DNA of 48,112 bases from Candidatus Woesearchaeota archaeon. GTDB lineage: Archaea > Nanobdellota > Nanobdellia > Woesearchaeales > JAGVYU01. Location: positions 1 to 48,112 of the forward strand of contig JAGVYU010000012.1 in NCBI GenBank assembly GCA_018303105.1, given 5' to 3'. Below, in pieces: positions 1-48,112 of this stretch (position 1 is the first letter of the stretch; each line of letters starts with the position of its first letter). Made by a program: the position numbers and the translations under genes. The notes under the pieces were generated by a model. The model saw only the letters and a list, made by a program, of their open reading frames with translations, was not told where the DNA came from and did not search any database.

Positions 1-163
1 TTTCTTTGTTCACGTGATGGGCAAACGCCTCATTTGCCAACTTTGCCTGCGCAAGCTCAGACAGGCTGTGGATTTCTCCGCCGCCGTTGAGCCAGAATGG
101 CTCCGTTGCGTTGAGCATTTGGGTTGCTTGTTCCGCAGTAATTTTGGGTTTCATGCTTCCACC

Positions 164-757
164 TCAGAGGAGCAGGATGTATGCAAGCGCGGCTCCTACG
201 GTGAGGAGAATCCCAACAAGCATACCCTGGATAAATGTTTTTACAAATGAGGGGTTGCGCTTTGCCTGCTCAAGGAGCTGCTCGATGCGCTCTTCCCCTT
301 CCTGAATCTTTTGTTCGCGTACCGCGATTTCCTTTTCGCGGTCTAGGATTTTATTGACCTGATCGAGCATGCGTTCCTGGCTTGCCATCCAGTTGCCTAT
401 GCGCTCTTCCTGAGGCGCTGCTTTGGGCAGCTCAGCTTGCGGGGATTTTTTCTGGACCACGGTTTTGAGCTCTTCTACGCGCTCCTTAACATGGGATCGC
501 ATCTGCTCTAATGAGGTCGCATATCTCAGTTTTTTGGCAAGGTGATGGTCCTTAAAAACGTCTGCAACCCATCGCGCGAAGTCATTGCGCTGCGGAGTTA
601 CGTGATGGGTGAATGTGACTTCGTCCATGCGGTCAAGCGCCTTGAGCAGCTCTTCCAGGCTTAACAGCAGTTTTCCATCTTTTAACCAGAAGCCGTGACT
701 CTCTGCTACAGGACTCAAATACTGCATCGCGTCCTCAACGCTTAATCCCCACATCAT
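164..757 (-). CDS. Hypothetical protein with DUF5752-like N-terminal domain, coiled coil and C-terminal TM anchor
   Basis: FWLKDG..LLSLEEL..AL..M....F.HHV...RNDFA.WV..VF pattern; E/K-rich coiled coil; hydrophobic C-terminus. Confidence 0.6.
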   Translation of the reverse strand: MMWGLSVEDAMQYLSPVAESHGFWLKDGKLLLSLEELLKALDRMDEVTFTHHVTPQRNDFARWVADVFKDHHLAKKLRYATSLEQMRSHVKERVEELKTVVQKKSPQAELPKAAPQEERIGNWMASQERMLDQVNKILDREKEIAVREQKIQEGEERIEQLLEQAKRNPSFVKTFIQGMLVGILLTVGAALAYILLL

Positions 758-875
758 CCTCTTTTTCCCTTCTAGTATACTCTAGTAGATAGATTTCAAT
801 ATACAAGAAGCAATATATAAAGGTATCGCTTTATCCAACCAGAGCTTTTTTAAAGTCGTCAGCGCCTGGAAACGT

Positions 876-1823
876 ATGTATCAGATCAAGCAAATCCCTG
901 AGGATTTTAGAGTGAAGGAGATCCCCTTGCGCTCACCTCAAACCGATGGAAAATACCTTGTGATGTATGTTAAAAAAAAGGGCATGAATTCTGAGGAAGT
1001 TGCGCGCAGGATTTCCTCAATCCTTCATGTTCCGCGAAAAAAAGTGGGATACGCGGGCAATAAGGACAGGCATGCCGTAACGGAGCAGTATATGAGCGTT
1101 CAGGGGGTAAAAGGGAAGGGAATATTGCTCAGCACGGGTGCTTTGGAAATAAGTGTATCGGGATATCTTGATGAGCCCATAACGCTGGGATGCCTGAAAG
1201 GAAACGCTTTTGAGATCACAATAAGGAATGTTGACCACCTCCCCGGCATACCCAAAAAAATATTGAATCTTTTTGGCCCGCAAAGATTCTCTGACAACAA
1301 CGCTCAGGTAGGCAAGTTAATAGTTCAAAGAAAGTTTCTTGAAGCCACCCAGGAATTGGCCATGCGTGAGGCCAAAGTACATGATCATTTACAGCAATAT
1401 CCTCAGGATGGCGTGGGAGCGCTCCTGCAGATCCCCAAGAAAGACATTCAGCTGAGAGTGCACAGTTATCAAAGCCTGCTCTGGAACAACATGGTGCGGA
1501 AAATAGCGTTAGAGCATCCCGACATCGAGGAGCTCCCGCTGATTGGATTTGGAATGGATGCAACGGGGGTTGTAAAGGATATTATTGAGGAAACGATGCG
1601 TGAAGAAGGCATTACGGAGCGTGATTTCGTTATCCGGGAAATTCCGAATCTCAGTGCCGAGGGGGCAGTGAGGAATGTGTGGATGCATCCAAGAAATCTA
1701 TTCTGTTCTGGATTAGAGGATGATGACCTTAATCCGGGCACGAAAAAGTTTTTTATCCGCTTCGAGCTTGATAAGGGGTGCTACGCCACGGTTTTTATTG
1801 AGGCAATGTTTCCAGAAAGCTGA
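876..1823 (+). CDS. truD: tRNA pseudouridine(13) synthase TruD
   Basis: IKQIPEDFRVKE, GYAGNKDRHAVTEQ (catalytic Asp), GNAFEITIR, FGPQRF, HSYQSLLWN, FELDKGCYAT. Confidence 0.93.
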   Translation: MYQIKQIPEDFRVKEIPLRSPQTDGKYLVMYVKKKGMNSEEVARRISSILHVPRKKVGYAGNKDRHAVTEQYMSVQGVKGKGILLSTGALEISVSGYLDEPITLGCLKGNAFEITIRNVDHLPGIPKKILNLFGPQRFSDNNAQVGKLIVQRKFLEATQELAMREAKVHDHLQQYPQDGVGALLQIPKKDIQLRVHSYQSLLWNNMVRKIALEHPDIEELPLIGFGMDATGVVKDIIEETMREEGITERDFVIREIPNLSAEGAVRNVWMHPRNLFCSGLEDDDLNPGTKKFFIRFELDKGCYATVFIEAMFPES

Positions 1824-2427
1824 TGACTTCATTCGCGACGTGCTCGATAGACTTGCTCCCGTCAAATCGTTTGACCTGGGTTCCATAATACTTGATTAAA
1901 GGGGTTGTCTTCTCATGGAATTGCTCAAGGCGATGCCGGATCGCTTCTTCATTGTCATCAGCTCTTTTCTCAAGCTTTCCCCCGCATGCGTCACAAATTC
2001 CTGATTTTTTTGGGTTCAGGCTTGTTGTGTTGTAAATACGACCGCATTTCATGCATGTGAGTCTGTTGGAGATGCGCTCAACGACGAGACTGTCAGGGAC
2101 ATGAAGATACATAACGACATTCAGCTTCACGCGAGCAGCAAGCAGCTTGGCCTGCTCCACATTTCGGGGGAAGCCATCGAGGATAAACCCCTTCGTACAA
2201 TCAGGTTCTGCGATTCTATTCAAAACCAGTTGAAATGCCAGTGCATCGTCAATAAGGTCTCCTTTCGTGATGATGCCCTCAATTTGCTTTCCCAACGGTG
2301 TTTTTTTAGCGATCTGATTCCTGATGAGCTGTCCCGTTGATATCGCTGGAATACCATATAATTGTGATATCCGCTCGGCCTGCGTTCCTTTTCCTGAGCC
2401 TTGAGGGCCTAAGATTAAGAGTCTCAT
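1795..2427 (-). CDS. adk: Adenylate kinase (Zn-lid type)
   Basis: GPQGSGKGTQA P-loop, GFILDGFPRN, CxxC...CxxC lid, RADD. Confidence 0.95.
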   Translation of the reverse strand: MRLLILGPQGSGKGTQAERISQLYGIPAISTGQLIRNQIAKKTPLGKQIEGIITKGDLIDDALAFQLVLNRIAEPDCTKGFILDGFPRNVEQAKLLAARVKLNVVMYLHVPDSLVVERISNRLTCMKCGRIYNTTSLNPKKSGICDACGGKLEKRADDNEEAIRHRLEQFHEKTTPLIKYYGTQVKRFDGSKSIEHVANEVISFLETLPQ

Positions 2428-2882
2428 CCGAGGTACCTGAGATCTTCCTTGAACTCCTGATCGTCATTCCATGATGCTGAGAGCTTTTTAAGAATGTTCA
2501 GAAGCTGAGGCCTAAGCTCGTCCCACTCTTTCATAACCTCAGTGATGAACAACGCTTCGCTCTCGTCCGTTGAGTCCAAATACGGTTGCCAACCCTTGCG
2601 TTCCAGGACCATGACTCTGCCATACACTGTGTAGATTGCCTCTTTTTCATGATCGGTAAACGCGCGCGCTTCATGGATGCCCGTGAGCGTGCTTTCAGGA
2701 TGGAGCGTATCTTCAAGCAGTTTAGCGATATCCTGAAGTTTCTCTGTGATTTTCCTTCGGACTTCACGAAGAGGATACTGATCATGCTCGATTGTATCCA
2801 AATCAAAAAACTGATTTAGCGCATCATAACTGGGAAGCTCGTATCGCTTCTGCGGCGCCTCGTACTTTTCCTTGATTCCCAT
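2424..2882 (-). CDS. Conserved hypothetical protein (start moved to MGIKEKYE at 2882)
   Basis: Only the last 152 aa of the 394-aa ORF look protein-like; the rest is antisense to 2965-3843. TATA-like element near 2905-2912; 4-nt overlap with the adk start. Confidence 0.7.
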   Translation of the reverse strand: MGIKEKYEAPQKRYELPSYDALNQFFDLDTIEHDQYPLREVRRKITEKLQDIAKLLEDTLHPESTLTGIHEARAFTDHEKEAIYTVYGRVMVLERKGWQPYLDSTDESEALFITEVMKEWDELRPQLLNILKKLSASWNDDQEFKEDLRYLG

Positions 2883-2964
2883 ACTCCTATGGAAAAATCG
2901 AGGATATATAAAGATAGACGTTGGTCCCGGTAAACTTAAATAAGAGGGAGATGGTGCAGGCACG

Positions 2965-3843
2965 ATGGACGTGAGAAGAATTCTTGCATTATACGGGCTT
3001 TCCGCGAAAAATATTTCTCGGCCACCACACGCTGCATTGACCCACGTATACCTGATTGACGGAAAATACGTGCTCCGGGGTAGACCCTGTTCGAAAGAGG
3101 CGCTGCATAAATTTAGGGAGGAACAGAGATTGATGAGGCGTGTACGCATACACGTCCCATATGAAATGCCTTCTTTGTTAAAAACAAAAGCCAAACAGGA
3201 GTTTGTCATACGCAATAAAACACTATGGACGGTGTATCCCCTGCTGCCCGGGCAGATCCTTTGTCCATGGCAAACTGCTTTCGATCTTCCAGAAAACAAG
3301 CAGCGTAAGATCGTGCACGTTGCTAAAGAGATTGTCAGAAGAACACGCTTTTTACGAACGCCGGATTGCGCGTTTATTAACGAAGTGGAAAATAAGCTAG
3401 AGCGTATGCGAACGGAGCTGTCTCCCCACACGGTTAATCGTGTTAAAACTGCGCTGCAAACCTCAAGAGCATACACCAACTCCCTCAAGAACGGATGTTT
3501 TGTGCACGGTGACCTGCATACGGGAAACGCGCTCGTGGATGGCAGAGGGAGAATCACGGCCCTCCTCGACACGGATTGGTGCAGGATTGGTACGCGATAT
3601 GAGGACATCTCCTATTATACGATGATGATGTTAAGAGACTTCAACACAAATCCAAGAAAGTGTCTGACGAAGAATCTCATTCGCAAAAAACAACGATGGT
3701 TTGGCAGCGAGAACAAGATCTTTGACGCATTCATTATACTCTACTGCGTGTTTGATATGGATCTTTTTATGCATTCCCGGCTTCCCAGAAAGTACTACAT
3801 GTTCCAGAAGCAATTCATGGAAAGAATCTGTGAGTTGATATAA
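2965..3843 (+). CDS. Aminoglycoside phosphotransferase/homoserine kinase II-like phosphotransferase
   Basis: Brenner motif HGDLHTGN followed by LLDTD, YVLR N-lobe strand. Confidence 0.75.
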   Translation: MDVRRILALYGLSAKNISRPPHAALTHVYLIDGKYVLRGRPCSKEALHKFREEQRLMRRVRIHVPYEMPSLLKTKAKQEFVIRNKTLWTVYPLLPGQILCPWQTAFDLPENKQRKIVHVAKEIVRRTRFLRTPDCAFINEVENKLERMRTELSPHTVNRVKTALQTSRAYTNSLKNGCFVHGDLHTGNALVDGRGRITALLDTDWCRIGTRYEDISYYTMMMLRDFNTNPRKCLTKNLIRKKQRWFGSENKIFDAFIILYCVFDMDLFMHSRLPRKYYMFQKQFMERICELI

Positions 3844-3849
3844 GCCACG

Positions 3850-4298
3850 GGAGACTTCCTCACTTTAAAGATAGTGTTGGGAATTATCGAGATACGCCTC
3901 AAATTTCAGATATTCATTTGCATGAGCCCTCTGTTTAATTTGGGCTGCTCAGAAAGTTTAGCCAGGAGCAACAGGCATTTGGATTGCTTTTGCTAATTCT
4001 TCCAAAGTTTCGAATGTGTCAGTAAGAATCGGATGATCTAGTCTGGCCACTTCAGGTCGCACAAGTTCTATTTTAGCGACGAGATCATCATGCAGCTTTT
4101 GCGCGGGGGTCTCTAAGGGATATCCAAAACTGGCTGCTGATTGAAGATTCATAGAAGCAGCAACCATGATGCCATAAATCTCTGCAATTTGTCCTTCTCG
4201 GTCCTGATAGTGGTACTCCATGATTCATGAAATCCCAGGAGTACATATAAATATTATTGGTATTAAGAATATAAAGCCCCCTGGAGACTTCCTCACTT
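3850..4298. repeat. 16-bp direct repeat GGAGACTTCCTCACTT (3850-3865 and 4283-4298) flanking an 87-aa ORF
   Basis: Exact match read from the sequence; both copies are preceded by AAGCC(A/C)C, resembling the tRNA-Thr 3' end. Confidence 0.75.
3958..4221 (-). CDS. Hypothetical protein (87 aa)
   Basis: ATG start, TATA-like TTTATATG about 25 nt upstream, no competing ORF. Confidence 0.55.
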   Translation of the reverse strand: MEYHYQDREGQIAEIYGIMVAASMNLQSAASFGYPLETPAQKLHDDLVAKIELVRPEVARLDHPILTDTFETLEELAKAIQMPVAPG

Positions 4299-4424
4299 GC
4301 GTTCAGAGCCTCCAGGTTTTTTCGCTTCGCTCAAGCCCCCGAAGACAACAATGATTTCCGAGCGACCTGGAGCAAATTCCTACCATTCAAAATTTGAGTT
4401 CATTTCGTTTGAATATGAGACTAT

Positions 4425-5132
4425 TCATCCAGACGATATTCTTATTTCGCCCTCTGAATTTTTTGTGACAAAAACTTCAATTCCTGATAAAGGATATTGT
4501 GGGTAATTTTCAAGTACCGTTCCGGCTGCTGCTAGCATATCGGCATCCTCGCTGATTACAACCATATGTACTTTTCCTTCGTAGTAGTAGAGTCTTATTA
4601 GGGCGGCATTTGAAGGAACTCGTTTAGCAGCTTCATCGTAGCAGGATTTATGCTCGATATTCATGAGCTTTGCCGTCACGTTGTTGTAGCAAGGATGATC
4701 TATTGCAATAATGTTAAACTGGCTAAAGTTTCCCTGTAAAATATATTTATCTGCTGTGCCCATTCGCAGTTTGATCCGCTGATTTGGACCTGGATCGCCT
4801 TTTTCAATTCCCTTAAGGATAGAAGTGCCAACCAGTATAGCTAAGGGACCTCGAGTCCCCGCATCTTTTGATCCCTCAAATTTGTAATTTGTGCCCCAAA
4901 CGATCATGCCTGTGAAAGTCCCATTCTCTATAAACATGTTTGGAAACTCTCTTAAATCTAATGAAGGGACAGCAGGGGTCTCCACTTTGCGAGTATCTAT
5001 AGCAGAATTTCCATTCAAGTAAGATTGATTGACAGCTGCATTGGCCCGTTCCACTGGATCTTGTGTTCTTGAGATTTCCGAGTTACATCCAACAAGAAAA
5101 GCAAGAACTAAAAGATATAAAACAATTTTCAT
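4425..5132 (-). CDS. Lipoprotein with S-layer-like domain
   Basis: Signal MKIVLYLLVLAFLVGC; LREFPNMFIENG..TGMIVWG, NIIAIDHPCYN (compare NxIxVGGPCAN) and AAGTVLENY..YPLSG resemble DPANN/euryarchaeal S-layer domains. Confidence 0.55.
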   Translation of the reverse strand: MKIVLYLLVLAFLVGCNSEISRTQDPVERANAAVNQSYLNGNSAIDTRKVETPAVPSLDLREFPNMFIENGTFTGMIVWGTNYKFEGSKDAGTRGPLAILVGTSILKGIEKGDPGPNQRIKLRMGTADKYILQGNFSQFNIIAIDHPCYNNVTAKLMNIEHKSCYDEAAKRVPSNAALIRLYYYEGKVHMVVISEDADMLAAAGTVLENYPQYPLSGIEVFVTKNSEGEIRISSG

Positions 5133-5166
5133 GGAATACTCCCAAGTCATCAACTATTTAAATGTA

Positions 5167-5256
5167 AGCCCCCGGAGGGATTTGAACCCTCGACCTGCGG
5201 TTCTTTTAACGTTTCCGTATACAAAACCGCCGCAATAGCGACTATGCTACGGGGGC
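5167..5256 (-). tRNA. tRNA-Thr(UGU) with 17-nt intron (5203-5219) at canonical position 37/38
   Basis: Acceptor GCCCCCG/CGGGGGC, anticodon stem GCGGT/ACCGC, anticodon TGT (5221-5223), T-arm GAGGG-TTCAAAT-CCCTC; intron TACGGAAACGTTAAAAG forms a bulge-helix-bulge; no encoded CCA. Confidence 0.93.
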
Positions 5257-5317
5257 AATAGTGGAGTTAAGAATTGGAATTCCGTTTATAAGCTTTTGGT
5301 CGCGACAAAGTTTATAC

Positions 5318-5395
5318 GGCGGCGACGAGGCGGGGGTTGTCCCTTACGGGGTGCCGAGTAGGGCATTTTGCGCAGCAAAATGACCGTCGCCTGCC
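5318..5395. ncRNA. Candidate small structured RNA or repeat element
   Basis: GC-rich island in an AT-rich spacer; terminal stem GGC-GGCGACG/CGTCGCC-T-GCC; internal hairpin CATTTTGC-GCA-GCAAAATG; TTTATAAG at 5285-5292. Confidence 0.35.
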
Positions 5396-5443
5396 AATTC
5401 TATCATAGAATATGATTAAAGTTGAGCTACTGGAAAAAATCCT

Positions 5444-5944
5444 TTAATGCCTGTACAAATTCAAGAACGCTTTGATCTGGTACACGAGCATGTTGAAGTC
5501 GTTCATGACCTCTCCCTTGTACTGGTTCGTGTACGTCTTGTACAAATACCTATCCACAATCGTGCGGACGAAGTGAAACACGGGCTTCGCTTCCCAGCGA
5601 TGCTCATAATCCGTTTCGAAGATCGCGTCAAAAATGAGCTGCACTTTTCCCTGGTTGAGCTTGATCTTGACTCCGTCTTTTTCAACCTCGACTTCCTTGA
5701 TTCCCGTCATGAGGATTCTCACGCGTATGATGCTCTGCGCGTAATCCGTGATTTTCTTCCACGGCTCGACTTCGATCTCTATGTCTTTCCCGTTCGGAGT
5801 AACCCGCTCAATGTTTTTCTTCTCATGTTTATCATAGCCTTTTTCCTCAAAATACTCATCAATGAGAGAATACAGGTCTGCTACGCTAAACAAGCCTTCA
5901 TACGTCATTCTTCGCTTGTCCACGAGAATCTCGCGCTCGCTCAT
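5444..5944 (-). CDS. Conserved hypothetical protein (tandem paralog 3)
   Basis: YEGLFS..LY..I..YF...GY..E...WK....Y...DYE.RWE pattern shared with the two upstream genes. Confidence 0.75.
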   Translation of the reverse strand: MSEREILVDKRRMTYEGLFSVADLYSLIDEYFEEKGYDKHEKKNIERVTPNGKDIEIEVEPWKKITDYAQSIIRVRILMTGIKEVEVEKDGVKIKLNQGKVQLIFDAIFETDYEHRWEAKPVFHFVRTIVDRYLYKTYTNQYKGEVMNDFNMLVYQIKAFLNLYRH

Positions 5945-6468
5945 GTGACCCTGATCCTCGATGCGTCTGTGATCGTTTCCATTCCGAGTTTCTCCTTTAT
6001 AAGCCTATGCAATTTATAGTTCGTAAAATAGAGCGTGTCATACCATTCGCCTGTGATTTTCTTGAACGCGATGTAGTTGTTGTAGAAGTCCCGGAGCGAC
6101 CGCAACCACCGAGTTTTTTCATAGCGGTTCTTGTAATCAAGCTCGAAAGACCCTCCAATATCGACCTGGAGCTTGAAATGCTGCTTTTGCACTTTCTCCC
6201 CATTCTCAACGGATTCAACATCCCTGATCTGCCACGTATGAAACACAAGTTTGATGTGGTATTTGCAATACTCCGTCCAGTTTTTACTACCAATCCACGT
6301 GAGCTCATGCTCATGACCTCCTATTTCATCGTTCCACTTGTTAACCGTCTCCTGAAACTCATACCCTTGGTCAACGATCCAAGTCCTGATCATTGTGAGG
6401 AGGCCATTATAGTCTCCTATGCCGGTATACCGTATGCGAAGGGTGCGCACGGGAATGTTGATGGACAT
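5941..6468 (-). CDS. Conserved hypothetical protein (tandem paralog 2)
   Basis: Same pattern (YTG..DY..L...IR.W....GY...E; DYKNRYE); 4-nt overlap with the next gene. Confidence 0.75.
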   Translation of the reverse strand: MSINIPVRTLRIRYTGIGDYNGLLTMIRTWIVDQGYEFQETVNKWNDEIGGHEHELTWIGSKNWTEYCKYHIKLVFHTWQIRDVESVENGEKVQKQHFKLQVDIGGSFELDYKNRYEKTRWLRSLRDFYNNYIAFKKITGEWYDTLYFTNYKLHRLIKEKLGMETITDASRIRVT

Positions 6469-6504
6469 TGAATTCCTCAGAGAAATGATGTTTATAAAGA
6501 TTGC

Positions 6505-7134
6505 TTATTTCAACGGCCTCTTCATATCCCAGTAGAACGTCTGGTCTTCGCGCTGCGGCAGGTACGTCGCGATGTTAAAGTACGTCTTGAGCGCTTCTTG
6601 GAAGCGGTACATTTCATTATAGAGATCGCGCCTGTGCTGCGCTATTCTTTTGTTGTAGATGCGTCGTGTGAAAAGCGTATGCATGTGTTTAAGCAGCGAA
6701 TCCTTGCGCCATGAGCCCTGCGCGTCAAACGCCACCCTTCCTGAAAGCCGCACTTCACAGTCCCCTGTGTTGACTTTGTACTTGACATTATTGTGCATCG
6801 TCTCTGCTTCCTTCATATAAAGAATATGAAAATCAATATCGAGCATATACATGAAGTACTTCGTGTTCTCAAAGCCCGGTGGGTATTTAACGCAGCGCCA
6901 CCATATGAAGATTTCCTCGCCCGCAGTCTGATGAAAGATGTGATAGTACAGTTTCTCGGGAAACTTTTCATCATCATACGTTACCCATCCGTTCTCTACG
7001 AGCCACTCGCGCATCATCAAGTACAAATTTTTCATGGAGAACATGGCTTTATGCTTGAGCTGCATCCCGGGAACTGCTGCAACATACATTTCTTTAAGCT
7101 TGCTTAAGCGATGCGTACTGAGCGGCATATGCAC
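6505..7134 (-). CDS. Conserved hypothetical protein (tandem paralog 1)
   Basis: Same pattern (FSMKNLY..MREWL.ENGW...E..Y; D..G.W); exact start uncertain. Confidence 0.72.
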   Translation of the reverse strand: MHMPLSTHRLSKLKEMYVAAVPGMQLKHKAMFSMKNLYLMMREWLVENGWVTYDDEKFPEKLYYHIFHQTAGEEIFIWWRCVKYPPGFENTKYFMYMLDIDFHILYMKEAETMHNNVKYKVNTGDCEVRLSGRVAFDAQGSWRKDSLLKHMHTLFTRRIYNKRIAQHRRDLYNEMYRFQEALKTYFNIATYLPQREDQTFYWDMKRPLK

Positions 7135-7242
7135 ACCGGGGCAATTTCACTTTATAAGGTTTTTCTTTTTGACGGGGCATCATACAAGAAAGATGTAAAA
7201 GAAACCCTAAAGTATTTAAACGAAATTGCATTTTGAAGCTGG

Positions 7243-8442
7243 ATGCAAGTGGGCATTGTAGGCAAGGCGAACGTTGGAAAGTCAACATTTTTCAAAGCAG
7301 CAACACTGGCTGAAGTGGAGATCGCGAATTACCCTTTCGCAACGATTAAACCCAATACGGGCGTAGGGTATGTGAAAGTCCCGTGTGTGGATAAGGAGCT
7401 TAACACGCAGTGCAATCCAAGAGAAGGATTTTGCATTGAACATAATCGGTTTGTGCCCGTTCAGATGATAGACGTCGCAGGACTAGTCCCGGGTGCTCAT
7501 GAGGGCAAAGGCATGGGTAACCAGTTTCTCGATGACTTAAACCAGGCAGATGTACTTATTCACGTTGTTGACGCAGCGGGATCAACGAATGAAAAGGGGG
7601 AGTACCAGGCTCCAGGGTCAAATGATCCTATTAATGATATCAAATTCCTTGAGATTGAGCTCGACATGTGGTACCTAGGAATGATGAAGAAAGTCTGGGA
7701 ACGGTTCTCACGGCAGGTAACCCAAGAAAATCTTGAGAATTACAAGGCGATTGTCAAGCAGTTCTCAGGCCTCGGTGTGTCTGAGACGATTGCAAAAATA
7801 GCGATGAAGCAACTCAATCTGGAGAGTAAGAAGATCGGCCAGTGGAGTGAAGAGGAAACCTTCCATCTCGCGCAATTGTTAAGAAAGATGACGAAGCCCA
7901 TGATTATTGCTGCGAATAAGATTGATGTTTCTATCGCGCGGGAAAACCTGAAGCGCATGCAGCAGGCGTTTCCAGAGTATAAGATCATCGGATGTTCAGG
8001 AGATTCTGAGCTTGCGTTGAGGGAAGCCGCAAAGCACGGGCTCATCAAGTATATTCCGGGAGAAACGGAGTTCCATATTGTGGATGATGCAAAGCTGAGC
8101 GACAAGCAAAAGGCCGCCCTCGCATTTATCAAAAGCAATGTGCTCGACCCTATGGGAAGCACGGGTGTGCAGCATGTTCTGGACGCTGCCGTGTTCGAGC
8201 TGCTTAAATACATTGCCATCTTTCCCGGGGGAGTGCATAAGCTCGAAGACCAGTTTGGAAGAAGACTTCCCGATTGTTTTCTCATGCCTCCGGGAACGAC
8301 CGCGTTGAGTTTCGCGTTCAGAGTCCATACGGATCTTGGCACTCATTTCATTCGCGCAATAGACGTAAGAACAAAAATGGCCGTGGGAAAGGAACACCCC
8401 TTGAAACATCGGGATATTATTGAGATTGTGAGCGGCAAGTAA
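7243..8442 (+). CDS. ychF: Obg-family translation-associated NTPase YchF (archaeal type)
   Basis: GKANVGKST, NYPFATI, DVAGLVPGAHEGKGMGNQFL, ANKID, C-terminal TGS (AFRVHTDLG); Cys-containing insert typical of archaeal members. Confidence 0.93.
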   Translation: MQVGIVGKANVGKSTFFKAATLAEVEIANYPFATIKPNTGVGYVKVPCVDKELNTQCNPREGFCIEHNRFVPVQMIDVAGLVPGAHEGKGMGNQFLDDLNQADVLIHVVDAAGSTNEKGEYQAPGSNDPINDIKFLEIELDMWYLGMMKKVWERFSRQVTQENLENYKAIVKQFSGLGVSETIAKIAMKQLNLESKKIGQWSEEETFHLAQLLRKMTKPMIIAANKIDVSIARENLKRMQQAFPEYKIIGCSGDSELALREAAKHGLIKYIPGETEFHIVDDAKLSDKQKAALAFIKSNVLDPMGSTGVQHVLDAAVFELLKYIAIFPGGVHKLEDQFGRRLPDCFLMPPGTTALSFAFRVHTDLGTHFIRAIDVRTKMAVGKEHPLKHRDIIEIVSGK

Positions 8443-9676
8443 TATCCATTCCCAGCTTTTTGAGTTTTGCATCGAACATCATATAGCCCCTCTGGATATG
8501 CTCAATTCCTGATATCATTGTCGTATTCTCCGCAGCGCTCGCTGCCAGAACAAGCGCGGCTCCTGCGCGCAGGTCAGTTGCGGTTACGTTCGCTCCGGAG
8601 AGAGATGCCCCTCCAGGAATATGTGCTGCGTCTCCTTTGACCGTTATCCCGGCGCCTAAGCGGTTTAACTCATTGATATATGCAAAACGCTCCGAAAATA
8701 CAGTATCCTTAACAACGCTTTTTCCCGCTGCCCGGGCAAGCGCAGCCGCTACGATAGGCTGAAGATCCGTTGGAAATCCAGGATACGGCTTTGCCATGAT
8801 ATGCTGCCCTGTTAACGCTCTGTCGCGATACGCCCGCATGACATTTTGTTTTATCTCCGTTCGAATCCCCAGCGCATGCGCGATCTTGATCGGTGTTGCA
8901 AGATGCTCAGGATTCACATTCTGGATTCGAATGTCATTTCCTTGCAGCATTCCTGCGAGGAGAAGAAACGTTCCCGCTTCAATTCTGTCTGGAATGACAC
9001 GCATCCGGACTCCTGACAGCCTGGACACTCCGCTTATTTTCATAGTTCGGTTTTCTACTCCGATATCGACCCCAGCCGCCCTGAGGAAATCGACGAGCTG
9101 CATCGTTTCCGGTTCAATCGACGCGTTAGAAAGTATAGTAGTTCCCTCCGCACACGCAGCTGCGAGAAGGGCCTGCTGTGTCGCCCCTACACTTACGTGA
9201 GGGAAATCAATGCACGCCCCTTTAAGTTTTTTCGCGGTGAGTTCATACTGTCCATGCCTCACGCGTATGACTGCGCCCATTCTTCGGAATACGAGTTCAT
9301 GCAGGTCTGTTGGCCTGGGTCCTAAGATACATCCACCGGGAATGGCGATCGTCGCACGTCCCATCGTGCTGAGCAGCACGGATGCGAAGAGGATAGACGC
9401 GCGGAGCTTTCCCATATGTTCGTACGTTGCTGCAGCTGATGTGAGTTTATTCGCAAAGATTCGGATATGATCCTGTTGTGTTTTGATAGAGACTCCCAGC
9501 TCCTGAGCGATGGAAATCATATTGTCAATATCAGTTAGCGAAGGAATATCCTCAAGTACGCATGGTTTCCGTGTTAATACTGCCGCGGCAATGAGGGGAA
9601 GCGCAGCGTTTTTAGAGCCTGAGATACTCACTGATCCCTGTAATCGTTTTCCGCCTCTGATTACAAAGTTAGCCAT
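8417..9676 (-). CDS. murA: UDP-N-acetylglucosamine 1-carboxyvinyltransferase
   Basis: GSKNAALP, LRASI, PGGCILGPRPTDLH (active-site Cys loop), SVGAT, DRIEAGT, YPGFPTDLQP, DLRAGAAL, IQRGY; start at MANFVIRGG. Confidence 0.96.
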   Translation of the reverse strand: MANFVIRGGKRLQGSVSISGSKNAALPLIAAAVLTRKPCVLEDIPSLTDIDNMISIAQELGVSIKTQQDHIRIFANKLTSAAATYEHMGKLRASILFASVLLSTMGRATIAIPGGCILGPRPTDLHELVFRRMGAVIRVRHGQYELTAKKLKGACIDFPHVSVGATQQALLAAACAEGTTILSNASIEPETMQLVDFLRAAGVDIGVENRTMKISGVSRLSGVRMRVIPDRIEAGTFLLLAGMLQGNDIRIQNVNPEHLATPIKIAHALGIRTEIKQNVMRAYRDRALTGQHIMAKPYPGFPTDLQPIVAAALARAAGKSVVKDTVFSERFAYINELNRLGAGITVKGDAAHIPGGASLSGANVTATDLRAGAALVLAASAAENTTMISGIEHIQRGYMMFDAKLKKLGMDITCRSQSQ

Positions 9677-10538
9677 ATGGAATAATCTCCACTTCAGGCT
9701 GCAACAGCACACCTGATTTCTTTTTTACGGTTTTTTGAATGTGGCGGATAAGCCATACAATGTCACGCGACGTGGCATTTCCCGTATTCACTATCCAGTT
9801 TGCGTGATGCTCGGACACTTTAGCTCCTCCTTTTTGAAACCCCTTTAATCCTGCTGCTTCAATAAGCTGCCATGCTTTCCTGCTCTTTGGATTAATAAAG
9901 GTAGATCCAGCACTGGGCTCACTGAGGGGTTGTGTTTGAGTTCGATAGATTAGGGTTTGTTTTATCGTCGCTTGAATAAAGGTGTTTGGCTTGCTCACGA
10001 GTTTAAATGTTGCCTCAACGATAATATGACCCCGCATTCCTCTATGATACGCAAATGAGAGTTTTGATTTGGGCAGTATTTTTGTCCCTTGAGGTGTAAG
10101 CACCGTCACACTCTCTAAGACATCACTCGTCTGCACGCCATATGCTCCCACATTATTTGCGACTGCTCCCCCGACGCTTGCCGGGATTCCTATTAATTTC
10201 TCCAAACCCGAGAGATTATGGGCTGCGCATTTCAAGATAAGGCTTGATAAGGGCAATCCAGCTCCGACGCGTACGCGCTTGCCAGAGAACGTGAGGGCCA
10301 TGAGCTTTTTGAGCGAGATCACGCATCCCTTATACCCCTTGTCGGAGAAGATAAGATTTGAACCTCTCCCCAGGATAACATAGCGTATGTGCTCCTTGCG
10401 CAGCCGTGCAATAAGAGATTGAAGTTCTTGAACATTCTCAGGCGTAGCAAAGTATGATGCTGGTCCTCCCACCTTCATGGTTGTGTGGTGTGATAAGGGT
10501 TCTTTTTCCCGGACATTACGGCTTTTTAGTGCGTGCAT
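9669..10538 (-). CDS. murB: UDP-N-acetylmuramate dehydrogenase
   Basis: LSHHTTMKVGGPA, LGRGSNL, GIPASVGGAVANNVGAYG, QP...PSAGSTF.NP, HANWIVN, LQPEV. Confidence 0.95.
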   Translation of the reverse strand: MHALKSRNVREKEPLSHHTTMKVGGPASYFATPENVQELQSLIARLRKEHIRYVILGRGSNLIFSDKGYKGCVISLKKLMALTFSGKRVRVGAGLPLSSLILKCAAHNLSGLEKLIGIPASVGGAVANNVGAYGVQTSDVLESVTVLTPQGTKILPKSKLSFAYHRGMRGHIIVEATFKLVSKPNTFIQATIKQTLIYRTQTQPLSEPSAGSTFINPKSRKAWQLIEAAGLKGFQKGGAKVSEHHANWIVNTGNATSRDIVWLIRHIQKTVKKKSGVLLQPEVEIIPYG

Positions 10539-11571
10539 GATCGTTCAGTATTGTTTTAACAATGAGGGGCGTTGGGTTGCCGGGTAGGCATGCTGCGCAT
10601 GCGTTGGACATCGCTCGTAACCTCTTCTGCGTAAGCAAGCGCAAGGTGGGAAGTAGCTCCTTATGAAGCCGTTGCGACGGAATCATGATAGCGGTTCCTT
10701 TATGCGCGGCGTACAGCGCATTATACAACTGGTGGTTGTCCTTCACGTGCGGATGCGGAACGATGATTGCGGGTTTTCGCGCTGCCCATAATTCAACAAG
10801 GCTTGTCGCTCCTGCCCTGCATAGAACAACGTCTGCAGCTGCGTAATAAGCGCTGAGGTCTGCCAAAAAGTCCCGTACAATCATTTGTTTATATGTACTG
10901 TATTTCGGAAGCAGGGGATCATAATATTTTTTTCCCGTGACGTGAATAATGAAGATGTGTTTCTTCTTTAATCGAGGGAGAATGCTGCATACTGCCTCAT
11001 TAATGTCCTTCGCTCCATTCGTGCCTCCAAATGCGAGGAGGACAAACGTGTGTCTGGGGATGCGGAGTTTCTTACGTGATCGTGCTTGGGAAAGATGGAA
11101 GAGATGGGATGCCACGGGATTTCCGCAGAGCATTGTTTTCGATTTGAAATATCGCTCTGGTCCTGGCAGGAATGCAATGTTCAATTTGGAAAACCTGCTC
11201 AGGAGCCGGTTTGCTCGTCCCGGCAGCGCGTTTTGCTCGAAGAGGTATACGGGAATGCGAAGCGATCGCGCAGCGAGCACCGCCGGAATAGTAAAGTATC
11301 CCCCCATGCTGAGGACAATCCCGATTTTTTTTTGTTTTAGAATGGTTCTCGCGTCAAGATACGCTTTCGATAGCTGCATGAGAAACCGAGGAGTTTCAAT
11401 AAGCGTATGCTTCGCTTCAAGATCAAGCAGGAAAGGGGTTCCGGACACATAAGGCTTCATGGCACGGTCCGTGAGATAAAAGACATTATGGCGCTTTCGC
11501 AGCGTCTGTGCGAGCACATTCCCCGGCTTGACATGGCCCAATGTTCCCCCCGCCACGATTGCAATGCGCAT
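10516..11571 (-). CDS. murG: Lipid I GlcNAc transferase (GT28)
   Basis: GGTLGHV, MGGY, EQNALPGRANR, GNP, FGGTNGA, RAGATSLVE, HQLYNA; start at MRIAIVAGG. Confidence 0.94.
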   Translation of the reverse strand: MRIAIVAGGTLGHVKPGNVLAQTLRKRHNVFYLTDRAMKPYVSGTPFLLDLEAKHTLIETPRFLMQLSKAYLDARTILKQKKIGIVLSMGGYFTIPAVLAARSLRIPVYLFEQNALPGRANRLLSRFSKLNIAFLPGPERYFKSKTMLCGNPVASHLFHLSQARSRKKLRIPRHTFVLLAFGGTNGAKDINEAVCSILPRLKKKHIFIIHVTGKKYYDPLLPKYSTYKQMIVRDFLADLSAYYAAADVVLCRAGATSLVELWAARKPAIIVPHPHVKDNHQLYNALYAAHKGTAIMIPSQRLHKELLPTLRLLTQKRLRAMSNACAACLPGNPTPLIVKTILNDHARTKKP

Positions 11572-11590
11572 GATATGATGACAGATCGCT

Positions 11591-11604
11591 GATTTATAAA
11601 GATA
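11591..11604 (-). promoter_or_regulatory. Archaeal TATA box upstream of murG-murB-murA
   Basis: Minus-strand CTTTATAAAT about 20-30 nt upstream of the murG ATG (11571), the same geometry as housekeeping genes in the window. Confidence 0.55.
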
Positions 11605-11696
11605 GTGGACCATAGCGGATCGAGATTGCGTAAACACTGGGCTATTTAAGAATGCGGTAAACTTATAAAACCAAGCTGTGTTTCTAAGGGGGACGT

Positions 11697-12044
11697 ATGA
11701 AAAAAACAGGCCCTGTTTTAACGGGAATAGGTGCGAGCGCTGGCATCGCGGAAGGATTCGTTAAGATCGTGGAGGGAATACGAGACATATCAAAATTTAA
11801 CGAGGGGGATATTTTGGTGACGGAAATCACTGAACCTTCGATGGTGATAATGATGAATAAGGCTGCGGCCATTGTAACAAATCTGGGTGGGATAACCTCT
11901 CATCCGGCTATACTTGCCCGTGAGCTCGGGATCCCCTGTGTTGTTGCAACCAAAACGGCTACGACCATGCTGAAGGAAGGAATGAAAGTTAAAGTTGACG
12001 GGACCAAGGGTGAGGTCTACATCGCTGAAGATGATAAAGAATAA
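11697..12044 (+). CDS. Stand-alone PEP-utilising enzyme phosphohistidine (swivel) domain protein
   Basis: GIGASAG.AEG, GDILV...TEP, GGITSHPAILARELGIPCVV, VKVDG.KG. Confidence 0.88.
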   Translation: MKKTGPVLTGIGASAGIAEGFVKIVEGIRDISKFNEGDILVTEITEPSMVIMMNKAAAIVTNLGGITSHPAILARELGIPCVVATKTATTMLKEGMKVKVDGTKGEVYIAEDDKE

Positions 12045-13131
12045 CCAGCAGCAGTATCCTGAATGGATAGATGAGTTTGCTAGATCGTTTCATCATGCCT
12101 TTAAAAAAATGGTTCCTACAAGCTGGGGTCCTGTTGACGGGTGGGCGCTGCTCTCGCATCTGAATGGCTCTTTTATAAGGAAACTTCATCAGTCGGTTAA
12201 GAAGGTAAAAGAAAAAGAGACCTCTATAAAAGAAGTTGCTGAGAGTTTTTCTTGCCCTTCAACACTACGTCTTGCTTTATATTTTCTCGCCCTTGAATAT
12301 CAGTTCCAAAGCGACAAGGATAAAAAGCAATTCAAAGAGATAATAGAGTTTTTTATTGATGTTCTTAAAGAGATGATCAGAGAAGATATTTTTGCATATG
12401 ATAGAAACATCACACATACCTCCGAGGAAATAAAAAATATCGTAAACAGTACTCCATGGATAAAAGCAGACATTCCCATGGCAAAGGAGGTTGGAAAATT
12501 ATATAGTAGCTTAGCTTCTTTGGTGTATGCAGAGTATAGGGATTTTTTCCCCCAAGATGCACATGATATTTATGGACCCTATGATGTATCGAGCAAATTC
12601 GGGAACGAAGCAATCCTCCTTATAAAGCACTTCATAAAAATTCGCCCTAAGGAAATATGGCCAGATCTCAAATCTTCCTATGATGATGTAAAAATATTTC
12701 AGGTGCTGAAGCACGTTAAATTCAGTTGTGAAGTTATTGGTATGCATTCTCTTTATGAAGGAGATATTGTGAGGAATACCGTTGCACTAGCAGTAAGGAT
12801 TAACAACAAATTCGTTGATGATATACGTGAGGTCGGGCGTGCTCATGAAGAGATTGCCAGAATCGCCACCGACCATTCACGGGTATATGGGGACATGTCC
12901 GAGGCAGAAGTAAAACTTAAGTTTTTGGAATGGTTATGCTACCAGTTCTTTGGATTCTTCCGGATAGCGAATGTTGACTGGCGTCCTACTCAGGAAATGA
13001 TGAGGAGTGTTAAAGATAAGCAAATTCCGAATAGATGTGAAATTAAAGAATTTCCATCATGGGAAGAATACCGCTCAAGTAAGAACTTTGAAATCTTCTG
13101 GTTAAAAGATTTGTACCATAACAGTCATTGA
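12031..13131 (+). CDS. Hypothetical protein coupled to the PEP-swivel gene
   Basis: Long ORF, ATG at 12031 overlapping the upstream gene end, visibly AT-richer than the flanking mur genes; no motif recognised. Confidence 0.7.
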   Translation: MIKNNQQQYPEWIDEFARSFHHAFKKMVPTSWGPVDGWALLSHLNGSFIRKLHQSVKKVKEKETSIKEVAESFSCPSTLRLALYFLALEYQFQSDKDKKQFKEIIEFFIDVLKEMIREDIFAYDRNITHTSEEIKNIVNSTPWIKADIPMAKEVGKLYSSLASLVYAEYRDFFPQDAHDIYGPYDVSSKFGNEAILLIKHFIKIRPKEIWPDLKSSYDDVKIFQVLKHVKFSCEVIGMHSLYEGDIVRNTVALAVRINNKFVDDIREVGRAHEEIARIATDHSRVYGDMSEAEVKLKFLEWLCYQFFGFFRIANVDWRPTQEMMRSVKDKQIPNRCEIKEFPSWEEYRSSKNFEIFWLKDLYHNSH

Positions 13132-13158
13132 AAAAAATGAAGAAAAAAAGGACACACG

Positions 13159-14049
13159 CTAGAGTGAAGCAACAACAAAAACAAGAGTTAAAGTGAGGGT
13201 GAATATCCAAGATGTGACTGCGATCGTCTGCTCCCCCCATCCAAGCCGGAGAAGCACATAGTGAAATGGCGCGATGGGGAAAAGAGTTCTCCCAAGAACC
13301 ATTCGGGAAAGGATTTGAACAATTGATGTTCCTCCTTCTATAACAATAAAAAGTCCAGCGATAAAAACGAAATATTTGAGCTTTGCGAAGATCGCAATCA
13401 TCGCGAGGAGTGATCCCAATAAGCTGGCCCCCGCGTCTCCCATGAACAATTTCGCGCGCGGAGCATTAAACACAAGAAAACCCGCGGTTGCTCCAATCAC
13501 TGCAAGGACAAATGGTACAAGAGCTGTTGACGCAATGGCCAGGAGTATGAAAAACAGGCCTGAGAGGATAATGATAAAGTTCCCCGCGGCCATGCCATCC
13601 AAACCGTCTGTAATGTTGAATGCGTTCACGAAAAATACGAGGAATAATCCGTTAAACAGGAGATATGGGATGCTTCTTGACGTGGTATAATAAAAAACGA
13701 TGCAGAACGCGACTGCGAGAATGAATTGAAGGATGAGTCGAGTTCTCCAGCGCAATCCCGTCGCGCTTCTCCGCGTGATCTTCAGGGCATCATCGGTTAC
13801 GCCTATCGCAAAAAAGAGTGTGGCAAAAACGAGGATGATAAAATAGTCTGACGTATAGAGGAAAGGTAGAGAGGCAACAAGCGCAAGCAATATGATGATG
13901 CCACCCATCGTCGGCGTTCCTTGTTTCTTCTTGAATGACTGTAAGAGCACGAATTCTTTAATTCCAATCTTGCGTGCAAGAGGAATATAGAAGAGTCCAA
14001 ACAGTACACAGAGGATTAGAGGTACAAAAAAGCTAAGCGCCATACTCAT
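13159..14049 (-). CDS. mraY: Phospho-N-acetylmuramoyl-pentapeptide transferase
   Basis: KKQGTPTMGG, G..DD, NAFNITDGLDG, FNAP.AKLFMGDAG, IEGGTSIVQ, FPIAPFHY; multi-TM. Confidence 0.9.
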   Translation of the reverse strand: MSMALSFFVPLILCVLFGLFYIPLARKIGIKEFVLLQSFKKKQGTPTMGGIIILLALVASLPFLYTSDYFIILVFATLFFAIGVTDDALKITRRSATGLRWRTRLILQFILAVAFCIVFYYTTSRSIPYLLFNGLFLVFFVNAFNITDGLDGMAAGNFIIILSGLFFILLAIASTALVPFVLAVIGATAGFLVFNAPRAKLFMGDAGASLLGSLLAMIAIFAKLKYFVFIAGLFIVIEGGTSIVQILSRMVLGRTLFPIAPFHYVLLRLGWGEQTIAVTSWIFTLTLTLVFVVASL

Positions 14050-14070
14050 GAACTGTAGCTCAGAATGCGG

Positions 14071-14080
14071 ATTTATAAGG
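14071..14080 (-). promoter_or_regulatory. TATA box upstream of mraY
   Basis: Minus-strand CCTTATAAAT about 22-31 nt upstream of the ATG at 14049. Confidence 0.45.
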
Positions 14081-15815
14081 TTTTGGGCACTTTCAGGAAG
14101 GGCGTGGGATCCACGGGGATTTTGTTCTTTCGTACCTCAAAATGGAGATGTGTGTAATCATAAACGGTTCCATCTGAGGGTACATTTCCTGTTCTTCCCA
14201 CATATCCAATGCACTCACCGACTCGCACAGTTCTTGGATGACCCTCGAAACTGTCCAAATGTGCGTACCAAAACTCAAAATGTCCGCGCGCGACAATAAC
14301 CGTGTTCCCATAAAGATCCGATATCTCGTGGCGCATACGTCCACGTGCCACGGAGTATACCGGGTCTTTCGCATCCGCAGGCAAATCAATCCCTGTATGA
14401 TAATCGCCGCCTCGTGCCGCCATATAGTATCCAATCGGACGTGGCACCACATGTGCAGCAAGTGGATATGCTTTCGTGTTTGAGTTGTGTTTAATTTGGC
14501 TTGCGAATGTGTCAAGCCCAACCATGCGCGACCCTTTGAGGAGGATAGCATCTCCTGGTTTTGTGTAGGAGAACAGCGCTTTGGTAAGGAGTTCTTTAGT
14601 TGCGCAGAGAGTATATTGGAGATTGCTCTTCCTGAGTACCTTGGCGGTAGTGCGAACATGTTCACCTAACAGAAAAATATGGTCGAATGGAGCTCTAGCA
14701 ATGATGCCTGCTGCTTCTTCATGTTTTTTCGCAGTCCATTTTCCAAGCTCGGCCATATCCCCAAATACAATTAACTTTCTTCTTTTTCTTGTGATCGCAA
14801 CAAACGCCCCTACCGCATTTGCGAGGGATGCGAGATTCGCGTTGTATGAGTCGTTGTAGATGAGCACGTCATTAACAAAGAAGACCTGAGACCTGCCCTG
14901 AAGAGGGAGATAATTGAGCATTGCGTTCTGGATATCCCGTGAGGAAATGGAAAACTGCGATGCAACTGCGATCGCTGCGAGTGTATTGAGCACGTTATGC
15001 GTTCCAGGCACGGGAATCCGCAGCGTAAAAGATTCTCCTGGAGTGTTCACGCGACCGTTCGTAGCTCCGTCTGGAAGTATCCGAATCGAATGAGCTCGAA
15101 TGTGTGCATCAGGGTGTATTCCAAACGTGACAACTTTTGTTTTTGCAAGCGCGTGCATGGCGTCATAATATGGAGAATCCCTATTGAGCACAATGATCGA
15201 ATGCTTGACTGTGTTCAAGTAGCGTATAAGCTCTGTTTTGGCTTCGAAAATCGCCTTCTGAGATCCAAAAGCGCCAATGTGCGCATCATGAATGTTTGTA
15301 ATAATCCCAATAGACGGTTTAGACATCCTGCACCGATGCATGATCTCTCCCTTCTTGGATACGCCTGCCTCCAGAACGGCGATATCATGGTGTGAGGTTA
15401 AGCGGCTCAATGTCAGGGGAAATCCCTGCTCACTATTGAAGTTTCCGGCGGTTTTCAGCACAGAATATTGTGTGCTGAGCATGAGCGCGAGCATTTCCTT
15501 CGTCGTTGTTTTCCCATTGCTGCCGGTTATAAACACAAGCGGTATGCGAGTACGGGCTCTTCGGAACGCTGCAACATCATCAATGGCTTCTTGAACACTG
15601 GCCACACGAATAATTCGCTTGTCCTTCGGAGCTTGTTTTTTGTTTGTAAAGATATATGCTGCTCCCCTCGTGAGCGCATCTTCAACATAGTCGTTTCCAT
15701 CAACATATCTCCCTTTAAACGCGCAAAAAATGTCTCCTTTTTTGATTAGTCTTGAATCTATCTGTAAACGTGCATGAAGGGCTGCAGTTTTTGAGAGACG
15801 GCTAAGCACGCTCAT
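14073..15815 (-). CDS. murF: MurF (D-Ala-D-Ala adding ligase) fused to a C-terminal M23 metallopeptidase
   Basis: IDSR, GRYVDG, ITGSNGKTTTKE, GNFNSEQGFP, EAG, NI..AHI, HN..N, NDSYNAN, GDMAELG, LLKGSR; then HTGIDL, YGN.V, YAHL, IGYVG.TGN, HLHFEV. Confidence 0.92.
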   Translation of the reverse strand: MSVLSRLSKTAALHARLQIDSRLIKKGDIFCAFKGRYVDGNDYVEDALTRGAAYIFTNKKQAPKDKRIIRVASVQEAIDDVAAFRRARTRIPLVFITGSNGKTTTKEMLALMLSTQYSVLKTAGNFNSEQGFPLTLSRLTSHHDIAVLEAGVSKKGEIMHRCRMSKPSIGIITNIHDAHIGAFGSQKAIFEAKTELIRYLNTVKHSIIVLNRDSPYYDAMHALAKTKVVTFGIHPDAHIRAHSIRILPDGATNGRVNTPGESFTLRIPVPGTHNVLNTLAAIAVASQFSISSRDIQNAMLNYLPLQGRSQVFFVNDVLIYNDSYNANLASLANAVGAFVAITRKRRKLIVFGDMAELGKWTAKKHEEAAGIIARAPFDHIFLLGEHVRTTAKVLRKSNLQYTLCATKELLTKALFSYTKPGDAILLKGSRMVGLDTFASQIKHNSNTKAYPLAAHVVPRPIGYYMAARGGDYHTGIDLPADAKDPVYSVARGRMRHEISDLYGNTVIVARGHFEFWYAHLDSFEGHPRTVRVGECIGYVGRTGNVPSDGTVYDYTHLHFEVRKNKIPVDPTPFLKVPKTL

Positions 15816-16803
15816 ATATGTACCGGGCGAGTTTCCTCACTTCTGGATTAAAGCTCAGCTTGAATTTTCCGTACCCTTGAATATTTGGTTTATGACCTAT
15901 GAGGGAGATAGGAAATAATCCCCACAGATTATACTCGGTATGCCCTAAAGTCTTGTAGTGTTGGATAATTCGCCATTGGAGCAGGTTATTTGCCGCAGTT
16001 TTGAACGCAACATCGTTGGAAGCGCCGTATACCCAGTTGATTTTTCGCTTGAATTTCCATATCCATGCTGCTGCGATAATCTCGGAATTGCGCCTCGCGA
16101 TCCACATATCTGCACCATCGTGCTCACGATACTTTAAAAATTTGTGCCTAAGAGCCTTGAAGGGTAAAACCTGTGCTCCCTTCGCATGCATACGTTTCTC
16201 ATAGAGAGCGTAGAAAGATATGAATGCATTATCGCTGTTATCAATGGCGATCGCCAGCGACTGTTTCTCCGCATAGCGTATAGCCGTTCTGCATTTTTTA
16301 TTAAAGGACATGAACAGAGAATCGAGTGGTTGCTGAAGATCTATGAGCGTTGTGATATCCTGTTGGTCTGTACATTGCCTCTTTCCACTGACAAGCGAAA
16401 TGGCATTGTCAGCATAGAGAATAATTTTCAGCGCTCGAGTTACGCGCGGCAACTTCATGATTTCCGTAAACATCATACGGCAAAGCGTTTTTCGGTGCCT
16501 TACTGAGTCAATAATCACAGGAGCATTTCCTGAACGCGTGCCAAACTCAATACCTGTGCTTAACCAGGGCACGCGAAACTTAAGGAGGCTTTTCAAAGGG
16601 TGCCCACGCTCGGCATAAACCTCGCCCACAAGGACGGCAATCGGCTGTCCATGCTCATACGCGCAGAGATACACACAAGGATGTCCAATGTCTTGCTGAG
16701 TCATGTAGTAGAGCGGCGTATGGAAAAAATTCGCGTCCTTGGAATGCGCAAGAACATATTCCCAATCCTCAATATTAACGTCTGTTCTGAACGTGGTGCT
16801 CAT
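15802..16803 (-). CDS. FemABX-like GNAT peptidyltransferase
   Basis: W...L......NFFHT, IDL...L..L...F.KK.R..IR.A.K, F..FY.LY, YGAS, ANNLLQW.II, YNLWG, FK.SF; start at MSTTF. Confidence 0.78.
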   Translation of the reverse strand: MSTTFRTDVNIEDWEYVLAHSKDANFFHTPLYYMTQQDIGHPCVYLCAYEHGQPIAVLVGEVYAERGHPLKSLLKFRVPWLSTGIEFGTRSGNAPVIIDSVRHRKTLCRMMFTEIMKLPRVTRALKIILYADNAISLVSGKRQCTDQQDITTLIDLQQPLDSLFMSFNKKCRTAIRYAEKQSLAIAIDNSDNAFISFYALYEKRMHAKGAQVLPFKALRHKFLKYREHDGADMWIARRNSEIIAAAWIWKFKRKINWVYGASNDVAFKTAANNLLQWRIIQHYKTLGHTEYNLWGLFPISLIGHKPNIQGYGKFKLSFNPEVRKLARYIYERA

Positions 16804-18196
16804 GCGGCAGCTGCTCCGTATATTTCTGTAATGCTCCTTCAAAATTGCTTGAGGACATGAAGAGGACAGCAGTTGGGATTGAACCGTGGCGTTTGAGATA
16901 TGTCACAACGACTTCAGCGGTCTCAATACACTGAACATGAGGATGTTTGAGAATCCGCGCATAGTCTTGAGGTGTTGCAAGCTGTTCTTTCGTGAGAAGC
17001 CGTGATGGCTGCACCCGGTAAATAATCACTTCATCAGCGTCGTTGAATGAATCCATGTAGCGTGCAACATAGCGTTTATTCCTGCTGCTTCCCGTATACG
17101 GTTCAAAGAGCGCTATGAGGTGATGGTGGGGAAACTTCTGCTTCACTGCTCGCACGGTCTCACGCACTTTGCTCGGCTGATGCGCGAGGTCATCAATGAC
17201 GATGAGTGTAGGGCTTTTATACACGATCTCCTGCCTGCGCTGTGTTCCTCTAAATGTCCGAAGCGCTTTTTCAATTGCGGAGTCTGGTATTCCAAGCGTT
17301 TTCGCAACAAGGATCCCGGCGAGCATGTTTTCGACATTGTGCTCTCCATAGAGAAATGCAGCATAGTGATTTGATTTTCCTTCGTAGAGAACATCAAATG
17401 TTGTAAGCGGATTATAGATGATGTGGCGCGCAGAAATGGCTGATGAGGGCTGTAGTCCGTATGTTAATCCGGTTTTTTCGGCATGGGTAAGCACAACAGA
17501 AAGTTCTTTGTTGTGGTCAGATACTATGACGTGGGCATCGGATTTAAGACTTTGGAATAAGTGAACATATGCTTCCTGATATTCCTTATCCGTCGGATAC
17601 ACATTAATGTGATCAAGTTCAGCGCTTGTGAGTACAACGATATCAGGATGGTAATACATGAATTTCGGCTTTTGATCCGCATCTGAGCATGGATATTCGT
17701 CGCCTTCAATAACAAAATACTTTGATTTAGTGATGCGGAAGCTTTTGTCAAGGTTTTTTGGGATGCCGCCAATCAAATAGCTGGGTTGCTCTCCCGCGGT
17801 TTCGAGAATCCACGTTATGATCGCCGTTATCGTTGTCTTTGCGTATGTGCCCACAACGCATATGACCGTGTAGTCTTTGAGGATATCCTCAAGAAGCTCT
17901 GGGAAGGACACAATTTTGATATTTTTCTTCTTCGCTTCTACATATTCTGGATTGTCCAGGAAGGCATGCCTTCCCAAAACGACAAGATCTATATCATCCG
18001 TAATGAATGTAGCATCATACCCGGATTTTTTGAGGATTCCCCGCTTCTCAACAATCGTTTTAACGGGATCGTACGCCTCGTCATCCGAGCCTGTCACTAT
18101 GAATCCCTGGTCCTTGAGCTCAATCGCAATTGCGCTCATAGCAACACCCGCAACTCCAATGAAATGGATTTTTTTAATGCCTTCGAGCATATGCAT
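16775..18196 (-). CDS. mpl: Mur ligase of the MurC/Mpl family, most similar to murein peptide ligase Mpl
   Basis: IHFIGVAGVAMS, TGSD, GTYAKTT, PSYLIGGIPKN, FVIEGDEY....D.KPKF..YHP, ELDH, RRQE, DDLAHQP, FEP; the EGDEY..DxxxKF insert and FEP are Mpl-like. Confidence 0.72.
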   Translation of the reverse strand: MHMLEGIKKIHFIGVAGVAMSAIAIELKDQGFIVTGSDDEAYDPVKTIVEKRGILKKSGYDATFITDDIDLVVLGRHAFLDNPEYVEAKKKNIKIVSFPELLEDILKDYTVICVVGTYAKTTITAIITWILETAGEQPSYLIGGIPKNLDKSFRITKSKYFVIEGDEYPCSDADQKPKFMYYHPDIVVLTSAELDHINVYPTDKEYQEAYVHLFQSLKSDAHVIVSDHNKELSVVLTHAEKTGLTYGLQPSSAISARHIIYNPLTTFDVLYEGKSNHYAAFLYGEHNVENMLAGILVAKTLGIPDSAIEKALRTFRGTQRRQEIVYKSPTLIVIDDLAHQPSKVRETVRAVKQKFPHHHLIALFEPYTGSSRNKRYVARYMDSFNDADEVIIYRVQPSRLLTKEQLATPQDYARILKHPHVQCIETAEVVVTYLKRHGSIPTAVLFMSSSNFEGALQKYTEQLPHEHHVQNRR

Positions 18197-18210
18197 TGGG
18201 CACAGAGAAT

Positions 18211-18220
18211 GTTTATAAAG
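18211..18220. promoter_or_regulatory. Putative bidirectional TATA box between mpl and the DUF4015 gene
   Basis: Palindromic TTTATAAA in the 39-nt divergent spacer. Confidence 0.5.
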
Positions 18221-18235
18221 ATTGTGTGGATATAA

Positions 18236-19267
18236 ATGGAGATGAAGCTTATTCCGATCATTGCAGCGACATTCTTACTCGTGGGTTGCTCTGGCATCTC
18301 CGACAAACCCGATGCATCGCGCGGCATCTACCTCAACGCGTGGCTTGCGGGAAATGAAATCCGGCTAAACGAGTATGTTGTACGTATGCGCAACACGGGA
18401 ATAAATACTGTAATTATTCACATGCAGGACACGGACGGCATTTTACCGTATGATTCAAAGATTCCTTACGCAATTGAGATTAACGCGACAGAAATACGCA
18501 TCAAGAACGTCTCTGCGTTAGTTGATCGGCTCCATGCTGATGGATTCTATGTTATTGCTAAAGTGGATACGTTTAAGGATAGAAAATTAGCATATGCGCA
18601 TCCAGAGTACGCATTTTCGTATAAGAATGGCTCTCTCTTCGAAGACCGGTTTGGAGTGCACATTGACCCGAATAATCCGGTTGTGTGGGAGTATAAAAAA
18701 GCAATCTACGAAGAGATGTTTGATTTTGGATTTGATGAAGTAATGATTGATTATATTCGGTATCCAGAGCGGGCATACTATGGTGCTCTTAATTCCCCTT
18801 TCACGAAGGGTGATACAAGTATGGAAACTATAGAAGGATTTATGCAATATATACGGGCTAGTCTTCCGTATCAGACTTTTTCTGTGGCGATTTTCTCTAA
18901 TGTATGTCTTGGTGAAGACCATGCGATTGGCCAAAGTGTGGATATCTTTGCACCGTACGTTCAATATATATCCCCCATGCTCTATGTTAGCTTAGATCCA
19001 TATGAGCCCTGGCAGGATGCACGTGGATTTATCGCCAAAAGGACAGAGGCATGCCTCATCAGGATTCAAGGCTCCAATGCCAAACTCCGTCCTTGGCTCC
19101 AGGGATACTCGGACAGATACCAGACTATGAATGCTTCTGCAATACAGCAACAAATAAAAACAGTTGAGCGTTTCCCTGGCGTCGCAGGATGGCAAATATG
19201 GAATTCGGCTGGAAACTATAATGCAACGTTCAAAGCGCTTGAGGAGAATAAGAGTAACCGCGGCTAG
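18236..19267 (+). CDS. Putative glycoside hydrolase lipoprotein (DUF4015-like TIM barrel)
   Basis: Lipobox LLVGC; RGIYL, YVIAK...FKD, IDP....VWEY, GFDEV..DYIRYP, IGQ, YISPMLY, LRPWLQ, WN. Confidence 0.8.
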   Translation: MEMKLIPIIAATFLLVGCSGISDKPDASRGIYLNAWLAGNEIRLNEYVVRMRNTGINTVIIHMQDTDGILPYDSKIPYAIEINATEIRIKNVSALVDRLHADGFYVIAKVDTFKDRKLAYAHPEYAFSYKNGSLFEDRFGVHIDPNNPVVWEYKKAIYEEMFDFGFDEVMIDYIRYPERAYYGALNSPFTKGDTSMETIEGFMQYIRASLPYQTFSVAIFSNVCLGEDHAIGQSVDIFAPYVQYISPMLYVSLDPYEPWQDARGFIAKRTEACLIRIQGSNAKLRPWLQGYSDRYQTMNASAIQQQIKTVERFPGVAGWQIWNSAGNYNATFKALEENKSNRG

Positions 19268-20012
19268 CGTTCTCATCCTGATCATCTGTATCAGTGTATT
19301 GCTCTTCATCCTCACACCTTCAGTAGATAATGTTGAGGGATATCGCCCTAAGGCAGAGTTTGTGTACAATTCCCCTCTTGGTTCAGACGTCACTTTAAAT
19401 GCAACAAACAGCTCATACATCCCATTGAATGACCTTCCTGATTTTTTAGTGAAAGGTATTGTGGCAGTTGAGGATCGCAGATTCTATTATCACCCCGGCA
19501 TTGATCCTATCGCGATCGCGCGTGCGGGAGTCCAAGCTGTCCGGAATCCAGAGAGAATTCAAGGTGCAAGCACAATCACGCAGCAGCTCGCACGCTCGGC
19601 ATATCTAAGTCAGGAAAGAACACTCTCCCGCAAGATGGAGGAGATGATTCTTGCTTTAAAGATCGAATATGCATACCCAAAAGAGAAAATCCTTGAATTT
19701 TACTTCAATGACGTATTCTTTGGGGATCAGATATATATGGATGTATCATATGACCTTACAGTGTACGGTGTTCAGGATGCATCACGATTTTTCTTCGGGA
19801 AAAACGCTTCTAACCTGAGCATATCAGAGGCAGCTTTTCTTACTGCTATACTCAAAGGTCCAAATTATTATCTGACAAGACCTGAAGAGCTTGAAAAACG
19901 TAGACAAGTAGTGCTTGAGATTTGGAGTAGGGAGCATATTATTTCTGAAGAAGAGTATTTAATAGCTCTCCGAGAGCCTACGCAGATAGTACAATCCAAA
20001 GCCGCATCGTAA
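19221..20012 (+). CDS. Monofunctional peptidoglycan transglycosylase (GT51), no transpeptidase domain
   Basis: N-terminal TM; GT51 motifs EDRRFYYHPGID, GASTITQQLAR, RKMEE, KEKILEFYFN, YGV..AS..FFGK, EAAFL; ORF ends after the GT domain. Confidence 0.92.
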   Translation: MQRSKRLRRIRVTAASVLILIICISVLLFILTPSVDNVEGYRPKAEFVYNSPLGSDVTLNATNSSYIPLNDLPDFLVKGIVAVEDRRFYYHPGIDPIAIARAGVQAVRNPERIQGASTITQQLARSAYLSQERTLSRKMEEMILALKIEYAYPKEKILEFYFNDVFFGDQIYMDVSYDLTVYGVQDASRFFFGKNASNLSISEAAFLTAILKGPNYYLTRPEELEKRRQVVLEIWSREHIISEEEYLIALREPTQIVQSKAAS

Positions 20013-21206
20013 TACGGCCATGATGAGCAGCGCAGATGTTGTTGCAATAGCCCCTCCGATCATGCCATAACCGGGGATTAAAAGCGCGTTGAGGATAATA
20101 TTTGCAACAGCCGCCACAGCCGCGATTGCAAGGATAAGCGGTGTTTTCTTCATGGACGCCAATGTTGAGTTAAAGACGCTGAATGGTAAGGATACAAAGT
20201 ATCCCCATGCAAGGATAACTAGGGGTATAACCCCGAGGATATATGCCTCTCCAAAAAAAGTCTGCAGGAGAATCCTTGGGAAGAAAATAAAAAGCAAAAA
20301 CAAAGGCGCGCTGAGGATGAGAATTGTGAAAAATGATCGTATTACCAGTGATTTCGCTTCCTGTGTTTTTTCCGCCATAATGTGGGTTGTCATTGTGGGA
20401 ACAAAGAGGTATAATACCGCTTCCTGAACAACGAGAAGGAGCGCCGCTGTTGGAAGCGCAACGCTGTATATCCCTGCCTCTGAGCTTCCCCTGATGTATC
20501 CAATCATTAAGACATCTGTCCATCGGATGATTAAGTAAAAGAAGCCTGAGAAAAGGAGAGGTAATGAGTAGAGCAGGGGTGTTCTAAAGTCGTATGATGA
20601 CTGTGAAAAGGAGGGCCAAACAAGAAAGAATGCGATTACGCATGTAATGATGAGGGTAAGCGCATGCGCCCATGCTGCCATGGACACCGAGAGAACGAAT
20701 GAGAACAAGAAGAGTGTGAGCACGACTTTAAGGACGCTGTCTCCAAGGTAGCGTAATGAGACATTCGCAAAGATTCGCTTCTCCGCCTGCAGGACAGAAA
20801 ACAGAAGCCATCCGATTGACGCAAAGGGTATGCTTATGGAAAGGATTCTCAGAACTGTTGCAAGCTCCTGAATCTTAAATCGCTCTGCAAGCATTGGCGC
20901 GAAAAACCAAAGCAGTACTGCCAGGAAGATGGAGGCAATACATGCAAGGACAAGCGACGACACGAGATACTGGTGTTGTTTGCGCGGCGCTCCTTTGTAA
21001 TAGGGAAGATGGCGCAAAATACCCTGATCCAGACCAAGAACGCTGATCGTGAACACGATGCCAAAGATAGCCAGGGCGATGCTGAAGACTCCATATTGCT
21101 CTGGCCCGAGCTTAGAGAGGACAATTCGATAGACATAGCCGAGGAGTTTAGCGAGGGATATAGCAATGAGAACAATCCCTGTTGCTGATGTGATTATCTT
21201 GCGCAT
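19959..21206 (-). CDS. MOP-superfamily flippase (Wzx/MurJ-related)
   Basis: About 12 TM; LGPEQYG, LGL..G, D.LMIG....S.EAGIY..A, LN.LLIP.YG..GGAIAT. Confidence 0.85.
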   Translation of the reverse strand: MRKIITSATGIVLIAISLAKLLGYVYRIVLSKLGPEQYGVFSIALAIFGIVFTISVLGLDQGILRHLPYYKGAPRKQHQYLVSSLVLACIASIFLAVLLWFFAPMLAERFKIQELATVLRILSISIPFASIGWLLFSVLQAEKRIFANVSLRYLGDSVLKVVLTLFLFSFVLSVSMAAWAHALTLIITCVIAFFLVWPSFSQSSYDFRTPLLYSLPLLFSGFFYLIIRWTDVLMIGYIRGSSEAGIYSVALPTAALLLVVQEAVLYLFVPTMTTHIMAEKTQEAKSLVIRSFFTILILSAPLFLLFIFFPRILLQTFFGEAYILGVIPLVILAWGYFVSLPFSVFNSTLASMKKTPLILAIAAVAAVANIILNALLIPGYGMIGGAIATTSALLIMAVLRCGFGLYYLRRLSESY

Positions 21207-21250
21207 TAAGTTGATTTATGATTTATGCATAAAAAGGTTTGGTAAGCACA

Positions 21251-21373
21251 GGCTTCGGTGAAAGTCTCTTCTGGCCTAGCGACGCGAAAGTTCATTTTTC
21301 GTCCTCCAACCAGCTTTCTGATGGTAGCTCCTCGCTAAACCGTCAGGATGGGCCGGACATTTTCACCAAAGCC
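21251..21373. mobile_element. 123-bp MITE with IS903-like (IS5 family) ends and a 9-bp target site duplication
   Basis: Terminal inverted repeats GGCTTCGGTGAAA / TTTCACCAAAGCC (12 of 13 match); flanking direct repeat GTAAGCACA at 21242-21250 and 21374-21382; no coding capacity. Confidence 0.82.
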
Positions 21374-21418
21374 GTAAGCACAGGAATATTTATAATAGGA
21401 AAGTCATGTGATCACGGT

Positions 21419-22648
21419 ATGCTGCGAAGGAAGAGCAAATTAGAAAATCGGGATTTGGTAATACTTGGCTTTTTACTTTTGGCCTTGTACTCCGCTGCAG
21501 TCTTCTATATCAATAAGCTCCCATTAATGGGCGATGAGAGCATTCATTATTTCCAAATAAGACAATTCATGGTCGGTAACTATGAACTGCATCATGCCTT
21601 AACGACCATCCCCGGATATAATCTTATTTTGGCCGGCATGGGGGGGATATGTAATGTATTCTCCGTTTTTGGCATGCGATTATTCTCATCTCTTTTTGGG
21701 TTGGCAGCGATTGGAGTTTTCTTATTGATATTAAAAGGGATGAGACAAGAAAGTGGAGATAAAATGATTTTGCGGACATTGCAACTCATGTTTCTTCCAT
21801 TAATCGGACCATTTTTCTTTTTGTTATACACGGATGTTCTTTCTCTGCTTTTCATTCTGCTTACGGCGTTTTTCATAATCAAAAAGCAGCATACATTTGC
21901 AGGCCTTATGGCAATCCTTGCTGTATTGATAAGGCAAAATAACATTGTGTGGTTAATATTCTTCCTGGCGTTAGCGTATGAGGCTCGGTTCAAGTGGAAA
22001 ATAAACCGTTCAAACATAATAAAGGGTGTAGGGGAATTCTGGGTATTTCTTCTCGGCATAATCGGTTTTTTCTTCTTTATTATTCTGAACCAGGGTTTTG
22101 CTGTGGGAGATAAGTCGGCTCACCCCCCATTTAGCTTTCATACAGAGAATCTTTTTTTTGCATTGTTTGTCTATTTCTGGGTTTTTCTGCCTCTTGTTTA
22201 TTGCAGAAGACATAAGATTATTCAATTGTTCCATGATTGGAAAACGGTCTCCATAATCACTATTGCGGCAGCAGCCTATTTTTTATTGTTTCATGTTACA
22301 CATCCATACAATGTGTTTCTCACCGAGGATTATATGAGAAACCGCATACTCGCCTTATTTGGTATAAATCTCTGGATCAAGGGTCTGCTTTTTATTCCTA
22401 TTGGTCTTGGTCTTCTCACACTCATGTCTCAAAAAATAAAAAATCAAGTGCCATTTTATATTTTCAGCGCGTTGTTTCTTCTCCCCTCGTGGCTTATTGA
22501 GCAGAGGTATTATATCATTCCGTTCGTCCTCTTTTTGACGTACCGCGCTATGGAAAAAGAATCATATGAACAGACACTCGTTATTTGGTTTATGATGTTG
22601 GTGGCAATAATATTTTGGATCGTTGGAGGATTGGGCATATTCCTATGA
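21419..22648 (+). CDS. ALG10/DIE2-like GT-C alpha-1,2-glucosyltransferase homologue
   Basis: DESIHYFQ, LTTIPG, LLYTDVLS, RQNNIVW, VGDKSAH, HPY, EQRYYIIP match ALG10-family motifs; TATA at about 21389-21396 supports the start at 21419. Confidence 0.75.
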   Translation: MLRRKSKLENRDLVILGFLLLALYSAAVFYINKLPLMGDESIHYFQIRQFMVGNYELHHALTTIPGYNLILAGMGGICNVFSVFGMRLFSSLFGLAAIGVFLLILKGMRQESGDKMILRTLQLMFLPLIGPFFFLLYTDVLSLLFILLTAFFIIKKQHTFAGLMAILAVLIRQNNIVWLIFFLALAYEARFKWKINRSNIIKGVGEFWVFLLGIIGFFFFIILNQGFAVGDKSAHPPFSFHTENLFFALFVYFWVFLPLVYCRRHKIIQLFHDWKTVSIITIAAAAYFLLFHVTHPYNVFLTEDYMRNRILALFGINLWIKGLLFIPIGLGLLTLMSQKIKNQVPFYIFSALFLLPSWLIEQRYYIIPFVLFLTYRAMEKESYEQTLVIWFMMLVAIIFWIVGGLGIFL

Positions 22649-24021
22649 GGTGGTCAGATTGGATTTTCGGAGCGGTTTTTGTATACTGTAGCGCAAGTGT
22701 GATATCCTATTTGCTCAACGAACACTACATTGTCATCCTTTTGGGGTTAATGTTTCTAATTTTGGCCTGGTTTTTTTATGATAAAGCGGTGTACTTTTTT
22801 CTGCTGACAGCGCCTTTCATGCCACTCTATGCGCCAGGACACATGACGGATGCACTGCCCGGAGCATCACTGATGATTTTGCTGCTGTTGTCGGTATGGT
22901 CGTATCGTAAAGTGGTGGATCAAAAGTCCATGAGAATTATAACCCTCGACAAGGCTGTGATAGTATTTGGCGGGTGGTTATTGGTGACATATGTCGTGCA
23001 TGCTTCCAATCCATTGGACAGTTTCAGGATGCTCATAAATTTCATTTCAAATTATGGCCACTTGCCTGTAATTTCTCTAATGTACGTGGTCCAAGGGATC
23101 GCTGTGTACTTTCTCGTGACGGACGGTTTACAAAACAAGATACTGGATAAAAAATTAATAGTATCAACACTGGTTGTGTGTCTGATCCTTATTGCAGGAT
23201 ACGGGATCCTTGATTCAATGTTAATTGACAAAAGTGAATTTTATCATGGAAAGAATAGGGCAACTTCTTTGTTCTTTGATCCGAATTCTTATGGAACATT
23301 TTTGATATTGCTCTTGCCTCTGGCTTTTGCTTTGTATAAAGAGGACTCGTGGATATCTAAGCTTGCGATCATTCTTGGTGTGATTGGGCTCACCACGACC
23401 TTTTCGAGGGGTGCGTGGATTGGCGTAATTTTTGGAGGAGTGTATGGTGGCACCTTGTGGCTTAATCATAGATTGAAACTCGTAAAATCAGCAAGGACAT
23501 ATTCATTAGTCCTTATGATAATACCTTTGCTGCTCATTATTGGTTTTTTGGTTACAGCTGCTATTGGAGATCCTCTTACCGTACAGAGGAAGTTGCAGGG
23601 GAGATGGTATCTTTGGAATGCGGGAATAAACATGGCAGAGAGGACTCCCCTAGTTGGTGTTGGCATCGGAAGATATAATGAGAACTTAAAAAACTATTAT
23701 GATGAAGGTATTGAACCGTGGACCACATATGAGCATGCACACAACTGGTATATACAGATAGGTTCGGAAGCAGGAGTCATTGGGTTATCCCTCCTTTTTC
23801 TTATTTTAAGTTTAATCCTGATCACAGGATTCATAAAGATTCGAAAAAAAGGCAATAGTCTTGATTACATGTTGTTGATTGGAATAGTCGCTGTGCTTAT
23901 ACATTCATTGCTTGATTATACCGTCCGACAACTTTTTATTATTATTCCGTTTTGGACGCTTATTGCTCTTTTGAACAGTCCACGACAAAACAAGAAAAAG
24001 GCAAAAAAGAGAAAGAAGTAG
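22645..24021 (+). CDS. O-antigen ligase (WaaL/Wzy_C) family membrane protein
   Basis: RATSLFFDPNSYG, TFSRGAWIG, R..LW..G..M....P..GVG.G, HAHN.Y.Q...E.G..GL; ATGA overlap with the previous gene. Confidence 0.85.
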   Translation: MRWSDWIFGAVFVYCSASVISYLLNEHYIVILLGLMFLILAWFFYDKAVYFFLLTAPFMPLYAPGHMTDALPGASLMILLLLSVWSYRKVVDQKSMRIITLDKAVIVFGGWLLVTYVVHASNPLDSFRMLINFISNYGHLPVISLMYVVQGIAVYFLVTDGLQNKILDKKLIVSTLVVCLILIAGYGILDSMLIDKSEFYHGKNRATSLFFDPNSYGTFLILLLPLAFALYKEDSWISKLAIILGVIGLTTTFSRGAWIGVIFGGVYGGTLWLNHRLKLVKSARTYSLVLMIIPLLLIIGFLVTAAIGDPLTVQRKLQGRWYLWNAGINMAERTPLVGVGIGRYNENLKNYYDEGIEPWTTYEHAHNWYIQIGSEAGVIGLSLLFLILSLILITGFIKIRKKGNSLDYMLLIGIVAVLIHSLLDYTVRQLFIIIPFWTLIALLNSPRQNKKKAKKRKK

Positions 24022-26184
24022 TGATACAATAGTAATAAATAGGGGCTCATACCGCATCTCAACCATCCCATTCCCATACACCATCATTAAATGGGGGGAA
24101 ACTTCATAAATCTTCGTTTCCTCCCCATTGACGTACGCTTTCCAGTATGGAAAATAGCTCATTTTGATGAGTATGGGGACTGAATGTTCTGCCTCAACGT
24201 TAAATCGTATATATTCTCGTTCTTTTTCAAGAACTGTAATGCTTTCATTCCCCACTCCAGTGTATTCAGGAAGTTTATCGCCCGTATGCACGTAAACCTT
24301 CGTCTCATTCGCATTGAGCCACCATGCATTCACCTTATCAGTCCAGTTTGATGATATCGTATCAGGCGTGTAATTGATCACATCAATAAGTGGGCTGTTT
24401 CCAATCACATAAGCAATATATTGAACAGATACATTCTTCGTGACCGTCTGATTCCATGATGGCAAAAATCCTTGTGCGATGATCTCGCCCGTGATACGCT
24501 GCGCTGGAGTGCCATTGAGCACGGGCGCATAATACGTGTCATACCGCTTAAGAAGCACCGAATCATTCGTATCGAATGATATAACTTCCTCCGTGGGAGT
24601 TTCATTTACAATATACTGAGCATAGCGATTGCCATAATAGTCAATGGAGAATGTGGTGGTATTGAGAAAAACGATGTACTTGGCCCCGCTTTGGATCGGA
24701 ACATATTGATCTTCCAAAATCCAAAAGCGCTGTGTGTCATTGAGCGAAAACACGGGATATGACACTTCGTATGGAACACGAGGCTCAACAGGACTTATGA
24801 TCGTGTTAATATTGAGCAATTGAGCCCGTGAGAGGATAAGTGACTGCTTTTCCTGAGCGGAGAGATTTCTCAGCGTATTCCAGGATAACCATATTCCCCA
24901 TTCATGCTCCCTTGGATCAACAAGTTTTCCGAACTCTTGGAAATATCTCCCGTTATTCGCCGATTCGACGAGTAAGCCAATTGATCCCTCATTCTGCACA
25001 TGCATAGGAAGAAGATGTCTAAGGCTGTGATGCCCTTGCAAATACTGAGGTAGGGAAACTGCATAATACCTTCCCTCAGGAAGCTCTATGTCTGGAATGT
25101 TGACTGGCTCCGGCCCATGAAGACTTATCGTCGAATAAAATATACTAGCGATGACTATTGCAATGATCCAATACAAGGCTAAAGCGTACTTGTGGGAGAG
25201 CGCTTTGACGAGAAAGAACGGCATGACTAAGTATGCCAGAAGCATGAGCCGGTACACATGCATAGGGATGCTCATGAGATTGCCTATGAGCACGAAAAAC
25301 AGGAGCACGAAGAAAAAGCTGATCAAGGGAAGAATTTCTTCATCCTGCTTTGTATGAATGAGCCATCCCATCAATGCCAGACATATAAGTATTATGCCTA
25401 TCGTGACCTTTGTTAGGGGGAGATAAATATACACAAAGTTCGATGCCCCGGCAGTCAAAAGAAACGGTATCACCCAGAACGCAGTGAGGCCAAATGTGAG
25501 GAAAACATGCTTGAGGGAAAAAATCACGTCTTCTTTCTTCCTTAGCATAATGATTGCGTATGCTGCAAATGCCAATGCCGCGATAAGCGCGATGTACACA
25601 TGCGTGAGCACAAGCAGCGCCATGAGCACGGAAACAAGAATAACCTTTTTCGTCTTAAATGCTTCGTGCAGCGCTCCGAGATAGAAGAAAAGGAGGGGTA
25701 ATGCAAGCGCATTCGTGACTAAGCCAACATTAAATGTTGAGACGAACGTGGCTCCCGGCGCATAATTCCCCGTCATATACCGATACGGTATAAAGAGTAC
25801 GGCTGTCATGAGCACCGATATTGCTACAGATTGCAATCCCGCATATTTGAATTTTCGCGCGCAATAATAGAAAGATAACGGTGTGATTAGAATCGCAATG
25901 CTCAGAACGAGCTTAAACGCTATTTCCAGTGGAAAGATGAAGCTCATCGCAGCCACAATCCACGAAAACAGTCCCGGATAGAACTGATGATGCGGATATC
26001 CTGCGTAAAACTCTGGATTCCAGCCCGTCATAGCAGGCCATAATTCTGTTTTGGTGAACCATGCGTCATATACATGCCCGGGCATGTCTGCGCTAAGCAA
26101 TGCGTTCTGGGTGAGGAAAGGAAAAGTGATGAATAAAAACAAAAATGACTCGATTCCCAATAAAAGCAAGAGATTAAGCTTCAT
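23905..26184 (-). CDS. Multi-TM GT-C-like protein (PTPS-related/YfhO-like)
   Basis: DMPGH, WNP.FYAGYP...FYP, LTAFW..P, C-terminal IKMSYFPYWKAYVNG....IY.VSP.LM. Confidence 0.72.
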   Translation of the reverse strand: MKLNLLLLLGIESFLFLFITFPFLTQNALLSADMPGHVYDAWFTKTELWPAMTGWNPEFYAGYPHHQFYPGLFSWIVAAMSFIFPLEIAFKLVLSIAILITPLSFYYCARKFKYAGLQSVAISVLMTAVLFIPYRYMTGNYAPGATFVSTFNVGLVTNALALPLLFFYLGALHEAFKTKKVILVSVLMALLVLTHVYIALIAALAFAAYAIIMLRKKEDVIFSLKHVFLTFGLTAFWVIPFLLTAGASNFVYIYLPLTKVTIGIILICLALMGWLIHTKQDEEILPLISFFFVLLFFVLIGNLMSIPMHVYRLMLLAYLVMPFFLVKALSHKYALALYWIIAIVIASIFYSTISLHGPEPVNIPDIELPEGRYYAVSLPQYLQGHHSLRHLLPMHVQNEGSIGLLVESANNGRYFQEFGKLVDPREHEWGIWLSWNTLRNLSAQEKQSLILSRAQLLNINTIISPVEPRVPYEVSYPVFSLNDTQRFWILEDQYVPIQSGAKYIVFLNTTTFSIDYYGNRYAQYIVNETPTEEVISFDTNDSVLLKRYDTYYAPVLNGTPAQRITGEIIAQGFLPSWNQTVTKNVSVQYIAYVIGNSPLIDVINYTPDTISSNWTDKVNAWWLNANETKVYVHTGDKLPEYTGVGNESITVLEKEREYIRFNVEAEHSVPILIKMSYFPYWKAYVNGEETKIYEVSPHLMMVYGNGMVEMRYEPLFITIVSLLLSLFCLFLVLSWTVQKSNKRPKRNNNKKLSDGIIKQ

Positions 26185-26231
26185 AAGAGAGCAAAAAGAA
26201 ATTCAATATATATACATTCTGGCTTTGCATA

Positions 26232-26501
26232 TCATATCGGCTGACCGGCACAAGCAACGTAGCATGTTGGGCTGTCCCTGCATTCCGGCTCTGAACTTAC
26301 TCTGGTGCATCCTCCACCGCCAACGCAATTAGTTCGCTCATTACCAATCGATCTGCATCCGGAGTTTCCATCCCAACACTGACCTGATGGGCACAGTAGA
26401 TTTTCATCTTCGGGCCCCTTTCCTGTTTTTGATACCGTACACCCCAGTGCAATCAGGATCAACGATGAAATCATAATAAACAGAACTGTCTTCATCTGCA
26501 T
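26232..26501 (-). CDS. Small Cys-rich secreted protein or lipoprotein
   Basis: Signal ending LIALGC; 8 further Cys in about 50 aa; GAGGTGA RBS upstream. Confidence 0.6.
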   Translation of the reverse strand: MQMKTVLFIMISSLILIALGCTVSKTGKGPEDENLLCPSGQCWDGNSGCRSIGNERTNCVGGGGCTRVSSEPECRDSPTCYVACAGQPI

Positions 26502-26596
26502 TCAATCACCTCCTCTGTATCCTTTTTCCTTTGTTTATAAGCTTTTGGAAACGCACTGCGCAATCTTTATATATCAATGTCATTTTTATTTAACAT

Positions 26597-27133
26597 ATGT
26601 TAGATATTATTAACAATCTTAAGCCATTCTTTGAAGACAATTACCGGAAAATCAGCGTCAGAGAGTATGCGCGAATAATGCGCATTAGCGCGCCAACCGC
26701 ATCCAAGCATCTGGAAGCCTATCATAAAAACAATCTTTTGCAAAAGGAGCGCTTTCGTGCGTACATTTTCTATTTTGCTCAGAGGGATGAGCCAGTGTTT
26801 ATTCATTTATGCCGCATATATTGGTACCATAGGATTAAAAACGCAGGGATCATAAGGCATATTGAAGAAAAAGCGCTTGACCCCCTCATCATATTGTATG
26901 GATCTGCGTCAAAGGCAGAAATTTCTTCCGGTTCTGATGTAGATATTGCGGTCGTGAGGGTAGATGAGCCGATAAACCTTCAAAATTTTCGGAAATCGTT
27001 CGGTAGGGAGCTTCATGTTTTCAGTTTTAAGAGCGTAAGCGAAATTAAACACCCCTTCCTGTACAGCTTGACGAATGGATTCATATTGAGAGGTAATTGG
27101 TATGAGCTGGGAGGGAAAAAAGACAAAGGCTGA
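26597..27133 (+). CDS. HTH plus minimal nucleotidyltransferase (MNT antitoxin)
   Basis: N-terminal HTH (SVREYAR...ISAPTASK.L); LYGS.SK......SDVDIAV. Confidence 0.82.
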   Translation: MLDIINNLKPFFEDNYRKISVREYARIMRISAPTASKHLEAYHKNNLLQKERFRAYIFYFAQRDEPVFIHLCRIYWYHRIKNAGIIRHIEEKALDPLIILYGSASKAEISSGSDVDIAVVRVDEPINLQNFRKSFGRELHVFSFKSVSEIKHPFLYSLTNGFILRGNWYELGGKKDKG

Positions 27134-27491
27134 TTTTAATAGGTACTCCTCTCTTAAAACAAGATATCTCGATCATTACCATTTCCAAAAGGATTCTCCA
27201 TTAACGGAGCAAAGTGCATCCACGAAAGTGTGCCTGGTTTATGACAGTATTAGGGCCGGCATTGAGGCGCTTACAGCACTCCATGGATATAGGGTTTATA
27301 CTCATGTTGGCTTGGTTGAGTTTATCAAACAAACGCTAAAGAATGACGCACTGGCGTCAAGATTTGACACATATAGGATCATTAGGAACCGAATCCAGTA
27401 TGATGGAAAGAATATCAGCGTTCAAAAAGCGGCGAAATTGATTGAAGACATGGAGGATTTTCTATATCACCTCGGTCATTTACTGCAATGA
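27102..27491 (+). CDS. HEPN-domain protein (toxin partner of MNT)
   Basis: YDSIR...EAL....GY....H; R..RNRIQYDG (Rx4Y variant); overlaps the MNT gene. Confidence 0.7.
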   Translation: MSWEGKKTKADFNRYSSLKTRYLDHYHFQKDSPLTEQSASTKVCLVYDSIRAGIEALTALHGYRVYTHVGLVEFIKQTLKNDALASRFDTYRIIRNRIQYDGKNISVQKAAKLIEDMEDFLYHLGHLLQ

Positions 27492-28417
27492 ATGCGCACC
27501 AGATTTTTATCATCCTAAGTACCTTGATTCTCAGTTCTTGCGCTCAGGAGTATATCCCTTCTACAGTTACCTTCTGCCAATCCGGAAACTGCACAACAAC
27601 TCTAACATCCGAGCTGAGTTCAGCCAAATCGACGCTCCACTGCGCTTTTTATGATCTTGACCTCCCTGAAATCATTGCGGTTTTGCAGAAAAAAAGCAAA
27701 ACAAATGACGTAAAACTGGTAATGGACCGGGATAATTACAATCCATCCATCCTCCCAAAGGACAAACTGCGCACAAACAAAGGCTCGCAGCTCATGCATA
27801 ATAAGTTCTGCGTCATAGACGGAAAAACCGTGACAACGGGTTCATTCAATCCAACGTACAATGACGCGTATGTGAATGATAATAATCTCGTCGTGTTTGA
27901 CTCCGCGGAAATGGCTTCAGTATACGAGACTGAGTTTGCTGAGCTTTGGCAGGGCAAGTTTGGAAAGGGGAACCGTTCGAAATCCTCTTTCGGTAACGTA
28001 AACGTATATTTCTGTCCCGAGGATCATTGCGCTGAACGTTTACGGAATGAGATAAAGAAAGCAAAATCAAACATTCAATTTATGGTCTTCTCATTCACAC
28101 ATTCGGGTGTCGGTAACGAGCTCATTCTCGCGCACGAGCGCGGAGTTGACGTGAGTGGTATTTTCGACAAGTCGCAAAACAGCAGATTTTCGCAGGCTAA
28201 ACGACTTAAAGCGCAAGGCATGGATATCAAGATTGAAGAAAACCCGGGAAAGCTCCATCATAAGGTGTTCATCATTGATGAAAAAACAGTAATCACGGGC
28301 TCATTCAATCCCTCCGAAAACGCGGATGAGCGGAATGACGAGAATATGGTGATTATCCGCGATCCTGTGATTGCATCGTTATTTTCCGATGAATATGAGC
28401 GTTTGAAAAAAACATAA
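27488..28417 (+). CDS. Phospholipase D superfamily protein (Nuc-like), secreted or lipoprotein
   Basis: Two HKD motifs, HNKFCVID..TGSFN and HHKVFIID..TGSFN; signal LSSC. Confidence 0.9.
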   Translation: MNAHQIFIILSTLILSSCAQEYIPSTVTFCQSGNCTTTLTSELSSAKSTLHCAFYDLDLPEIIAVLQKKSKTNDVKLVMDRDNYNPSILPKDKLRTNKGSQLMHNKFCVIDGKTVTTGSFNPTYNDAYVNDNNLVVFDSAEMASVYETEFAELWQGKFGKGNRSKSSFGNVNVYFCPEDHCAERLRNEIKKAKSNIQFMVFSFTHSGVGNELILAHERGVDVSGIFDKSQNSRFSQAKRLKAQGMDIKIEENPGKLHHKVFIIDEKTVITGSFNPSENADERNDENMVIIRDPVIASLFSDEYERLKKT

Positions 28418-28449
28418 GGTTCTTATATCGCGCAACGTTTTCTAAAAAT

Positions 28450-29436
28450 ATGAAAAAATATGCGGCGTACGGCATCGGAAATGCCATGGTCGATATTATC
28501 ATTGAGCTCAGTGATGCTGATCTCAGTCAGCTCAACATTCCAAAAGGCTCAGCGAGAATTATTGAAGAATCTGAGTCCAAGAAATTCTTTGAGCGCTTTA
28601 AGAACCATCCAAAAAAAATAGTTTCTGGAGGAAGCACCGCAAATACATTTGCCGCGCTTGGACACTTAGGAATTCCGTGTCTGTACTGCGGTTGTGTCGG
28701 AAATGATGAGTTTGGAGACTTGTTCGAGAAGCAGCTTATTGATGAAGGGGTTACAGTGCGTCTTGCGAGATCGCAACACAACACGGGACACGTGTTCACA
28801 TTCGTGACGCCAGACGGGCAGCGTTCATTTGCTGGATGCTTTGGGGCAGCGCGCGAGATTCATAAAGGATTAGTAACAGAAGAAGATGTAGAACAATGTG
28901 CTGTCATCTACATCGAAGGCTATCTCCTTGAGCACGAGGCTGGCAGAGAAAGCGCGATTAAGGCTATGGATCTGGGAAAACGCTTTGGTGCAAAAACCGC
29001 GTTAGACATAGGTTCTCCTCATTTGATTGCTGCAATTCATCGTGATCTCAAAACGATTCTCAAGACGTATGTTGATATTCTTTTCCTTAATGAAGATGAA
29101 GCGAAGGAGTTTACTGGCCAAGAAGGAGATAATGCCGTGCAAATGCTTCGTCATCTTGTGAAACTCGTCATCTTAAAGCTCGGGGATAAAGGATCACTCG
29201 TATGCTCTGAAGACAGCTCTGTAAGTATTCCTTGTTTTTATGTCAAACCTCTTGACACGACAGGAGCTGGAGATTTGTTTGCGGCAGGATTCCTCTATGG
29301 CCTCGCAAAGGGCAAAACCCCCGAAAGAGCCGCACATATTGGCAGTTATGTCGCTTCAAAGATCGTTACGGTATTAGGCGGTAGGCTTGAGAAGAATATT
29401 AAAAACGATGTTGAAGAGTTTTTGAAAACGATTTAA
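28450..29436 (+). CDS. PfkB-family kinase, probably adenosine kinase
   Basis: GIGNAMVD, SGGSTANT, VGNDEFG, FLNEDEA, DTTGAGDLFAAGFLYG. Confidence 0.88.
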   Translation: MKKYAAYGIGNAMVDIIIELSDADLSQLNIPKGSARIIEESESKKFFERFKNHPKKIVSGGSTANTFAALGHLGIPCLYCGCVGNDEFGDLFEKQLIDEGVTVRLARSQHNTGHVFTFVTPDGQRSFAGCFGAAREIHKGLVTEEDVEQCAVIYIEGYLLEHEAGRESAIKAMDLGKRFGAKTALDIGSPHLIAAIHRDLKTILKTYVDILFLNEDEAKEFTGQEGDNAVQMLRHLVKLVILKLGDKGSLVCSEDSSVSIPCFYVKPLDTTGAGDLFAAGFLYGLAKGKTPERAAHIGSYVASKIVTVLGGRLEKNIKNDVEEFLKTI

Positions 29437-29906
29437 AGCTCTTCCTTCACCGTCGTCGTCACAACCATTGTCAATGTTTTCTTAATTTCGGCCTGCTTGC
29501 GCGCGCTGATAATATACTCATTAAACTCATTCACATCTTTAAATTTGAATTTGAGCAAGAGATCATATTCTCCAGTTATTCCAAACATTTCTTTGAGCCT
29601 ATGATCCTCTGTAAACGCTTTCGTGAGCTCTCCTTCCGTCGTCACAAGCATGAACACGATGAAATTCTCTCCAAACGCCTTGTTATTCACTTTTATCGTG
29701 AATTTCTCTATGACTCCAGAAGTCCTAAGCCTCTGGATCCTCTGATGCACCGTGCTGGGCCGAATGCCTGTTTTTTTGGCAATGTCACGGATGGGCATCC
29801 TGGAATCCGTTCGCAGTAAATTGAGAATGCTGTGGTCTTTTTCGTCCAGAGTGACGTCTAAAGCCCACCCCCCCGTTCGCTTTCCGGGGTTTCCTTGTCG
29901 TCTCAT
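29433..29906 (-). CDS. Lrp/AsnC transcriptional regulator
   Basis: LDEKD..IL..L..DSR.P...IA...G....TV..RI.RL...GVI, ITGEYDLL; start uncertain. Confidence 0.9.
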   Translation of the reverse strand: MRRQGNPGKRTGGWALDVTLDEKDHSILNLLRTDSRMPIRDIAKKTGIRPSTVHQRIQRLRTSGVIEKFTIKVNNKAFGENFIVFMLVTTEGELTKAFTEDHRLKEMFGITGEYDLLLKFKFKDVNEFNEYIISARKQAEIKKTLTMVVTTTVKEEL

Positions 29907-30141
29907 AAAATAAAAATAAGAACTCCCTGAAAAACAGAAATGAGCACGCCGAAGTCAATAGTGAAGTTGGGGGTTGATTTTCAGAGAGCTCCAAAAGTCG
30001 GCGCTCATAGGGTTGTCCTGTTTAAGAAATATTTAAATGTTTCGTTATTTGTCCAAAAATAGCCATTTTTATTGGAAATTTTCCAATATTAACGCCAGAA
30101 TGTATATAAAATATCCACAATTACGCATCGACGGTGATATT

Positions 30142-31545
30142 ATGAGTCATGATTCCAAGGTTGCCGACATAAAATTAGCAGAATTCGGAAGAAAGGAGAT
30201 TGAGATTGCCGAGCATGAGATGCCGGGCTTAATGGCTCTCCGGGAAAAATACGGAAAGCAAAAACCGCTCGCTGGCGCAAGAATCACAGGATCATTGCAT
30301 ATGACGATTCAGACTGCTGTTCTTATTGAAACATTGACGGCGTTAGGGGCGCAAGTCCGCTGGGCTTCATGCAACATCTACTCGACGCAGGATCAGGCAG
30401 CAGCTGCCATTGCGCAGGCAGGAATTCCTGTATTTGCTTATAAAGGAGAATCTTTGAAAGAGTACTGGAAGTTCACCTTAAAAGCGCTTGACTTTGGAGG
30501 GAAAGGTCCATTGCTCATCGTTGATGATGGCGGAGACGCAACCTTAATGATCCATAAGGGGGTTGAGATAGAAAAAAATCCTGAACTCCTTGACAAGGAA
30601 TATAGCAAAGAGAGTGAGGACTATCGCGAGCTCATGGCCTGCCTCAAAGTGCAGTACGCGAAGGATAACACATTCTGGACGAGGATGGCGAAGGAAGTCA
30701 AAGGCGTTTCAGAGGAAACGACAACGGGCGTGCATCGCCTGTATCAGATGATGGACAAAGGTGAGCTAATCTTCCCCGCCATTAATGTTAATGACTCCGT
30801 CACAAAGTCAAAATTCGACAATCTGTATGGCTGCAGGGAATCGCTTGCGGACGGCTTGAAGCGAGCGATGGATGTCATGATCGCCGGAAAAACCGTCGTT
30901 GTTGCGGGCTATGGCGATGTGGGTAAAGGCTGCGCGCAGAGCATGAGGGGATTTGGAGCCCGCGTTATCATCTCTGAAATCGATCCCATTAACGCTCTGC
31001 AGGCGGTCATGGAGGGATATGAAGTAAAACCCATTGATGAAGTTATCAAAGAGGCTCATATTTTTGTCAGCGCGACGGGCAACTGCGATGTCATCACGAT
31101 TGACCACATGAAAACCATGCAGGACCAGGCAATCGTGTGCAACATTGGCCATTTCGACACCGAGATTCAGGTGGACGCGCTGAAAAAATTCCCGGGCATA
31201 AAAAAAGTCAATATCAAGCCGCAGGTGGACAAATATGTGTTTCCGGATGGGCACGCAATTTTCCTGCTTGCTGACGGCAGATTATGTAATTTAGGATGCG
31301 CCACAGGCCATCCGAGCTTTGTCATGTCAACATCGTTTACAAACCAAGTCCTCGCGCAATTAGATCTCTGGCAGAATAAGCATGAAGTTGGGGTTTATGT
31401 CATGCCAAAAAAACTTGATGAAGAAGTTGCAAGGCTGCATTTGGACAAGCTCGGAGTAAAGCTAACAAAGCTTACAAAGAAACAGTCAGACTATCTGGGA
31501 ATCAAACAGGAAGGTCCGTTTAAGGCGGAGCAGTATAGGTACTAG
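30142..31545 (+). CDS. ahcY: Adenosylhomocysteinase
   Basis: [69 protein letters not shown]; GGTGA RBS before MSHDSK. Confidence 0.97.
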
Positions 31546-31765
31546 AAAAGACATACTGCATTGAATGAACTGCCAAAATACTGATTAAAATAACCAGCGA
31601 TTACTTTCCTTTGGTAAAGGAGAGAGATATCGGACTTTCCTTTCTACGAGTAAATATCATTTCCATTGGTAATGTAACTTCTTGTATATTAGTAATGAAT
31701 ATGGTTGGTATCTTTAAAAGAGTTGGAAGATTCAAATGTGAGCCTATTCTAAAAAAAAGAAAAAA

Positions 31766-32590
31766 TTATGCCGTGCAACATGTGAACCTCAGCACACTCG
31801 GATCCGTCTTCAATTTGCAGGCAGACAGCTCGGTGAATTGCCTCCCATTATCGCCCCAACGGGTTAGAGCTGCAATACATGTCTTTTGAATCTTGGCACA
31901 TAGTTGACCCGCCGTGGTAAGACCATTGCTATCTTGAGGAATAACGCCAAAAATCGAATCAGATCTGCAAACAATTTTACCATTTTGATAGCTGCAAAGT
32001 GTATCCATGCTGTACATATCGCATTGCGCCAGCATATTAAGCACATCCTGCTTTGTCAATCCACTTCCTCCCCCAATCGGCTGTCCATATTGTGTAATCG
32101 GTCCTTTGACGTCTAGACCGCCAATGATTTGAGTCTTATCAGTGGGTGACGACAGTGTAACAATGCCCAGATCATCTGTGTAGAATTTTCCATAGATTCC
32201 AGGACTCTTTCGGTTTTGGAGAATAATCGTTCCCGGGATTGTAACGGTTTCTGCTGCTGGACGAATGACTAATCCGCCGGAGCTATCCATCGTTATGCTT
32301 GACTTTTCGTTCAACCCATAACGCGCAAAGCTCAAGTCAGACCCATAAATCTTTAGTGCACCATTCCTAGTAAGCGTTGCACTCTCTTTTCCAGATGAAA
32401 GATCTTGAAATCTCCACCCCAGCGAATCGCCCTGTATACGCAATTTGGCATCTTGCCACTCAACATAACCGCCACTCGCTAGCACCGCTCCTTGTTGTGT
32501 TATAATGGCCGCTTCGCCTGTTTTTTGCGCGTTGCACGCCGCAAGCATCAAGACAGCAATTCCTAATAAAACAAACGCAGAAATTCTCAT
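31766..32590 (-). CDS. Secreted or lipoprotein hypothetical with beta-rich repeats and a Cys-rich C-terminus
   Basis: Signal ending LAAC; Gly-rich short strands; 8 Cys in the C-terminal ~85 aa; GGTGA RBS. Confidence 0.65.
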   Translation of the reverse strand: MRISAFVLLGIAVLMLAACNAQKTGEAAIITQQGAVLASGGYVEWQDAKLRIQGDSLGWRFQDLSSGKESATLTRNGALKIYGSDLSFARYGLNEKSSITMDSSGGLVIRPAAETVTIPGTIILQNRKSPGIYGKFYTDDLGIVTLSSPTDKTQIIGGLDVKGPITQYGQPIGGGSGLTKQDVLNMLAQCDMYSMDTLCSYQNGKIVCRSDSIFGVIPQDSNGLTTAGQLCAKIQKTCIAALTRWGDNGRQFTELSACKLKTDPSVLRFTCCTA

Positions 32591-32677
32591 TGTATCACCT
32601 TTTTTTTGAAATGGAGTTAATGATCATTCCAAAGGGTATTCGTATTTAAACATTTCGGAGATGGAAACAACAAAGAA

Positions 32678-33403
32678 CTAAAACACCACAACCTCGTTCG
32701 GATCAACGACAATGCCCTTTTGAGTAATATGCATCGCGTATGTCTTGTTCGGAATATGCGTTCCCCGCATCTTGAGAATTTCTATAGCACGCCTGCGCAG
32801 TCCGCGTATTTTAACATGGTACATCGCAATAATTGAGTCAACCTCAAACTCAACATTCGACTCGAGAAAATCCTGGTCGATGTGGCGTTCCTGCGCCGTT
32901 AACAATGCGGTCACATCCCACTTGTTCAGCATTTCAAATAAAGCCAACGCCGCTTCCTTCTTCGCAAGCTCGTCCTGGTACAGCAAGGCAAACGAAGTAA
33001 CGCTATCTATCACAATCCTTTTCGCTTTTGATTTCTCGATCAGCGTGTCAATCATGCCTCCTCCTTCCGTAATAACTTTTTTCACCTGCTCCGGGCTATA
33101 TTCGAGGAACATGAACATGCCTTCCTTCTCAAGCTTCGCGAGATCCCATCCGAACACGATCATGTCCTCGTAAATTTTCTCTTTGTGCTCCTCAAACGTG
33201 ATGTAGATTCCGGGCTCTTTATGGTTCATGATGCCCTCGAGAAGAAACTGGATGGCAAAGATTGTTTTGCCGGAACCCGCAGACCCCGCAAGCATATTCA
33301 CGGATCCCCTTTTTAAGCCACCTTCAACGAGCTTGTCAAATCCAGGAATTCCCACTGGAACGCGCGCGGTCTCCACCTTTTTCTTGACCATAAGCGTGTC
33401 CAT
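32678..33403 (-). CDS. KaiC/RAD55-like single-domain RecA-superfamily ATPase
   Basis: GIPGFD..VEGG, GSAGSGKT, YITFEE, RIVIDS, ILKMRGT. Confidence 0.9.
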   Translation of the reverse strand: MDTLMVKKKVETARVPVGIPGFDKLVEGGLKRGSVNMLAGSAGSGKTIFAIQFLLEGIMNHKEPGIYITFEEHKEKIYEDMIVFGWDLAKLEKEGMFMFLEYSPEQVKKVITEGGGMIDTLIEKSKAKRIVIDSVTSFALLYQDELAKKEAALALFEMLNKWDVTALLTAQERHIDQDFLESNVEFEVDSIIAMYHVKIRGLRRRAIEILKMRGTHIPNKTYAMHITQKGIVVDPNEVVVF

Positions 33404-33489
33404 AAAAAGAGGGTATAAAAAGGTTGTGAAATGCTCTGGGAGAAATCCAAATCGCAAACTATTTAAGCAGCTTAATGATTGAGGCTAGA

Positions 33490-33645
33490 ATGCTTGATAC
33501 GAAGATTATGATTGCAGCGTACGTTATTGTTGTGCTCTATCTCATCCTGAGAGTATCAAGAAGGCAGCGCTTTAAGGAATATCACGCTGAACTGCACAAG
33601 ATTCTCAATAAGGAAGAATATAAAGTGAAAGGCCGGTTTGACTAA
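33490..33645 (+). CDS. Small (51 aa) single-TM protein, below the ORF-track cutoff
   Basis: Translated by hand: MLDTKIMIAAYVIVVLYLILRVSRRQRFKEYHAELHKILNKEEYKVKGRFD; TTTAAG about 25 nt upstream; stop overlaps the lemA stop. Confidence 0.62.
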   Translation: MLDTKIMIAAYVIVVLYLILRVSRRQRFKEYHAELHKILNKEEYKVKGRFD

Positions 33646-34211
33646 AACTCAACCTTTACGTCCTTCTTATCAGATTCTGCCGCTTTGAACAACTGCTCAG
33701 AGGTATAACGCAGCATCCTTGCGATAAACACGTCCGGAATGCTCTGGATCCTGATGTTGTACGTATTCACGGAATCGTTATAAAACTCCCGGCGGTCAGC
33801 AAGCTCATTCTCAATACCTGAGATCCTGCCCTGCAGCTGGATGAAATTCTCGTTCGCTTTGAGATTCGGATAATTCTCAGCGACTGCGAAAATCGTCTTC
33901 AATGCTCCGGAGATGATATCATCAGCCCGTGCCTTCTGCGCAAGCGTCTTCGCCTTGAGGAAGTCCGTTCTTGCTTTCGTCAGCTCAGCCAATGTTGACT
34001 TTTCATGCTTCATGTACCCTTTAACGGAAGCGATCAGCTTCGGAAGCTCATCAGACCTCTGCTTGAGAAGCACATCAATATTCGCAAACGACTTCTTAAT
34101 GTCGTTCTTCAAACGGACAAGCGTATTGTATACGCCGATAAAAAACGCCAGTACTCCAATAACGACAAGCACGACAATCGCGCCAATGAAAATTCCAGTT
34201 CCTATAGCCAT
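33642..34211 (-). CDS. lemA: LemA family protein
   Basis: YN.LV.L.N......ANIDV.L.QR.D.LP.L, AVAENYPNLKA..NF..LQ, RR.FYN..V..YN. Confidence 0.93.
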   Translation of the reverse strand: MAIGTGIFIGAIVVLVVIGVLAFFIGVYNTLVRLKNDIKKSFANIDVLLKQRSDELPKLIASVKGYMKHEKSTLAELTKARTDFLKAKTLAQKARADDIISGALKTIFAVAENYPNLKANENFIQLQGRISGIENELADRREFYNDSVNTYNIRIQSIPDVFIARMLRYTSEQLFKAAESDKKDVKVEF

Positions 34212-34228
34212 AGTGTTCCTCCAAAATG

Positions 34229-34978
34229 CTAAAATAACCCGAAATATATAAGGATTACGGCGAGGCACGCTAAACTCAGCGCCGCCCCTCCATAAATAAA
34301 GAGATACACATTCCACGAAAGCGTTTTCAAAATATCTTTTTCCGGCTTGTCTGAGATGAAAAAAACACGCCCTCCCTTGCCTATCACAATATCTTCCTCA
34401 TTCTTTTGCCCCGTTCCCTCTTCCACATGGGGATTGTCCTGCGCGTAGCCGAGAACATACAGCGTATCTTCGGGAGCGATGTATGATTCTGTGAAACGCA
34501 TCGTCTTGTTCATTCCAAAAAAACTTTCAAAGGGTATCCGCTCGGTTTTAAGAAACTTCTGGACGCTCTTTGGCGGATCGATGCCAAGCCTCGACTCATA
34601 ACGGATATCCTTGGGTATCTCGATCTTGGCCCCTTGAGGGTCTACAAGGACAGAGCCTGTTTTGTCTCTGGCGAAAAACGGCGTTCCTTTGCTTCCCGAC
34701 CGTATGGTAACCCATCGGGAATGCTTTCCTGAGCTCCGGTATTCCTCAACGGCGTACGCATAGTACACGCAGGGTTTTCCCGACAGCGGGCTCGTAAGCA
34801 GGGTTTTTTTCGCGGGAGCAACAATGCCCTGCACCTCAACGGTGCCCATCGCTATCGACCTCACCGTTGACGTAGGCGTTGTTTCAATAAGGCGCTTGAG
34901 CTGCAGACGCGCAAATCCGTAATAAAAGCCGAAGAGGCCAAGACCAAACCCAACAAGAGCGTACATGATGCTTTCCAT
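34229..34978 (-). CDS. GIDE-domain membrane protein
   Basis: IE.TPTS.VRS...G.VEV.G, L.SPLSG.PCVYY...VEE, D.TG.V.VDP.GA, E..I.P...LYVLG, F.ISD..E. Confidence 0.8.
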   Translation of the reverse strand: MESIMYALVGFGLGLFGFYYGFARLQLKRLIETTPTSTVRSIAMGTVEVQGIVAPAKKTLLTSPLSGKPCVYYAYAVEEYRSSGKHSRWVTIRSGSKGTPFFARDKTGSVLVDPQGAKIEIPKDIRYESRLGIDPPKSVQKFLKTERIPFESFFGMNKTMRFTESYIAPEDTLYVLGYAQDNPHVEEGTGQKNEEDIVIGKGGRVFFISDKPEKDILKTLSWNVYLFIYGGAALSLACLAVILIYFGLF

Positions 34979-35010
34979 ACCGAATCCAGAGAAGAATCAA
35001 TTATTTAAAG

Positions 35011-35982
35011 TTATGTTCCCAATAATCCGCTCAGCATCGCCCGAATGACAAACCGAGTGATGAAGAAGAGCAAAAGTGAGAGCATTAAGAGCGGAAAAAT
35101 GAATGCGACACCTTCTTTTTCCTTGCCTTTGCTGATGAGCCCCAGGATGAAGCTCCCTAAAACGGCGGTTGTGCAGAGGGACACGACCGCATATAATATG
35201 ATGAAATCAATGCCAAGGCCTACCTGAGAAAACTGGATGGGAAGGTCAAGCGTTGTCTGCTCGGGAAGCGCTGCCGCGGCAAAATTTTTCGTGAGGACTT
35301 CCACAAGATAGCTGCTGAGCCCAAACAGAACTGGACTTGCTATGCCCGCCGCCACAAATATGAAGATTACATACATATTCACGGACGCTCCGATTTTCTT
35401 TTGGATGAGCTGCTGATTGCGAAGGTCTGCTGCGGTCTCATCAAGCAGCGACGCAAGCTCACCACCAGAGCGCAGCCCAGAGATCAGCAGTTCAACCGTG
35501 CGCAAGAGAAACACGCTTCTTACGCGCGTCGTCATATGCTGCAATGCTTCAGGAAGTTCCCTCCCGAGCGCAACTTCTTTGCCAACGCGGTTGAGCTCAT
35601 CCTGCAATGGCCCAAACTCCGGTCTTGCGCTGAGCAGTAATGCGCGATCTGTTGTGAATCCAGCGCGAAGATTGGATGCCATGAGCTGCAATGCATCAGG
35701 AAGCACGAGATCAATGAATTTTCCCTTTCGGTCCGCGCTGAGGAGTATCCAGAAGTAGAGTACGCATTGGAAGAACACAAAACTCAGGATGAAGAGGAAC
35801 GCCCAGTATACTCCCAATAGCGTTCCGCCAAAAAATGCGAAGACAAGTGAAAGCAATAGGGAAAAAACCAAAGTGAATCCGAGAAATCGAAGCCCCTCAA
35901 TGCGGATGTGCGCAAAGTGCAGCAGCTCGAGGAGATTCGCTCTTATTTGCTTCGGGTAGATGTGTGCGAGTGTTCGGTACAT
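35011..35982 (-). CDS. Type IV pilus platform protein (T2SSF/TadC-like)
   Basis: LPDALQLMASNLRAG, ARPEFGPL..E, G..SGG.LA.LL. Confidence 0.88.
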   Translation of the reverse strand: MYRTLAHIYPKQIRANLLELLHFAHIRIEGLRFLGFTLVFSLLLSLVFAFFGGTLLGVYWAFLFILSFVFFQCVLYFWILLSADRKGKFIDLVLPDALQLMASNLRAGFTTDRALLLSARPEFGPLQDELNRVGKEVALGRELPEALQHMTTRVRSVFLLRTVELLISGLRSGGELASLLDETAADLRNQQLIQKKIGASVNMYVIFIFVAAGIASPVLFGLSSYLVEVLTKNFAAAALPEQTTLDLPIQFSQVGLGIDFIILYAVVSLCTTAVLGSFILGLISKGKEKEGVAFIFPLLMLSLLLFFITRFVIRAMLSGLLGT

Positions 35983-35983
35983 G

Positions 35984-36862
35984 TTAGTTGATGAGTGTTG
36001 GCCTCCTGCTGCGGATCATACCAAGGAACATGACCTGGAAAAACAAGACCATGCCGTAGAGGCCCCAGAAGATCATTTGCGCCGCGAATTCGTCGAGCGC
36101 TATGAAGCTGCTGAGGATAATAAGAAACGTCATCCCTAAGGCAGGGAGGATAATTGCGATGAGCATGTAAAACATGGCTAAGGGATTTAATGTGGATCCA
36201 TAGTGCTCAATTTCGAGCAGCTGTTCCCTGGAGAGGGTTTCTATAGCTTCTTTGAGCACGCTTTCTATCGGAGCCCCGGCTTTCATCCCGTCTGCGATCT
36301 GCCACAGCGCCCTGCGGAAATAGATGCTGGGATTTTCCTGTCCGAGCTGCTCAAGGACATCAACCTCAGGCAGTCCGGAGTTTATTTTGCGCACGGCCCG
36401 CTTAAACTCGACAGAGACCTCTCCATACTGCTCCGTGCTGATCGCGACGAGGACATTGAACAAGGGAACTCCCGACCTTACCTGAATCAGAATCGTGCGC
36501 AATGCTCCTAAGAGGTTGCGCTCAATGCCCTTGATCCTGCGGGCGGCGATGAGCCTCGGGTAGTAGAGCTGCTGCATGAACACAATGCAGGAGAAGGCAA
36601 GCGCGACAAAGATGCCCAAAATATAATTTCCCTGCTTCGCGAAGAGGAGTGTGAGCACGGCGCCAAAAAAGATGAAGAGCGTCGTTGTTGCGGCAAGGCA
36701 CTGCGCGAGATAACCCCGTGCGGATATGGAAAGTTCCGCCTGCAGCAGATTAAGCTTGAGGAATGGGAAAAAATTCAGCAGCAGGTCCGCTGGTCCCATG
36801 AACAAACTTGATGTTTTTTCAAGGAGTGCCGGCGGCAGAAGTGAGAAGGGAATGCGTACCAT
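35984..36862 (-). CDS. Type IV pilus platform protein (T2SSF/TadB-like)
   Basis: L..ALR.I.IQV.SGVPL, YGE.S.EF, NPS..FRRALWQI, LNPL.MFYM. Confidence 0.88.
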   Translation of the reverse strand: MVRIPFSLLPPALLEKTSSLFMGPADLLLNFFPFLKLNLLQAELSISARGYLAQCLAATTTLFIFFGAVLTLLFAKQGNYILGIFVALAFSCIVFMQQLYYPRLIAARRIKGIERNLLGALRTILIQVRSGVPLFNVLVAISTEQYGEVSVEFKRAVRKINSGLPEVDVLEQLGQENPSIYFRRALWQIADGMKAGAPIESVLKEAIETLSREQLLEIEHYGSTLNPLAMFYMLIAIILPALGMTFLIILSSFIALDEFAAQMIFWGLYGMVLFFQVMFLGMIRSRRPTLIN

Positions 36863-36864
36863 GG

Positions 36865-38370
36865 TTATCCTAGAACTTTCTTCAGGGGTGTGTTTTTTGT
36901 TGCTGCCTCAACAATCATAGCGGAGTCAAGATAGTATTGCTTCATGATCTTTCCGACGTCCGCGATCGTGCGCAGATTGTTTTTGACCATCCAGTTAAGG
37001 ATTTTTTCTTTCGCCGCAAGGTCTTTCGTGATCTCCTGCATGCTCATGCCCGTGTGCCTGCTGAGCTGCTCATAGAGGTGCAGGCGGTCTCCATGAGCGA
37101 CGATCGAGTCATTGCTTGCCTTCCACCGGTAGAGCAGATTTGGCTTTGCCGAGACTTTGCCTTCATCATCCGTGGTTATGAATTCCCCGATTTGGAAGAC
37201 CCTTCGGATGCCCTGCCTGCGGTCTCGAAACATGACCACGTTAAGATGCACAGCGCTGAGCAAGTTTGCGGGAACGCTGATGGGGGGATTGACAATCCTG
37301 CTGATCGTTTCCGTCATGCTGTCCGCATGGAGTGTGGCATACACGCTATGCCCCGTGTGCATCGCTTCAAACAGCACTTCAGCGTCGCGCGCTTTTCGAA
37401 CCTCTCCCAGAATGATTCTATCCGGCCTCATGCGCAGCGCGTTGATGAGCAAGTCGAGCATCGAAACTTCTCCTTTTCCTTCAGGATTTGGCTGCCGCGT
37501 CGTGAGCGGACACCAGAAAAGATGCTCAGGAAGCTGCAATTCACGCGCGTCCTCAACGGTGAGGATACGATGGTTATACGGGATAAAGGGCAAACAGACT
37601 CCCAGCATTGATGTTTTTCCTGATCCTGTGCCTCCGCTTACGAGGATGTTCATCTCGTACTGCATCGCAAGCCAGATCAGCGCGAAGACCTCTGCAGAGC
37701 ATGTCTTGCTTGTGATAAAATCGGTTACGGTCCACGGATCTCGGGCGAATTTTCTGATCGTTATCGTATTGCCTTTATTAGACACGGGATAGAGCACCGC
37801 GTTCGCGCGATCCCCTGAGACAAGGTGTGCATCCAGCAGGGGAGTAAGCGTTGTTATTTGCCTGCCGACGCGCCGCGCGATGATGTTGGAGTAGTTCTGA
37901 ATTTTTGCTTCCGTGTCAACGATGATGTTCGTGAGGAGCCATCCGTACTTGCGGTGGTACACACGCACGGGCTCTGATGCTGAGTTGATGATGATCTCTT
38001 CAAGATGTTCATCCTGGAGTAAGAACTCAAGCCTTCCAAGCCCGAGCATCTCATGGAGGAGATGGGCAATGAGATATTTGCGCACTTTTTCCGCAAGATT
38101 CGGGAGTTTCTGCATAAGGATTACATTGGCTTTCTCCATGAATGTTGCCTTAAGTTTTGCAATAATCTTGGGGTCAAGGATCTCTTTGGAGCTGATCGTC
38201 ACTTGCTCAATAAGCTCATTCCTGACCTCATCAAGCATTGCGTTCGTCGCAACTCCGATCGTCACAAGCACGAGCTCATACTCAGGGATCAGTCCTGGGC
38301 CTCCTGTGATCACAACAGGCAGCTCAATCCCTTCTGCATTGATCTTGTACGTTTCGAGTTGCTTTCTCAT
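36865..38370 (-). CDS. Type IV pilus assembly ATPase (CpaF/TadA/VirB11 family)
   Basis: LEEI.IN, ITIRKF, SGGTGSGKT, VED.REL, ALRMRPDRIILGEVR, AMHTGH....TLHA. Confidence 0.94.
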   Translation of the reverse strand: MRKQLETYKINAEGIELPVVITGGPGLIPEYELVLVTIGVATNAMLDEVRNELIEQVTISSKEILDPKIIAKLKATFMEKANVILMQKLPNLAEKVRKYLIAHLLHEMLGLGRLEFLLQDEHLEEIIINSASEPVRVYHRKYGWLLTNIIVDTEAKIQNYSNIIARRVGRQITTLTPLLDAHLVSGDRANAVLYPVSNKGNTITIRKFARDPWTVTDFITSKTCSAEVFALIWLAMQYEMNILVSGGTGSGKTSMLGVCLPFIPYNHRILTVEDARELQLPEHLFWCPLTTRQPNPEGKGEVSMLDLLINALRMRPDRIILGEVRKARDAEVLFEAMHTGHSVYATLHADSMTETISRIVNPPISVPANLLSAVHLNVVMFRDRRQGIRRVFQIGEFITTDDEGKVSAKPNLLYRWKASNDSIVAHGDRLHLYEQLSRHTGMSMQEITKDLAAKEKILNWMVKNNLRTIADVGKIMKQYYLDSAMIVEAATKNTPLKKVLG

Positions 38371-39263
38371 CGTTTTTCCTCTGGCAGGTGAAGCTCGATT
38401 TGGCCGGATGCGCTATATTTAATTTTCACAAGGTCATGCTCCTCGAGCACCTTTGCCCAATACTCAGCCTGGTGTTGGCTGATTTTAAAGAAGAGGATGA
38501 TATCGGGGAGATGGAGCACTTTTTTTTGCCGCAGCACAGTATAGAGGCGGTCCAGGTCCGTCTCAAATTCCTTGCTTTGAAGCGATTTCTCGCTGATCGT
38601 TACCTGAGCATCTTCTGCCGTTCGTTGGGGAGCCACGTTAATGCCCTTGACGAGGCTCTGTTGTTCCGCGCTCAGTTGTTCACGCTCGCTGGGCAAGCTG
38701 AGCGGTTCGTGCACTGCGCGGGGAGGCAGTGCTTTGATGAAGAGCACGACTCCAGCCACAGTAATCAACGCAGGAAGCGCGATGAGTGCTATGGGAAATA
38801 TGAAATACGCGGCGACAGATCCGCAGATTCCCAAGAGAATGAGGAATAGCGCTGCGTTCCGGCGCTGATTTGGTGGGGGGGGTATTGATTTTGTCTCAGG
38901 TTTTGGTTTCTCTTTTTTTGGCCGAGTGAAAAAAAACAGTAGAACAATAATCACGAGAAACACAACGAGGCCAAGCGTGATGAGGAGTGAAGGATCCTGG
39001 GCGAGGATGTTTAAATGGGTTGTGAACACGTATGCCGCTCCCCCTGCAAGGAGGAGAACAAGGACGAGGAGAATTCCCAGAAATGACCCCTTGCGTTTTC
39101 TTTTTTCCGTAATTGGTTTTGCGGGGACGTGCACGGGGGTCACTGGCGGCATAACCACGGGCTTGGTCAGTGTTGTCAGAGTTGAATGGCTCGTCTTTTT
39201 CTGCGTTGCCCGGTCAGGCGCTGGAATACGCAGGGATTTTGCCTTCTTAAGCTTCCTGGGCAT
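38367..39263 (-). CDS. Membrane protein with C-terminal wHTH-like domain, first gene of the pilus ATPase operon
   Basis: Four TM segments; ETDLD.LY..L......L..I...F.......E.W..VLE...L....Y; 4-nt overlap with the ATPase gene. Confidence 0.65.
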   Translation of the reverse strand: MPRKLKKAKSLRIPAPDRATQKKTSHSTLTTLTKPVVMPPVTPVHVPAKPITEKRKRKGSFLGILLVLVLLLAGGAAYVFTTHLNILAQDPSLLITLGLVVFLVIIVLLFFFTRPKKEKPKPETKSIPPPPNQRRNAALFLILLGICGSVAAYFIFPIALIALPALITVAGVVLFIKALPPRAVHEPLSLPSEREQLSAEQQSLVKGINVAPQRTAEDAQVTISEKSLQSKEFETDLDRLYTVLRQKKVLHLPDIILFFKISQHQAEYWAKVLEEHDLVKIKYSASGQIELHLPEEKR

Positions 39264-39321
39264 AGCGCATTGCAGGGCGACGTGGTTTTTAAACTTGTGT
39301 CGTAATCCTGAAATAGTGAAG

Positions 39322-40068
39322 TCAGCGGCGATATTTGAACACGAGGTATACCGCAACCCCGACAAAAAGGAGGACAAATGTGATGATGGCTACCGTTTGC
39401 TGGTCAACTTCAATGTCCCGTCGCATTTCTGGCGTTCGTCCTGCTAATACTTCTCCGGTATCAGCGTCTACATATGAATGCGCGCCGTCCTTATGGGTAA
39501 CGTCATAGATGAGGCGATATCCGTCATCTATGGGAAGGATCGCGAGTTCGCTGTCTGGAATTTGTTCAGGGGGTATATCGGGAGTGATGTCTTCTAAGAC
39601 AACGGGGGCATACCATCTCGAGACAATAGCGTAAATCTCACTGTCCGTGAATTCAAGTGCCCCCTGAAATGTGCCAATGATCGGGATGTTGTAGCAGTAC
39701 TGGCTTTCTCCGAGAAAAGACACGGTTTTAGGGATATCGACTGTCGTCACCATAGCTAATGCATCGTACTGCTCGATGCGCAGGTCCTCTTCATTGCGCT
39801 CGAGAAAGTCATTTGCCCGCGCAACGTAGTTTGCTGGAGTGAGCGTGGGGTCCACCAATGGCTGTATTCCCTCATATCCTTCTTTGACAATGCGGCGGAC
39901 GTATGCATCTCCTTGATTCGTGTCCGTTGCTTTCCACACGTCCCCATCGAGAAGAATCGTATTATCAGGCCCAACTTCAGGAATATCCCAGCCGCTGAAT
40001 TCACATGTGATTGCTGAGCTTACTGGCGTAATCAGGATCATCATCGTAAAAAGGAGTGCATACTTCAT
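39322..40068 (-). CDS. Secreted, membrane-anchored hypothetical protein (PepSY-like tail)
   Basis: Signal peptide, acidic domain, YVDADTGEVL, C-terminal TM followed by YRR. Confidence 0.6.
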   Translation of the reverse strand: MKYALLFTMMILITPVSSAITCEFSGWDIPEVGPDNTILLDGDVWKATDTNQGDAYVRRIVKEGYEGIQPLVDPTLTPANYVARANDFLERNEEDLRIEQYDALAMVTTVDIPKTVSFLGESQYCYNIPIIGTFQGALEFTDSEIYAIVSRWYAPVVLEDITPDIPPEQIPDSELAILPIDDGYRLIYDVTHKDGAHSYVDADTGEVLAGRTPEMRRDIEVDQQTVAIITFVLLFVGVAVYLVFKYRR

Positions 40069-40160
40069 TTCACACAAACCGCAAAGGCAGTTTATTAATT
40101 CTTATAATTACTCTGAGATAGTGTCGTAACTTTAAATACTGAGCAGCATCCTGTTGCGTC

Positions 40161-40574
40161 ATGCATCGGGGACAAGTGAGTTTGGAGTATCTTGCAGTCT
40201 TGGGATTCGTCATGGTCATCATTATTGCCATGATGGCCATATCGCAGTTCTACGCGCGGGACGTGACCGACCAGGTGATTATCAACCAAATAGACCGCCT
40301 GGCGAAAGAGATTGTGGATACCGCGGAAGAAGTGTACTACTTGGGGGCTCCGAGCCGTGAGACCGTACTCGCCTATATTCCCGAAAAGGTGGATGCGATC
40401 ATCGTGAATGGCACTGAGATCGTGTTCTCGGTCCGAATGCAAGAAGGCGTAAATGATATTGGCTACCCCGCCCAGGTAAATCTCAGCGGGTCCATCAACG
40501 CTTCTCAAGGGTTGCGCGCCGTCATCATCGAGGCAAGGGAGGGATATGTTTGGATCAACGGGTCCACAAAGTAA
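40161..40574 (+). CDS. Class III signal peptide pilin-like protein
   Basis: RG|QVSLEYL followed by a hydrophobic helix. Confidence 0.88.
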   Translation: MHRGQVSLEYLAVLGFVMVIIIAMMAISQFYARDVTDQVIINQIDRLAKEIVDTAEEVYYLGAPSRETVLAYIPEKVDAIIVNGTEIVFSVRMQEGVNDIGYPAQVNLSGSINASQGLRAVIIEAREGYVWINGSTK

Positions 40575-40948
40575 AAGGCCAGGTTGCCCTCGAGTTTATT
40601 ATGATGGTGTCCTTCATGCTCGTGGCATTTATTGTGATCATGACGCTTATATTTTGGCAGCAGGAGCAGACACACAGGAAGGAAGAGCAGCTTATTCTTG
40701 AGGATACTGCATCGATGATCCAGGTTGAGATTCTGACTGCGGAAAAAGTGAGCGAGGGGTATGCACGTACGTTCATAATCCCTGCGTCGCTGCAGGGTGC
40801 GCCGTATACCGTTGGACAAGACAATCATACCGTTATCGTATCCACGCAGCAGTACAGCGTGAGTAAGCGGATTCCTGAAGTGCATGGGGAATTAAGATTC
40901 GGTCTAAACAGTATTCGAACGGGAAATGGAACGATCTATGTTAATTAA
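40550..40948 (+). CDS. Class III signal peptide pilin-like protein
   Basis: KG|QVALEF followed by a hydrophobic helix. Confidence 0.87.
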   Translation: MDQRVHKVKGQVALEFIMMVSFMLVAFIVIMTLIFWQQEQTHRKEEQLILEDTASMIQVEILTAEKVSEGYARTFIIPASLQGAPYTVGQDNHTVIVSTQQYSVSKRIPEVHGELRFGLNSIRTGNGTIYVN

Positions 40949-41444
40949 GCGCGCGCAGATCTGGAGCCTTGATCTCTTCATAGCAATAAGCATGATGATG
41001 ATCACGGTAGCGATTTTTTTCGTTCTGAGCATCAACATGAGCGAGCGTTCAGATTCAGGGATTGTGACGCTTCTTGAAGACGGTAAAGCGATCTCGAACT
41101 TTGCCGTGGGCACGGGTTCTCCAGATGGATGGACGCTGCAAAATATGCAGGCCATCGGAGTAACGGATGGGCAGAGGCGTTTAAACACAACGAAGCTTGC
41201 GCAGTGGGAACAGCTTGCGCAAGATGAGTACAATCTGACAAAGCGCCTGCTTTCCACGGACAGTGATTACTACATCCGCTTCATGAATCGGGAGAATACG
41301 TTCATAACAATCGAAGGCAGTGATGGCTTTGGCAAACCCGGAACGACAAATGAAACTCTGTATAAGGAGGGATCTATCGCAAAAATCCAGAGATTTATGG
41401 TATACAATAAGAGCATTGTCAGCATGGTGATCTACGTATGGTAA
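40938..41444 (+). CDS. Class III signal peptide minor pilin-like protein
   Basis: KRA|QIWSLD followed by a hydrophobic helix; G.P.GW motif. Confidence 0.82.
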   Translation: MLIKRAQIWSLDLFIAISMMMITVAIFFVLSINMSERSDSGIVTLLEDGKAISNFAVGTGSPDGWTLQNMQAIGVTDGQRRLNTTKLAQWEQLAQDEYNLTKRLLSTDSDYYIRFMNRENTFITIEGSDGFGKPGTTNETLYKEGSIAKIQRFMVYNKSIVSMVIYVW

Positions 41445-44400
41445 AAAAAGCGTTTTTCTTCAGCTTTGACGCATTGATTGCCATTAGCATTATGCTCGCA
41501 GTGTTATACGCGGCGTCGCTCATCTATATCTCAAACAGGAGTGACGTGCAGCAAGTGTACTACGCTCAGGACCTTGTTGAAATTTTCTCTTCCGTATCCA
41601 TGCAGGAGATCAATAATTCCCAGGTTGCCGTAATCCTTCAGCAGCATAACCTCACCGAGTACAATTTGACCGTGCTCGAGCAGATCGGCCGTTTTTGGGC
41701 TGTTGGTGACGTGCAAACCGCACGAAATCTTTCAGAATATTTGCTGGGATCGCTCATTCCTGTCCAGTTTGGATATGCGCTTGTCGCTGGAAACGATGTT
41801 ATCTTTGAAACCGACACTCCCCTGAGAAACCAGCTTTCCAGCGCGAAGCAGATGGTTTCCGGACTGGAGTCAGGGCACGCCATTGAGGGTAAAAGTGCTC
41901 GTCTTTTTCTGAAAGATATTAACGCGAAGCAGGATGCCGCGTACGCGTATTTTGGAGGATATGAGGGGGATGGGAATCTTACGAAACTGCTCTATTTGCC
42001 GGCAGACTTTTTTAACATCCAATCCGCGTATTTTGAGGTGAACAACGGGGCAGCGTTTGATCTGTATGTTAATGGGAATTATAGTGGAACGTATAATGCG
42101 ACGAATGCCTCGCTCGGCGCAAACAAGTGGTATCTTGACTCTATGTACTTCAGCAACTTCGCACCCGACCAAAACCTCGTTGAGCTGAGGTTTGCAAAAA
42201 CGAGCAGCAATTATATCGGCGGTGGGTATTTGAAGGTGGAGTTTTCAACGTCCGAGATTGACACATCACAAGTGATCTACGAGAATGGTCTTGCAACGCA
42301 AGTGTTCGATCTTCCCGGCATTGATGGAGTGATTAATCTGTATACCTCTCTGTATATTCCTGGAAATCTCACGAGCATGCAGGTGCAGCTTCATTATTAT
42401 GCGAATCACAGCGACGCTTTTCAAAGCCCGTTCTTTCTCAGGATAGGAAATACGACGGTGTTTGAGGATACGAATTCCACCGTCGTGCAGCTAAGAACCC
42501 TCACAGACGCTGAGCTCTCCATGCTCGATTACGGACAATTCTCAAGGCACACTGTTCCCGTACGGTTAGGCTTTAGCAATTTATCATCGCAGGAAATCGT
42601 AATCGGTGGCTATCAGGGAGACTCTGTGCTCATTACGGACGTGAGCGGCAGCATGAATGAATGCGACATCGATAAGACGGGATTTTCCGCGCTGACGTGC
42701 CCTTCAGATGGCTCTGATCCCGACGCGGAGCGCTTAGAAACAGCAAAGTTCGTGGACAAGGACTTTATTGATCGCATCGTCAATATTTCAGGGAATCGTG
42801 TTGGACTCGTGAGTTATTCATCAGTCTTAGAGGAGTATATGAACCTGAGCGATAATGCAATTCAGCTCAAAAACCATATTGACAGCTACGTCCCGCTTTC
42901 GGCAACGTGCATCTCCTGCGGTATTTACCAGGCGACGCAAGTGCTCATTAGAGATAATACGAAGCCCCTTCATGATGATATATGGAAATACACAAACGCG
43001 TATCAATTTACGGCGCCTCCGGCGAATTGGTATGATCAGAGTTACAACGACTCCTTATGGCCTTCTGGAAAAACCGTGCTGGGTTTTGGAGGAGTTGATA
43101 CCTCAATCAATAATGCGCTCCATCCGGATCTTTGGGATATGGCGCAGGATCATCCGGAGCCCATTGATTTTTCTTCCGGGATGAATAGCACGGCAAACTC
43201 GTTTGGTTTTTCAGCCGCGGCTTCCATTGCGACTCCTCTTCTCAATATGCACTTTGATGGCCCTTCGCTTTTAGGCTGGACGTCCTCCGGAGCCGTGCAG
43301 GCATCGGCGCTCATCGAAAACGCGACGGTTCTGCTCCTCGACGATTTCGAATCCTACTATACCTCCACTACGCAGATCAATGGCAATAGTATTAACCGCT
43401 CTCCGGGATACTGGATTACGAATGATGCCGGCCAGGAGGTATATATTTTCGCGAATGACCCCGGATATGCAGCGTACAGCCCGACGGATGTTCTTGTGTT
43501 TAGGGATATGGACAGCTATGGCTATATCCGGAGAACGTTTAATCTTTTAGGATACGCGCGGGCAAACCTCACGTATGCATGGAGATTGAGCGGCGAGAAT
43601 GACCTTGGGGATTATGGAGATGTTCGCATTAATGACGGATCATGGCAGACGCTGCGCCAATATGCGGGAAACATTGACGACGATGATCAGTATCACAACG
43701 CGTCCCACGACCTGAGCAGTTATGTGATGAGGGATCCGTTCTACGTGCAATTCGGAGCGTACTCATATTCCTCATTCAGTCAAAATGGGGATTTGGAGCG
43801 CTTCTATGTTGAGGATATTCGCTTTACGGGAGTCAAGGATTATTTTGGCATGCGTGACTACTGGATTGTTGATTCCAATGGCGGCAGTTCAGGATCGCTC
43901 AACCAGTCCTTTTCCGTTCCCGATGAGACAATTACGAAGGTAACATTCTCCTTTAATCATAGTGTCAACGCAGCGCTGTTTAATGGAACCGCAAACCCGT
44001 ACTGCAGCCTCAAGCATCCTTCAGGAGAATCCACACTCTGGTCCGCATCATGGACGCAGGCATCCCATCCCCAAAACGGGCCAATCCAGGAAACATTTGA
44101 CATCACATCATATGTCACAAACACGTCATATCTGTACGCTATTGAGTGCGGCGCGTCTGTGACAAGCGGCTCGGGAAGAACGATTGTCGCATTTGATGAT
44201 CTGAGCATTCTTGTTAACTACACCTCCACGGGGAATGACGGCTGGGATTGGGCGCGGGGAAACGAAACATACGGAAGCACAGGAGATGATGGTGCCCCAG
44301 GAGATCATGATATGACTGCGCACTATGATCCCTCCGCAAAATCAGACGGCGTGACAACGGATGGCTCAAAACGTGTGCAAGTGGACATCGGAGGAGTGCA

Positions 44401-46339
44401 GTGCGGGACAAACTGCGGGTATTCTGACTCTGGTGCGTTTGGCATCCAGCTCAACATCACCTCGGCTATGTACGACAGCATCCAAAATGGCGGAAAGGCC
44501 ATCGTCTCATTCAGGTATGCAGCGTTTGATCGTGAGAGTTTCACGGGAGGCTCTGACGACACGGAAGAGAGTGTTTGGATTAAGGCACGGTTTGGCAATC
44601 AGGCGCAGATGCATTACTTAGGGTATGATCTCGACACGGGCCAAAGCGCTGCTCCCACCGCGCCTGCAGACTCCCCTCCTGAAATTCTATACGATTACAG
44701 CGTTAGTGATAACGTGATGTGGCATCAGGATAACACCCGGGGGGATTTTGACCGTGATGGAGACGGCGTGAGAAATACTGGAATGTTCGTGCAAGACGTG
44801 ACGCAACATATCACGGGTCCGGGATGGTATTACCTGGATATGGGAGCAAAGTTTGACTCCTCGGGGGGATGGCAATCAACAACGGAGGGCATTGTTGCGT
44901 TTTTTGATGATGTTGATATCAGCATTCAGAATGCCTCAGGCAACTTTTATTTTAGAAAAACGTTTGCCATTCAGGACTTGAACAGTATTAGTCTGCCCAA
45001 ACTGTATGTGTATAGTGATGACGGCGCTGATGTGTACATTAATGGCAATCTTGTAAGTTCCGATCCTGGCCCTCATAACGCCACATACTGGAATGTGAAC
45101 GGGATTTCTGTTGATACGGATGATCTCATCTCGGGAGATAATGTGATTGCTGTCAAGATCTACAACGATGATGCGGTAAGTGCGAAGTTCGACCTCGAGC
45201 TTCGGGCGAATGTATCTGTGATTCCGAAAGCAATGGTCATTATGAGCGACGGCCAGGCAAATTACTGCCACGGGCCGAATGACGGGCTCATGGATATTAA
45301 TGGATGGAGCGGTGATTGTCTTGATTCGCAGGCGGTCAACGAGACAGTTTCATTCGCATGTTATGCAAAGCAGCATTACAATATCAGCATTTATGCTGTT
45401 GCGTTCGGCGCCGGCGCTGACGTAGCTACGCTGAACAGGACTGCATGCTGTGATGACTGCTCCCATTTTTTCATGAGCACGAACGTAACAGGATTGCAGG
45501 AAGCGTACAAGAATATCGCGCTGAATCTGCTCAAGACGAATGTTGTGAAAATGAATCAGACGATAAACATTTCAGGCCAGTACATTAAGTCCGTGTTGTA
45601 TCCCGATTCGTTTATCCGCTATACGTATATTCCGGATGTGCCCCAGTCAAGCTATGGCAAAATTCCGATTACGGCGGAGTCTGCCCGGTTTAATAATGAA
45701 GTCACGACGGGAACAATTGACTTGCCTCAGGGTATTGAAGTGAGTGATTTTAAAGTGACTTCATACTCTGGCAACCGTTGGACGGATCTTCTCAGGATTC
45801 AGAATGCATTCTATCAGAATTGGACTGCCGTGTATAACCTCTCGGTCTACAATGCCCAGTATGAAGAGCTCGGTGATCCATACATTGTTCAAGTCCCGGT
45901 TTCTCTTTTGGCGATAGGGTCCGGAAATAGCGTCTGGGTAAGCACAGGAACGAATGCGACGACTTCTACAAATGGTTCTGCTGACGATCGCGCGATTTAT
46001 ACGGTGCACATCGACGCGCTCGTGAATTACACGGGAGTGTTCCCAAAAGCAGCTGGTTGCAGATGGTCTGTTGACTTTGAGGATAATACGAGCGCGGTTC
46101 TCCGCATTCCTGAGACATATGGCGGGACAAAGACGTGCGATTATGCATCAGGAGTTTTTGATCCTACGGATGCCATCGATAATGCTGCGTATCAACTTTT
46201 GAAAAAGCTTGACTTTGACAATGATGGGAAAATCATTGTGAACATTGACAGCGCTGATCTTGAAACCGAGATTATTGGCGAGCAGGGAATTCCATTCCTG
46301 TGGGGGCCTGCAATTATGGAAATAAGGGTGTGGTCATGA
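41438..46339 (+). CDS. Giant pilin-like adhesin (1633 aa) with split vWA domain and inserted beta-sandwich domains
   Basis: KKA|FFFSFDA class III signal; MIDAS parts DVSGS, ATCISCGI and MSDGQAN; jelly-roll segments WKY..W..G...LGFG and FYFRKTF..DDG..VYING..GDNVIAV; C-terminal LWGP..MEIRVW. Confidence 0.85.
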   Translation: MVKKAFFFSFDALIAISIMLAVLYAASLIYISNRSDVQQVYYAQDLVEIFSSVSMQEINNSQVAVILQQHNLTEYNLTVLEQIGRFWAVGDVQTARNLSEYLLGSLIPVQFGYALVAGNDVIFETDTPLRNQLSSAKQMVSGLESGHAIEGKSARLFLKDINAKQDAAYAYFGGYEGDGNLTKLLYLPADFFNIQSAYFEVNNGAAFDLYVNGNYSGTYNATNASLGANKWYLDSMYFSNFAPDQNLVELRFAKTSSNYIGGGYLKVEFSTSEIDTSQVIYENGLATQVFDLPGIDGVINLYTSLYIPGNLTSMQVQLHYYANHSDAFQSPFFLRIGNTTVFEDTNSTVVQLRTLTDAELSMLDYGQFSRHTVPVRLGFSNLSSQEIVIGGYQGDSVLITDVSGSMNECDIDKTGFSALTCPSDGSDPDAERLETAKFVDKDFIDRIVNISGNRVGLVSYSSVLEEYMNLSDNAIQLKNHIDSYVPLSATCISCGIYQATQVLIRDNTKPLHDDIWKYTNAYQFTAPPANWYDQSYNDSLWPSGKTVLGFGGVDTSINNALHPDLWDMAQDHPEPIDFSSGMNSTANSFGFSAAASIATPLLNMHFDGPSLLGWTSSGAVQASALIENATVLLLDDFESYYTSTTQINGNSINRSPGYWITNDAGQEVYIFANDPGYAAYSPTDVLVFRDMDSYGYIRRTFNLLGYARANLTYAWRLSGENDLGDYGDVRINDGSWQTLRQYAGNIDDDDQYHNASHDLSSYVMRDPFYVQFGAYSYSSFSQNGDLERFYVEDIRFTGVKDYFGMRDYWIVDSNGGSSGSLNQSFSVPDETITKVTFSFNHSVNAALFNGTANPYCSLKHPSGESTLWSASWTQASHPQNGPIQETFDITSYVTNTSYLYAIECGASVTSGSGRTIVAFDDLSILVNYTSTGNDGWDWARGNETYGSTGDDGAPGDHDMTAHYDPSAKSDGVTTDGSKRVQVDIGGVQCGTNCGYSDSGAFGIQLNITSAMYDSIQNGGKAIVSFRYAAFDRESFTGGSDDTEESVWIKARFGNQAQMHYLGYDLDTGQSAAPTAPADSPPEILYDYSVSDNVMWHQDNTRGDFDRDGDGVRNTGMFVQDVTQHITGPGWYYLDMGAKFDSSGGWQSTTEGIVAFFDDVDISIQNASGNFYFRKTFAIQDLNSISLPKLYVYSDDGADVYINGNLVSSDPGPHNATYWNVNGISVDTDDLISGDNVIAVKIYNDDAVSAKFDLELRANVSVIPKAMVIMSDGQANYCHGPNDGLMDINGWSGDCLDSQAVNETVSFACYAKQHYNISIYAVAFGAGADVATLNRTACCDDCSHFFMSTNVTGLQEAYKNIALNLLKTNVVKMNQTINISGQYIKSVLYPDSFIRYTYIPDVPQSSYGKIPITAESARFNNEVTTGTIDLPQGIEVSDFKVTSYSGNRWTDLLRIQNAFYQNWTAVYNLSVYNAQYEELGDPYIVQVPVSLLAIGSGNSVWVSTGTNATTSTNGSADDRAIYTVHIDALVNYTGVFPKAAGCRWSVDFEDNTSAVLRIPETYGGTKTCDYASGVFDPTDAIDNAAYQLLKKLDFDNDGKIIVNIDSADLETEIIGEQGIPFLWGPAIMEIRVWS

Positions 46340-47286
46340 ACCGAAAAGCGATGTTTTTCACGCTGTTGACAATCGCGATACTGGGAATTTTCATCTTCGC
46401 GTTTTCATATCAGGAGTATCAGCGGCTTTCCAATCGGGCGCTCACCGTTGAGGCAAGAGTAACGAGCCTTAACGATTTTCTCAGTGATGTGCGCCGTGAC
46501 ATCGGCCGTGGATTGTATATCTCCGGGTTCAGGAGTGTGCTCGCGCTGAGTGAGTATATGATCAATCAAGGAACATATGTTGATGATGTCCAGTCGAGGT
46601 TTCGCGAGGCGATGATTAATGGAACGATCAATGGCAGCACGTATACTGTCCTTCAGGGCTCTACTTTTAAGGATTGGGCGCAGCGCATTCAGTTTGAGGG
46701 GGATAAGGTAAGGATCGATGTGAATATAACTCTGAATACTTTGGATGTCGTGCAGGATGACCCGTGGAATGTCCTTGTGCGGGCGAATGTAACGATGATT
46801 GTCAAGGACAGCGCGCAGACAGCCACGTTTACGACAACGGAGTTTGTCACAGCGAAAGTGGGTATTGTGGGTTTTGAGGATCCCTTGTACATTGTAAATG
46901 GCCAAGGAAGATTGACAAATGTGATTAATACTTCCATATTTTACGGCAATTTCACTCAGAAAATTAATGGCACATGGTACGTTTCGAATCTTTTGAATCA
47001 TACTGCTTCAGGATATTATGTTGCTGACGAGGATGCTCCAAGTTTCCTCATGCGCTTTGAGAATGATCTGGAAAGCTCTCCCTATGGCATTGAAAGTCTA
47101 GTGGATCTTGCTAAGTTTGAGGCGCAGGGCATCCAAACGTACGAAAACAGCATTGTGGATCATAAGTACTTTGCGAACAGTTCTGGAACATTATATCGGA
47201 TAAACTTCACGCCGAGCTGGTTCGTCATAGACCAAGCGCATCTTGCTCAATATAATGTGACGGGAGTGAGTTATGGGGTTTCGTGA
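46336..47286 (+). CDS. Class III signal peptide minor pilin-like protein
   Basis: RKA|MFFTL followed by a hydrophobic helix; G.EDPLY, APSFL.R.E, S.YGIES.V; ATGA overlap. Confidence 0.82.
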   Translation: MNRKAMFFTLLTIAILGIFIFAFSYQEYQRLSNRALTVEARVTSLNDFLSDVRRDIGRGLYISGFRSVLALSEYMINQGTYVDDVQSRFREAMINGTINGSTYTVLQGSTFKDWAQRIQFEGDKVRIDVNITLNTLDVVQDDPWNVLVRANVTMIVKDSAQTATFTTTEFVTAKVGIVGFEDPLYIVNGQGRLTNVINTSIFYGNFTQKINGTWYVSNLLNHTASGYYVADEDAPSFLMRFENDLESSPYGIESLVDLAKFEAQGIQTYENSIVDHKYFANSSGTLYRINFTPSWFVIDQAHLAQYNVTGVSYGVS

Positions 47287-47331
47287 GAAGTTTTTCACAA
47301 TAGAAATAAGGTCCACGCTAAAATAGCCCGT

Positions 47332-47739
47332 TCACTGAAGAATTTTAATCAAGTCTTCTGTTGAATAAACCTTAACTTTATTTTGGGTTTTTAATTTCTT
47401 GTCATTTGACCAGATGCCGCAGTTAAGCTTTAAGGCTAAAGCAAAATATTCCGTGTCATTTGGGTCTGGACTACTCTTTTCTGCTTCAGGAACAAACTTC
47501 TCAAATTCAGAATAAGGCACAAATTCAATTTTGGCTGAGATGATGGCTAGAAACACATCAAACTCGTATTCAGAGAGTCCTGACTTGGCTAGAATTTCAG
47601 GCCTATGCTTCTCTAGTTCTTGCAATAACTTATCTACAGAGAAGAGCTTGAGCCGCTCAGTAAATATGAGGTCGTAGGTCCTGCCCTCTCTAGCGATCAA
47701 AGCAGACATCAGAATATTCGCATCAATAATAAATTCCAT
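47332..47739 (-). CDS. PIN-domain ribonuclease toxin (VapC-like)
   Basis: IIDANILMSAL, EL, DPND..Y.ALAL, IWSNDK.L. Confidence 0.9.
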   Translation of the reverse strand: MEFIIDANILMSALIAREGRTYDLIFTERLKLFSVDKLLQELEKHRPEILAKSGLSEYEFDVFLAIISAKIEFVPYSEFEKFVPEAEKSSPDPNDTEYFALALKLNCGIWSNDKKLKTQNKVKVYSTEDLIKILQ

Positions 47740-47740
47740 G

Positions 47741-47962
47741 TTATTTAGCTAAATCTCTATGCAGTGATTCATTTATTTTTCTTCCTAATTCCAATGCGTC
47801 TTTCTCCGTAAGCTTGGATTTGGCGGATATGGTTTTTAGTATTTTGAGCTGCGAGACTTTGCTTCTGATTGCGGTTCGTGCTACTTCAGACCAATTGATT
47901 TCTTTAGATTCATCCATTCCCCTTTTCAAATCTTCCGGAACAGATAAGGTTATGGTTGGCAT
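47741..47962 (-). CDS. Ribbon-helix-helix antitoxin (VapB-like)
   Basis: MPTITLSVPEDLK..M.....INWSEVAR.AI directly upstream of the PIN gene. Confidence 0.85.
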   Translation of the reverse strand: MPTITLSVPEDLKRGMDESKEINWSEVARTAIRSKVSQLKILKTISAKSKLTEKDALELGRKINESLHRDLAK

Positions 47963-48112
47963 TTTTCCCTCCAATATTTAACTTATTTAATTATGTGTAA
48001 ATAGTTAATCTATATAAATCTTTCGGAGGGGACTCTGGAAAGGCAGAAGATCTTTTCTATAAAAGCGAGCTTGATTTTGAGGATTCTATCGTAAGCGGTT
48101 AAGGTAAATCCG

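Follow-up and report, generated by a model that had tools for sequence, protein, structure and literature searches.

The window (the whole 48,112-nucleotide stretch of DNA that was analysed, from a Candidatus Woesearchaeota archaeon of groundwater origin and small genome) carries a cluster of genes resembling those for bacterial murein synthesis (Table 1). Murein is generally held to be absent from archaea, which makes such genes unexpected here. A sequence-only reading had placed a murein gene set in this archaeal chromosome, and all nine functions that it named were found by family models; the span that it gave, 8417-21206, has as its exact limits the murA end and the flippase gene start. 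The family models confirm a predicted bacterial-type lipid II gene set, intact and conserved but lacking several standard steps, inside this small-genome archaeon. The cluster also holds three features beyond the earlier reading: a MurF-M23 fusion, a gene pair made of a PEP-utilizer and an uncharacterised protein, and a DUF4015 gene.

Table 1. Features of the cluster and its flanks. Scores are followed by family cut-offs where available; dN/dS is from the comparison with the second species of the genus.
Feature	Coordinates	Strand	Support	dN/dS
tRNA-Thr(UGU), short intron after anticodon, flank marker	5167..5256	-	ARAGORN; Rfam tRNA 56.9 bits	
Archaeal-type YchF-related GTPase	7243..8442	+	NF007171 543 bits (387)	
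MurA, UDP-GlcNAc enolpyruvyl transferase	8417..9712	-	TIGR01072 445 bits (393)	0.158
MurB, type II UDP-N-acetylenolpyruvoylglucosamine reductase	9669..10538	-	NF010480 314 bits (259)	0.155
MurG-like GT28 glycosyltransferase	10516..11637	-	both Pfam GT28 domains; TIGR01133 225.5 bits (250)	0.176
Stand-alone PEP-utilizers swivel (phospho-His) domain protein, 115 aa	11697..12044	+	PF00391 93.7 bits	
Uncharacterised swivel-domain partner, 366-378 aa	11995..13131	+	no Pfam or NCBIfam match	
Short bacterial-type MraY, 296 aa	13159..14049	-	Glycos_transf_4, MraY_sig1; TIGR00445 147 bits (192)	
MurF with C-terminal M23 metallopeptidase fusion, 580 aa	14073..15815	-	TIGR01143 369 bits (289); Peptidase_M23 61 bits	0.213
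FemAB/FemX-like GNAT transferase	15802..16842	-	Acetyltransf_6 45 bits; FemAB 37 bits	0.127
Mpl-like (MurC/Mpl-type) UDP-MurNAc ligase	16775..18196	-	three Mur ligase domains; murC 274 bits (335), mpl 247 bits (389)	0.097
DUF4015 putative glycoside hydrolase-like lipoprotein	18236..19267	+	PF13200 200 bits	0.109 (first 539 nt)
Monofunctional GT51 peptidoglycan glycosyltransferase	19164..20012	+	Transgly 188 bits	0.292
MOP-superfamily (Wzx/SpoVB/MATE-like) flippase candidate, lipid-linked sugars	19959..21206	-	Polysacc_synt 87, Polysacc_synt_3 69, MatE 59 bits	0.166
ALG10/DIE2-like GT-C	21239-22648	+	Pfam	
Wzy_C ligase/polymerase-like	22585-24021	+	Pfam	
PTPS-related membrane protein	23905-26184	-	Pfam	

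The predicted makers of UDP-MurNAc, MurA and MurB, both score over the NCBIfam equivalog cut-offs, and their catalytic residues align. Against structure 3r38, MurA keeps its Lys, the Cys loop (GGC...RPxDLH), PGFPTD and RGY; databases give a 419-aa form of the protein, starting 12 codons further downstream. MurB aligns over its full length to 4pyt; its Arg and C-terminal Glu are kept, as is the Ser within AGSxFxNP. In MurG, the motifs GGTLGH, EQNA, RAGA...E and HQxxNA align with 3s2u. MraY retains GTPTMGG, DD, NxxNxTDGLDG and FMGD, with HHH changed to HYV, and this is one exception to the largely intact catalytic motifs noted earlier, with which the alignments to solved structures (MurA, MurB, MurG, MraY, GT51 and M23) agree; we take the motif residues to have the roles that they have in those structures. 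Of the 401 phylum genomes, none scores higher on TIGR00445 than this MraY; outside the genus, the runner-up reaches 76 bits.

Each genome of the genus (G000 and G001) yielded only three Mur ligases: the Mpl-like enzyme, MurF, and a MurE of the mDAP type (596 bits vs a cut-off of 373, DNPR motif present). In the source MAG, MurE lies on a different contig from the cluster (C7), where it adjoins Topo VI A and B, a RIO kinase and a KH protein. Among the best 120 homologues listed for the Mpl-like ligase, 26 were named, 25 of them Mpl, one 'peptidoglycan synthetase' and none MurC, the names being source annotations rather than assays; the enzyme perhaps works like Mpl. Because its score lies under the TIGR01081 cut-off of 388.7 bits, it is not filed as an Mpl member. 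Its P-loop is unusual (GTYAKTT), whereas that of MurF reads GSNGKTT. No transmembrane segment separates the two parts of the MurF-M23 protein; the M23 domain contains HxxxD and HxH (best match 3slu), is closest to a Neisseria M23 protein and, with no signal peptide, is located on a cytoplasmic enzyme. Only two proteins, both from this genus, have the fusion among the best 120 homologues listed. The Atlas model of the Fem-like protein matches FemX-family clusters (TM 0.82), and its gene is intact in G001 (89% identity, gap-free).

Glycan polymerisation, which calls for GT51 or SEDS, would be served by the GT51 protein. Aligned to 2oqo, it shows EDRRF, GASTITQQ and RKxxE, with the glutamates of EDxxF and RKxxE present; translation likely starts at the Met at codon 20, and a transmembrane segment at residues 31-49 provides an N-terminal membrane anchor. 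The flippase candidate has ~14 hydrophobic segments and falls in the MOP superfamily, with no MurJ-family match listed. A bacterial-type BacA/UppP (~200 bits) is present in both G000 and G001, in the source MAG on contig C58, and its family matches only bacterial genomes in the control panel. Two cis-prenyltransferase genes (PF01255) were found in G000 and none in G001. The DUF4015 protein bears an N-terminal signal and an LVGC lipobox.

A homologue sharing 48% identity with the swivel-domain protein occurs in another genome of the phylum (G245), where paired MurB and MurA genes lie ~7 kb away. For its uncharacterised partner, 233 representative homologues were obtained at E<=0.001, and of 10 that were scanned, 5 are themselves joined to a PEP-utilizers domain, in one case together with PPDK_N. 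The AF2 model of this partner is confident (pLDDT 96.2), and comparison of its fold returned no PDB match (Foldseek E of at least 0.19, VIA Z of at most 2.8). Beyond the flippase gene, the three membrane glycan genes at 21239..26184 are collinear in G001:C37 (dN/dS 0.16-0.23) and may extend the envelope island.

Several steps of murein synthesis were not found in either genome of the genus: MurC proper, MurD, alanine racemase (Alr), DapF and SEDS, while Ddl and the PBP (PF00905) and YkuD (PF03734) transpeptidases gave no matches in the two genomes. Since both are incomplete MAGs (92% and 95% complete), these absences mean 'not found' and are unproven. From the genes found, canonical lipid II could not be made de novo, and this part of the earlier reading is not supported as stated. 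What stood is that the cluster is real, intact, under purifying selection, not of the pseudomurein type and borne by a DPANN-like archaeal chromosome. If the archaeon makes and polymerises MurNAc-containing lipid II, as had been suggested, it would do so in a non-canonical version.

We infer from these genes every enzymatic step below, as well as salvage and the kind of product. MurA and MurB would supply UDP-MurNAc, to which the Mpl-like ligase would add the first peptide unit. This peptide is most likely ready-made, from bacterial wall debris, rather than L-Ala alone, a suggestion made because the nearest named homologues of the ligase are Mpl and because no MurD, Ddl, Alr or DapF turned up in the two genomes. 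The mDAP-type MurE and MurF would then extend or complete the stem, with a side-chain residue possibly contributed by the FemAB-like enzyme. MraY and MurG would assemble a lipid-linked disaccharide-peptide on polyprenyl phosphate, the MOP flippase would export it, the membrane-anchored GT51 would polymerise glycan strands, and BacA would recycle the carrier pyrophosphate. As no transpeptidase was found, a murein-like glycan layer that is either un-cross-linked or cross-linked in an unconventional way is a more probable product than a classical sacculus. We give slightly better than even credence to such a functional but non-canonical lipid II-like pathway, in which the stem is probably salvaged and the glycan polymerised without known cross-linking. 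Nevertheless, several observations sit poorly with it. MurG, MraY and the Mpl-like ligase all score under their equivalog cut-offs; MraY has HYV in place of HHH, and the ligase P-loop carries Ala at a position that is usually Gly. The presence of MurE would be odd if whole tripeptides are ligated, a source of D-Ala-D-Ala for MurF is not evident, and a glycan without cross-linking would not bear load. Moreover, the helpers expected for salvage, an Opp/MppA-type binding protein and an SLT lytic transglycosylase, were not found.

We considered whether a bacterial contig or fragment had been mis-binned or mis-joined into an archaeal MAG, given that the source MAG consists of 72 contigs with 1.59% estimated contamination and that in L053, a contig from a public metagenome, 624 bp of the Mpl-like gene adjoin unrelated DNA. 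However, the genome is archaeal (TBP, Topo VI, intron-bearing tRNA); TBP occurs in both G000 and G001, and in a control panel of 14 genomes its family matches only the four archaeal ones. Archaeal markers lie on both sides of the cluster on the same contig. Of those named earlier, the intron-bearing tRNA-Thr (19 nt directly after the anticodon, where the tRNA model has 2) and the archaeal-type YchF-related GTPase are flank markers; pilin-like N-termini are present at 41438 and ~46333, not beside the cluster. The model NF007171 exceeds its cut-off in four of the 14 control genomes, which its output does not name. The 3' end of the GTPase gene overlaps that of murA by 26 nt, and this junction is kept in G001:C47 and covered without differences by a contig from run X6. 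Furthermore, the cluster recurs together with its two junctions and flanks at ~90% nucleotide identity in G001, which represents a second species of the genus, on contigs collinear with window positions 676-11709, 13361-25512 and 25493-30000. A single 20,626-bp contig from run X1 covers 6984-24999 with 0 differences at a flat depth of 10.8 and spans both edges with no chimeric break; it counts as a second assembly, not a second sample, because X1 may be the source sample. Three other studies yielded low-depth pieces with similar depth in flanks and cluster. The composition of the cluster matches the remainder of the genome, with a tetranucleotide correlation of 0.956 against 0.921 (sd 0.045) for randomly drawn 12.8-kb pieces, MurE (next to Topo VI) and BacA lie on separate contigs elsewhere in this MAG, and no bacterial homologue above 47% identity was seen among the best 120 of 8000 scored candidates for each of three protein queries against 5.8 billion proteins. 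We therefore give almost no credence to an artefact. Decaying or functionless remnants of an old transfer are very improbable too: the missing MurD, Ddl and transpeptidases and the three sub-threshold family scores would fit decay, but catalytic motifs are kept and each of the 10 genes compared from the cluster remains intact in both species, which are ~10% apart in nucleotides, the G001 copies having no stops or frameshifts. Their dN/dS of 0.10-0.29 is like that of flanking housekeeping genes (0.02-0.32), which indicates purifying selection instead of the neutral values that might have overturned the earlier reading. What is shown for the locus is thus which genes it holds, that their motifs are intact, that its context is archaeal, and that it is conserved and under purifying selection.

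The enzymes might instead be active but repurposed, with a lipid-linked MurNAc- or enolpyruvyl-sugar unit feeding another archaeal glycoconjugate (a surface-protein glycan, capsule or membrane anchor), joined by the ALG10-like, Wzy_C and PTPS-related enzymes and with no murein-like polymer. The cluster does run straight into those three membrane glycan genes, three of its enzymes score under equivalog cut-offs, and no transpeptidase was found in the two genus genomes. MurB-MurA pairs occur without the remaining pathway in four other genomes of the phylum, hence the two enzymes can be put to other uses in such archaea. Yet a coherent murein set is made up by a canonical mDAP-type MurE (DNPR present), a MurF that scores over its cut-off, a GT51 in which every catalytic motif is kept, and BacA, and we know of no role for GT51 enzymes other than as lipid II polymerases. 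Non-murein roles for archaeal MurA and MurB are also suggested in the available part of Subedi et al. (PMC10117817). On balance, repurposing seems unlikely. We also regard as quite improbable a system for interacting with bacteria rather than for the cell's own envelope, whereby muropeptides are recycled or consumed from a bacterial host or necromass, or wall precursors or glycan are made to bind or modify a partner's wall. Attachment to or attack on bacterial walls has been proposed for Woesearchaeota and Pacearchaeota (PMC8204110 and PMC9723730, in their available parts), and the recycling-type first ligase, the Neisseria-like M23 domain fused to MurF and the secreted DUF4015 lipoprotein would suit this idea, as would GT51 domains in large proteins of 18 further genomes of the 401, mostly without MurB. 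On the other hand, SLT, an Opp-type binding protein and any known muropeptide uptake system were not found, the M23 domain is cytoplasmic, and recycling needs less than a full MurA-to-GT51 set.

Collectively, a bacterial-type gene set that has long resided and been selected in this archaeal genus is the best explanation, one that, taken as a whole, we place just on the likely side. The full set is confined to the genus among the 401 phylum genomes sampled, and no report of such a pathway in an archaeon was found in the searchable literature. No donor is identifiable, since even the nearest bacterial homologues do not exceed 47% identity.

Compared with the bacterial murein pathway, the MurA, MurB, MurE, MurF, MraY, MurG, GT51 and BacA homologues are of bacterial type with catalytic motifs kept. 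The differences are the archaeal host, an Mpl-like first ligase rather than MurC, a generic MOP flippase rather than MurJ, the fusion of MurF to M23, and MurD, Ddl, Alr, DapF, PBP/YkuD transpeptidases and SEDS not being found here. The canonical dcw order is mraZ-mraW-ftsL-ftsI-murE-murF-mraY-murD-ftsW-murG-murC-(murB)-ddl-ftsQAZ, whereas the order here is murG-murB-murA and mpl-fem-murF/M23-mraY, with no fts genes and with murE on another contig. Chlamydiae, Planctomycetes, obligate intracellular bacteria and moss chloroplasts have reduced or relocated murein pathways, where, as here, part of the set persists in a genome of small size or away from free-living bacteria. Those lineages descend from murein-bearing bacteria and, as far as is known, keep MurC, MurD, Ddl and PBPs, unlike the present archaeal host, where these parts were not found.

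Pseudomurein synthesis in Methanobacteriales and Methanopyrales likewise combines an archaeal host, Mur-type ligases and a MraY-family transferase, and the nearest structural cluster of the Fem-like protein is 58% archaeal, most commonly Methanobacteriota. A pathway of this type was nevertheless rejected, as the pMurC, pMurD1/2, pMurE and MraY_archaea models scored 34-86 bits vs cut-offs of 450-610 (MraY 86 vs 450) and MurA and MurB are present. GT51 is also present in this archaeon; to our knowledge, pseudomurein organisms have none. They also lack MurA and MurB, according to the available part of PMC10117817. Similar to Mpl-dependent muropeptide recycling in Gram-negative bacteria, the first ligase is nearest to Mpl-named proteins and the de novo steps of L-Ala and D-Glu addition were not found here. 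Bacterial Mpl, however, works alongside MurC and MurD, while the ligase here seems to be alone, scores under the TIGR01081 cut-off and has no MppA/Opp-type uptake protein found with it. Lastly, natural Mur chimeras in the available part of PMC10214165, a survey of proteins >600 aa only, comprise MurE-MurF, MurC-Ddl, MurC-MurB, MurG-MurC, MurD-FtsW and MraY-MurG; MurF-M23 is absent from these types but, like them, joins a Mur ligase to a second wall-related domain.

The window is contig C2 in full (48,112 bp) of G000, a genome of 1.30 Mb in 72 contigs, estimated to be 92.1% complete and 1.59% contaminated. G000 was compared with G001, a 95% complete MAG from another species in the genus, at about 90% nucleotide identity. 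The two measure 1.3–1.4 Mb, and listed genomes of the same order measure 0.6–2.1 Mb. A search for SSU rRNA gave no match in either genome, hence their archaeal identity rests on protein markers. TBP was found in both; in a control panel of 14 genomes (four archaea, ten bacteria), this family passed only in the four archaea. McrA was searched for and was not found; this result and the small genome sizes of the order speak against a place in Methanosarcinales, and a DPANN-type lineage suits better. Consistent with the sequence-only reading, archaeal markers also lie on the contig of the cluster itself: a tRNA-Thr with an ~17-nt insert after the anticodon, a YchF-related GTPase (543 bits, with a model that only four of the 14 controls, not named here, pass), and pilin-like N-termini. 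The 3' end of the GTPase gene overlaps murA by 26 nt. Further markers of this kind in the right part of the window are a FlaI-like ATPase, a KaiC-type ATPase, and PilC-like proteins. Two proteins with pilin-like starts are encoded downstream of the FlaI-like and PilC-like genes, with which they may form an adhesion pilus system.

In the cluster at 8417–21206, two compact operons on the minus strand are accompanied by a few genes on the plus strand. MurA, MurB, and MurF scored above the NCBIfam cut-offs, and MurG, MraY, and the Mpl-like ligase (the first Mur ligase of the cluster, in the place of MurC) below them. Alignment with solved structures showed that the Lys, Cys-loop, Asp, and Arg motifs of MurA, the Arg, Ser, and Glu of MurB, the G-loop, EQN, E, and HQxxN of MurG, and both glutamate motifs of GT51 are conserved. 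MraY retains DD, DGLDG, and FMGD, with HYV replacing HHH, and the M23 domain fused to MurF has HxxxD and HxH. The roles of these residues are presumed to be those in known MurA, MurB, MurG, MraY, GT51, and M23 enzymes. The FemAB-like protein had no match in a PDB sequence search.

Features of the cluster, its contig, and related loci. Positions are those of the window unless a genome contig (G:C) or an extracted locus (L) is named.
Feature	Position	Strand	Place
murA	8417-9712	-	operon 1
murB	9669-10538	-	operon 1
murG	10516-11637	-	operon 1
PEP-utilizers swivel-domain protein, 115 aa	11697-12044	+	between operons
partner of swivel-domain gene, about 366-378 aa	11995-13131	+	between operons
short MraY	13159-14049	-	operon 2
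MurF fused to M23 peptidase	14073-15815	-	operon 2
FemAB-like GNAT	15802-16842	-	operon 2
Mpl-like ligase	16775-18196	-	operon 2
DUF4015 lipoprotein	18236-19267		right of operons
GT51, monofunctional, membrane-anchored	19164-20012		right of operons
MOP flippase	19959-21206		right of operons
ALG10-like GT-C, Wzy_C protein, PTPS-related membrane protein	up to 26184		after flippase
FlaI-like ATPase and two PilC-like genes	35011-38370
1633-aa protein, VWA domains, pilin-like (class III signal-like) N-terminus	41438-46339	+
328-aa protein, pilin-like (class III signal-like) N-terminus	46300-47286	+
IS200/Y1-type transposase	G000:C7, L052:16837-17310	+	about 360 bp from murE
BacA/UppP	G000:C58:1326-2099; G001:C66:4735-5463
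UppS-type cis-prenyltransferase	G000:C65, L116:4758-5456	+	beside DedA/VTT gene
DedA/VTT-domain protein	G000:C65, L116:5562-6212	-	beside UppS-type gene
MurB-MurA pairs	L033 (G337:C32), L034 (G245:C31), L035 (G197:C19), L036 (G054:C75)		same order; rest of cluster not nearby
GT51 genomes outside the genus	G018, G355, G245, G182, G135, G137, others (L041-L050)

MurA, the first enzyme of the cluster that holds the swivel-domain gene and its partner, is itself a PEP-consuming enzyme. The partner belongs to a family of 233 representatives; in five of ten scanned members a single chain also contains the swivel domain, and one of these five has a PPDK_N ATP-grasp domain as well. Its AF2 model is very confident (pLDDT 96), with no PDB fold match and no usable match in the Atlas. 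The partner may act as substrate module in an uncharacterised phosphotransferase that depends on PEP or ATP.

The sequence-only reading had placed this bacterial-type cluster inside a DPANN archaeal chromosome, and that observation is confirmed. Contigs of G001 are collinear with the window at 676–11709, 13361–25512, and 25493–30000, therefore both cluster edges are conserved, and 11709–13361 is the sole part of the cluster lost to an assembly gap there. A separately built 20,626-bp contig from run X1 (depth 10.8) spans 6984–24999, and so both edges, with no difference; since X1 is possibly the source sample, this is a second assembly rather than a second sample. Runs of three other studies gave low-depth pieces with similar depth in the flanks and the cluster, and one such piece (run X6) spans 8328–8552 with no difference. 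Altogether, the stretch is present in 19 runs from 10 studies, labelled as groundwater or soil metagenomes; three of these runs are possibly the source, and no RNA run is listed among the 19. The tetranucleotide correlation between the cluster and the rest of the genome is 0.956 (0.921, sd 0.045, for random 12.8-kb pieces). Given the archaeal markers, conserved edges, X1 contig, depth, and composition, an assembly artefact is very unlikely.

Between G000 and G001, dN/dS was 0.097–0.292 in the ten cluster genes compared (0.02–0.32 in flanking genes), with no stops or frameshifts in the compared genes; the neutral dN/dS expected of inactive enzymes was not seen, and the catalytic motifs are conserved. 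An apparent stop in the G001 FemAB gene from the blastn-based dN/dS analysis was rejected as an alignment artefact. We conclude that the cluster is real, archaeal, and under selection. Elsewhere on the window, a 394-aa ORF with no family match (2424–3608, minus strand) has two stop codons and no gap in the aligned frame of G001, and is either no real gene in that frame or a pseudogene in G001. In run X4, one low-depth contig lacks 132 nt of the ALG10-like gene at its 5' end (21241–21374), and could represent a strain variant with an in-frame deletion.

Next, we looked for the remaining steps. In both genomes the Mur ligases number only three, the third being a canonical mDAP-type MurE on contig C7 of G000 (596 bits against a cut-off of 373, with DNPR and GTNGKTT), where it adjoins Topo VI A and B, a RIO kinase, a KH protein, and an IS200-type transposase. 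The nearby transposase fits a murE that moved or was acquired apart from the main cluster. Both genomes encode BacA/UppP undecaprenyl-diphosphatase (about 200 bits), a family that passed only in the ten bacteria among the 14 controls. Two cis-prenyltransferases were found in G000, a strong UppS-type one (256 bits) on C65 and a weaker one on C4, and none in G001. DedA proteins, one of which is encoded beside the UppS-type gene, have been linked to polyprenyl-phosphate recycling. MurD, Ddl, PBP transpeptidase, YkuD, SEDS, alanine racemase, DAP epimerase, the Opp-type binding protein (SBP_bac_5), and SLT were not found in either genome, at 92.1% and 95% completeness. The sole match to Asp/Glu racemase was an aspartate racemase-like contig-end fragment in G001 with no counterpart in G000, and the GlmU search gave only short nucleotidyltransferase-like matches below the cut-off.

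Origin was judged from source names and pairwise identities. Of 120 listed MurA homologues, the best one outside the genus is 46% identical, and those with names are spread across Clostridia, Bacilli, Deltaproteobacteria, Ignavibacteriales, and other groups. Listed MurF homologues outside the genus are at most 39% identical, and among all those listed only the two genus proteins carry the M23 fusion. For the Mpl-like ligase, one listed, unnamed protein reaches 47% and the others at most 39%; all 25 enzyme-specific names were Mpl and none MurC. A MurA scan of genome contigs returned only the contig of the congener and no donor. An alignment scan of metagenome contigs with the Mpl-like ligase gave 58 loci, one 99% and one 41% identical (the latter on a 2-kb contig), the rest at most 36% on their best segments. 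The 99% locus is L053, a 4568-bp public metagenome contig whose first 624 bp are 99.4% identical to 17753–17130 of the window, within the Mpl-like gene, and whose remaining 3.9 kb has no match in G000. Either its assembly is chimeric or it comes from a strain in which the gene is disrupted or rearranged.

MurA was found in both members of the genus and in no other relative out of 39; these gave only four weak AroA-like matches. Across 401 genomes of the phylum (280 genera), the cut-off was passed by MurB in six, GT51 in 20, MurF in two, and MraY in none; the MurF sample included two unpublished genomes, with weak matches only, and the MraY score of the genus, albeit below the cut-off, is far above that of the other genomes in the sample. 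The four non-genus MurB genomes have only a MurB-MurA pair, 30–38% identical to the proteins here. A Mur-ligase-like gene directly follows MurB in G054, a MurF-like ligase (230 bits) shares the contig of the pair in G337, and G245 also has a GT51 protein. These pairs look like separate, partial acquisitions. GT51 domains outside the genus (Transgly, Pfam cut-off) lie mostly in frames of 560–1476 aa, with a few shorter fragments; most of the genomes bearing them lack MurB, and one is a closed 1.3-Mb genome. These surveys confine the full set to the genus among the genomes searched. Judging from composition and identities, the cluster has been resident long enough for its composition to be native, and its donor is not identifiable.

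A non-canonical murein-type pathway is, on sequence grounds, plausible. MurA and MurB would make UDP-MurNAc. The peptide that the Mpl-like ligase would attach to it is probably salvaged, as the searches revealed no de novo route to L-Ala-D-Glu, mDAP, or D-Ala-D-Ala. The stem would be completed by MurE, MurF, and the Fem-like enzyme. MraY and MurG would build a lipid-linked unit for the MOP protein to flip and for GT51 to polymerise, with BacA recycling the carrier. Because no transpeptidase was found, the predicted product is an un-cross-linked or unconventionally linked glycan. We speculate that the cytoplasmic M23 domain on MurF trims imported peptides.

Several observations count against this pathway, namely three family scores below threshold, the odd P-loop of the Mpl-like ligase, and the odd HHH motif of MraY. 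Salvage is further weakened by the lack of an uptake system among our search results, and salvage of tripeptides in particular fits poorly with the presence of MurE. There are four rival explanations: the genes might have been repurposed for another glycoconjugate, they might serve a function directed at bacteria, or the pathway might be decaying, a reading disfavoured by the dN/dS values and intact frames of the compared genes; artefact, very unlikely as noted above, is the remaining rival. The most specific version of the murein-type pathway is that the genus is the first archaeal lineage to coat itself with a true murein-type glycan of MurNAc and GlcNAc, made from its own UDP-MurNAc and D-amino-acid peptides scavenged from bacteria, via the Mpl-like ligase and the unique MurF-M23 fusion. 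We consider this version possible, albeit rather unlikely.

Textbooks hold that Archaea have no murein, a rule on which both cell-wall antibiotics and innate immune sensing depend for their selectivity. With a nearly complete lipid II and GT51 gene set under selection in an archaeon, the rule can be put to a direct test through muramic-acid chemistry, enzyme assays, and D-amino-acid probes. Moreover, the cluster is a natural case of an envelope pathway of many genes passing between domains, suggests a possible form of murein synthesis fed by salvage, adds MurF-M23 as a new enzyme fusion, and gives a clue to a possible life on or alongside bacteria in some DPANN archaea. Were surface murein fed by scavenged peptides to prove true, the line that textbooks draw between bacterial and archaeal walls would be blurred, and the archaeon would depend on bacterial neighbours or hosts.

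Where DPANN papers (e.g. PMC8204110, PMC9723730) touch on peptidoglycan, the passages concerned treat its degradation, not its synthesis, and the words 'peptidoglycan' and 'murein' are absent from two DPANN overviews. Subedi et al. (PMC10117817) list six MurA and eight MurB matches in non-pseudomurein archaea, with a role left unexplained in the relevant passages, and the pertinent part of a Mur-chimera survey restricted to proteins >600 aa (PMC10214165) does not list MurF-M23. The sequence-only reading had suggested a possibly undescribed system; in agreement, full-text searches of the open literature, supplements and subscription papers apart, turned up no description of a pathway of this kind in DPANN archaea. 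Compared with pseudomurein synthesis, the cluster is of the bacterial type, not the pseudomurein type. Compared with every described murein pathway, it differs in its host domain, its ligase set, its missing cross-linkers, and its MurF-M23 fusion.

What the first reader, a model, noticed from the sequence alone, without database searches (positions are those of the whole stretch)
14073..15815. MurF-M23 peptidase fusion: a synthetic ligase joined to a peptidoglycan endopeptidase
Seen: one 580-aa ORF has a complete MurF ending at KGSRMVG (about 14520), a short linker, then an M23 domain with the Zn ligands HTGID (about 14385-14399) and HLH (about 14142-14150). It has no signal peptide. Established: M23 enzymes usually act outside the cytoplasm on peptidoglycan cross-links, while MurF is cytoplasmic. 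Inference: the M23 domain could trim imported cross-linked muropeptides into substrates for Mpl/MurF, or edit precursors. I do not recognise this architecture as described.
Basis: partly seen in the sequence, partly recalled or inferred. Interest (0 to 1): 0.82.

Follow-up and report, generated by a model that had tools for sequence, protein, structure and literature searches.

The report
MurF ligase fused to M23 peptidase
A small-genome archaeon that has borrowed a bacterial cell-wall pathway makes its last precursor-building enzyme, MurF, as one protein with an intact wall-cutting M23 peptidase that has no export signal, a rare and uncharacterised pairing whose job is still open.

Summary
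ORF 14073-15815 (-) encodes 580 aa. It is a complete three-domain MurF (TIGR01143, 368.8 bits, cut-off 288.6) followed by a Peptidase_M23 domain with every catalytic residue, and it has no signal peptide or TM segment.

The fusion is not an assembly error. A sister genome at 89% identity has the same open frame. Contigs from two other studies bridge the junction without gaps. Both domains are under purifying selection (omega 0.23 and 0.14).

The fusion is not unique. A profile of the linker plus M23 part finds 12 full-length MurF-like::M23 clusters and one fragment, in MAGs labelled Kiritimatiellia/Verrucomicrobia, Binatia and Nanoarchaeota. All share a 5-residue insertion (YDY[T/P]HLH). All the others lack the MurF N-domain.

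The host is archaeal and DPANN-like (1.3 Mb). The gene is its only MurF and only M23 domain. It lies in an acquired operon, murC-like, femAB-like, murF::M23, mraY. In both genomes of the genus I found no MurD, Ddl, alanine racemase, PBP, YkuD or SEDS.

Best reading: a cytoplasmic ligase-peptidase pair that trims or proofreads the peptide end MurF makes. The main rival is that the peptidase supplies MurF's substrate. No paper describing the architecture was found.

The parts
14073..15815 (-). murF::M23 fusion gene, 580 aa plus stop
   Evidence: ORF list. Pfam and NCBIfam domain calls. Same frame in sister genome G001. Junction bridged by independent contigs.
14496..15815 (-). MurF part (residues 1-440): N-domain 17-79, central ATP-binding domain 96-285 with P-loop GSNGKTT at residues 98-104, C-domain 307-430
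   Evidence: TIGR01143 scores 368.8 bits, over its cut-off of 288.6. End-to-end alignment with solved MurF 4cvk, E 1e-56, query 6-436. P-loop position.
14403..14501 (-). Linker (about residues 439-471), including the conserved segment PRPIGYY that leads into the M23 domain
   Evidence: Low pLDDT at 443-473 in the full-length model. G462 and R468 are invariant in 5 of 5 aligned fusions.
14106..14402 (-). Peptidase_M23 domain (residues 472-570): H473-x3-D477, H519 in YAHL, H556-L-H558, and the family-specific insertion giving YDYTHLH (552-558)
   Evidence: Pfam 61.3 bits. Same place found by the genome search. Invariant residues. Insertion seen against solved M23 sequences. Domain model pLDDT 90.2 and M23 fold matches.
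15802..16842 (-). FemAB/GNAT-like gene directly upstream; its end overlaps the murF::M23 start by 14 nt
   Evidence: Pfam Acetyltransf_6 45.2 bits and FemAB 36.7 bits. NCBIfam FemAB-family hits lie far below their cut-offs.
16775..18196 (-). MurC/Mpl-like ligase, first gene of the apparent operon
   Evidence: murC 274.4 bits (cut-off 335.1) and mpl 247.2 bits (cut-off 388.7), so it is not assignable to either.
13159..14049 (-). MraY-like transferase, 23 nt downstream of the fusion gene
   Evidence: Pfam Glycos_transf_4 and MraY_sig1. TIGR00445 147.1 bits, below its cut-off of 192.
8417..11637 (-). murA (8417-9712), murB (9669-10538), murG (10516-11637)
   Evidence: murA 445 bits and murB 235.7 bits are over their cut-offs. 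murG scores 225.5 bits, below its cut-off of 250.25.
18236..21206 (.). DUF4015 glycosyl-hydrolase-like gene (18236-19267 +), GT51 transglycosylase without a transpeptidase domain (19164-20012 +), flippase-like Polysacc_synt/MatE gene (19959-21206 -)
   Evidence: Pfam. NCBIfam hits only to the glycosyltransferase part of class A PBPs.

Best explanation
This is a genuine bifunctional cytoplasmic protein kept by selection. A complete MurF ligase is tethered by a linker of about 30 residues to a catalytically intact M23 zinc peptidase. The M23 belongs to a special subtype, marked by a 5-residue insertion that gives YDY[T/P]HLH, which occurs almost only in MurF-like fusions. The host is a small-genome archaeon, and the protein is its only MurF and only M23 domain. 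The gene lies in a bacterial-type murein operon (murC-like, femAB-like, murF::M23, mraY) that I infer was acquired from bacteria. Proposed mechanism (inferred, not shown): the ligase domain adds the C-terminal residue or dipeptide to the UDP-MurNAc-peptide. The tethered peptidase then hydrolyses a peptide bond in the soluble precursor pool. Most likely it trims or proofreads the C-terminal end that MurF has just made. This is the logic of VanY acting on pentapeptide precursors and of PgeF editing position 1. Lipid II would then leave the cytoplasm with a processed stem, which would suit a wall system with no D,D- or L,D-transpeptidase. Shown here: the architecture, catalytic residues, fold, conservation, selection and gene context. 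Inferred: the substrate and the order of the two reactions.
For: Architecture and family scores. All five M23 catalytic residues (H473, D477, H519, H556, H558) are invariant in 5 of 5 aligned fusions that share only 27-29% overall identity with the window protein. The YDY[TP]HLH motif is present in all 17 fusion sequences held. The M23 domain model is confident (pLDDT 90.2) and matches solved M23 folds. Selection between the sister genomes: omega is 0.138 for M23 and 0.227 for MurF. No TM or signal segment, and MurF chemistry needs ATP and UDP-linked substrates (established knowledge), so the M23 domain is cytoplasmic. The nearest solved and curated M23 relatives are peptidoglycan D,D-peptidases: Neisseria 3slu/6muk, Csd1/Csd2, Csd3, ShyA and Pgp3. 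From recall, several of these also remove the terminal D-Ala. In the cytoplasm such bonds occur only in MurF's substrate or its product. No PBP, YkuD or SEDS was found, so a pentapeptide donor has no evident user. A cytoplasmic precursor-editing hydrolase has a published precedent, PgeF (PMC12280929, abstract read). A separate membrane-anchored VanY-like protein exists for the outside of the cell, so the M23 domain need not be exported.
Against: No activity was measured, and the substrate is guessed from relatives that share only about 25-35% identity. Ddl and alanine racemase were not found in 0 of 2 genomes, so it is unclear that D-Ala-D-Ala is ever made for MurF to add and M23 to trim. The N-domain-less relatives lie in polysaccharide clusters, not murein clusters, so the family's shared function may have nothing to do with UDP-MurNAc-pentapeptide. 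The full-length model gives no reliable orientation between the domains (pLDDT 69.6, linker under 50). Tethering a hydrolase to the enzyme whose product it would cut looks wasteful unless it is selective. Both genomes are incomplete (92% and 95%).
Confidence: 0.4

Rival explanations
1. Substrate supply. The M23 domain cuts an imported or endogenous peptide and releases the amine (a dipeptide or amino acid) that the MurF domain then ligates. This would replace the missing Ddl. A hydrolase feeding a Mur-type ligase is the logic of GatD feeding MurT (recalled). It includes the first reader's muropeptide-salvage version.
For: Ddl 0 of 2, alanine racemase 0 of 2 and MurD 0 of 2 genomes of the genus. 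The upstream ligase scores about equally as MurC and as Mpl. In known Mur fusions the partner often makes the substrate, for example MurC-Ddl in PMC10214165 (passages read) and the MurF/alanine racemase model in NCBIfam.
Against: No AmpD-type amidase, LdcA or Opp-type binding protein in 0 of 2 genomes. The L018 fusion has a Ddl-like gene right next to it. The bacterial hosts carry 6-9 Mur-ligase genes, so in most family members the peptidase is not needed for supply. Known M23 enzymes are not reported to release D-Ala-D-Ala (recalled).
Confidence: 0.22
2. The ligase does not act in murein synthesis in the usual sense. Like its N-domain-less relatives, it decorates another glycopolymer or a non-canonical precursor with a peptide, and the M23 domain processes that peptide.
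For: The N-domain-less fusions lie beside GT2, GT4, Wzt/Wzm, methyltransferase, radical-SAM and pyruvyl-transferase genes. The pathway here is non-canonical: no MurD, Ddl or transpeptidases. MraY and MurG score below their curated cut-offs.
Against: The window protein keeps the UDP-binding N-domain and passes the curated MurF cut-off. MurA, MurB and MurE pass theirs. The gene sits between murC-like and mraY.
Confidence: 0.14
3. The M23 domain does not hydrolyse anything in vivo. It binds peptide stems or partner proteins and acts as a regulator or scaffold, like the LytM factors EnvC and NlpD.
For: EnvC and DipM LytM domains are among the close structural matches. Non-catalytic LytM domains are common (recalled).
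Against: Degenerate LytM factors have lost zinc ligands (recalled). Here all five catalytic residues are invariant in 5 of 5 aligned fusions, and omega is 0.14.
Confidence: 0.08
4. The M23 domain works outside the cell as a wall hydrolase, on the organism's own wall or a neighbour's, and gets there without a signal peptide through proteolytic release, lysis or an unknown route.
For: It is the only M23 domain in the genome. In a published survey only 32% (67 of 210) of archaeal peptidoglycan hydrolase homologues carry a recognised signal peptide (PMC12352652, passage read). Standalone DPANN M23 proteins of the same subtype have membrane anchors (L022, L026, L027).
Against: It is fused to an ATP-dependent cytoplasmic enzyme. 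There is no hydrophobic segment. A separate membrane-anchored VanY-like protein is available for the outside. The same fusion recurs in bacteria that have ordinary secreted hydrolases (recalled).
Confidence: 0.06
5. Artefact: a lost stop codon, a frameshift, a chimeric contig, or a bacterial contig binned into an archaeal MAG.
For: None found. The assembly is a 72-contig draft.
Against: The sister genome has the same frame. The exact protein is on record from 7 contigs in several sources. Independent contigs bridge the junction with 0 gaps. Divergent homologues have the same fusion. An archaea-only marker (PF08438) lies at 7909-8226 on the same contig next to murA.
Confidence: 0.02

Closest known systems
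MurF, UDP-MurNAc-tripeptide--D-alanyl-D-alanine ligase (solved examples 4cvk, 1gg4, 3zl8)
   Same: Residues 1-440 have all three Mur-ligase domains, the P-loop, a score over the curated TIGR01143 cut-off, and an end-to-end alignment with solved MurF. In the tree the protein nests among ordinary bacterial MurFs, nearest a group that includes a protein from a MAG labelled Elusimicrobia.
   Different: It carries a C-terminal M23 peptidase. It is encoded in an archaeon. No Ddl was found to make its usual substrate.
Periplasmic or secreted M23 peptidoglycan peptidases (Neisseria NMB0315/NGO1686, H. pylori Csd1-3, Campylobacter Pgp3, Vibrio ShyA, LytM, lysostaphin)
   Same: Same fold (TM-score normalised to the query 0.62-0.74). 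Same HxxxD...H...HxH catalytic set.
   Different: No export signal, and it is fused to a cytoplasmic ligase. It has a 5-residue insertion before HLH. Sequence identity is only about 25-35%. I know of no characterised cytoplasmic M23 enzyme (recalled, and none turned up).
N-domain-less MurF-like::M23 fusions (P0124, P0146, P0153, P0276-P0280, P0283, P0284, L018, L021)
   Same: Same domain order, the same M23 subtype with the YDY[T/P]HLH insertion, and a conserved linker-entry motif. One origin is not rejected (AU p 0.343).
   Different: All 12 lack the UDP-binding N-domain. They are extra paralogues in bacteria with 6-9 Mur ligases, or occur in an archaeon with no murein pathway. They lie in polysaccharide clusters or unrelated contexts. 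The best tree puts the window's ligase elsewhere.
Natural Mur chimeras (MurE-MurF, MurC-Ddl, MurC-MurB, MurG-MurC, MurD-FtsW)
   Same: A Mur ligase is fused to another enzyme of wall synthesis (PMC10214165, passages read).
   Different: Those partners are all biosynthetic. Here the partner is a hydrolase. That survey took proteins over 600 aa from named species and does not contain the words M23 or peptidase.
Cytoplasmic precursor-processing hydrolases: PgeF (editing of position 1), VanY and VanX (D-Ala-D-Ala removal)
   Same: Hydrolases that act on soluble peptidoglycan precursors or on D-Ala-D-Ala inside the cell. VanX/VanY share the LAS zinc-site arrangement with M23 (recalled). PgeF is documented in PMC12280929 (abstract read).
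   Different: They belong to different families and are separate proteins, not fused to the ligase. No activity is shown for the present protein.

Membership tests
MurF (NCBIfam TIGR01143) | Three Mur-ligase domains in order (N, central, C) | tested here: met
   PF01225 at 17-79, PF08245 at 96-285, PF02875 at 307-430.
MurF (NCBIfam TIGR01143) | Score over the curated family cut-off | tested here: met
   368.8 bits against 288.6. murE, murD, murC and mpl models score far lower.
MurF (NCBIfam TIGR01143) | ATP-binding P-loop and full-length similarity to solved MurF | tested here: met
   GSNGKTT at residues 98-104. 4cvk E 1e-56 over query 6-436.
MurF (NCBIfam TIGR01143) | Ligates D-Ala-D-Ala to UDP-MurNAc-tripeptide | not testable with these tools
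   Needs an enzyme assay. The usual source of the dipeptide (Ddl) was not found in 0 of 2 genomes.
Peptidase M23 (PF01551) | Domain score over the Pfam gathering cut-off | tested here: met
   61.3 bits against 28.7. 65.4 bits in the genome search.
Peptidase M23 (PF01551) | Zinc ligands and catalytic histidines: HxxxD, a middle His, HxH | tested here: met
   H473, D477, H519, H556 and H558 are all invariant in 5 of 5 fusions and align with solved M23 enzymes.
Peptidase M23 (PF01551) | M23/LytM fold | tested here: met
   Model pLDDT 90.2. 63 PDB matches at E <= 0.001, and every match listed is an M23/LytM-domain structure or a complex that contains one.
Peptidase M23 (PF01551) | Acts outside the cytoplasm (usual for the family, not part of its definition) | tested here: not met
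   No TM or signal-like segment, and it is fused to a cytoplasmic ligase.
Degenerate LytM factors (EnvC/NlpD type) | Loss of zinc ligands | tested here: not met
   All ligands are present and conserved, so I do not file it here.
MurF-like::M23 fusion family (unnamed) | Mur_ligase_M + Mur_ligase_C + M23 on one chain, with the YDY[T/P]HLH insertion | tested here: met
   The motif is in 19 of 271 M23 sequences held: 17 fusion sequences, 1 fusion fragment and 1 standalone DPANN protein.
MurF-like::M23 fusion family (unnamed) | Absence of the MurF N-domain, as in the other 12 members examined | tested here: not met
   The window protein and P0002 start at HMM positions 23-26. The other 12 start at position 90 or later.
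MurF-like::M23 fusion family (unnamed) | Common descent of the ligase part | tested here: inconclusive
   The best tree separates them. A single clade is not rejected (delta lnL 8.0, p-AU 0.343). The M23 tree is unresolved.

The most novel reading that the evidence does not exclude
The two domains form one hydrolase-fed ligase. The M23 domain cuts a donor peptide, and the freed amine is ligated directly by the MurF domain onto the activated precursor carboxylate. That would be an ATP-driven cut-and-paste of peptide segments in the cytoplasm. It would stand in for the missing Ddl, and perhaps for missing transpeptidation chemistry, in an archaeon that builds a murein-like wall from a minimal, horizontally acquired gene set.
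Probability: 0.12. Interest if true: 0.9.

Novelty: new variant of a known kind. Interest (0 to 1): 0.68.

Why it matters
M23 peptidases are known as wall cutters that work outside the membrane. A conserved, catalytically intact M23 domain inside the cell, welded to the last cytoplasmic ligase of peptidoglycan precursor synthesis, implies a precursor-processing or precursor-supply step that is not part of the textbook pathway.

The host adds to the interest. It is an archaeon with MurA, MurB, a MurC-like ligase, MurE, MurF, MraY, MurG, a GT51 polymerase and a flippase-like gene. No MurD, Ddl, racemase or transpeptidase was found. This could be a natural minimal or alternative murein system, and a test case for what is really required to build such a wall.

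The recurrence of the fusion in distant bacteria and archaea says the coupling is functional. It also offers several proteins for biochemistry.

Tried and rejected
(1) Artefact. Rejected on the sister genome, 7 independent contigs, junction-bridging contigs and divergent homologues.

(2) Bacterial contig in an archaeal bin. Rejected because PF08438, which matches only the 4 archaeal control genomes, lies next to murA on the same contig. L21e is present elsewhere in the genome.

(3) SSU rRNA for naming the organism. None is in the assembly. 'DPANN-like' is therefore an inference from genome size, the small genomes of all 40 order-level relatives and the record titles of related loci.

(4) Single versus independent origin of the fusion. 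Left undecided.

(5) Full-length structure, to see how the two active sites face each other. The model is too uncertain in the N-domain and linker, and the tool returns no coordinates. No claim is made.

(6) Metagenome scan for more contexts. A generic second pattern swamped it. Only 1 of the 80 kept loci is a fusion, and it duplicates L023.

(7) RNA evidence. No RNA holder was listed, so nothing can be said on expression.

(8) Parts of the gene without contig cover in single runs. Not interpreted.

(10) Complex prediction, the protein-atlas search and the third homologous-protein search were not used. None would have changed the reading.

(11) Supplementary files of papers were not consulted. 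The supplement of PMC10214165 (list of chimeras) and table S2 of PMC12352652 (archaeal hydrolases) could hold examples of this architecture that I could not see.
Full report
**1.

The minus-strand ORF 14073-15815 encodes 580 aa.
- Pfam finds Mur_ligase (residues 17-79), Mur_ligase_M (96-285), Mur_ligase_C (307-430) and Peptidase_M23 (472-570; 61.3 bits against a cut-off of 28.7).
- The curated MurF model TIGR01143 scores 368.8 bits against a cut-off of 288.6. Models for MurE, MurD, MurC and Mpl score far lower.
- Residues 6-436 align end to end with the solved MurF 4cvk (E 1e-56).
- The protein has no hydrophobic stretch: the maximum 19-residue Kyte-Doolittle mean is 1.12, and 0.45 at the N-terminus.

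**2. It is not an artefact**

- The one other genome of the genus held (G001, 95% complete) has the same 580-codon frame at 89% amino-acid identity, without stops or gaps.
- The exact protein is on record from 7 contigs in several sources.
- I laid four runs on the gene, none of them flagged as a possible source. No insertion or deletion is listed.
- Contig pieces of runs X6 and X10 span 14303-14533, which covers the whole linker, with 0 gaps. X6 also carries a second strain variant of the same piece with 20 substitutions and 0 gaps.
- Between the sister genomes, dN/dS is 0.227 for the MurF part (440 codons) and 0.138 for the M23 part (120 codons; 7 non-synonymous and 14 synonymous differences). 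The peptidase part is at least as constrained as the ligase.

**3. The peptidase looks active**

- In an alignment of five fusions that share only 27-29% identity with the window protein, H473, D477, H519, H556 and H558 are invariant.
- A model of the domain alone, built from 56 aligned sequences, has mean pLDDT 90.2.
- Its best structural matches are M23/LytM domains: Neisseria NMB0315 and its gonococcal homologue, Csd1/Csd2, EnvC, LytM, ShyA, DipM, Campylobacter Pgp3, lysostaphin and zoocin A.
- Against solved sequences the domain shows a 5-residue insertion just before the HLH motif, giving YDYTHLH.

**4. The host is an archaeon with a borrowed, incomplete murein pathway**

The genome has 1.30 Mb in 72 contigs and is 92% complete.

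Evidence that it is archaeal:
- It encodes ribosomal protein L21e, a family that matches only the 4 archaea among the 14 control genomes.
- The window itself carries a YGR210-type GTPase domain, again archaea-only in the controls, at 7909-8226, directly beside murA.
- The window also carries TruD, KaiC-like, FlaI/FlaJ-like and ALG10-like genes and a 90-nt tRNA-Thr.
- All 40 relatives searched have genomes of 0.6-2.1 Mb. Related loci carry record titles naming Nanoarchaeota or Woesearchaeota, while the sister genome's title says Methanosarcinales. I call the organism DPANN-like by inference only. No SSU rRNA is assembled.

Murein genes in the window:

| Gene | Coordinates | Score against curated cut-off |
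|---|---|---|
| murA, murB | 8417-10538 | over |
| murG | 10516-11637 | just under |
| mraY | 13159-14049 | under |
| murF::M23 | 14073-15815 | over |
| femAB/GNAT-like | 15802-16842, overlaps the murF start by 14 nt | far under |
| murC/Mpl-like ligase | 16775-18196 | under for both models |
| DUF4015 hydrolase-like | 18236-19267 | no NCBIfam hit |
| GT51 transglycosylase without a transpeptidase domain | 19164-20012 | under |
| flippase-like | 19959-21206 | under |

A clear MurE lies on another contig (595.7 bits against a cut-off of 373).

Families searched across the genus (G000 and G001):

| Family | Genomes with a match |
|---|---|
| Mur_ligase_M | 2 of 2, exactly three genes each, so no MurD |
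| Ddl | 0 of 2 |
| Alanine racemase | 0 of 2 |
| Asp/Glu racemase | 1 of 2 (a fragment at a contig end in G001) |
| PBP transpeptidase | 0 in G000; G001 not searched |
| YkuD | 0 in G000; G001 not searched |
| SEDS | 0 of 2 |
| Amidase_2 | 0 of 2 |
| LdcA | 0 of 2 |
| Opp-type binding protein | 0 of 2 |
| VanY-like | 2 of 2, weak (24-26 bits), in a 644-aa protein with an N-terminal membrane anchor |

- The fusion holds the only M23 domain in G000.
- Both genomes are drafts, so each absence means 'not found'. The same gaps in two assemblies make chance loss less likely.
- None of the other 39 relatives has a full-length match to the fusion. The two other genomes of the same family have no match at all. 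In the tree the ligase nests among bacterial MurFs. Horizontal acquisition is therefore the simplest reading; this is an inference.

**5. The architecture recurs**

- Searching with the whole protein lists only the window's own cluster and the sister's as M23-bearing (2 of the 120 listed).
- Searching 1.84 billion representatives with the M23 part alone gives 13,075 hits at E <= 0.001. The best non-self hit is P0124.
- Of the 150 listed, I scanned the 46 longer proteins (407-769 aa). Three of the 46 (P0124, P0146, P0153) carry Mur_ligase_M and Mur_ligase_C ahead of the M23 domain.
- A profile of the linker plus M23 part (alignment A2) then ranks fusions first. Twelve full-length clusters and one 295-aa fragment are among the 120 listed. 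Some carry automated names ('Mur ligase family protein', 'peptidoglycan DD-metalloendopeptidase family protein') from MAGs labelled Kiritimatiellia and Binatia.
- In the species-representative genomes, the pattern YDY[TP]HLH[FV] matched 31 stretches, and 11 were confirmed as relatives:
  - 6 are fusions: the sister genome, a MAG labelled Nanoarchaeota (L018), two labelled Verrucomicrobia, one labelled Binatia, and one with an Enterobacteriaceae label.
  - 3 are standalone membrane-anchored M23 proteins in MAGs labelled Woesearchaeota.
  - 2 are irrelevant.
- Among the 271 M23 sequences I held, the motif occurs in 19: all 17 fusion sequences, the fragment, and one standalone DPANN protein.

**6. 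The window's version is the odd one in its family**

- All 12 other fusions examined start at position 90 or later of a 461-position MurF profile, so they lack the UDP-binding N-domain. The window protein and its sister start at positions 23-26.
- The four bacterial hosts have 6-9 Mur_ligase_M matches each, including dcw-like arrays, so the fusion is an extra paralogue there. The L018 archaeon has only the fusion and one weak further hit.
- Contexts differ too:
  - L018: Wzt/Wzm transporter, GT2, GT4, methyltransferase and B12-radical-SAM genes, plus an adjacent convergent Ddl-like ATP-grasp gene.
  - L019: GT2, GT4 and a polysaccharide pyruvyl transferase upstream on the same strand.
  - L020 and L023: no wall genes nearby.
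- Only in the window's genus is the fused protein the sole MurF of a murein gene set.

Whether the fusion arose once is undecided.
- I built a tree of 60 rows: 14 fusions, the first 45 of the 118 other (non-fusion) proteins listed, and MurE as outgroup. It puts the window's ligase among ordinary MurFs (SH-aLRT 93) and the N-domain-less fusions elsewhere.
- Forcing all 14 fusions into one clade costs only 8.0 log-likelihood units (p-AU 0.343).
- The M23 tree (77 rows, 120 columns) is unresolved. The window's nearest neighbours after its sister are the L018 and P0124 fusions.
- The shared insertion argues that at least the M23 module has one origin.

**7. How it most likely works**

- The protein needs ATP and UDP-linked substrates (established for MurF) and has no export signal. 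The M23 domain therefore acts in the cytoplasm. That is unusual for the family: I recall no characterised cytoplasmic M23 enzyme, and none turned up.
- The closest characterised relatives are peptidoglycan D,D-endopeptidases. From recall, several also act as D,D-carboxypeptidases.
- Inside the cell, bonds of that kind exist only in MurF's substrate or its product.
- My best reading (confidence 0.4) is that the tethered peptidase trims or proofreads the C-terminal end made by the ligase. This parallels VanY (recalled) and PgeF, a cytoplasmic editing amidase for position 1 (PMC12280929, abstract read). It would fit a system with no transpeptidase to use a pentapeptide donor.
- The main rival (0.22) is that the peptidase supplies the amine that MurF ligates and so replaces the missing Ddl. 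Against it: the lack of import and recycling genes, and a Ddl-like gene beside the L018 fusion.
- Further rivals are a non-murein acceptor (0.14), a non-catalytic role (0.08), an extracellular role (0.06) and an artefact (0.02).
- The adjacent femAB-like gene is a lead: in staphylococci, M23 enzymes cut the bridges that Fem enzymes build (recalled). It is absent from the contexts of the other family members.

**8. What is known**

No paper holds 'Mur ligase', 'M23' and 'fusion' together.

| Paper | What I read | What it shows |
|---|---|---|
| PMC10214165, survey of natural Mur chimeras | passages | Lists MurE-MurF, MurC-Ddl, MurC-MurB, MurG-MurC, MurD-FtsW and MraY-MurG. Took proteins over 600 aa from named species. 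Never mentions M23 or peptidase. |
| PMC12352652, archaeal peptidoglycan hydrolases | passages | Describes modular hydrolases (a catalytic domain plus a wall-binding domain), taken to act outside the cell, including M23 in Halobacteriales and Nanoarchaeia. No Mur-ligase fusion. |
| PMC9723730, DPANN genomes | passages | Discusses peptidoglycan degradation by these archaea, not synthesis. |
| PMC11915815 and PMC10117817, pseudomurein | passages | Do not cover this case. |

Further searches for murein synthesis in DPANN found nothing on point. Supplementary tables were closed and might list such proteins.

**9. Verdict**

This is a real, conserved fusion that I did not find described in print. 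It joins two well-known families and places an apparently active M23 peptidase in the cytoplasm. It sits in an archaeon with an unusually reduced bacterial-type wall pathway. I rate it a new variant of a known kind, with interest 0.68. The function is open and can be tested directly by enzymology.

Noticed in passing
window 8417-21206, plus G000 contig C7 about 27.3-28.4 kb: An archaeal genome carries a bacterial-type murein gene set: murA, murB, murG, mraY, murF, a murC/mpl-like ligase, murE, a GT51 polymerase and a flippase-like gene. No MurD, Ddl, alanine racemase, PBP, YkuD or SEDS was found, and the same gaps appear in the sister genome where it was searched. I found no paper reporting murein synthesis genes in DPANN archaea.
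   Followed up: partly
window 15802-16842 (-): A FemAB/GNAT-like gene overlaps the start of murF::M23 by 14 nt. Fem-type transferases build the peptide bridges that some M23 enzymes cut (recalled), so the pair may be functionally linked. It is absent from the contexts of the other fusion-family members.
   Followed up: partly
G000 contig C27, 5417-7348 (-): A 644-aa protein with an N-terminal membrane anchor and a weak C-terminal VanY/M15-like domain (23.4 bits, just under the Pfam cut-off). It is present in both genomes of the genus and is a candidate extracellular wall peptidase.
   Followed up: partly
L018 186-12147 and L019 3486-8390: The N-domain-less MurF-like::M23 fusions sit in surface-polysaccharide clusters. 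L018 has Wzt/Wzm, GT2, GT4, methyltransferase, B12-radical-SAM and a convergent Ddl-like ATP-grasp gene. L019 has GT2, GT4 and a polysaccharide pyruvyl transferase on the same strand. They may attach peptides to a carboxylated sugar other than MurNAc.
   Followed up: partly
L022 6693-8297; L026 7641-8432; L027 7683-8456: Standalone, membrane-anchored M23 proteins in MAGs labelled Woesearchaeota carry the same YDYPHLH insertion as the fusions. This M23 subtype is therefore not strictly tied to Mur ligases and may be at home in DPANN archaea.
   Followed up: partly
window 11697-13131 (+): Two genes sit on the opposite strand inside the murein cluster: a 115-aa protein made only of a PEP-utilising-enzyme mobile domain, and a 378-aa ORF with no Pfam or NCBIfam match.
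   Followed up: no
window 5167-5256 (-): The tRNA-Thr (TGT) gene is 90 nt long although it matches all 71 positions of the Rfam model. It probably holds an intron, as is common in archaea.
   Followed up: no
window 41438-46339 (+): A 1633-aa ORF with only weak von Willebrand factor A matches lies downstream of a FlaI/FlaJ-like (T2SSE/T2SSF) gene set at 35011-38370. It is possibly a large surface protein.
   Followed up: no
L014 2778-3251 (G000 contig C7): An IS200/IS605-type transposase fragment (50.6 bits, just under its cut-off of 55) lies next to murE on its separate contig. This fits mobile acquisition of the wall genes.
   Followed up: no

Follow-up and report, generated by a model that had tools for sequence, protein, structure and literature searches.

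How does an archaeon that encodes Mur ligases come by the stem peptide of a bacterial-style wall precursor? The question is raised by the window analysed here, a 48-kb stretch of the genome of Candidatus Woesearchaeota archaeon. This genome (hereafter G000) is a 1.3-Mb, 72-contig draft, 92.1% complete with 1.59% estimated contamination, and was compared with a congeneric genome (G001, 95% complete); the absences given below rest on these two drafts, in which absence is not proof. A first-pass annotation of the window proposed that an Mpl-like ligase and MurF, without MurD or MurE, form a shortcut supplied with peptides scavenged from bacterial murein.

Gene order of the cluster

The interval 14073-18196 (minus strand) consists of three ORFs. 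These encode an Mpl-like UDP-MurNAc peptide ligase (16775..18196, 473 aa), a FemAB/GNAT-like transferase (15802..16803) and MurF with an M23 metallopeptidase fused to its C-terminus (14073..15815, 580 aa). Both ligases had been recognised in the first-pass annotation, but the FemAB-like ORF and the M23 domain on MurF went unmentioned. The three genes form a co-directional run that ends in an MraY-like phospho-MurNAc-pentapeptide transferase (13159..14049, minus strand; Pfam Glycos_transf_4 92.3 bits and MraY_sig1; NCBIfam mraY 147.1 bits, short of its 192.05 cut-off), and MurA, MurB, MurG, a GT51 transglycosylase and a flippase lie on its flanks. On one side a minus-strand murA-murB-murG run begins with a MurA-like enolpyruvyl transferase (8417..9712; Pfam EPSP_synthase 264.6 bits), followed by the UDP-N-acetylmuramate dehydrogenase MurB (9669..10538; NCBIfam NF010480 314 bits, cut-off 259; Pfam MurB_C and FAD_binding_4) and a MurG-like glycosyltransferase (10516..11637; NCBIfam murG 225.5 bits, under its 250.25 cut-off), which was the one hit given by tblastn with E. 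coli MurG. The mur genes are interrupted on the opposite, plus strand by an ORF for a 378-aa soluble protein (11995..13131) that matches no Pfam or NCBIfam family and has no relative in the Atlas. On the other side lie a DUF4015 putative glycosyl hydrolase (18236..19267, plus strand; Pfam DUF4015 199.9 bits) with a lipoprotein-type signal peptide (N-terminus ending LLVGC), a monofunctional GT51 peptidoglycan glycosyltransferase (19164..20012, plus strand; Pfam Transgly 187.7 bits) with a hydrophobic N-terminal stretch as membrane anchor and no transpeptidase domain, and a MOP-superfamily flippase candidate (19959..21206, minus strand; Pfam Polysacc_synt 86.6 bits, MatE 59 bits). An ALG10/DIE2-like membrane glycosyltransferase (21239..22648, plus strand; Pfam DIE2_ALG10 119.8 bits) and a Wzy_C (O-antigen ligase/polymerase-like) membrane protein (22585..24021, plus strand; Pfam Wzy_C 75.8 bits) come next, and a further GT-C-like membrane protein is also found beside the cluster.

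The cluster is bordered by the archaeal genes TruD and a YGR210-type GTPase, is syntenic in G001 and has a GC content in line with the remainder of the window. In whole-genome HMM searches the window's contig showed no Mur-ligase gene beyond these two and no match to murD, ddl, alr or murI, nor did any of the last four turn up among the further window ORFs of at least 150 aa that were scanned against Pfam. The first-pass account of the 48 kb, with two Mur ligases and neither these genes nor murE, is thereby borne out.

The FemAB-like gene overlaps its neighbours on both sides and likely starts at the ATG at 16803 (the listed ORF begins at TTG, 16842); its cluster representative from G001 has 333 aa. 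The protein scores 45.2 bits on Pfam Acetyltransf_6 and 36.7 bits on Pfam FemAB (cut-offs 22 and 24), and no PDB relative was found with E 0.01 or better. In the fusion protein, residues 19-438 match NCBIfam murF (TIGR01143; 368.8 bits, subfamily cut-off 288.6) and residues 472-570 match Pfam Peptidase_M23 (14106..14402, minus strand; 61.3 bits). H473, D477, H556 and H558 are invariant in 4/4 aligned fusion proteins, and we take them to be the HxxxD and HxH metal motifs of M23. No signal peptide was found, nor any transmembrane segment, by eye, in the linker. In staphylococci, the M23 peptidase lysostaphin is encoded alongside a FemAB-like immunity factor (Lif/Epr), a similar adjacency of FemAB-family and M23 genes; unlike lysostaphin, however, the M23 domain here belongs to a fusion with a cytoplasmic MurF, lacks a signal peptide and shows no sign of serving as a bacteriocin.

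Placement of the first ligase

The Mpl-like ligase is the sole MurC/Mpl-type gene found in G000, with no MurC beside it to which it could be accessory, unlike Mpl. Its three Mur-ligase domains (PF01225, PF08245 and PF02875) score 49, 65.2 and 41.8 bits, each above cut-off, and the Mpl-type signatures reported earlier (PSYLIGGIPKN, EGDEYPCSDADQKPKFMYYHP and FEP) are all located in it. By BLASTP it matches E. coli Mpl over its full length (213 bits, 30% identity) and E. coli MurC at 124 bits; among the 120 homologues listed, Mpl is the name given to 25 of the 26 for which the source supplies one. In a careful tree of 63 rows, the ligase falls in a 52-row clade that contains 0/10 MurC references (support 94/99) and, within a 51-row clade, together with E. 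coli Mpl (98/94). The grouping with MurC that had been set beforehand against the first-pass reading was not seen, and was rejected by an AU test (p 0.005). MurC was considered as the identity of this protein and ruled out by the tree and AU test; its NCBIfam murC (TIGR01082) score of 274.4 bits is also below the cut-off of 335.1. Judged from these comparisons of sequence, the first ligase belongs with the Mpl family and not with MurC.

Its position within that family is less canonical. The earlier Mpl call holds in the tree but not by HMM, where the mpl equivalog model (TIGR01081) gives 247.2 bits against a cut-off of 388.7, less than the sub-cut-off murC score. The ligase is placed in an 18-row sister clade (support 100/98), outside the 33-row canonical Mpl clade, and other members of the sister clade are likewise under the mpl cut-off (183.6 to 257.8 bits). 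We know of no assayed member of this sister clade.

In the available part of its text, one study describes (S/T)AFFDKRSK and Tyr182 (PaMpl numbering) as an Mpl-only motif, and proposes RR, FAHH, EPRSNT and SNG in the C-terminal domain as tripeptide-binding residues (PMC3060825). After EGDEY, the first ligase carries an insert of the same length (CSDADQKPK then F) which retains the Tyr, Asp, Lys and Phe but has replaced FF, R and S. An insert with these four residues is common to 52/52 rows of the Mpl-side clade and missing from 9/10 reference MurC, and as read from the alignment is not a chance resemblance. Of the proposed tripeptide-binding residues RR is retained, with LAHQ, EPYTGS and SSS in place of the rest. 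The peptide-binding loop (EPYTGSS) shares its EP start with Mpl, as the protein shares the C-terminal MS...F.G motif, but is nearer the MurC loop QPH.YS-RT than EPRSNT. The P-loop, GTYAKTT, has Ala where the other 60/62 aligned rows have Gly, which could affect ATP use. Given the sister-clade position and the lack of canonical (S/T)AFFDKRSK and EPRSNT, tripeptide specificity cannot be assumed for this ligase.

MurE and the missing stem-peptide genes

Three Mur ligases are found in G000, and the same three in G001. The third is an mDAP-type MurE on another contig (C7; NF001126 595.7 bits, cut-off 373), with a DNPR motif that aligns with that of E. coli. Its neighbours are RIO1 kinase, a KRR1-type KH protein and topoisomerase VI A and B, in identical order in G001; an IS200-type transposase adjoins it in G000. 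Comparison of G000 with G001 gave dN/dS values of 0.10 for the Mpl-like ligase, 0.14 for the FemAB-like protein, 0.21 for MurF::M23 and 0.31 for MurE, and 0.10-0.31 across these, GT51 and the flippase, with all frames intact; MurE is therefore under purifying selection. Since MurE is retained there is no strict bypass of MurC/D/E, and the proposed shortcut of two ligases, with MurF acting without MurE, is not supported; a murE elsewhere in the genome was among the findings that the first-pass annotation had itself set down as refuting. Of the claim that neither MurD nor MurE is present only the first half stands, murD (like ddl) being found nowhere in the genome.

Most of the remaining stem-peptide genes were not found. 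MurC exceeds its cut-off in 9/9 bacterial reference genomes but in neither G000 nor G001. MurD has no match above cut-off, and E. coli MurD gave no tblastn hit in G000. Ddl is found in 0/2 genomes, and neither E. coli DdlB nor a Ddl-like protein from another family of the same order (genome G358) gave a tblastn hit in G000. Alr (over cut-off), D-amino-acid aminotransferase (Dat) and DapF are each found in 0/2 genomes, DapA in 0/3 and MurI not in G000; the sole MR_MLE match is enolase. One racemase-like fragment occurs in G001, on a 2.2-kb contig that is probably mis-binned, since nothing in G000 matches it at the nucleotide level and its AlaRS-like ORF shares only 40-54% identity with that of G000 (tblastx segments). 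G000 does encode LysA (309.2 bits, cut-off 297.9), which together with the DNPR motif would point to DAP use; where MurF would obtain D-Ala-D-Ala is not evident. With MurC, MurD, Ddl, Alr, MurI, Dat, DapA and DapF missing, de novo synthesis of the stem peptide looks impossible on gene content, and import is the simplest reading. The idea of peptide scavenging thus survives in part, supported by the missing D-amino-acid and DAP genes and qualified by the retained MurE. The search for amidases and Opp uptake that went with it came back empty: SBP_bac_5 (Opp-type), Amidase_2, Amidase_3 and SLT are each found in 0/2 genomes, so that, unlike E. coli-type murein recycling, this archaeon has neither an AmpD-type amidase nor an Opp/Mpp-type binding protein by these families.

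Could the peptide nonetheless be made de novo by parts that family searches miss? The Mpl-like enzyme would then act as MurC, placing one amino acid onto UDP-MurNAc, with D-Glu addition, D-Ala-D-Ala synthesis and racemisation left to analogues that go unrecognised, to moonlighting enzymes or to genes that neither draft captured. The incompleteness of the two genomes and the family-less ORF within the cluster leave room for such genes, the retained MurE would require a MurD-type product, and the murC score exceeds the mpl score. The clade's peptide loop (H/Y-T-x-S) is more like that of MurC, and overexpressed E. coli Mpl is able to replace MurC, according to the available part of PMC3060825. 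We nevertheless consider this unlikely: tree and AU test set the ligase apart from MurC, which 9/9 bacterial genomes retain in recognisable form, MurD, Ddl, Alr, Dat, DapA and DapF would have to escape detection in both genomes, and the only racemase-like candidate is the fragment on the probably mis-binned contig. Bacterial murD and ddl also usually lie in one cluster, yet neither is present here.

A predicted pathway and its relatives

The explanation we prefer, to which we assign a probability of about one half, is that the archaeon has acquired a bacterial lipid II-type pathway for which D-Glu, D-Ala and DAP are imported preformed, MurE and MurF finishing shorter pieces. Gene content, family placement, conservation and the missing genes are observed, whereas what the enzymes act on, the salvage and the kind of product are predictions from gene families. 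The presence of MurA and MurB implies synthesis of UDP-MurNAc. The first peptide ligation would fall to the Mpl-family ligase rather than MurC, and this enzyme may attach ready-made peptides that contain L-Ala-gamma-D-Glu and differ in length. Extension would follow by MurE, completing dipeptide adducts with imported DAP, and by MurF, completing tripeptide adducts. The FemAB-like enzyme may then load a free amino group with a tRNA-activated residue, and trimming or processing of peptides in the cytoplasm may fall to the M23 part of the fusion. MraY and MurG would yield a lipid-linked disaccharide-peptide, to be exported by the MOP flippase and polymerised by the membrane-anchored GT51. As no MurC, MurD, Ddl, racemase, D-amino-acid aminotransferase or DAP synthesis is seen, D-Glu, D-Ala and DAP would have to come from outside, most plausibly as bacterial murein fragments, from which a bacterial host or prey may be inferred. 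PBP and YkuD transpeptidases are found in 0/2 genomes and a tblastn search of G000 with E. coli FtsW was negative, so a cross-linked sacculus is not predicted.

MurA, MurB, MurE, MurF, MraY, MurG, the flippase candidate and GT51 are shared with the canonical de novo murein pathway of bacteria; in contrast to it, the host is an archaeon, and family searches of the two congeneric genomes turned up no MurC, MurD, Ddl, Alr or MurI and neither PBP transpeptidases nor YkuD. Wall auxotrophy is known among bacteria: Tannerella forsythia scavenges MurNAc, and obligate intracellular bacteria have reduced peptidoglycan pathways. The predicted reliance on imported or moonlighting-derived parts is similar, but here an archaeon makes the sugar part itself and lacks the peptide part.

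Is the product murein at all? Pseudomurein of Methanobacteriales and Methanopyrales is made with archaeal Mur-family ligases and an MraY-type transferase of bacterial ancestry, as far as the available text of the sources goes (PMC11915815, PMC10117817). The cluster could likewise serve another MurNAc-based or glycopeptide surface polymer, with re-specified ligases, a peptide without D-amino acids, and the FemAB-like and MurF::M23 proteins as a general glycan-peptide decoration module. Such a pair does recur in G358 (29% and 33% identity), adjoining the Ddl-like ATP-grasp protein within a GT4/GT2/Wzm-Wzt polysaccharide cluster, and G358 has neither an Mpl-like ligase nor MurE; the MurF-like ligase there, however, is missing the N-terminal UDP-binding domain, which is retained in the MurF of the window. 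The missing transpeptidases, the ALG10-like, Wzy_C and GT-C-like neighbours and the sub-cut-off MraY and MurG scores fit this view as well. We hold it to be improbable, given that MurB, MurE and MurF exceed curated equivalog or subfamily cut-offs, MurE has the mDAP motif, GT51 is clearly recognised and UDP-MurNAc is implied. Unlike pseudomurein proteins, those of the window score far better on bacterial models (pMurC 83 bits, cut-off 560; archaeal MraY 86 bits, cut-off 450), and MurA and MurB (MurNAc synthesis) and GT51, present here, are to our knowledge not part of pseudomurein synthesis. It is very improbable that the cluster or MurE stems from bacterial DNA contaminating the bin, or represents a decaying, functionless transferred island, for despite the fragmented draft, its estimated contamination and the transposase next to MurE, both loci share contigs with flanking archaeal genes, are syntenic in G001 and keep intact frames at low dN/dS, and the cluster matches the window in GC content.

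On the preferred explanation of import, this is an archaeon with a bacterial-style wall-precursor pathway that starts from a recycling-type ligase, and that probably depends on ready-made pieces of bacterial wall.

Layout and distribution of the murein cluster

Three ORFs, overlapping one another and all read from the minus strand, lie in the interval 14073-18196. The first ligase (16775-18196, minus strand) is a 473-aa protein with all three Mur-ligase domains. It is accompanied by a FemAB/GNAT-like ORF (15802-16842, minus strand, with a probable ATG start at 16803; Acetyltransf_6 45.2 bits, FemAB 36.7 bits) and by a 580-aa protein, MurF::M23 (14073-15815, minus strand), which scores 368.8 bits against NCBIfam murF (cut-off 288.6) and whose C-terminal part (residues 472-570) is an M23 peptidase domain. 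The first-pass annotation described two ligases here, the first with Mpl-type motifs. Those motifs are present in the first ligase and the observation of the interval is confirmed, but more is encoded there than two ligases; the FemAB-like ORF and the M23 domain went unmentioned.

MraY (13159-14049) is the next gene after MurF::M23, and MurA, MurB and MurG lie nearby (8417-11637). The mur genes are split by a soluble 378-aa ORF on the opposite, plus strand (11995-13131), with no family match and no relative in the Atlas; it sits in a stretch of lower GC content (0.417). Beside the cluster are a monofunctional, membrane-anchored GT51 transglycosylase, a MOP flippase and a DUF4015 hydrolase-like lipoprotein (18236-19267), and ALG10-like and Wzy_C membrane proteins adjoin it. 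The N-terminus of the DUF4015 protein is a bacterial-style lipoprotein signal (LLVGC), though the genome is archaeal, and at 78% identity to the copy in the congener it has diverged faster than its neighbors. Farther along the window, at 35011-46339, two T2SSF membrane proteins and an ATPase of the type IV pilus/archaellum kind adjoin a protein of 1633 aa that has two VWA domains; this region is possibly an adhesion or contact apparatus.

The genome to which the window belongs (G000) comprises 1.30 Mb in 72 contigs and is 92.1% complete with 1.59% contamination, the window being one whole contig. It occurs in groundwater samples; its gene content is archaeal, and its size suggests a DPANN-like lineage. 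The flanks of the cluster are archaeal in type (TruD, a YGR210-type GTPase and a KaiC-like ATPase), and its GC content does not depart from that of the rest of the window. The first ligase was found in only one of 60 relatives of the same order, the congener G001 (90% identity), and a murF match in 3 of 401 genomes searched within the phylum, namely G000, G001 and G358, a member of another family in the same order. This distribution marks the cluster as an acquisition confined to the lineage. A metagenome scan for more distant copies returned 58 loci. One was a fragment at 99% and another a 2-kb contig at 41% identity; the rest matched at 23-36% identity, and no further context was gained from them. 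Between G000 and G001, dN/dS is 0.10 for the Mpl-like ligase, 0.14 for the Fem-like protein, 0.21 for MurF::M23, 0.17 for the flippase and 0.29 for GT51.

Ancestry of the first ligase

NCBIfam scores for the first ligase are ambiguous (murC 274.4 bits, mpl 247.2 bits, both below cut-off), and its Atlas neighbors, all bacterial, bear a mixture of automatic Mpl and MurC names, which is no more than a lead. Over its full length it matches E. coli Mpl at 213 bits (30% identity) vs. 124 bits for E. coli MurC. Among the 120 matches listed, 26 homologs are named by their source, 25 as Mpl and none as MurC; identity outside the genus in these matches is 47%, then at most 37%. Scores against PDB sequences were discarded as a discriminator, since they gave no separation (MurC 161.5 bits vs. 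154.3 bits for Psychrobacter Mpl, the latter split by insertions).

A careful IQ-TREE phylogeny (63 rows, 478 columns) included MurC references from nine bacterial genomes, all nine with a MurC over cut-off, together with one verified and one near-cut-off Mpl and the MurC, Mpl and MurD of E. coli. The query falls in a 52-row clade containing none of the ten MurC references (UFBoot/SH-aLRT 94/99) and shares a 51-row clade with E. coli Mpl (98/94). Within the Mpl side it belongs to an 18-row sister clade (100/98), outside the 33 rows of canonical Mpl (100/99). A constrained tree in which the query, its congener and the 47% relative join MurC is worse by 54.8 log-likelihood units and is rejected (AU test, p 0.005). 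A paralog from the sister clade in a bacterial genome (G065) was uninformative as a source of context, all of its neighbors being transposases.

The motifs agree with this placement. An Mpl-only insert with its Tyr, Asp, Lys and Phe occurs in 52/52 Mpl-side rows, and the insert is missing in nine of ten MurC sequences; the "EP" loop starts with Glu in 50/52 Mpl-side rows vs. Gln in 9/10 MurC. Published Mpl signatures include a (S/T)AFFDKRSK motif and EPRSNT, the latter proposed to bind the tripeptide (PMC3060825). The query has CSDADQKPK in place of the former and EPYTGSS, closer to the MurC loop, in place of the latter. By ancestry the enzyme is thus Mpl and not MurC, as first proposed, and judged by its sequence "Mpl-like" is correct in that sense; the tripeptide specificity claimed with it is not established, both signatures being replaced. 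The P-loop reads GTYAKTT (ligase residues 116-122, window 17840-17860), in which the Gly before Lys has become Ala; among 62 aligned MurC/Mpl rows only two show this change, those of the query and its congener, yet the dN/dS of the gene is 0.10.

A third ligase and the missing steps

Exactly three Mur-ligase genes are present in G000, and the same three in G001. The third gene lies on contig C7 and encodes an mDAP-type MurE (NF001126 595.7 bits, cut-off 373) with 34% identity to E. coli MurE and the DNPR motif kept. Its neighbors are RIO1, a KRR1-type KH protein and topoisomerase VI A and B. With this gene on C7, syntenic in G001 and with a dN/dS of 0.31, the shortcut without MurE envisaged in the first-pass annotation is refuted. 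In G000 an IS200/IS605-type transposase (L001 2778-3251, on contig C7) directly adjoins MurE; the congener lacks it at the corresponding position and has a gap of ~215 bases there. The sister genus (L014 on G002:C16 and L013 on G003:C77) has only a two-domain, 387-aa Mur-ligase-like protein adjoining serine hydroxymethyltransferase, which is probably a folylpolyglutamate synthase outside any wall pathway.

The other absences noted in the window were borne out by searches of the draft genomes. MurD, Ddl, Alr, DapA, DapF, class IV aminotransferase and PBP or YkuD transpeptidases were not found in G000 or G001, nor was MurI in G000; a search for an L-Ala-D/L-Glu epimerase found none, and FtsW and FtsI gave no tblastn match in G000. 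The proposed dependence on external D-amino-acid parts therefore stands, and the first-pass interpretation as a whole is partly supported. G000 encodes a LysA (diaminopimelate decarboxylase) equivalog (L007 1087-2517, on contig C22) while DapA and DapF were not found in either genome, which suggests that DAP is taken up rather than made.

Several candidates for the missing steps were rejected. The sole MR_MLE_C match is enolase, and the G000 candidate for Alr (14.8 bits) is the LysA-type decarboxylase. An Asp/Glu-racemase-like match in G001, considered as MurI, has a GGMGP-type N-terminus and is truncated at the end of a 2.2-kb contig (L087, G001:C165, 2227 bases). This contig also carries an AlaRS-like ORF and is probably mis-binned, as nothing in G000 matches it at the nucleotide level and the AlaRS-like ORF shares only 40-54% identity with its G000 counterpart (tblastx segments).

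Peptide supply and the MurF::M23 module

How might such a pathway run? UDP-MurNAc would be made by the archaeon itself. The peptide would not, because no established way of making D-Glu, D-Ala, D-Ala-D-Ala or DAP was recognized in either genome; these would come from outside, with the Mpl-family ligase as the sole enzyme able to start the peptide. As MurE is under selection without any MurD, the simplest source of its substrate, UDP-MurNAc-L-Ala-D-Glu, would be a preformed dipeptide ligated by the Mpl-like enzyme. Psychrobacter Mpl is described as accepting L-Ala-D-Glu and L-Ala weakly (PMC3060825). Longer murein peptides could pass directly to MurF or MraY, and imported DAP would be a cellular metabolite, given the orphan LysA and the mDAP-type MurE. 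Since FemAB-family enzymes acylate amines, the Fem-like protein cannot replace MurD and would more likely branch the DAP amino group. With its metal ligands intact, the M23 domain may act on cytoplasmic peptides, trimming or processing them. As GT51 is present and no transpeptidase was found, the glycan strands produced would lack cross-links or be linked in an unconventional way.

Fusions of the MurF::M23 type are rare. Four fused clusters were recovered by a word-based search with the C-terminal region. When 1.84 billion representatives were searched exhaustively by HMMER with the M23 part, 103 proteins reached E <=1e-10; only four among the best 150 M23 matches have a Mur-ligase part. As an architecture the fusion is new relative to the catalogue of Mur chimeras in PMC10214165, in the main text of which "M23" and "peptidase" are absent. 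G358 encodes a FemAB-like protein (29% identity) and a MurF-like::M23 protein lacking the N-terminal domain (33% identity), with a Ddl-like ATP-grasp protein beside the pair. This module (L082 2212-5851, on G358:C32) lies inside a GT4/GT2/Wzm-Wzt polysaccharide cluster, in a genome where neither an Mpl-like ligase nor MurE was found. This supports a rival reading, in which part of the system would be a general glycan-peptide decoration module.

Salvage genes were also sought, and an Opp-type binding protein, Amidase_2, Amidase_3 and SLT were not found in G000 or G001, which counts against salvage. The most far-reaching of the readings is tentative, with a probability of roughly 0.3. The archaeon would build a bacterial-type MurNAc-peptide glycan but be unable to make its D-amino acids or DAP. 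The peptide would be taken from bacterial walls, with the Mpl-family ligase as sole entry, so that its envelope chemistry would be obligately tied to bacterial hosts or prey. Cytoplasmic MurF::M23 and the FemAB-like protein would form a new peptide-editing module common to other surface-glycan clusters of the same archaeal order.

Murein is, by the textbook, exclusive to Bacteria. To our knowledge pseudomurein alone is known in archaea, and the enzymes that make it are only distantly related to Mur enzymes. Studies of pseudomurein do not describe such clusters, nor was a description of an archaeal cluster of this kind found in the open full-text literature, although supplementary tables may list such families. 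Accounts of small-genome archaea describe enzymes that degrade murein and raise bacterial hosts as a speculation, murein synthesis not being among the activities they report (PMC8204110, PMC9723730), and a tie of these archaea to bacteria has been proposed as speculation (PMC8204110). Here a gene set of bacterial type for UDP-MurNAc and lipid II is conserved under selection in an archaeal genus and rare in its phylum; its sole first-step enzyme is an Mpl-type ligase, and no D-amino-acid route was found. The nature of this gene set makes three questions testable: whether an archaeon can make a murein-like polymer, whether Mpl-family enzymes can serve as primary rather than recycling ligases, and whether wall-peptide salvage binds small-genome archaea to bacteria.
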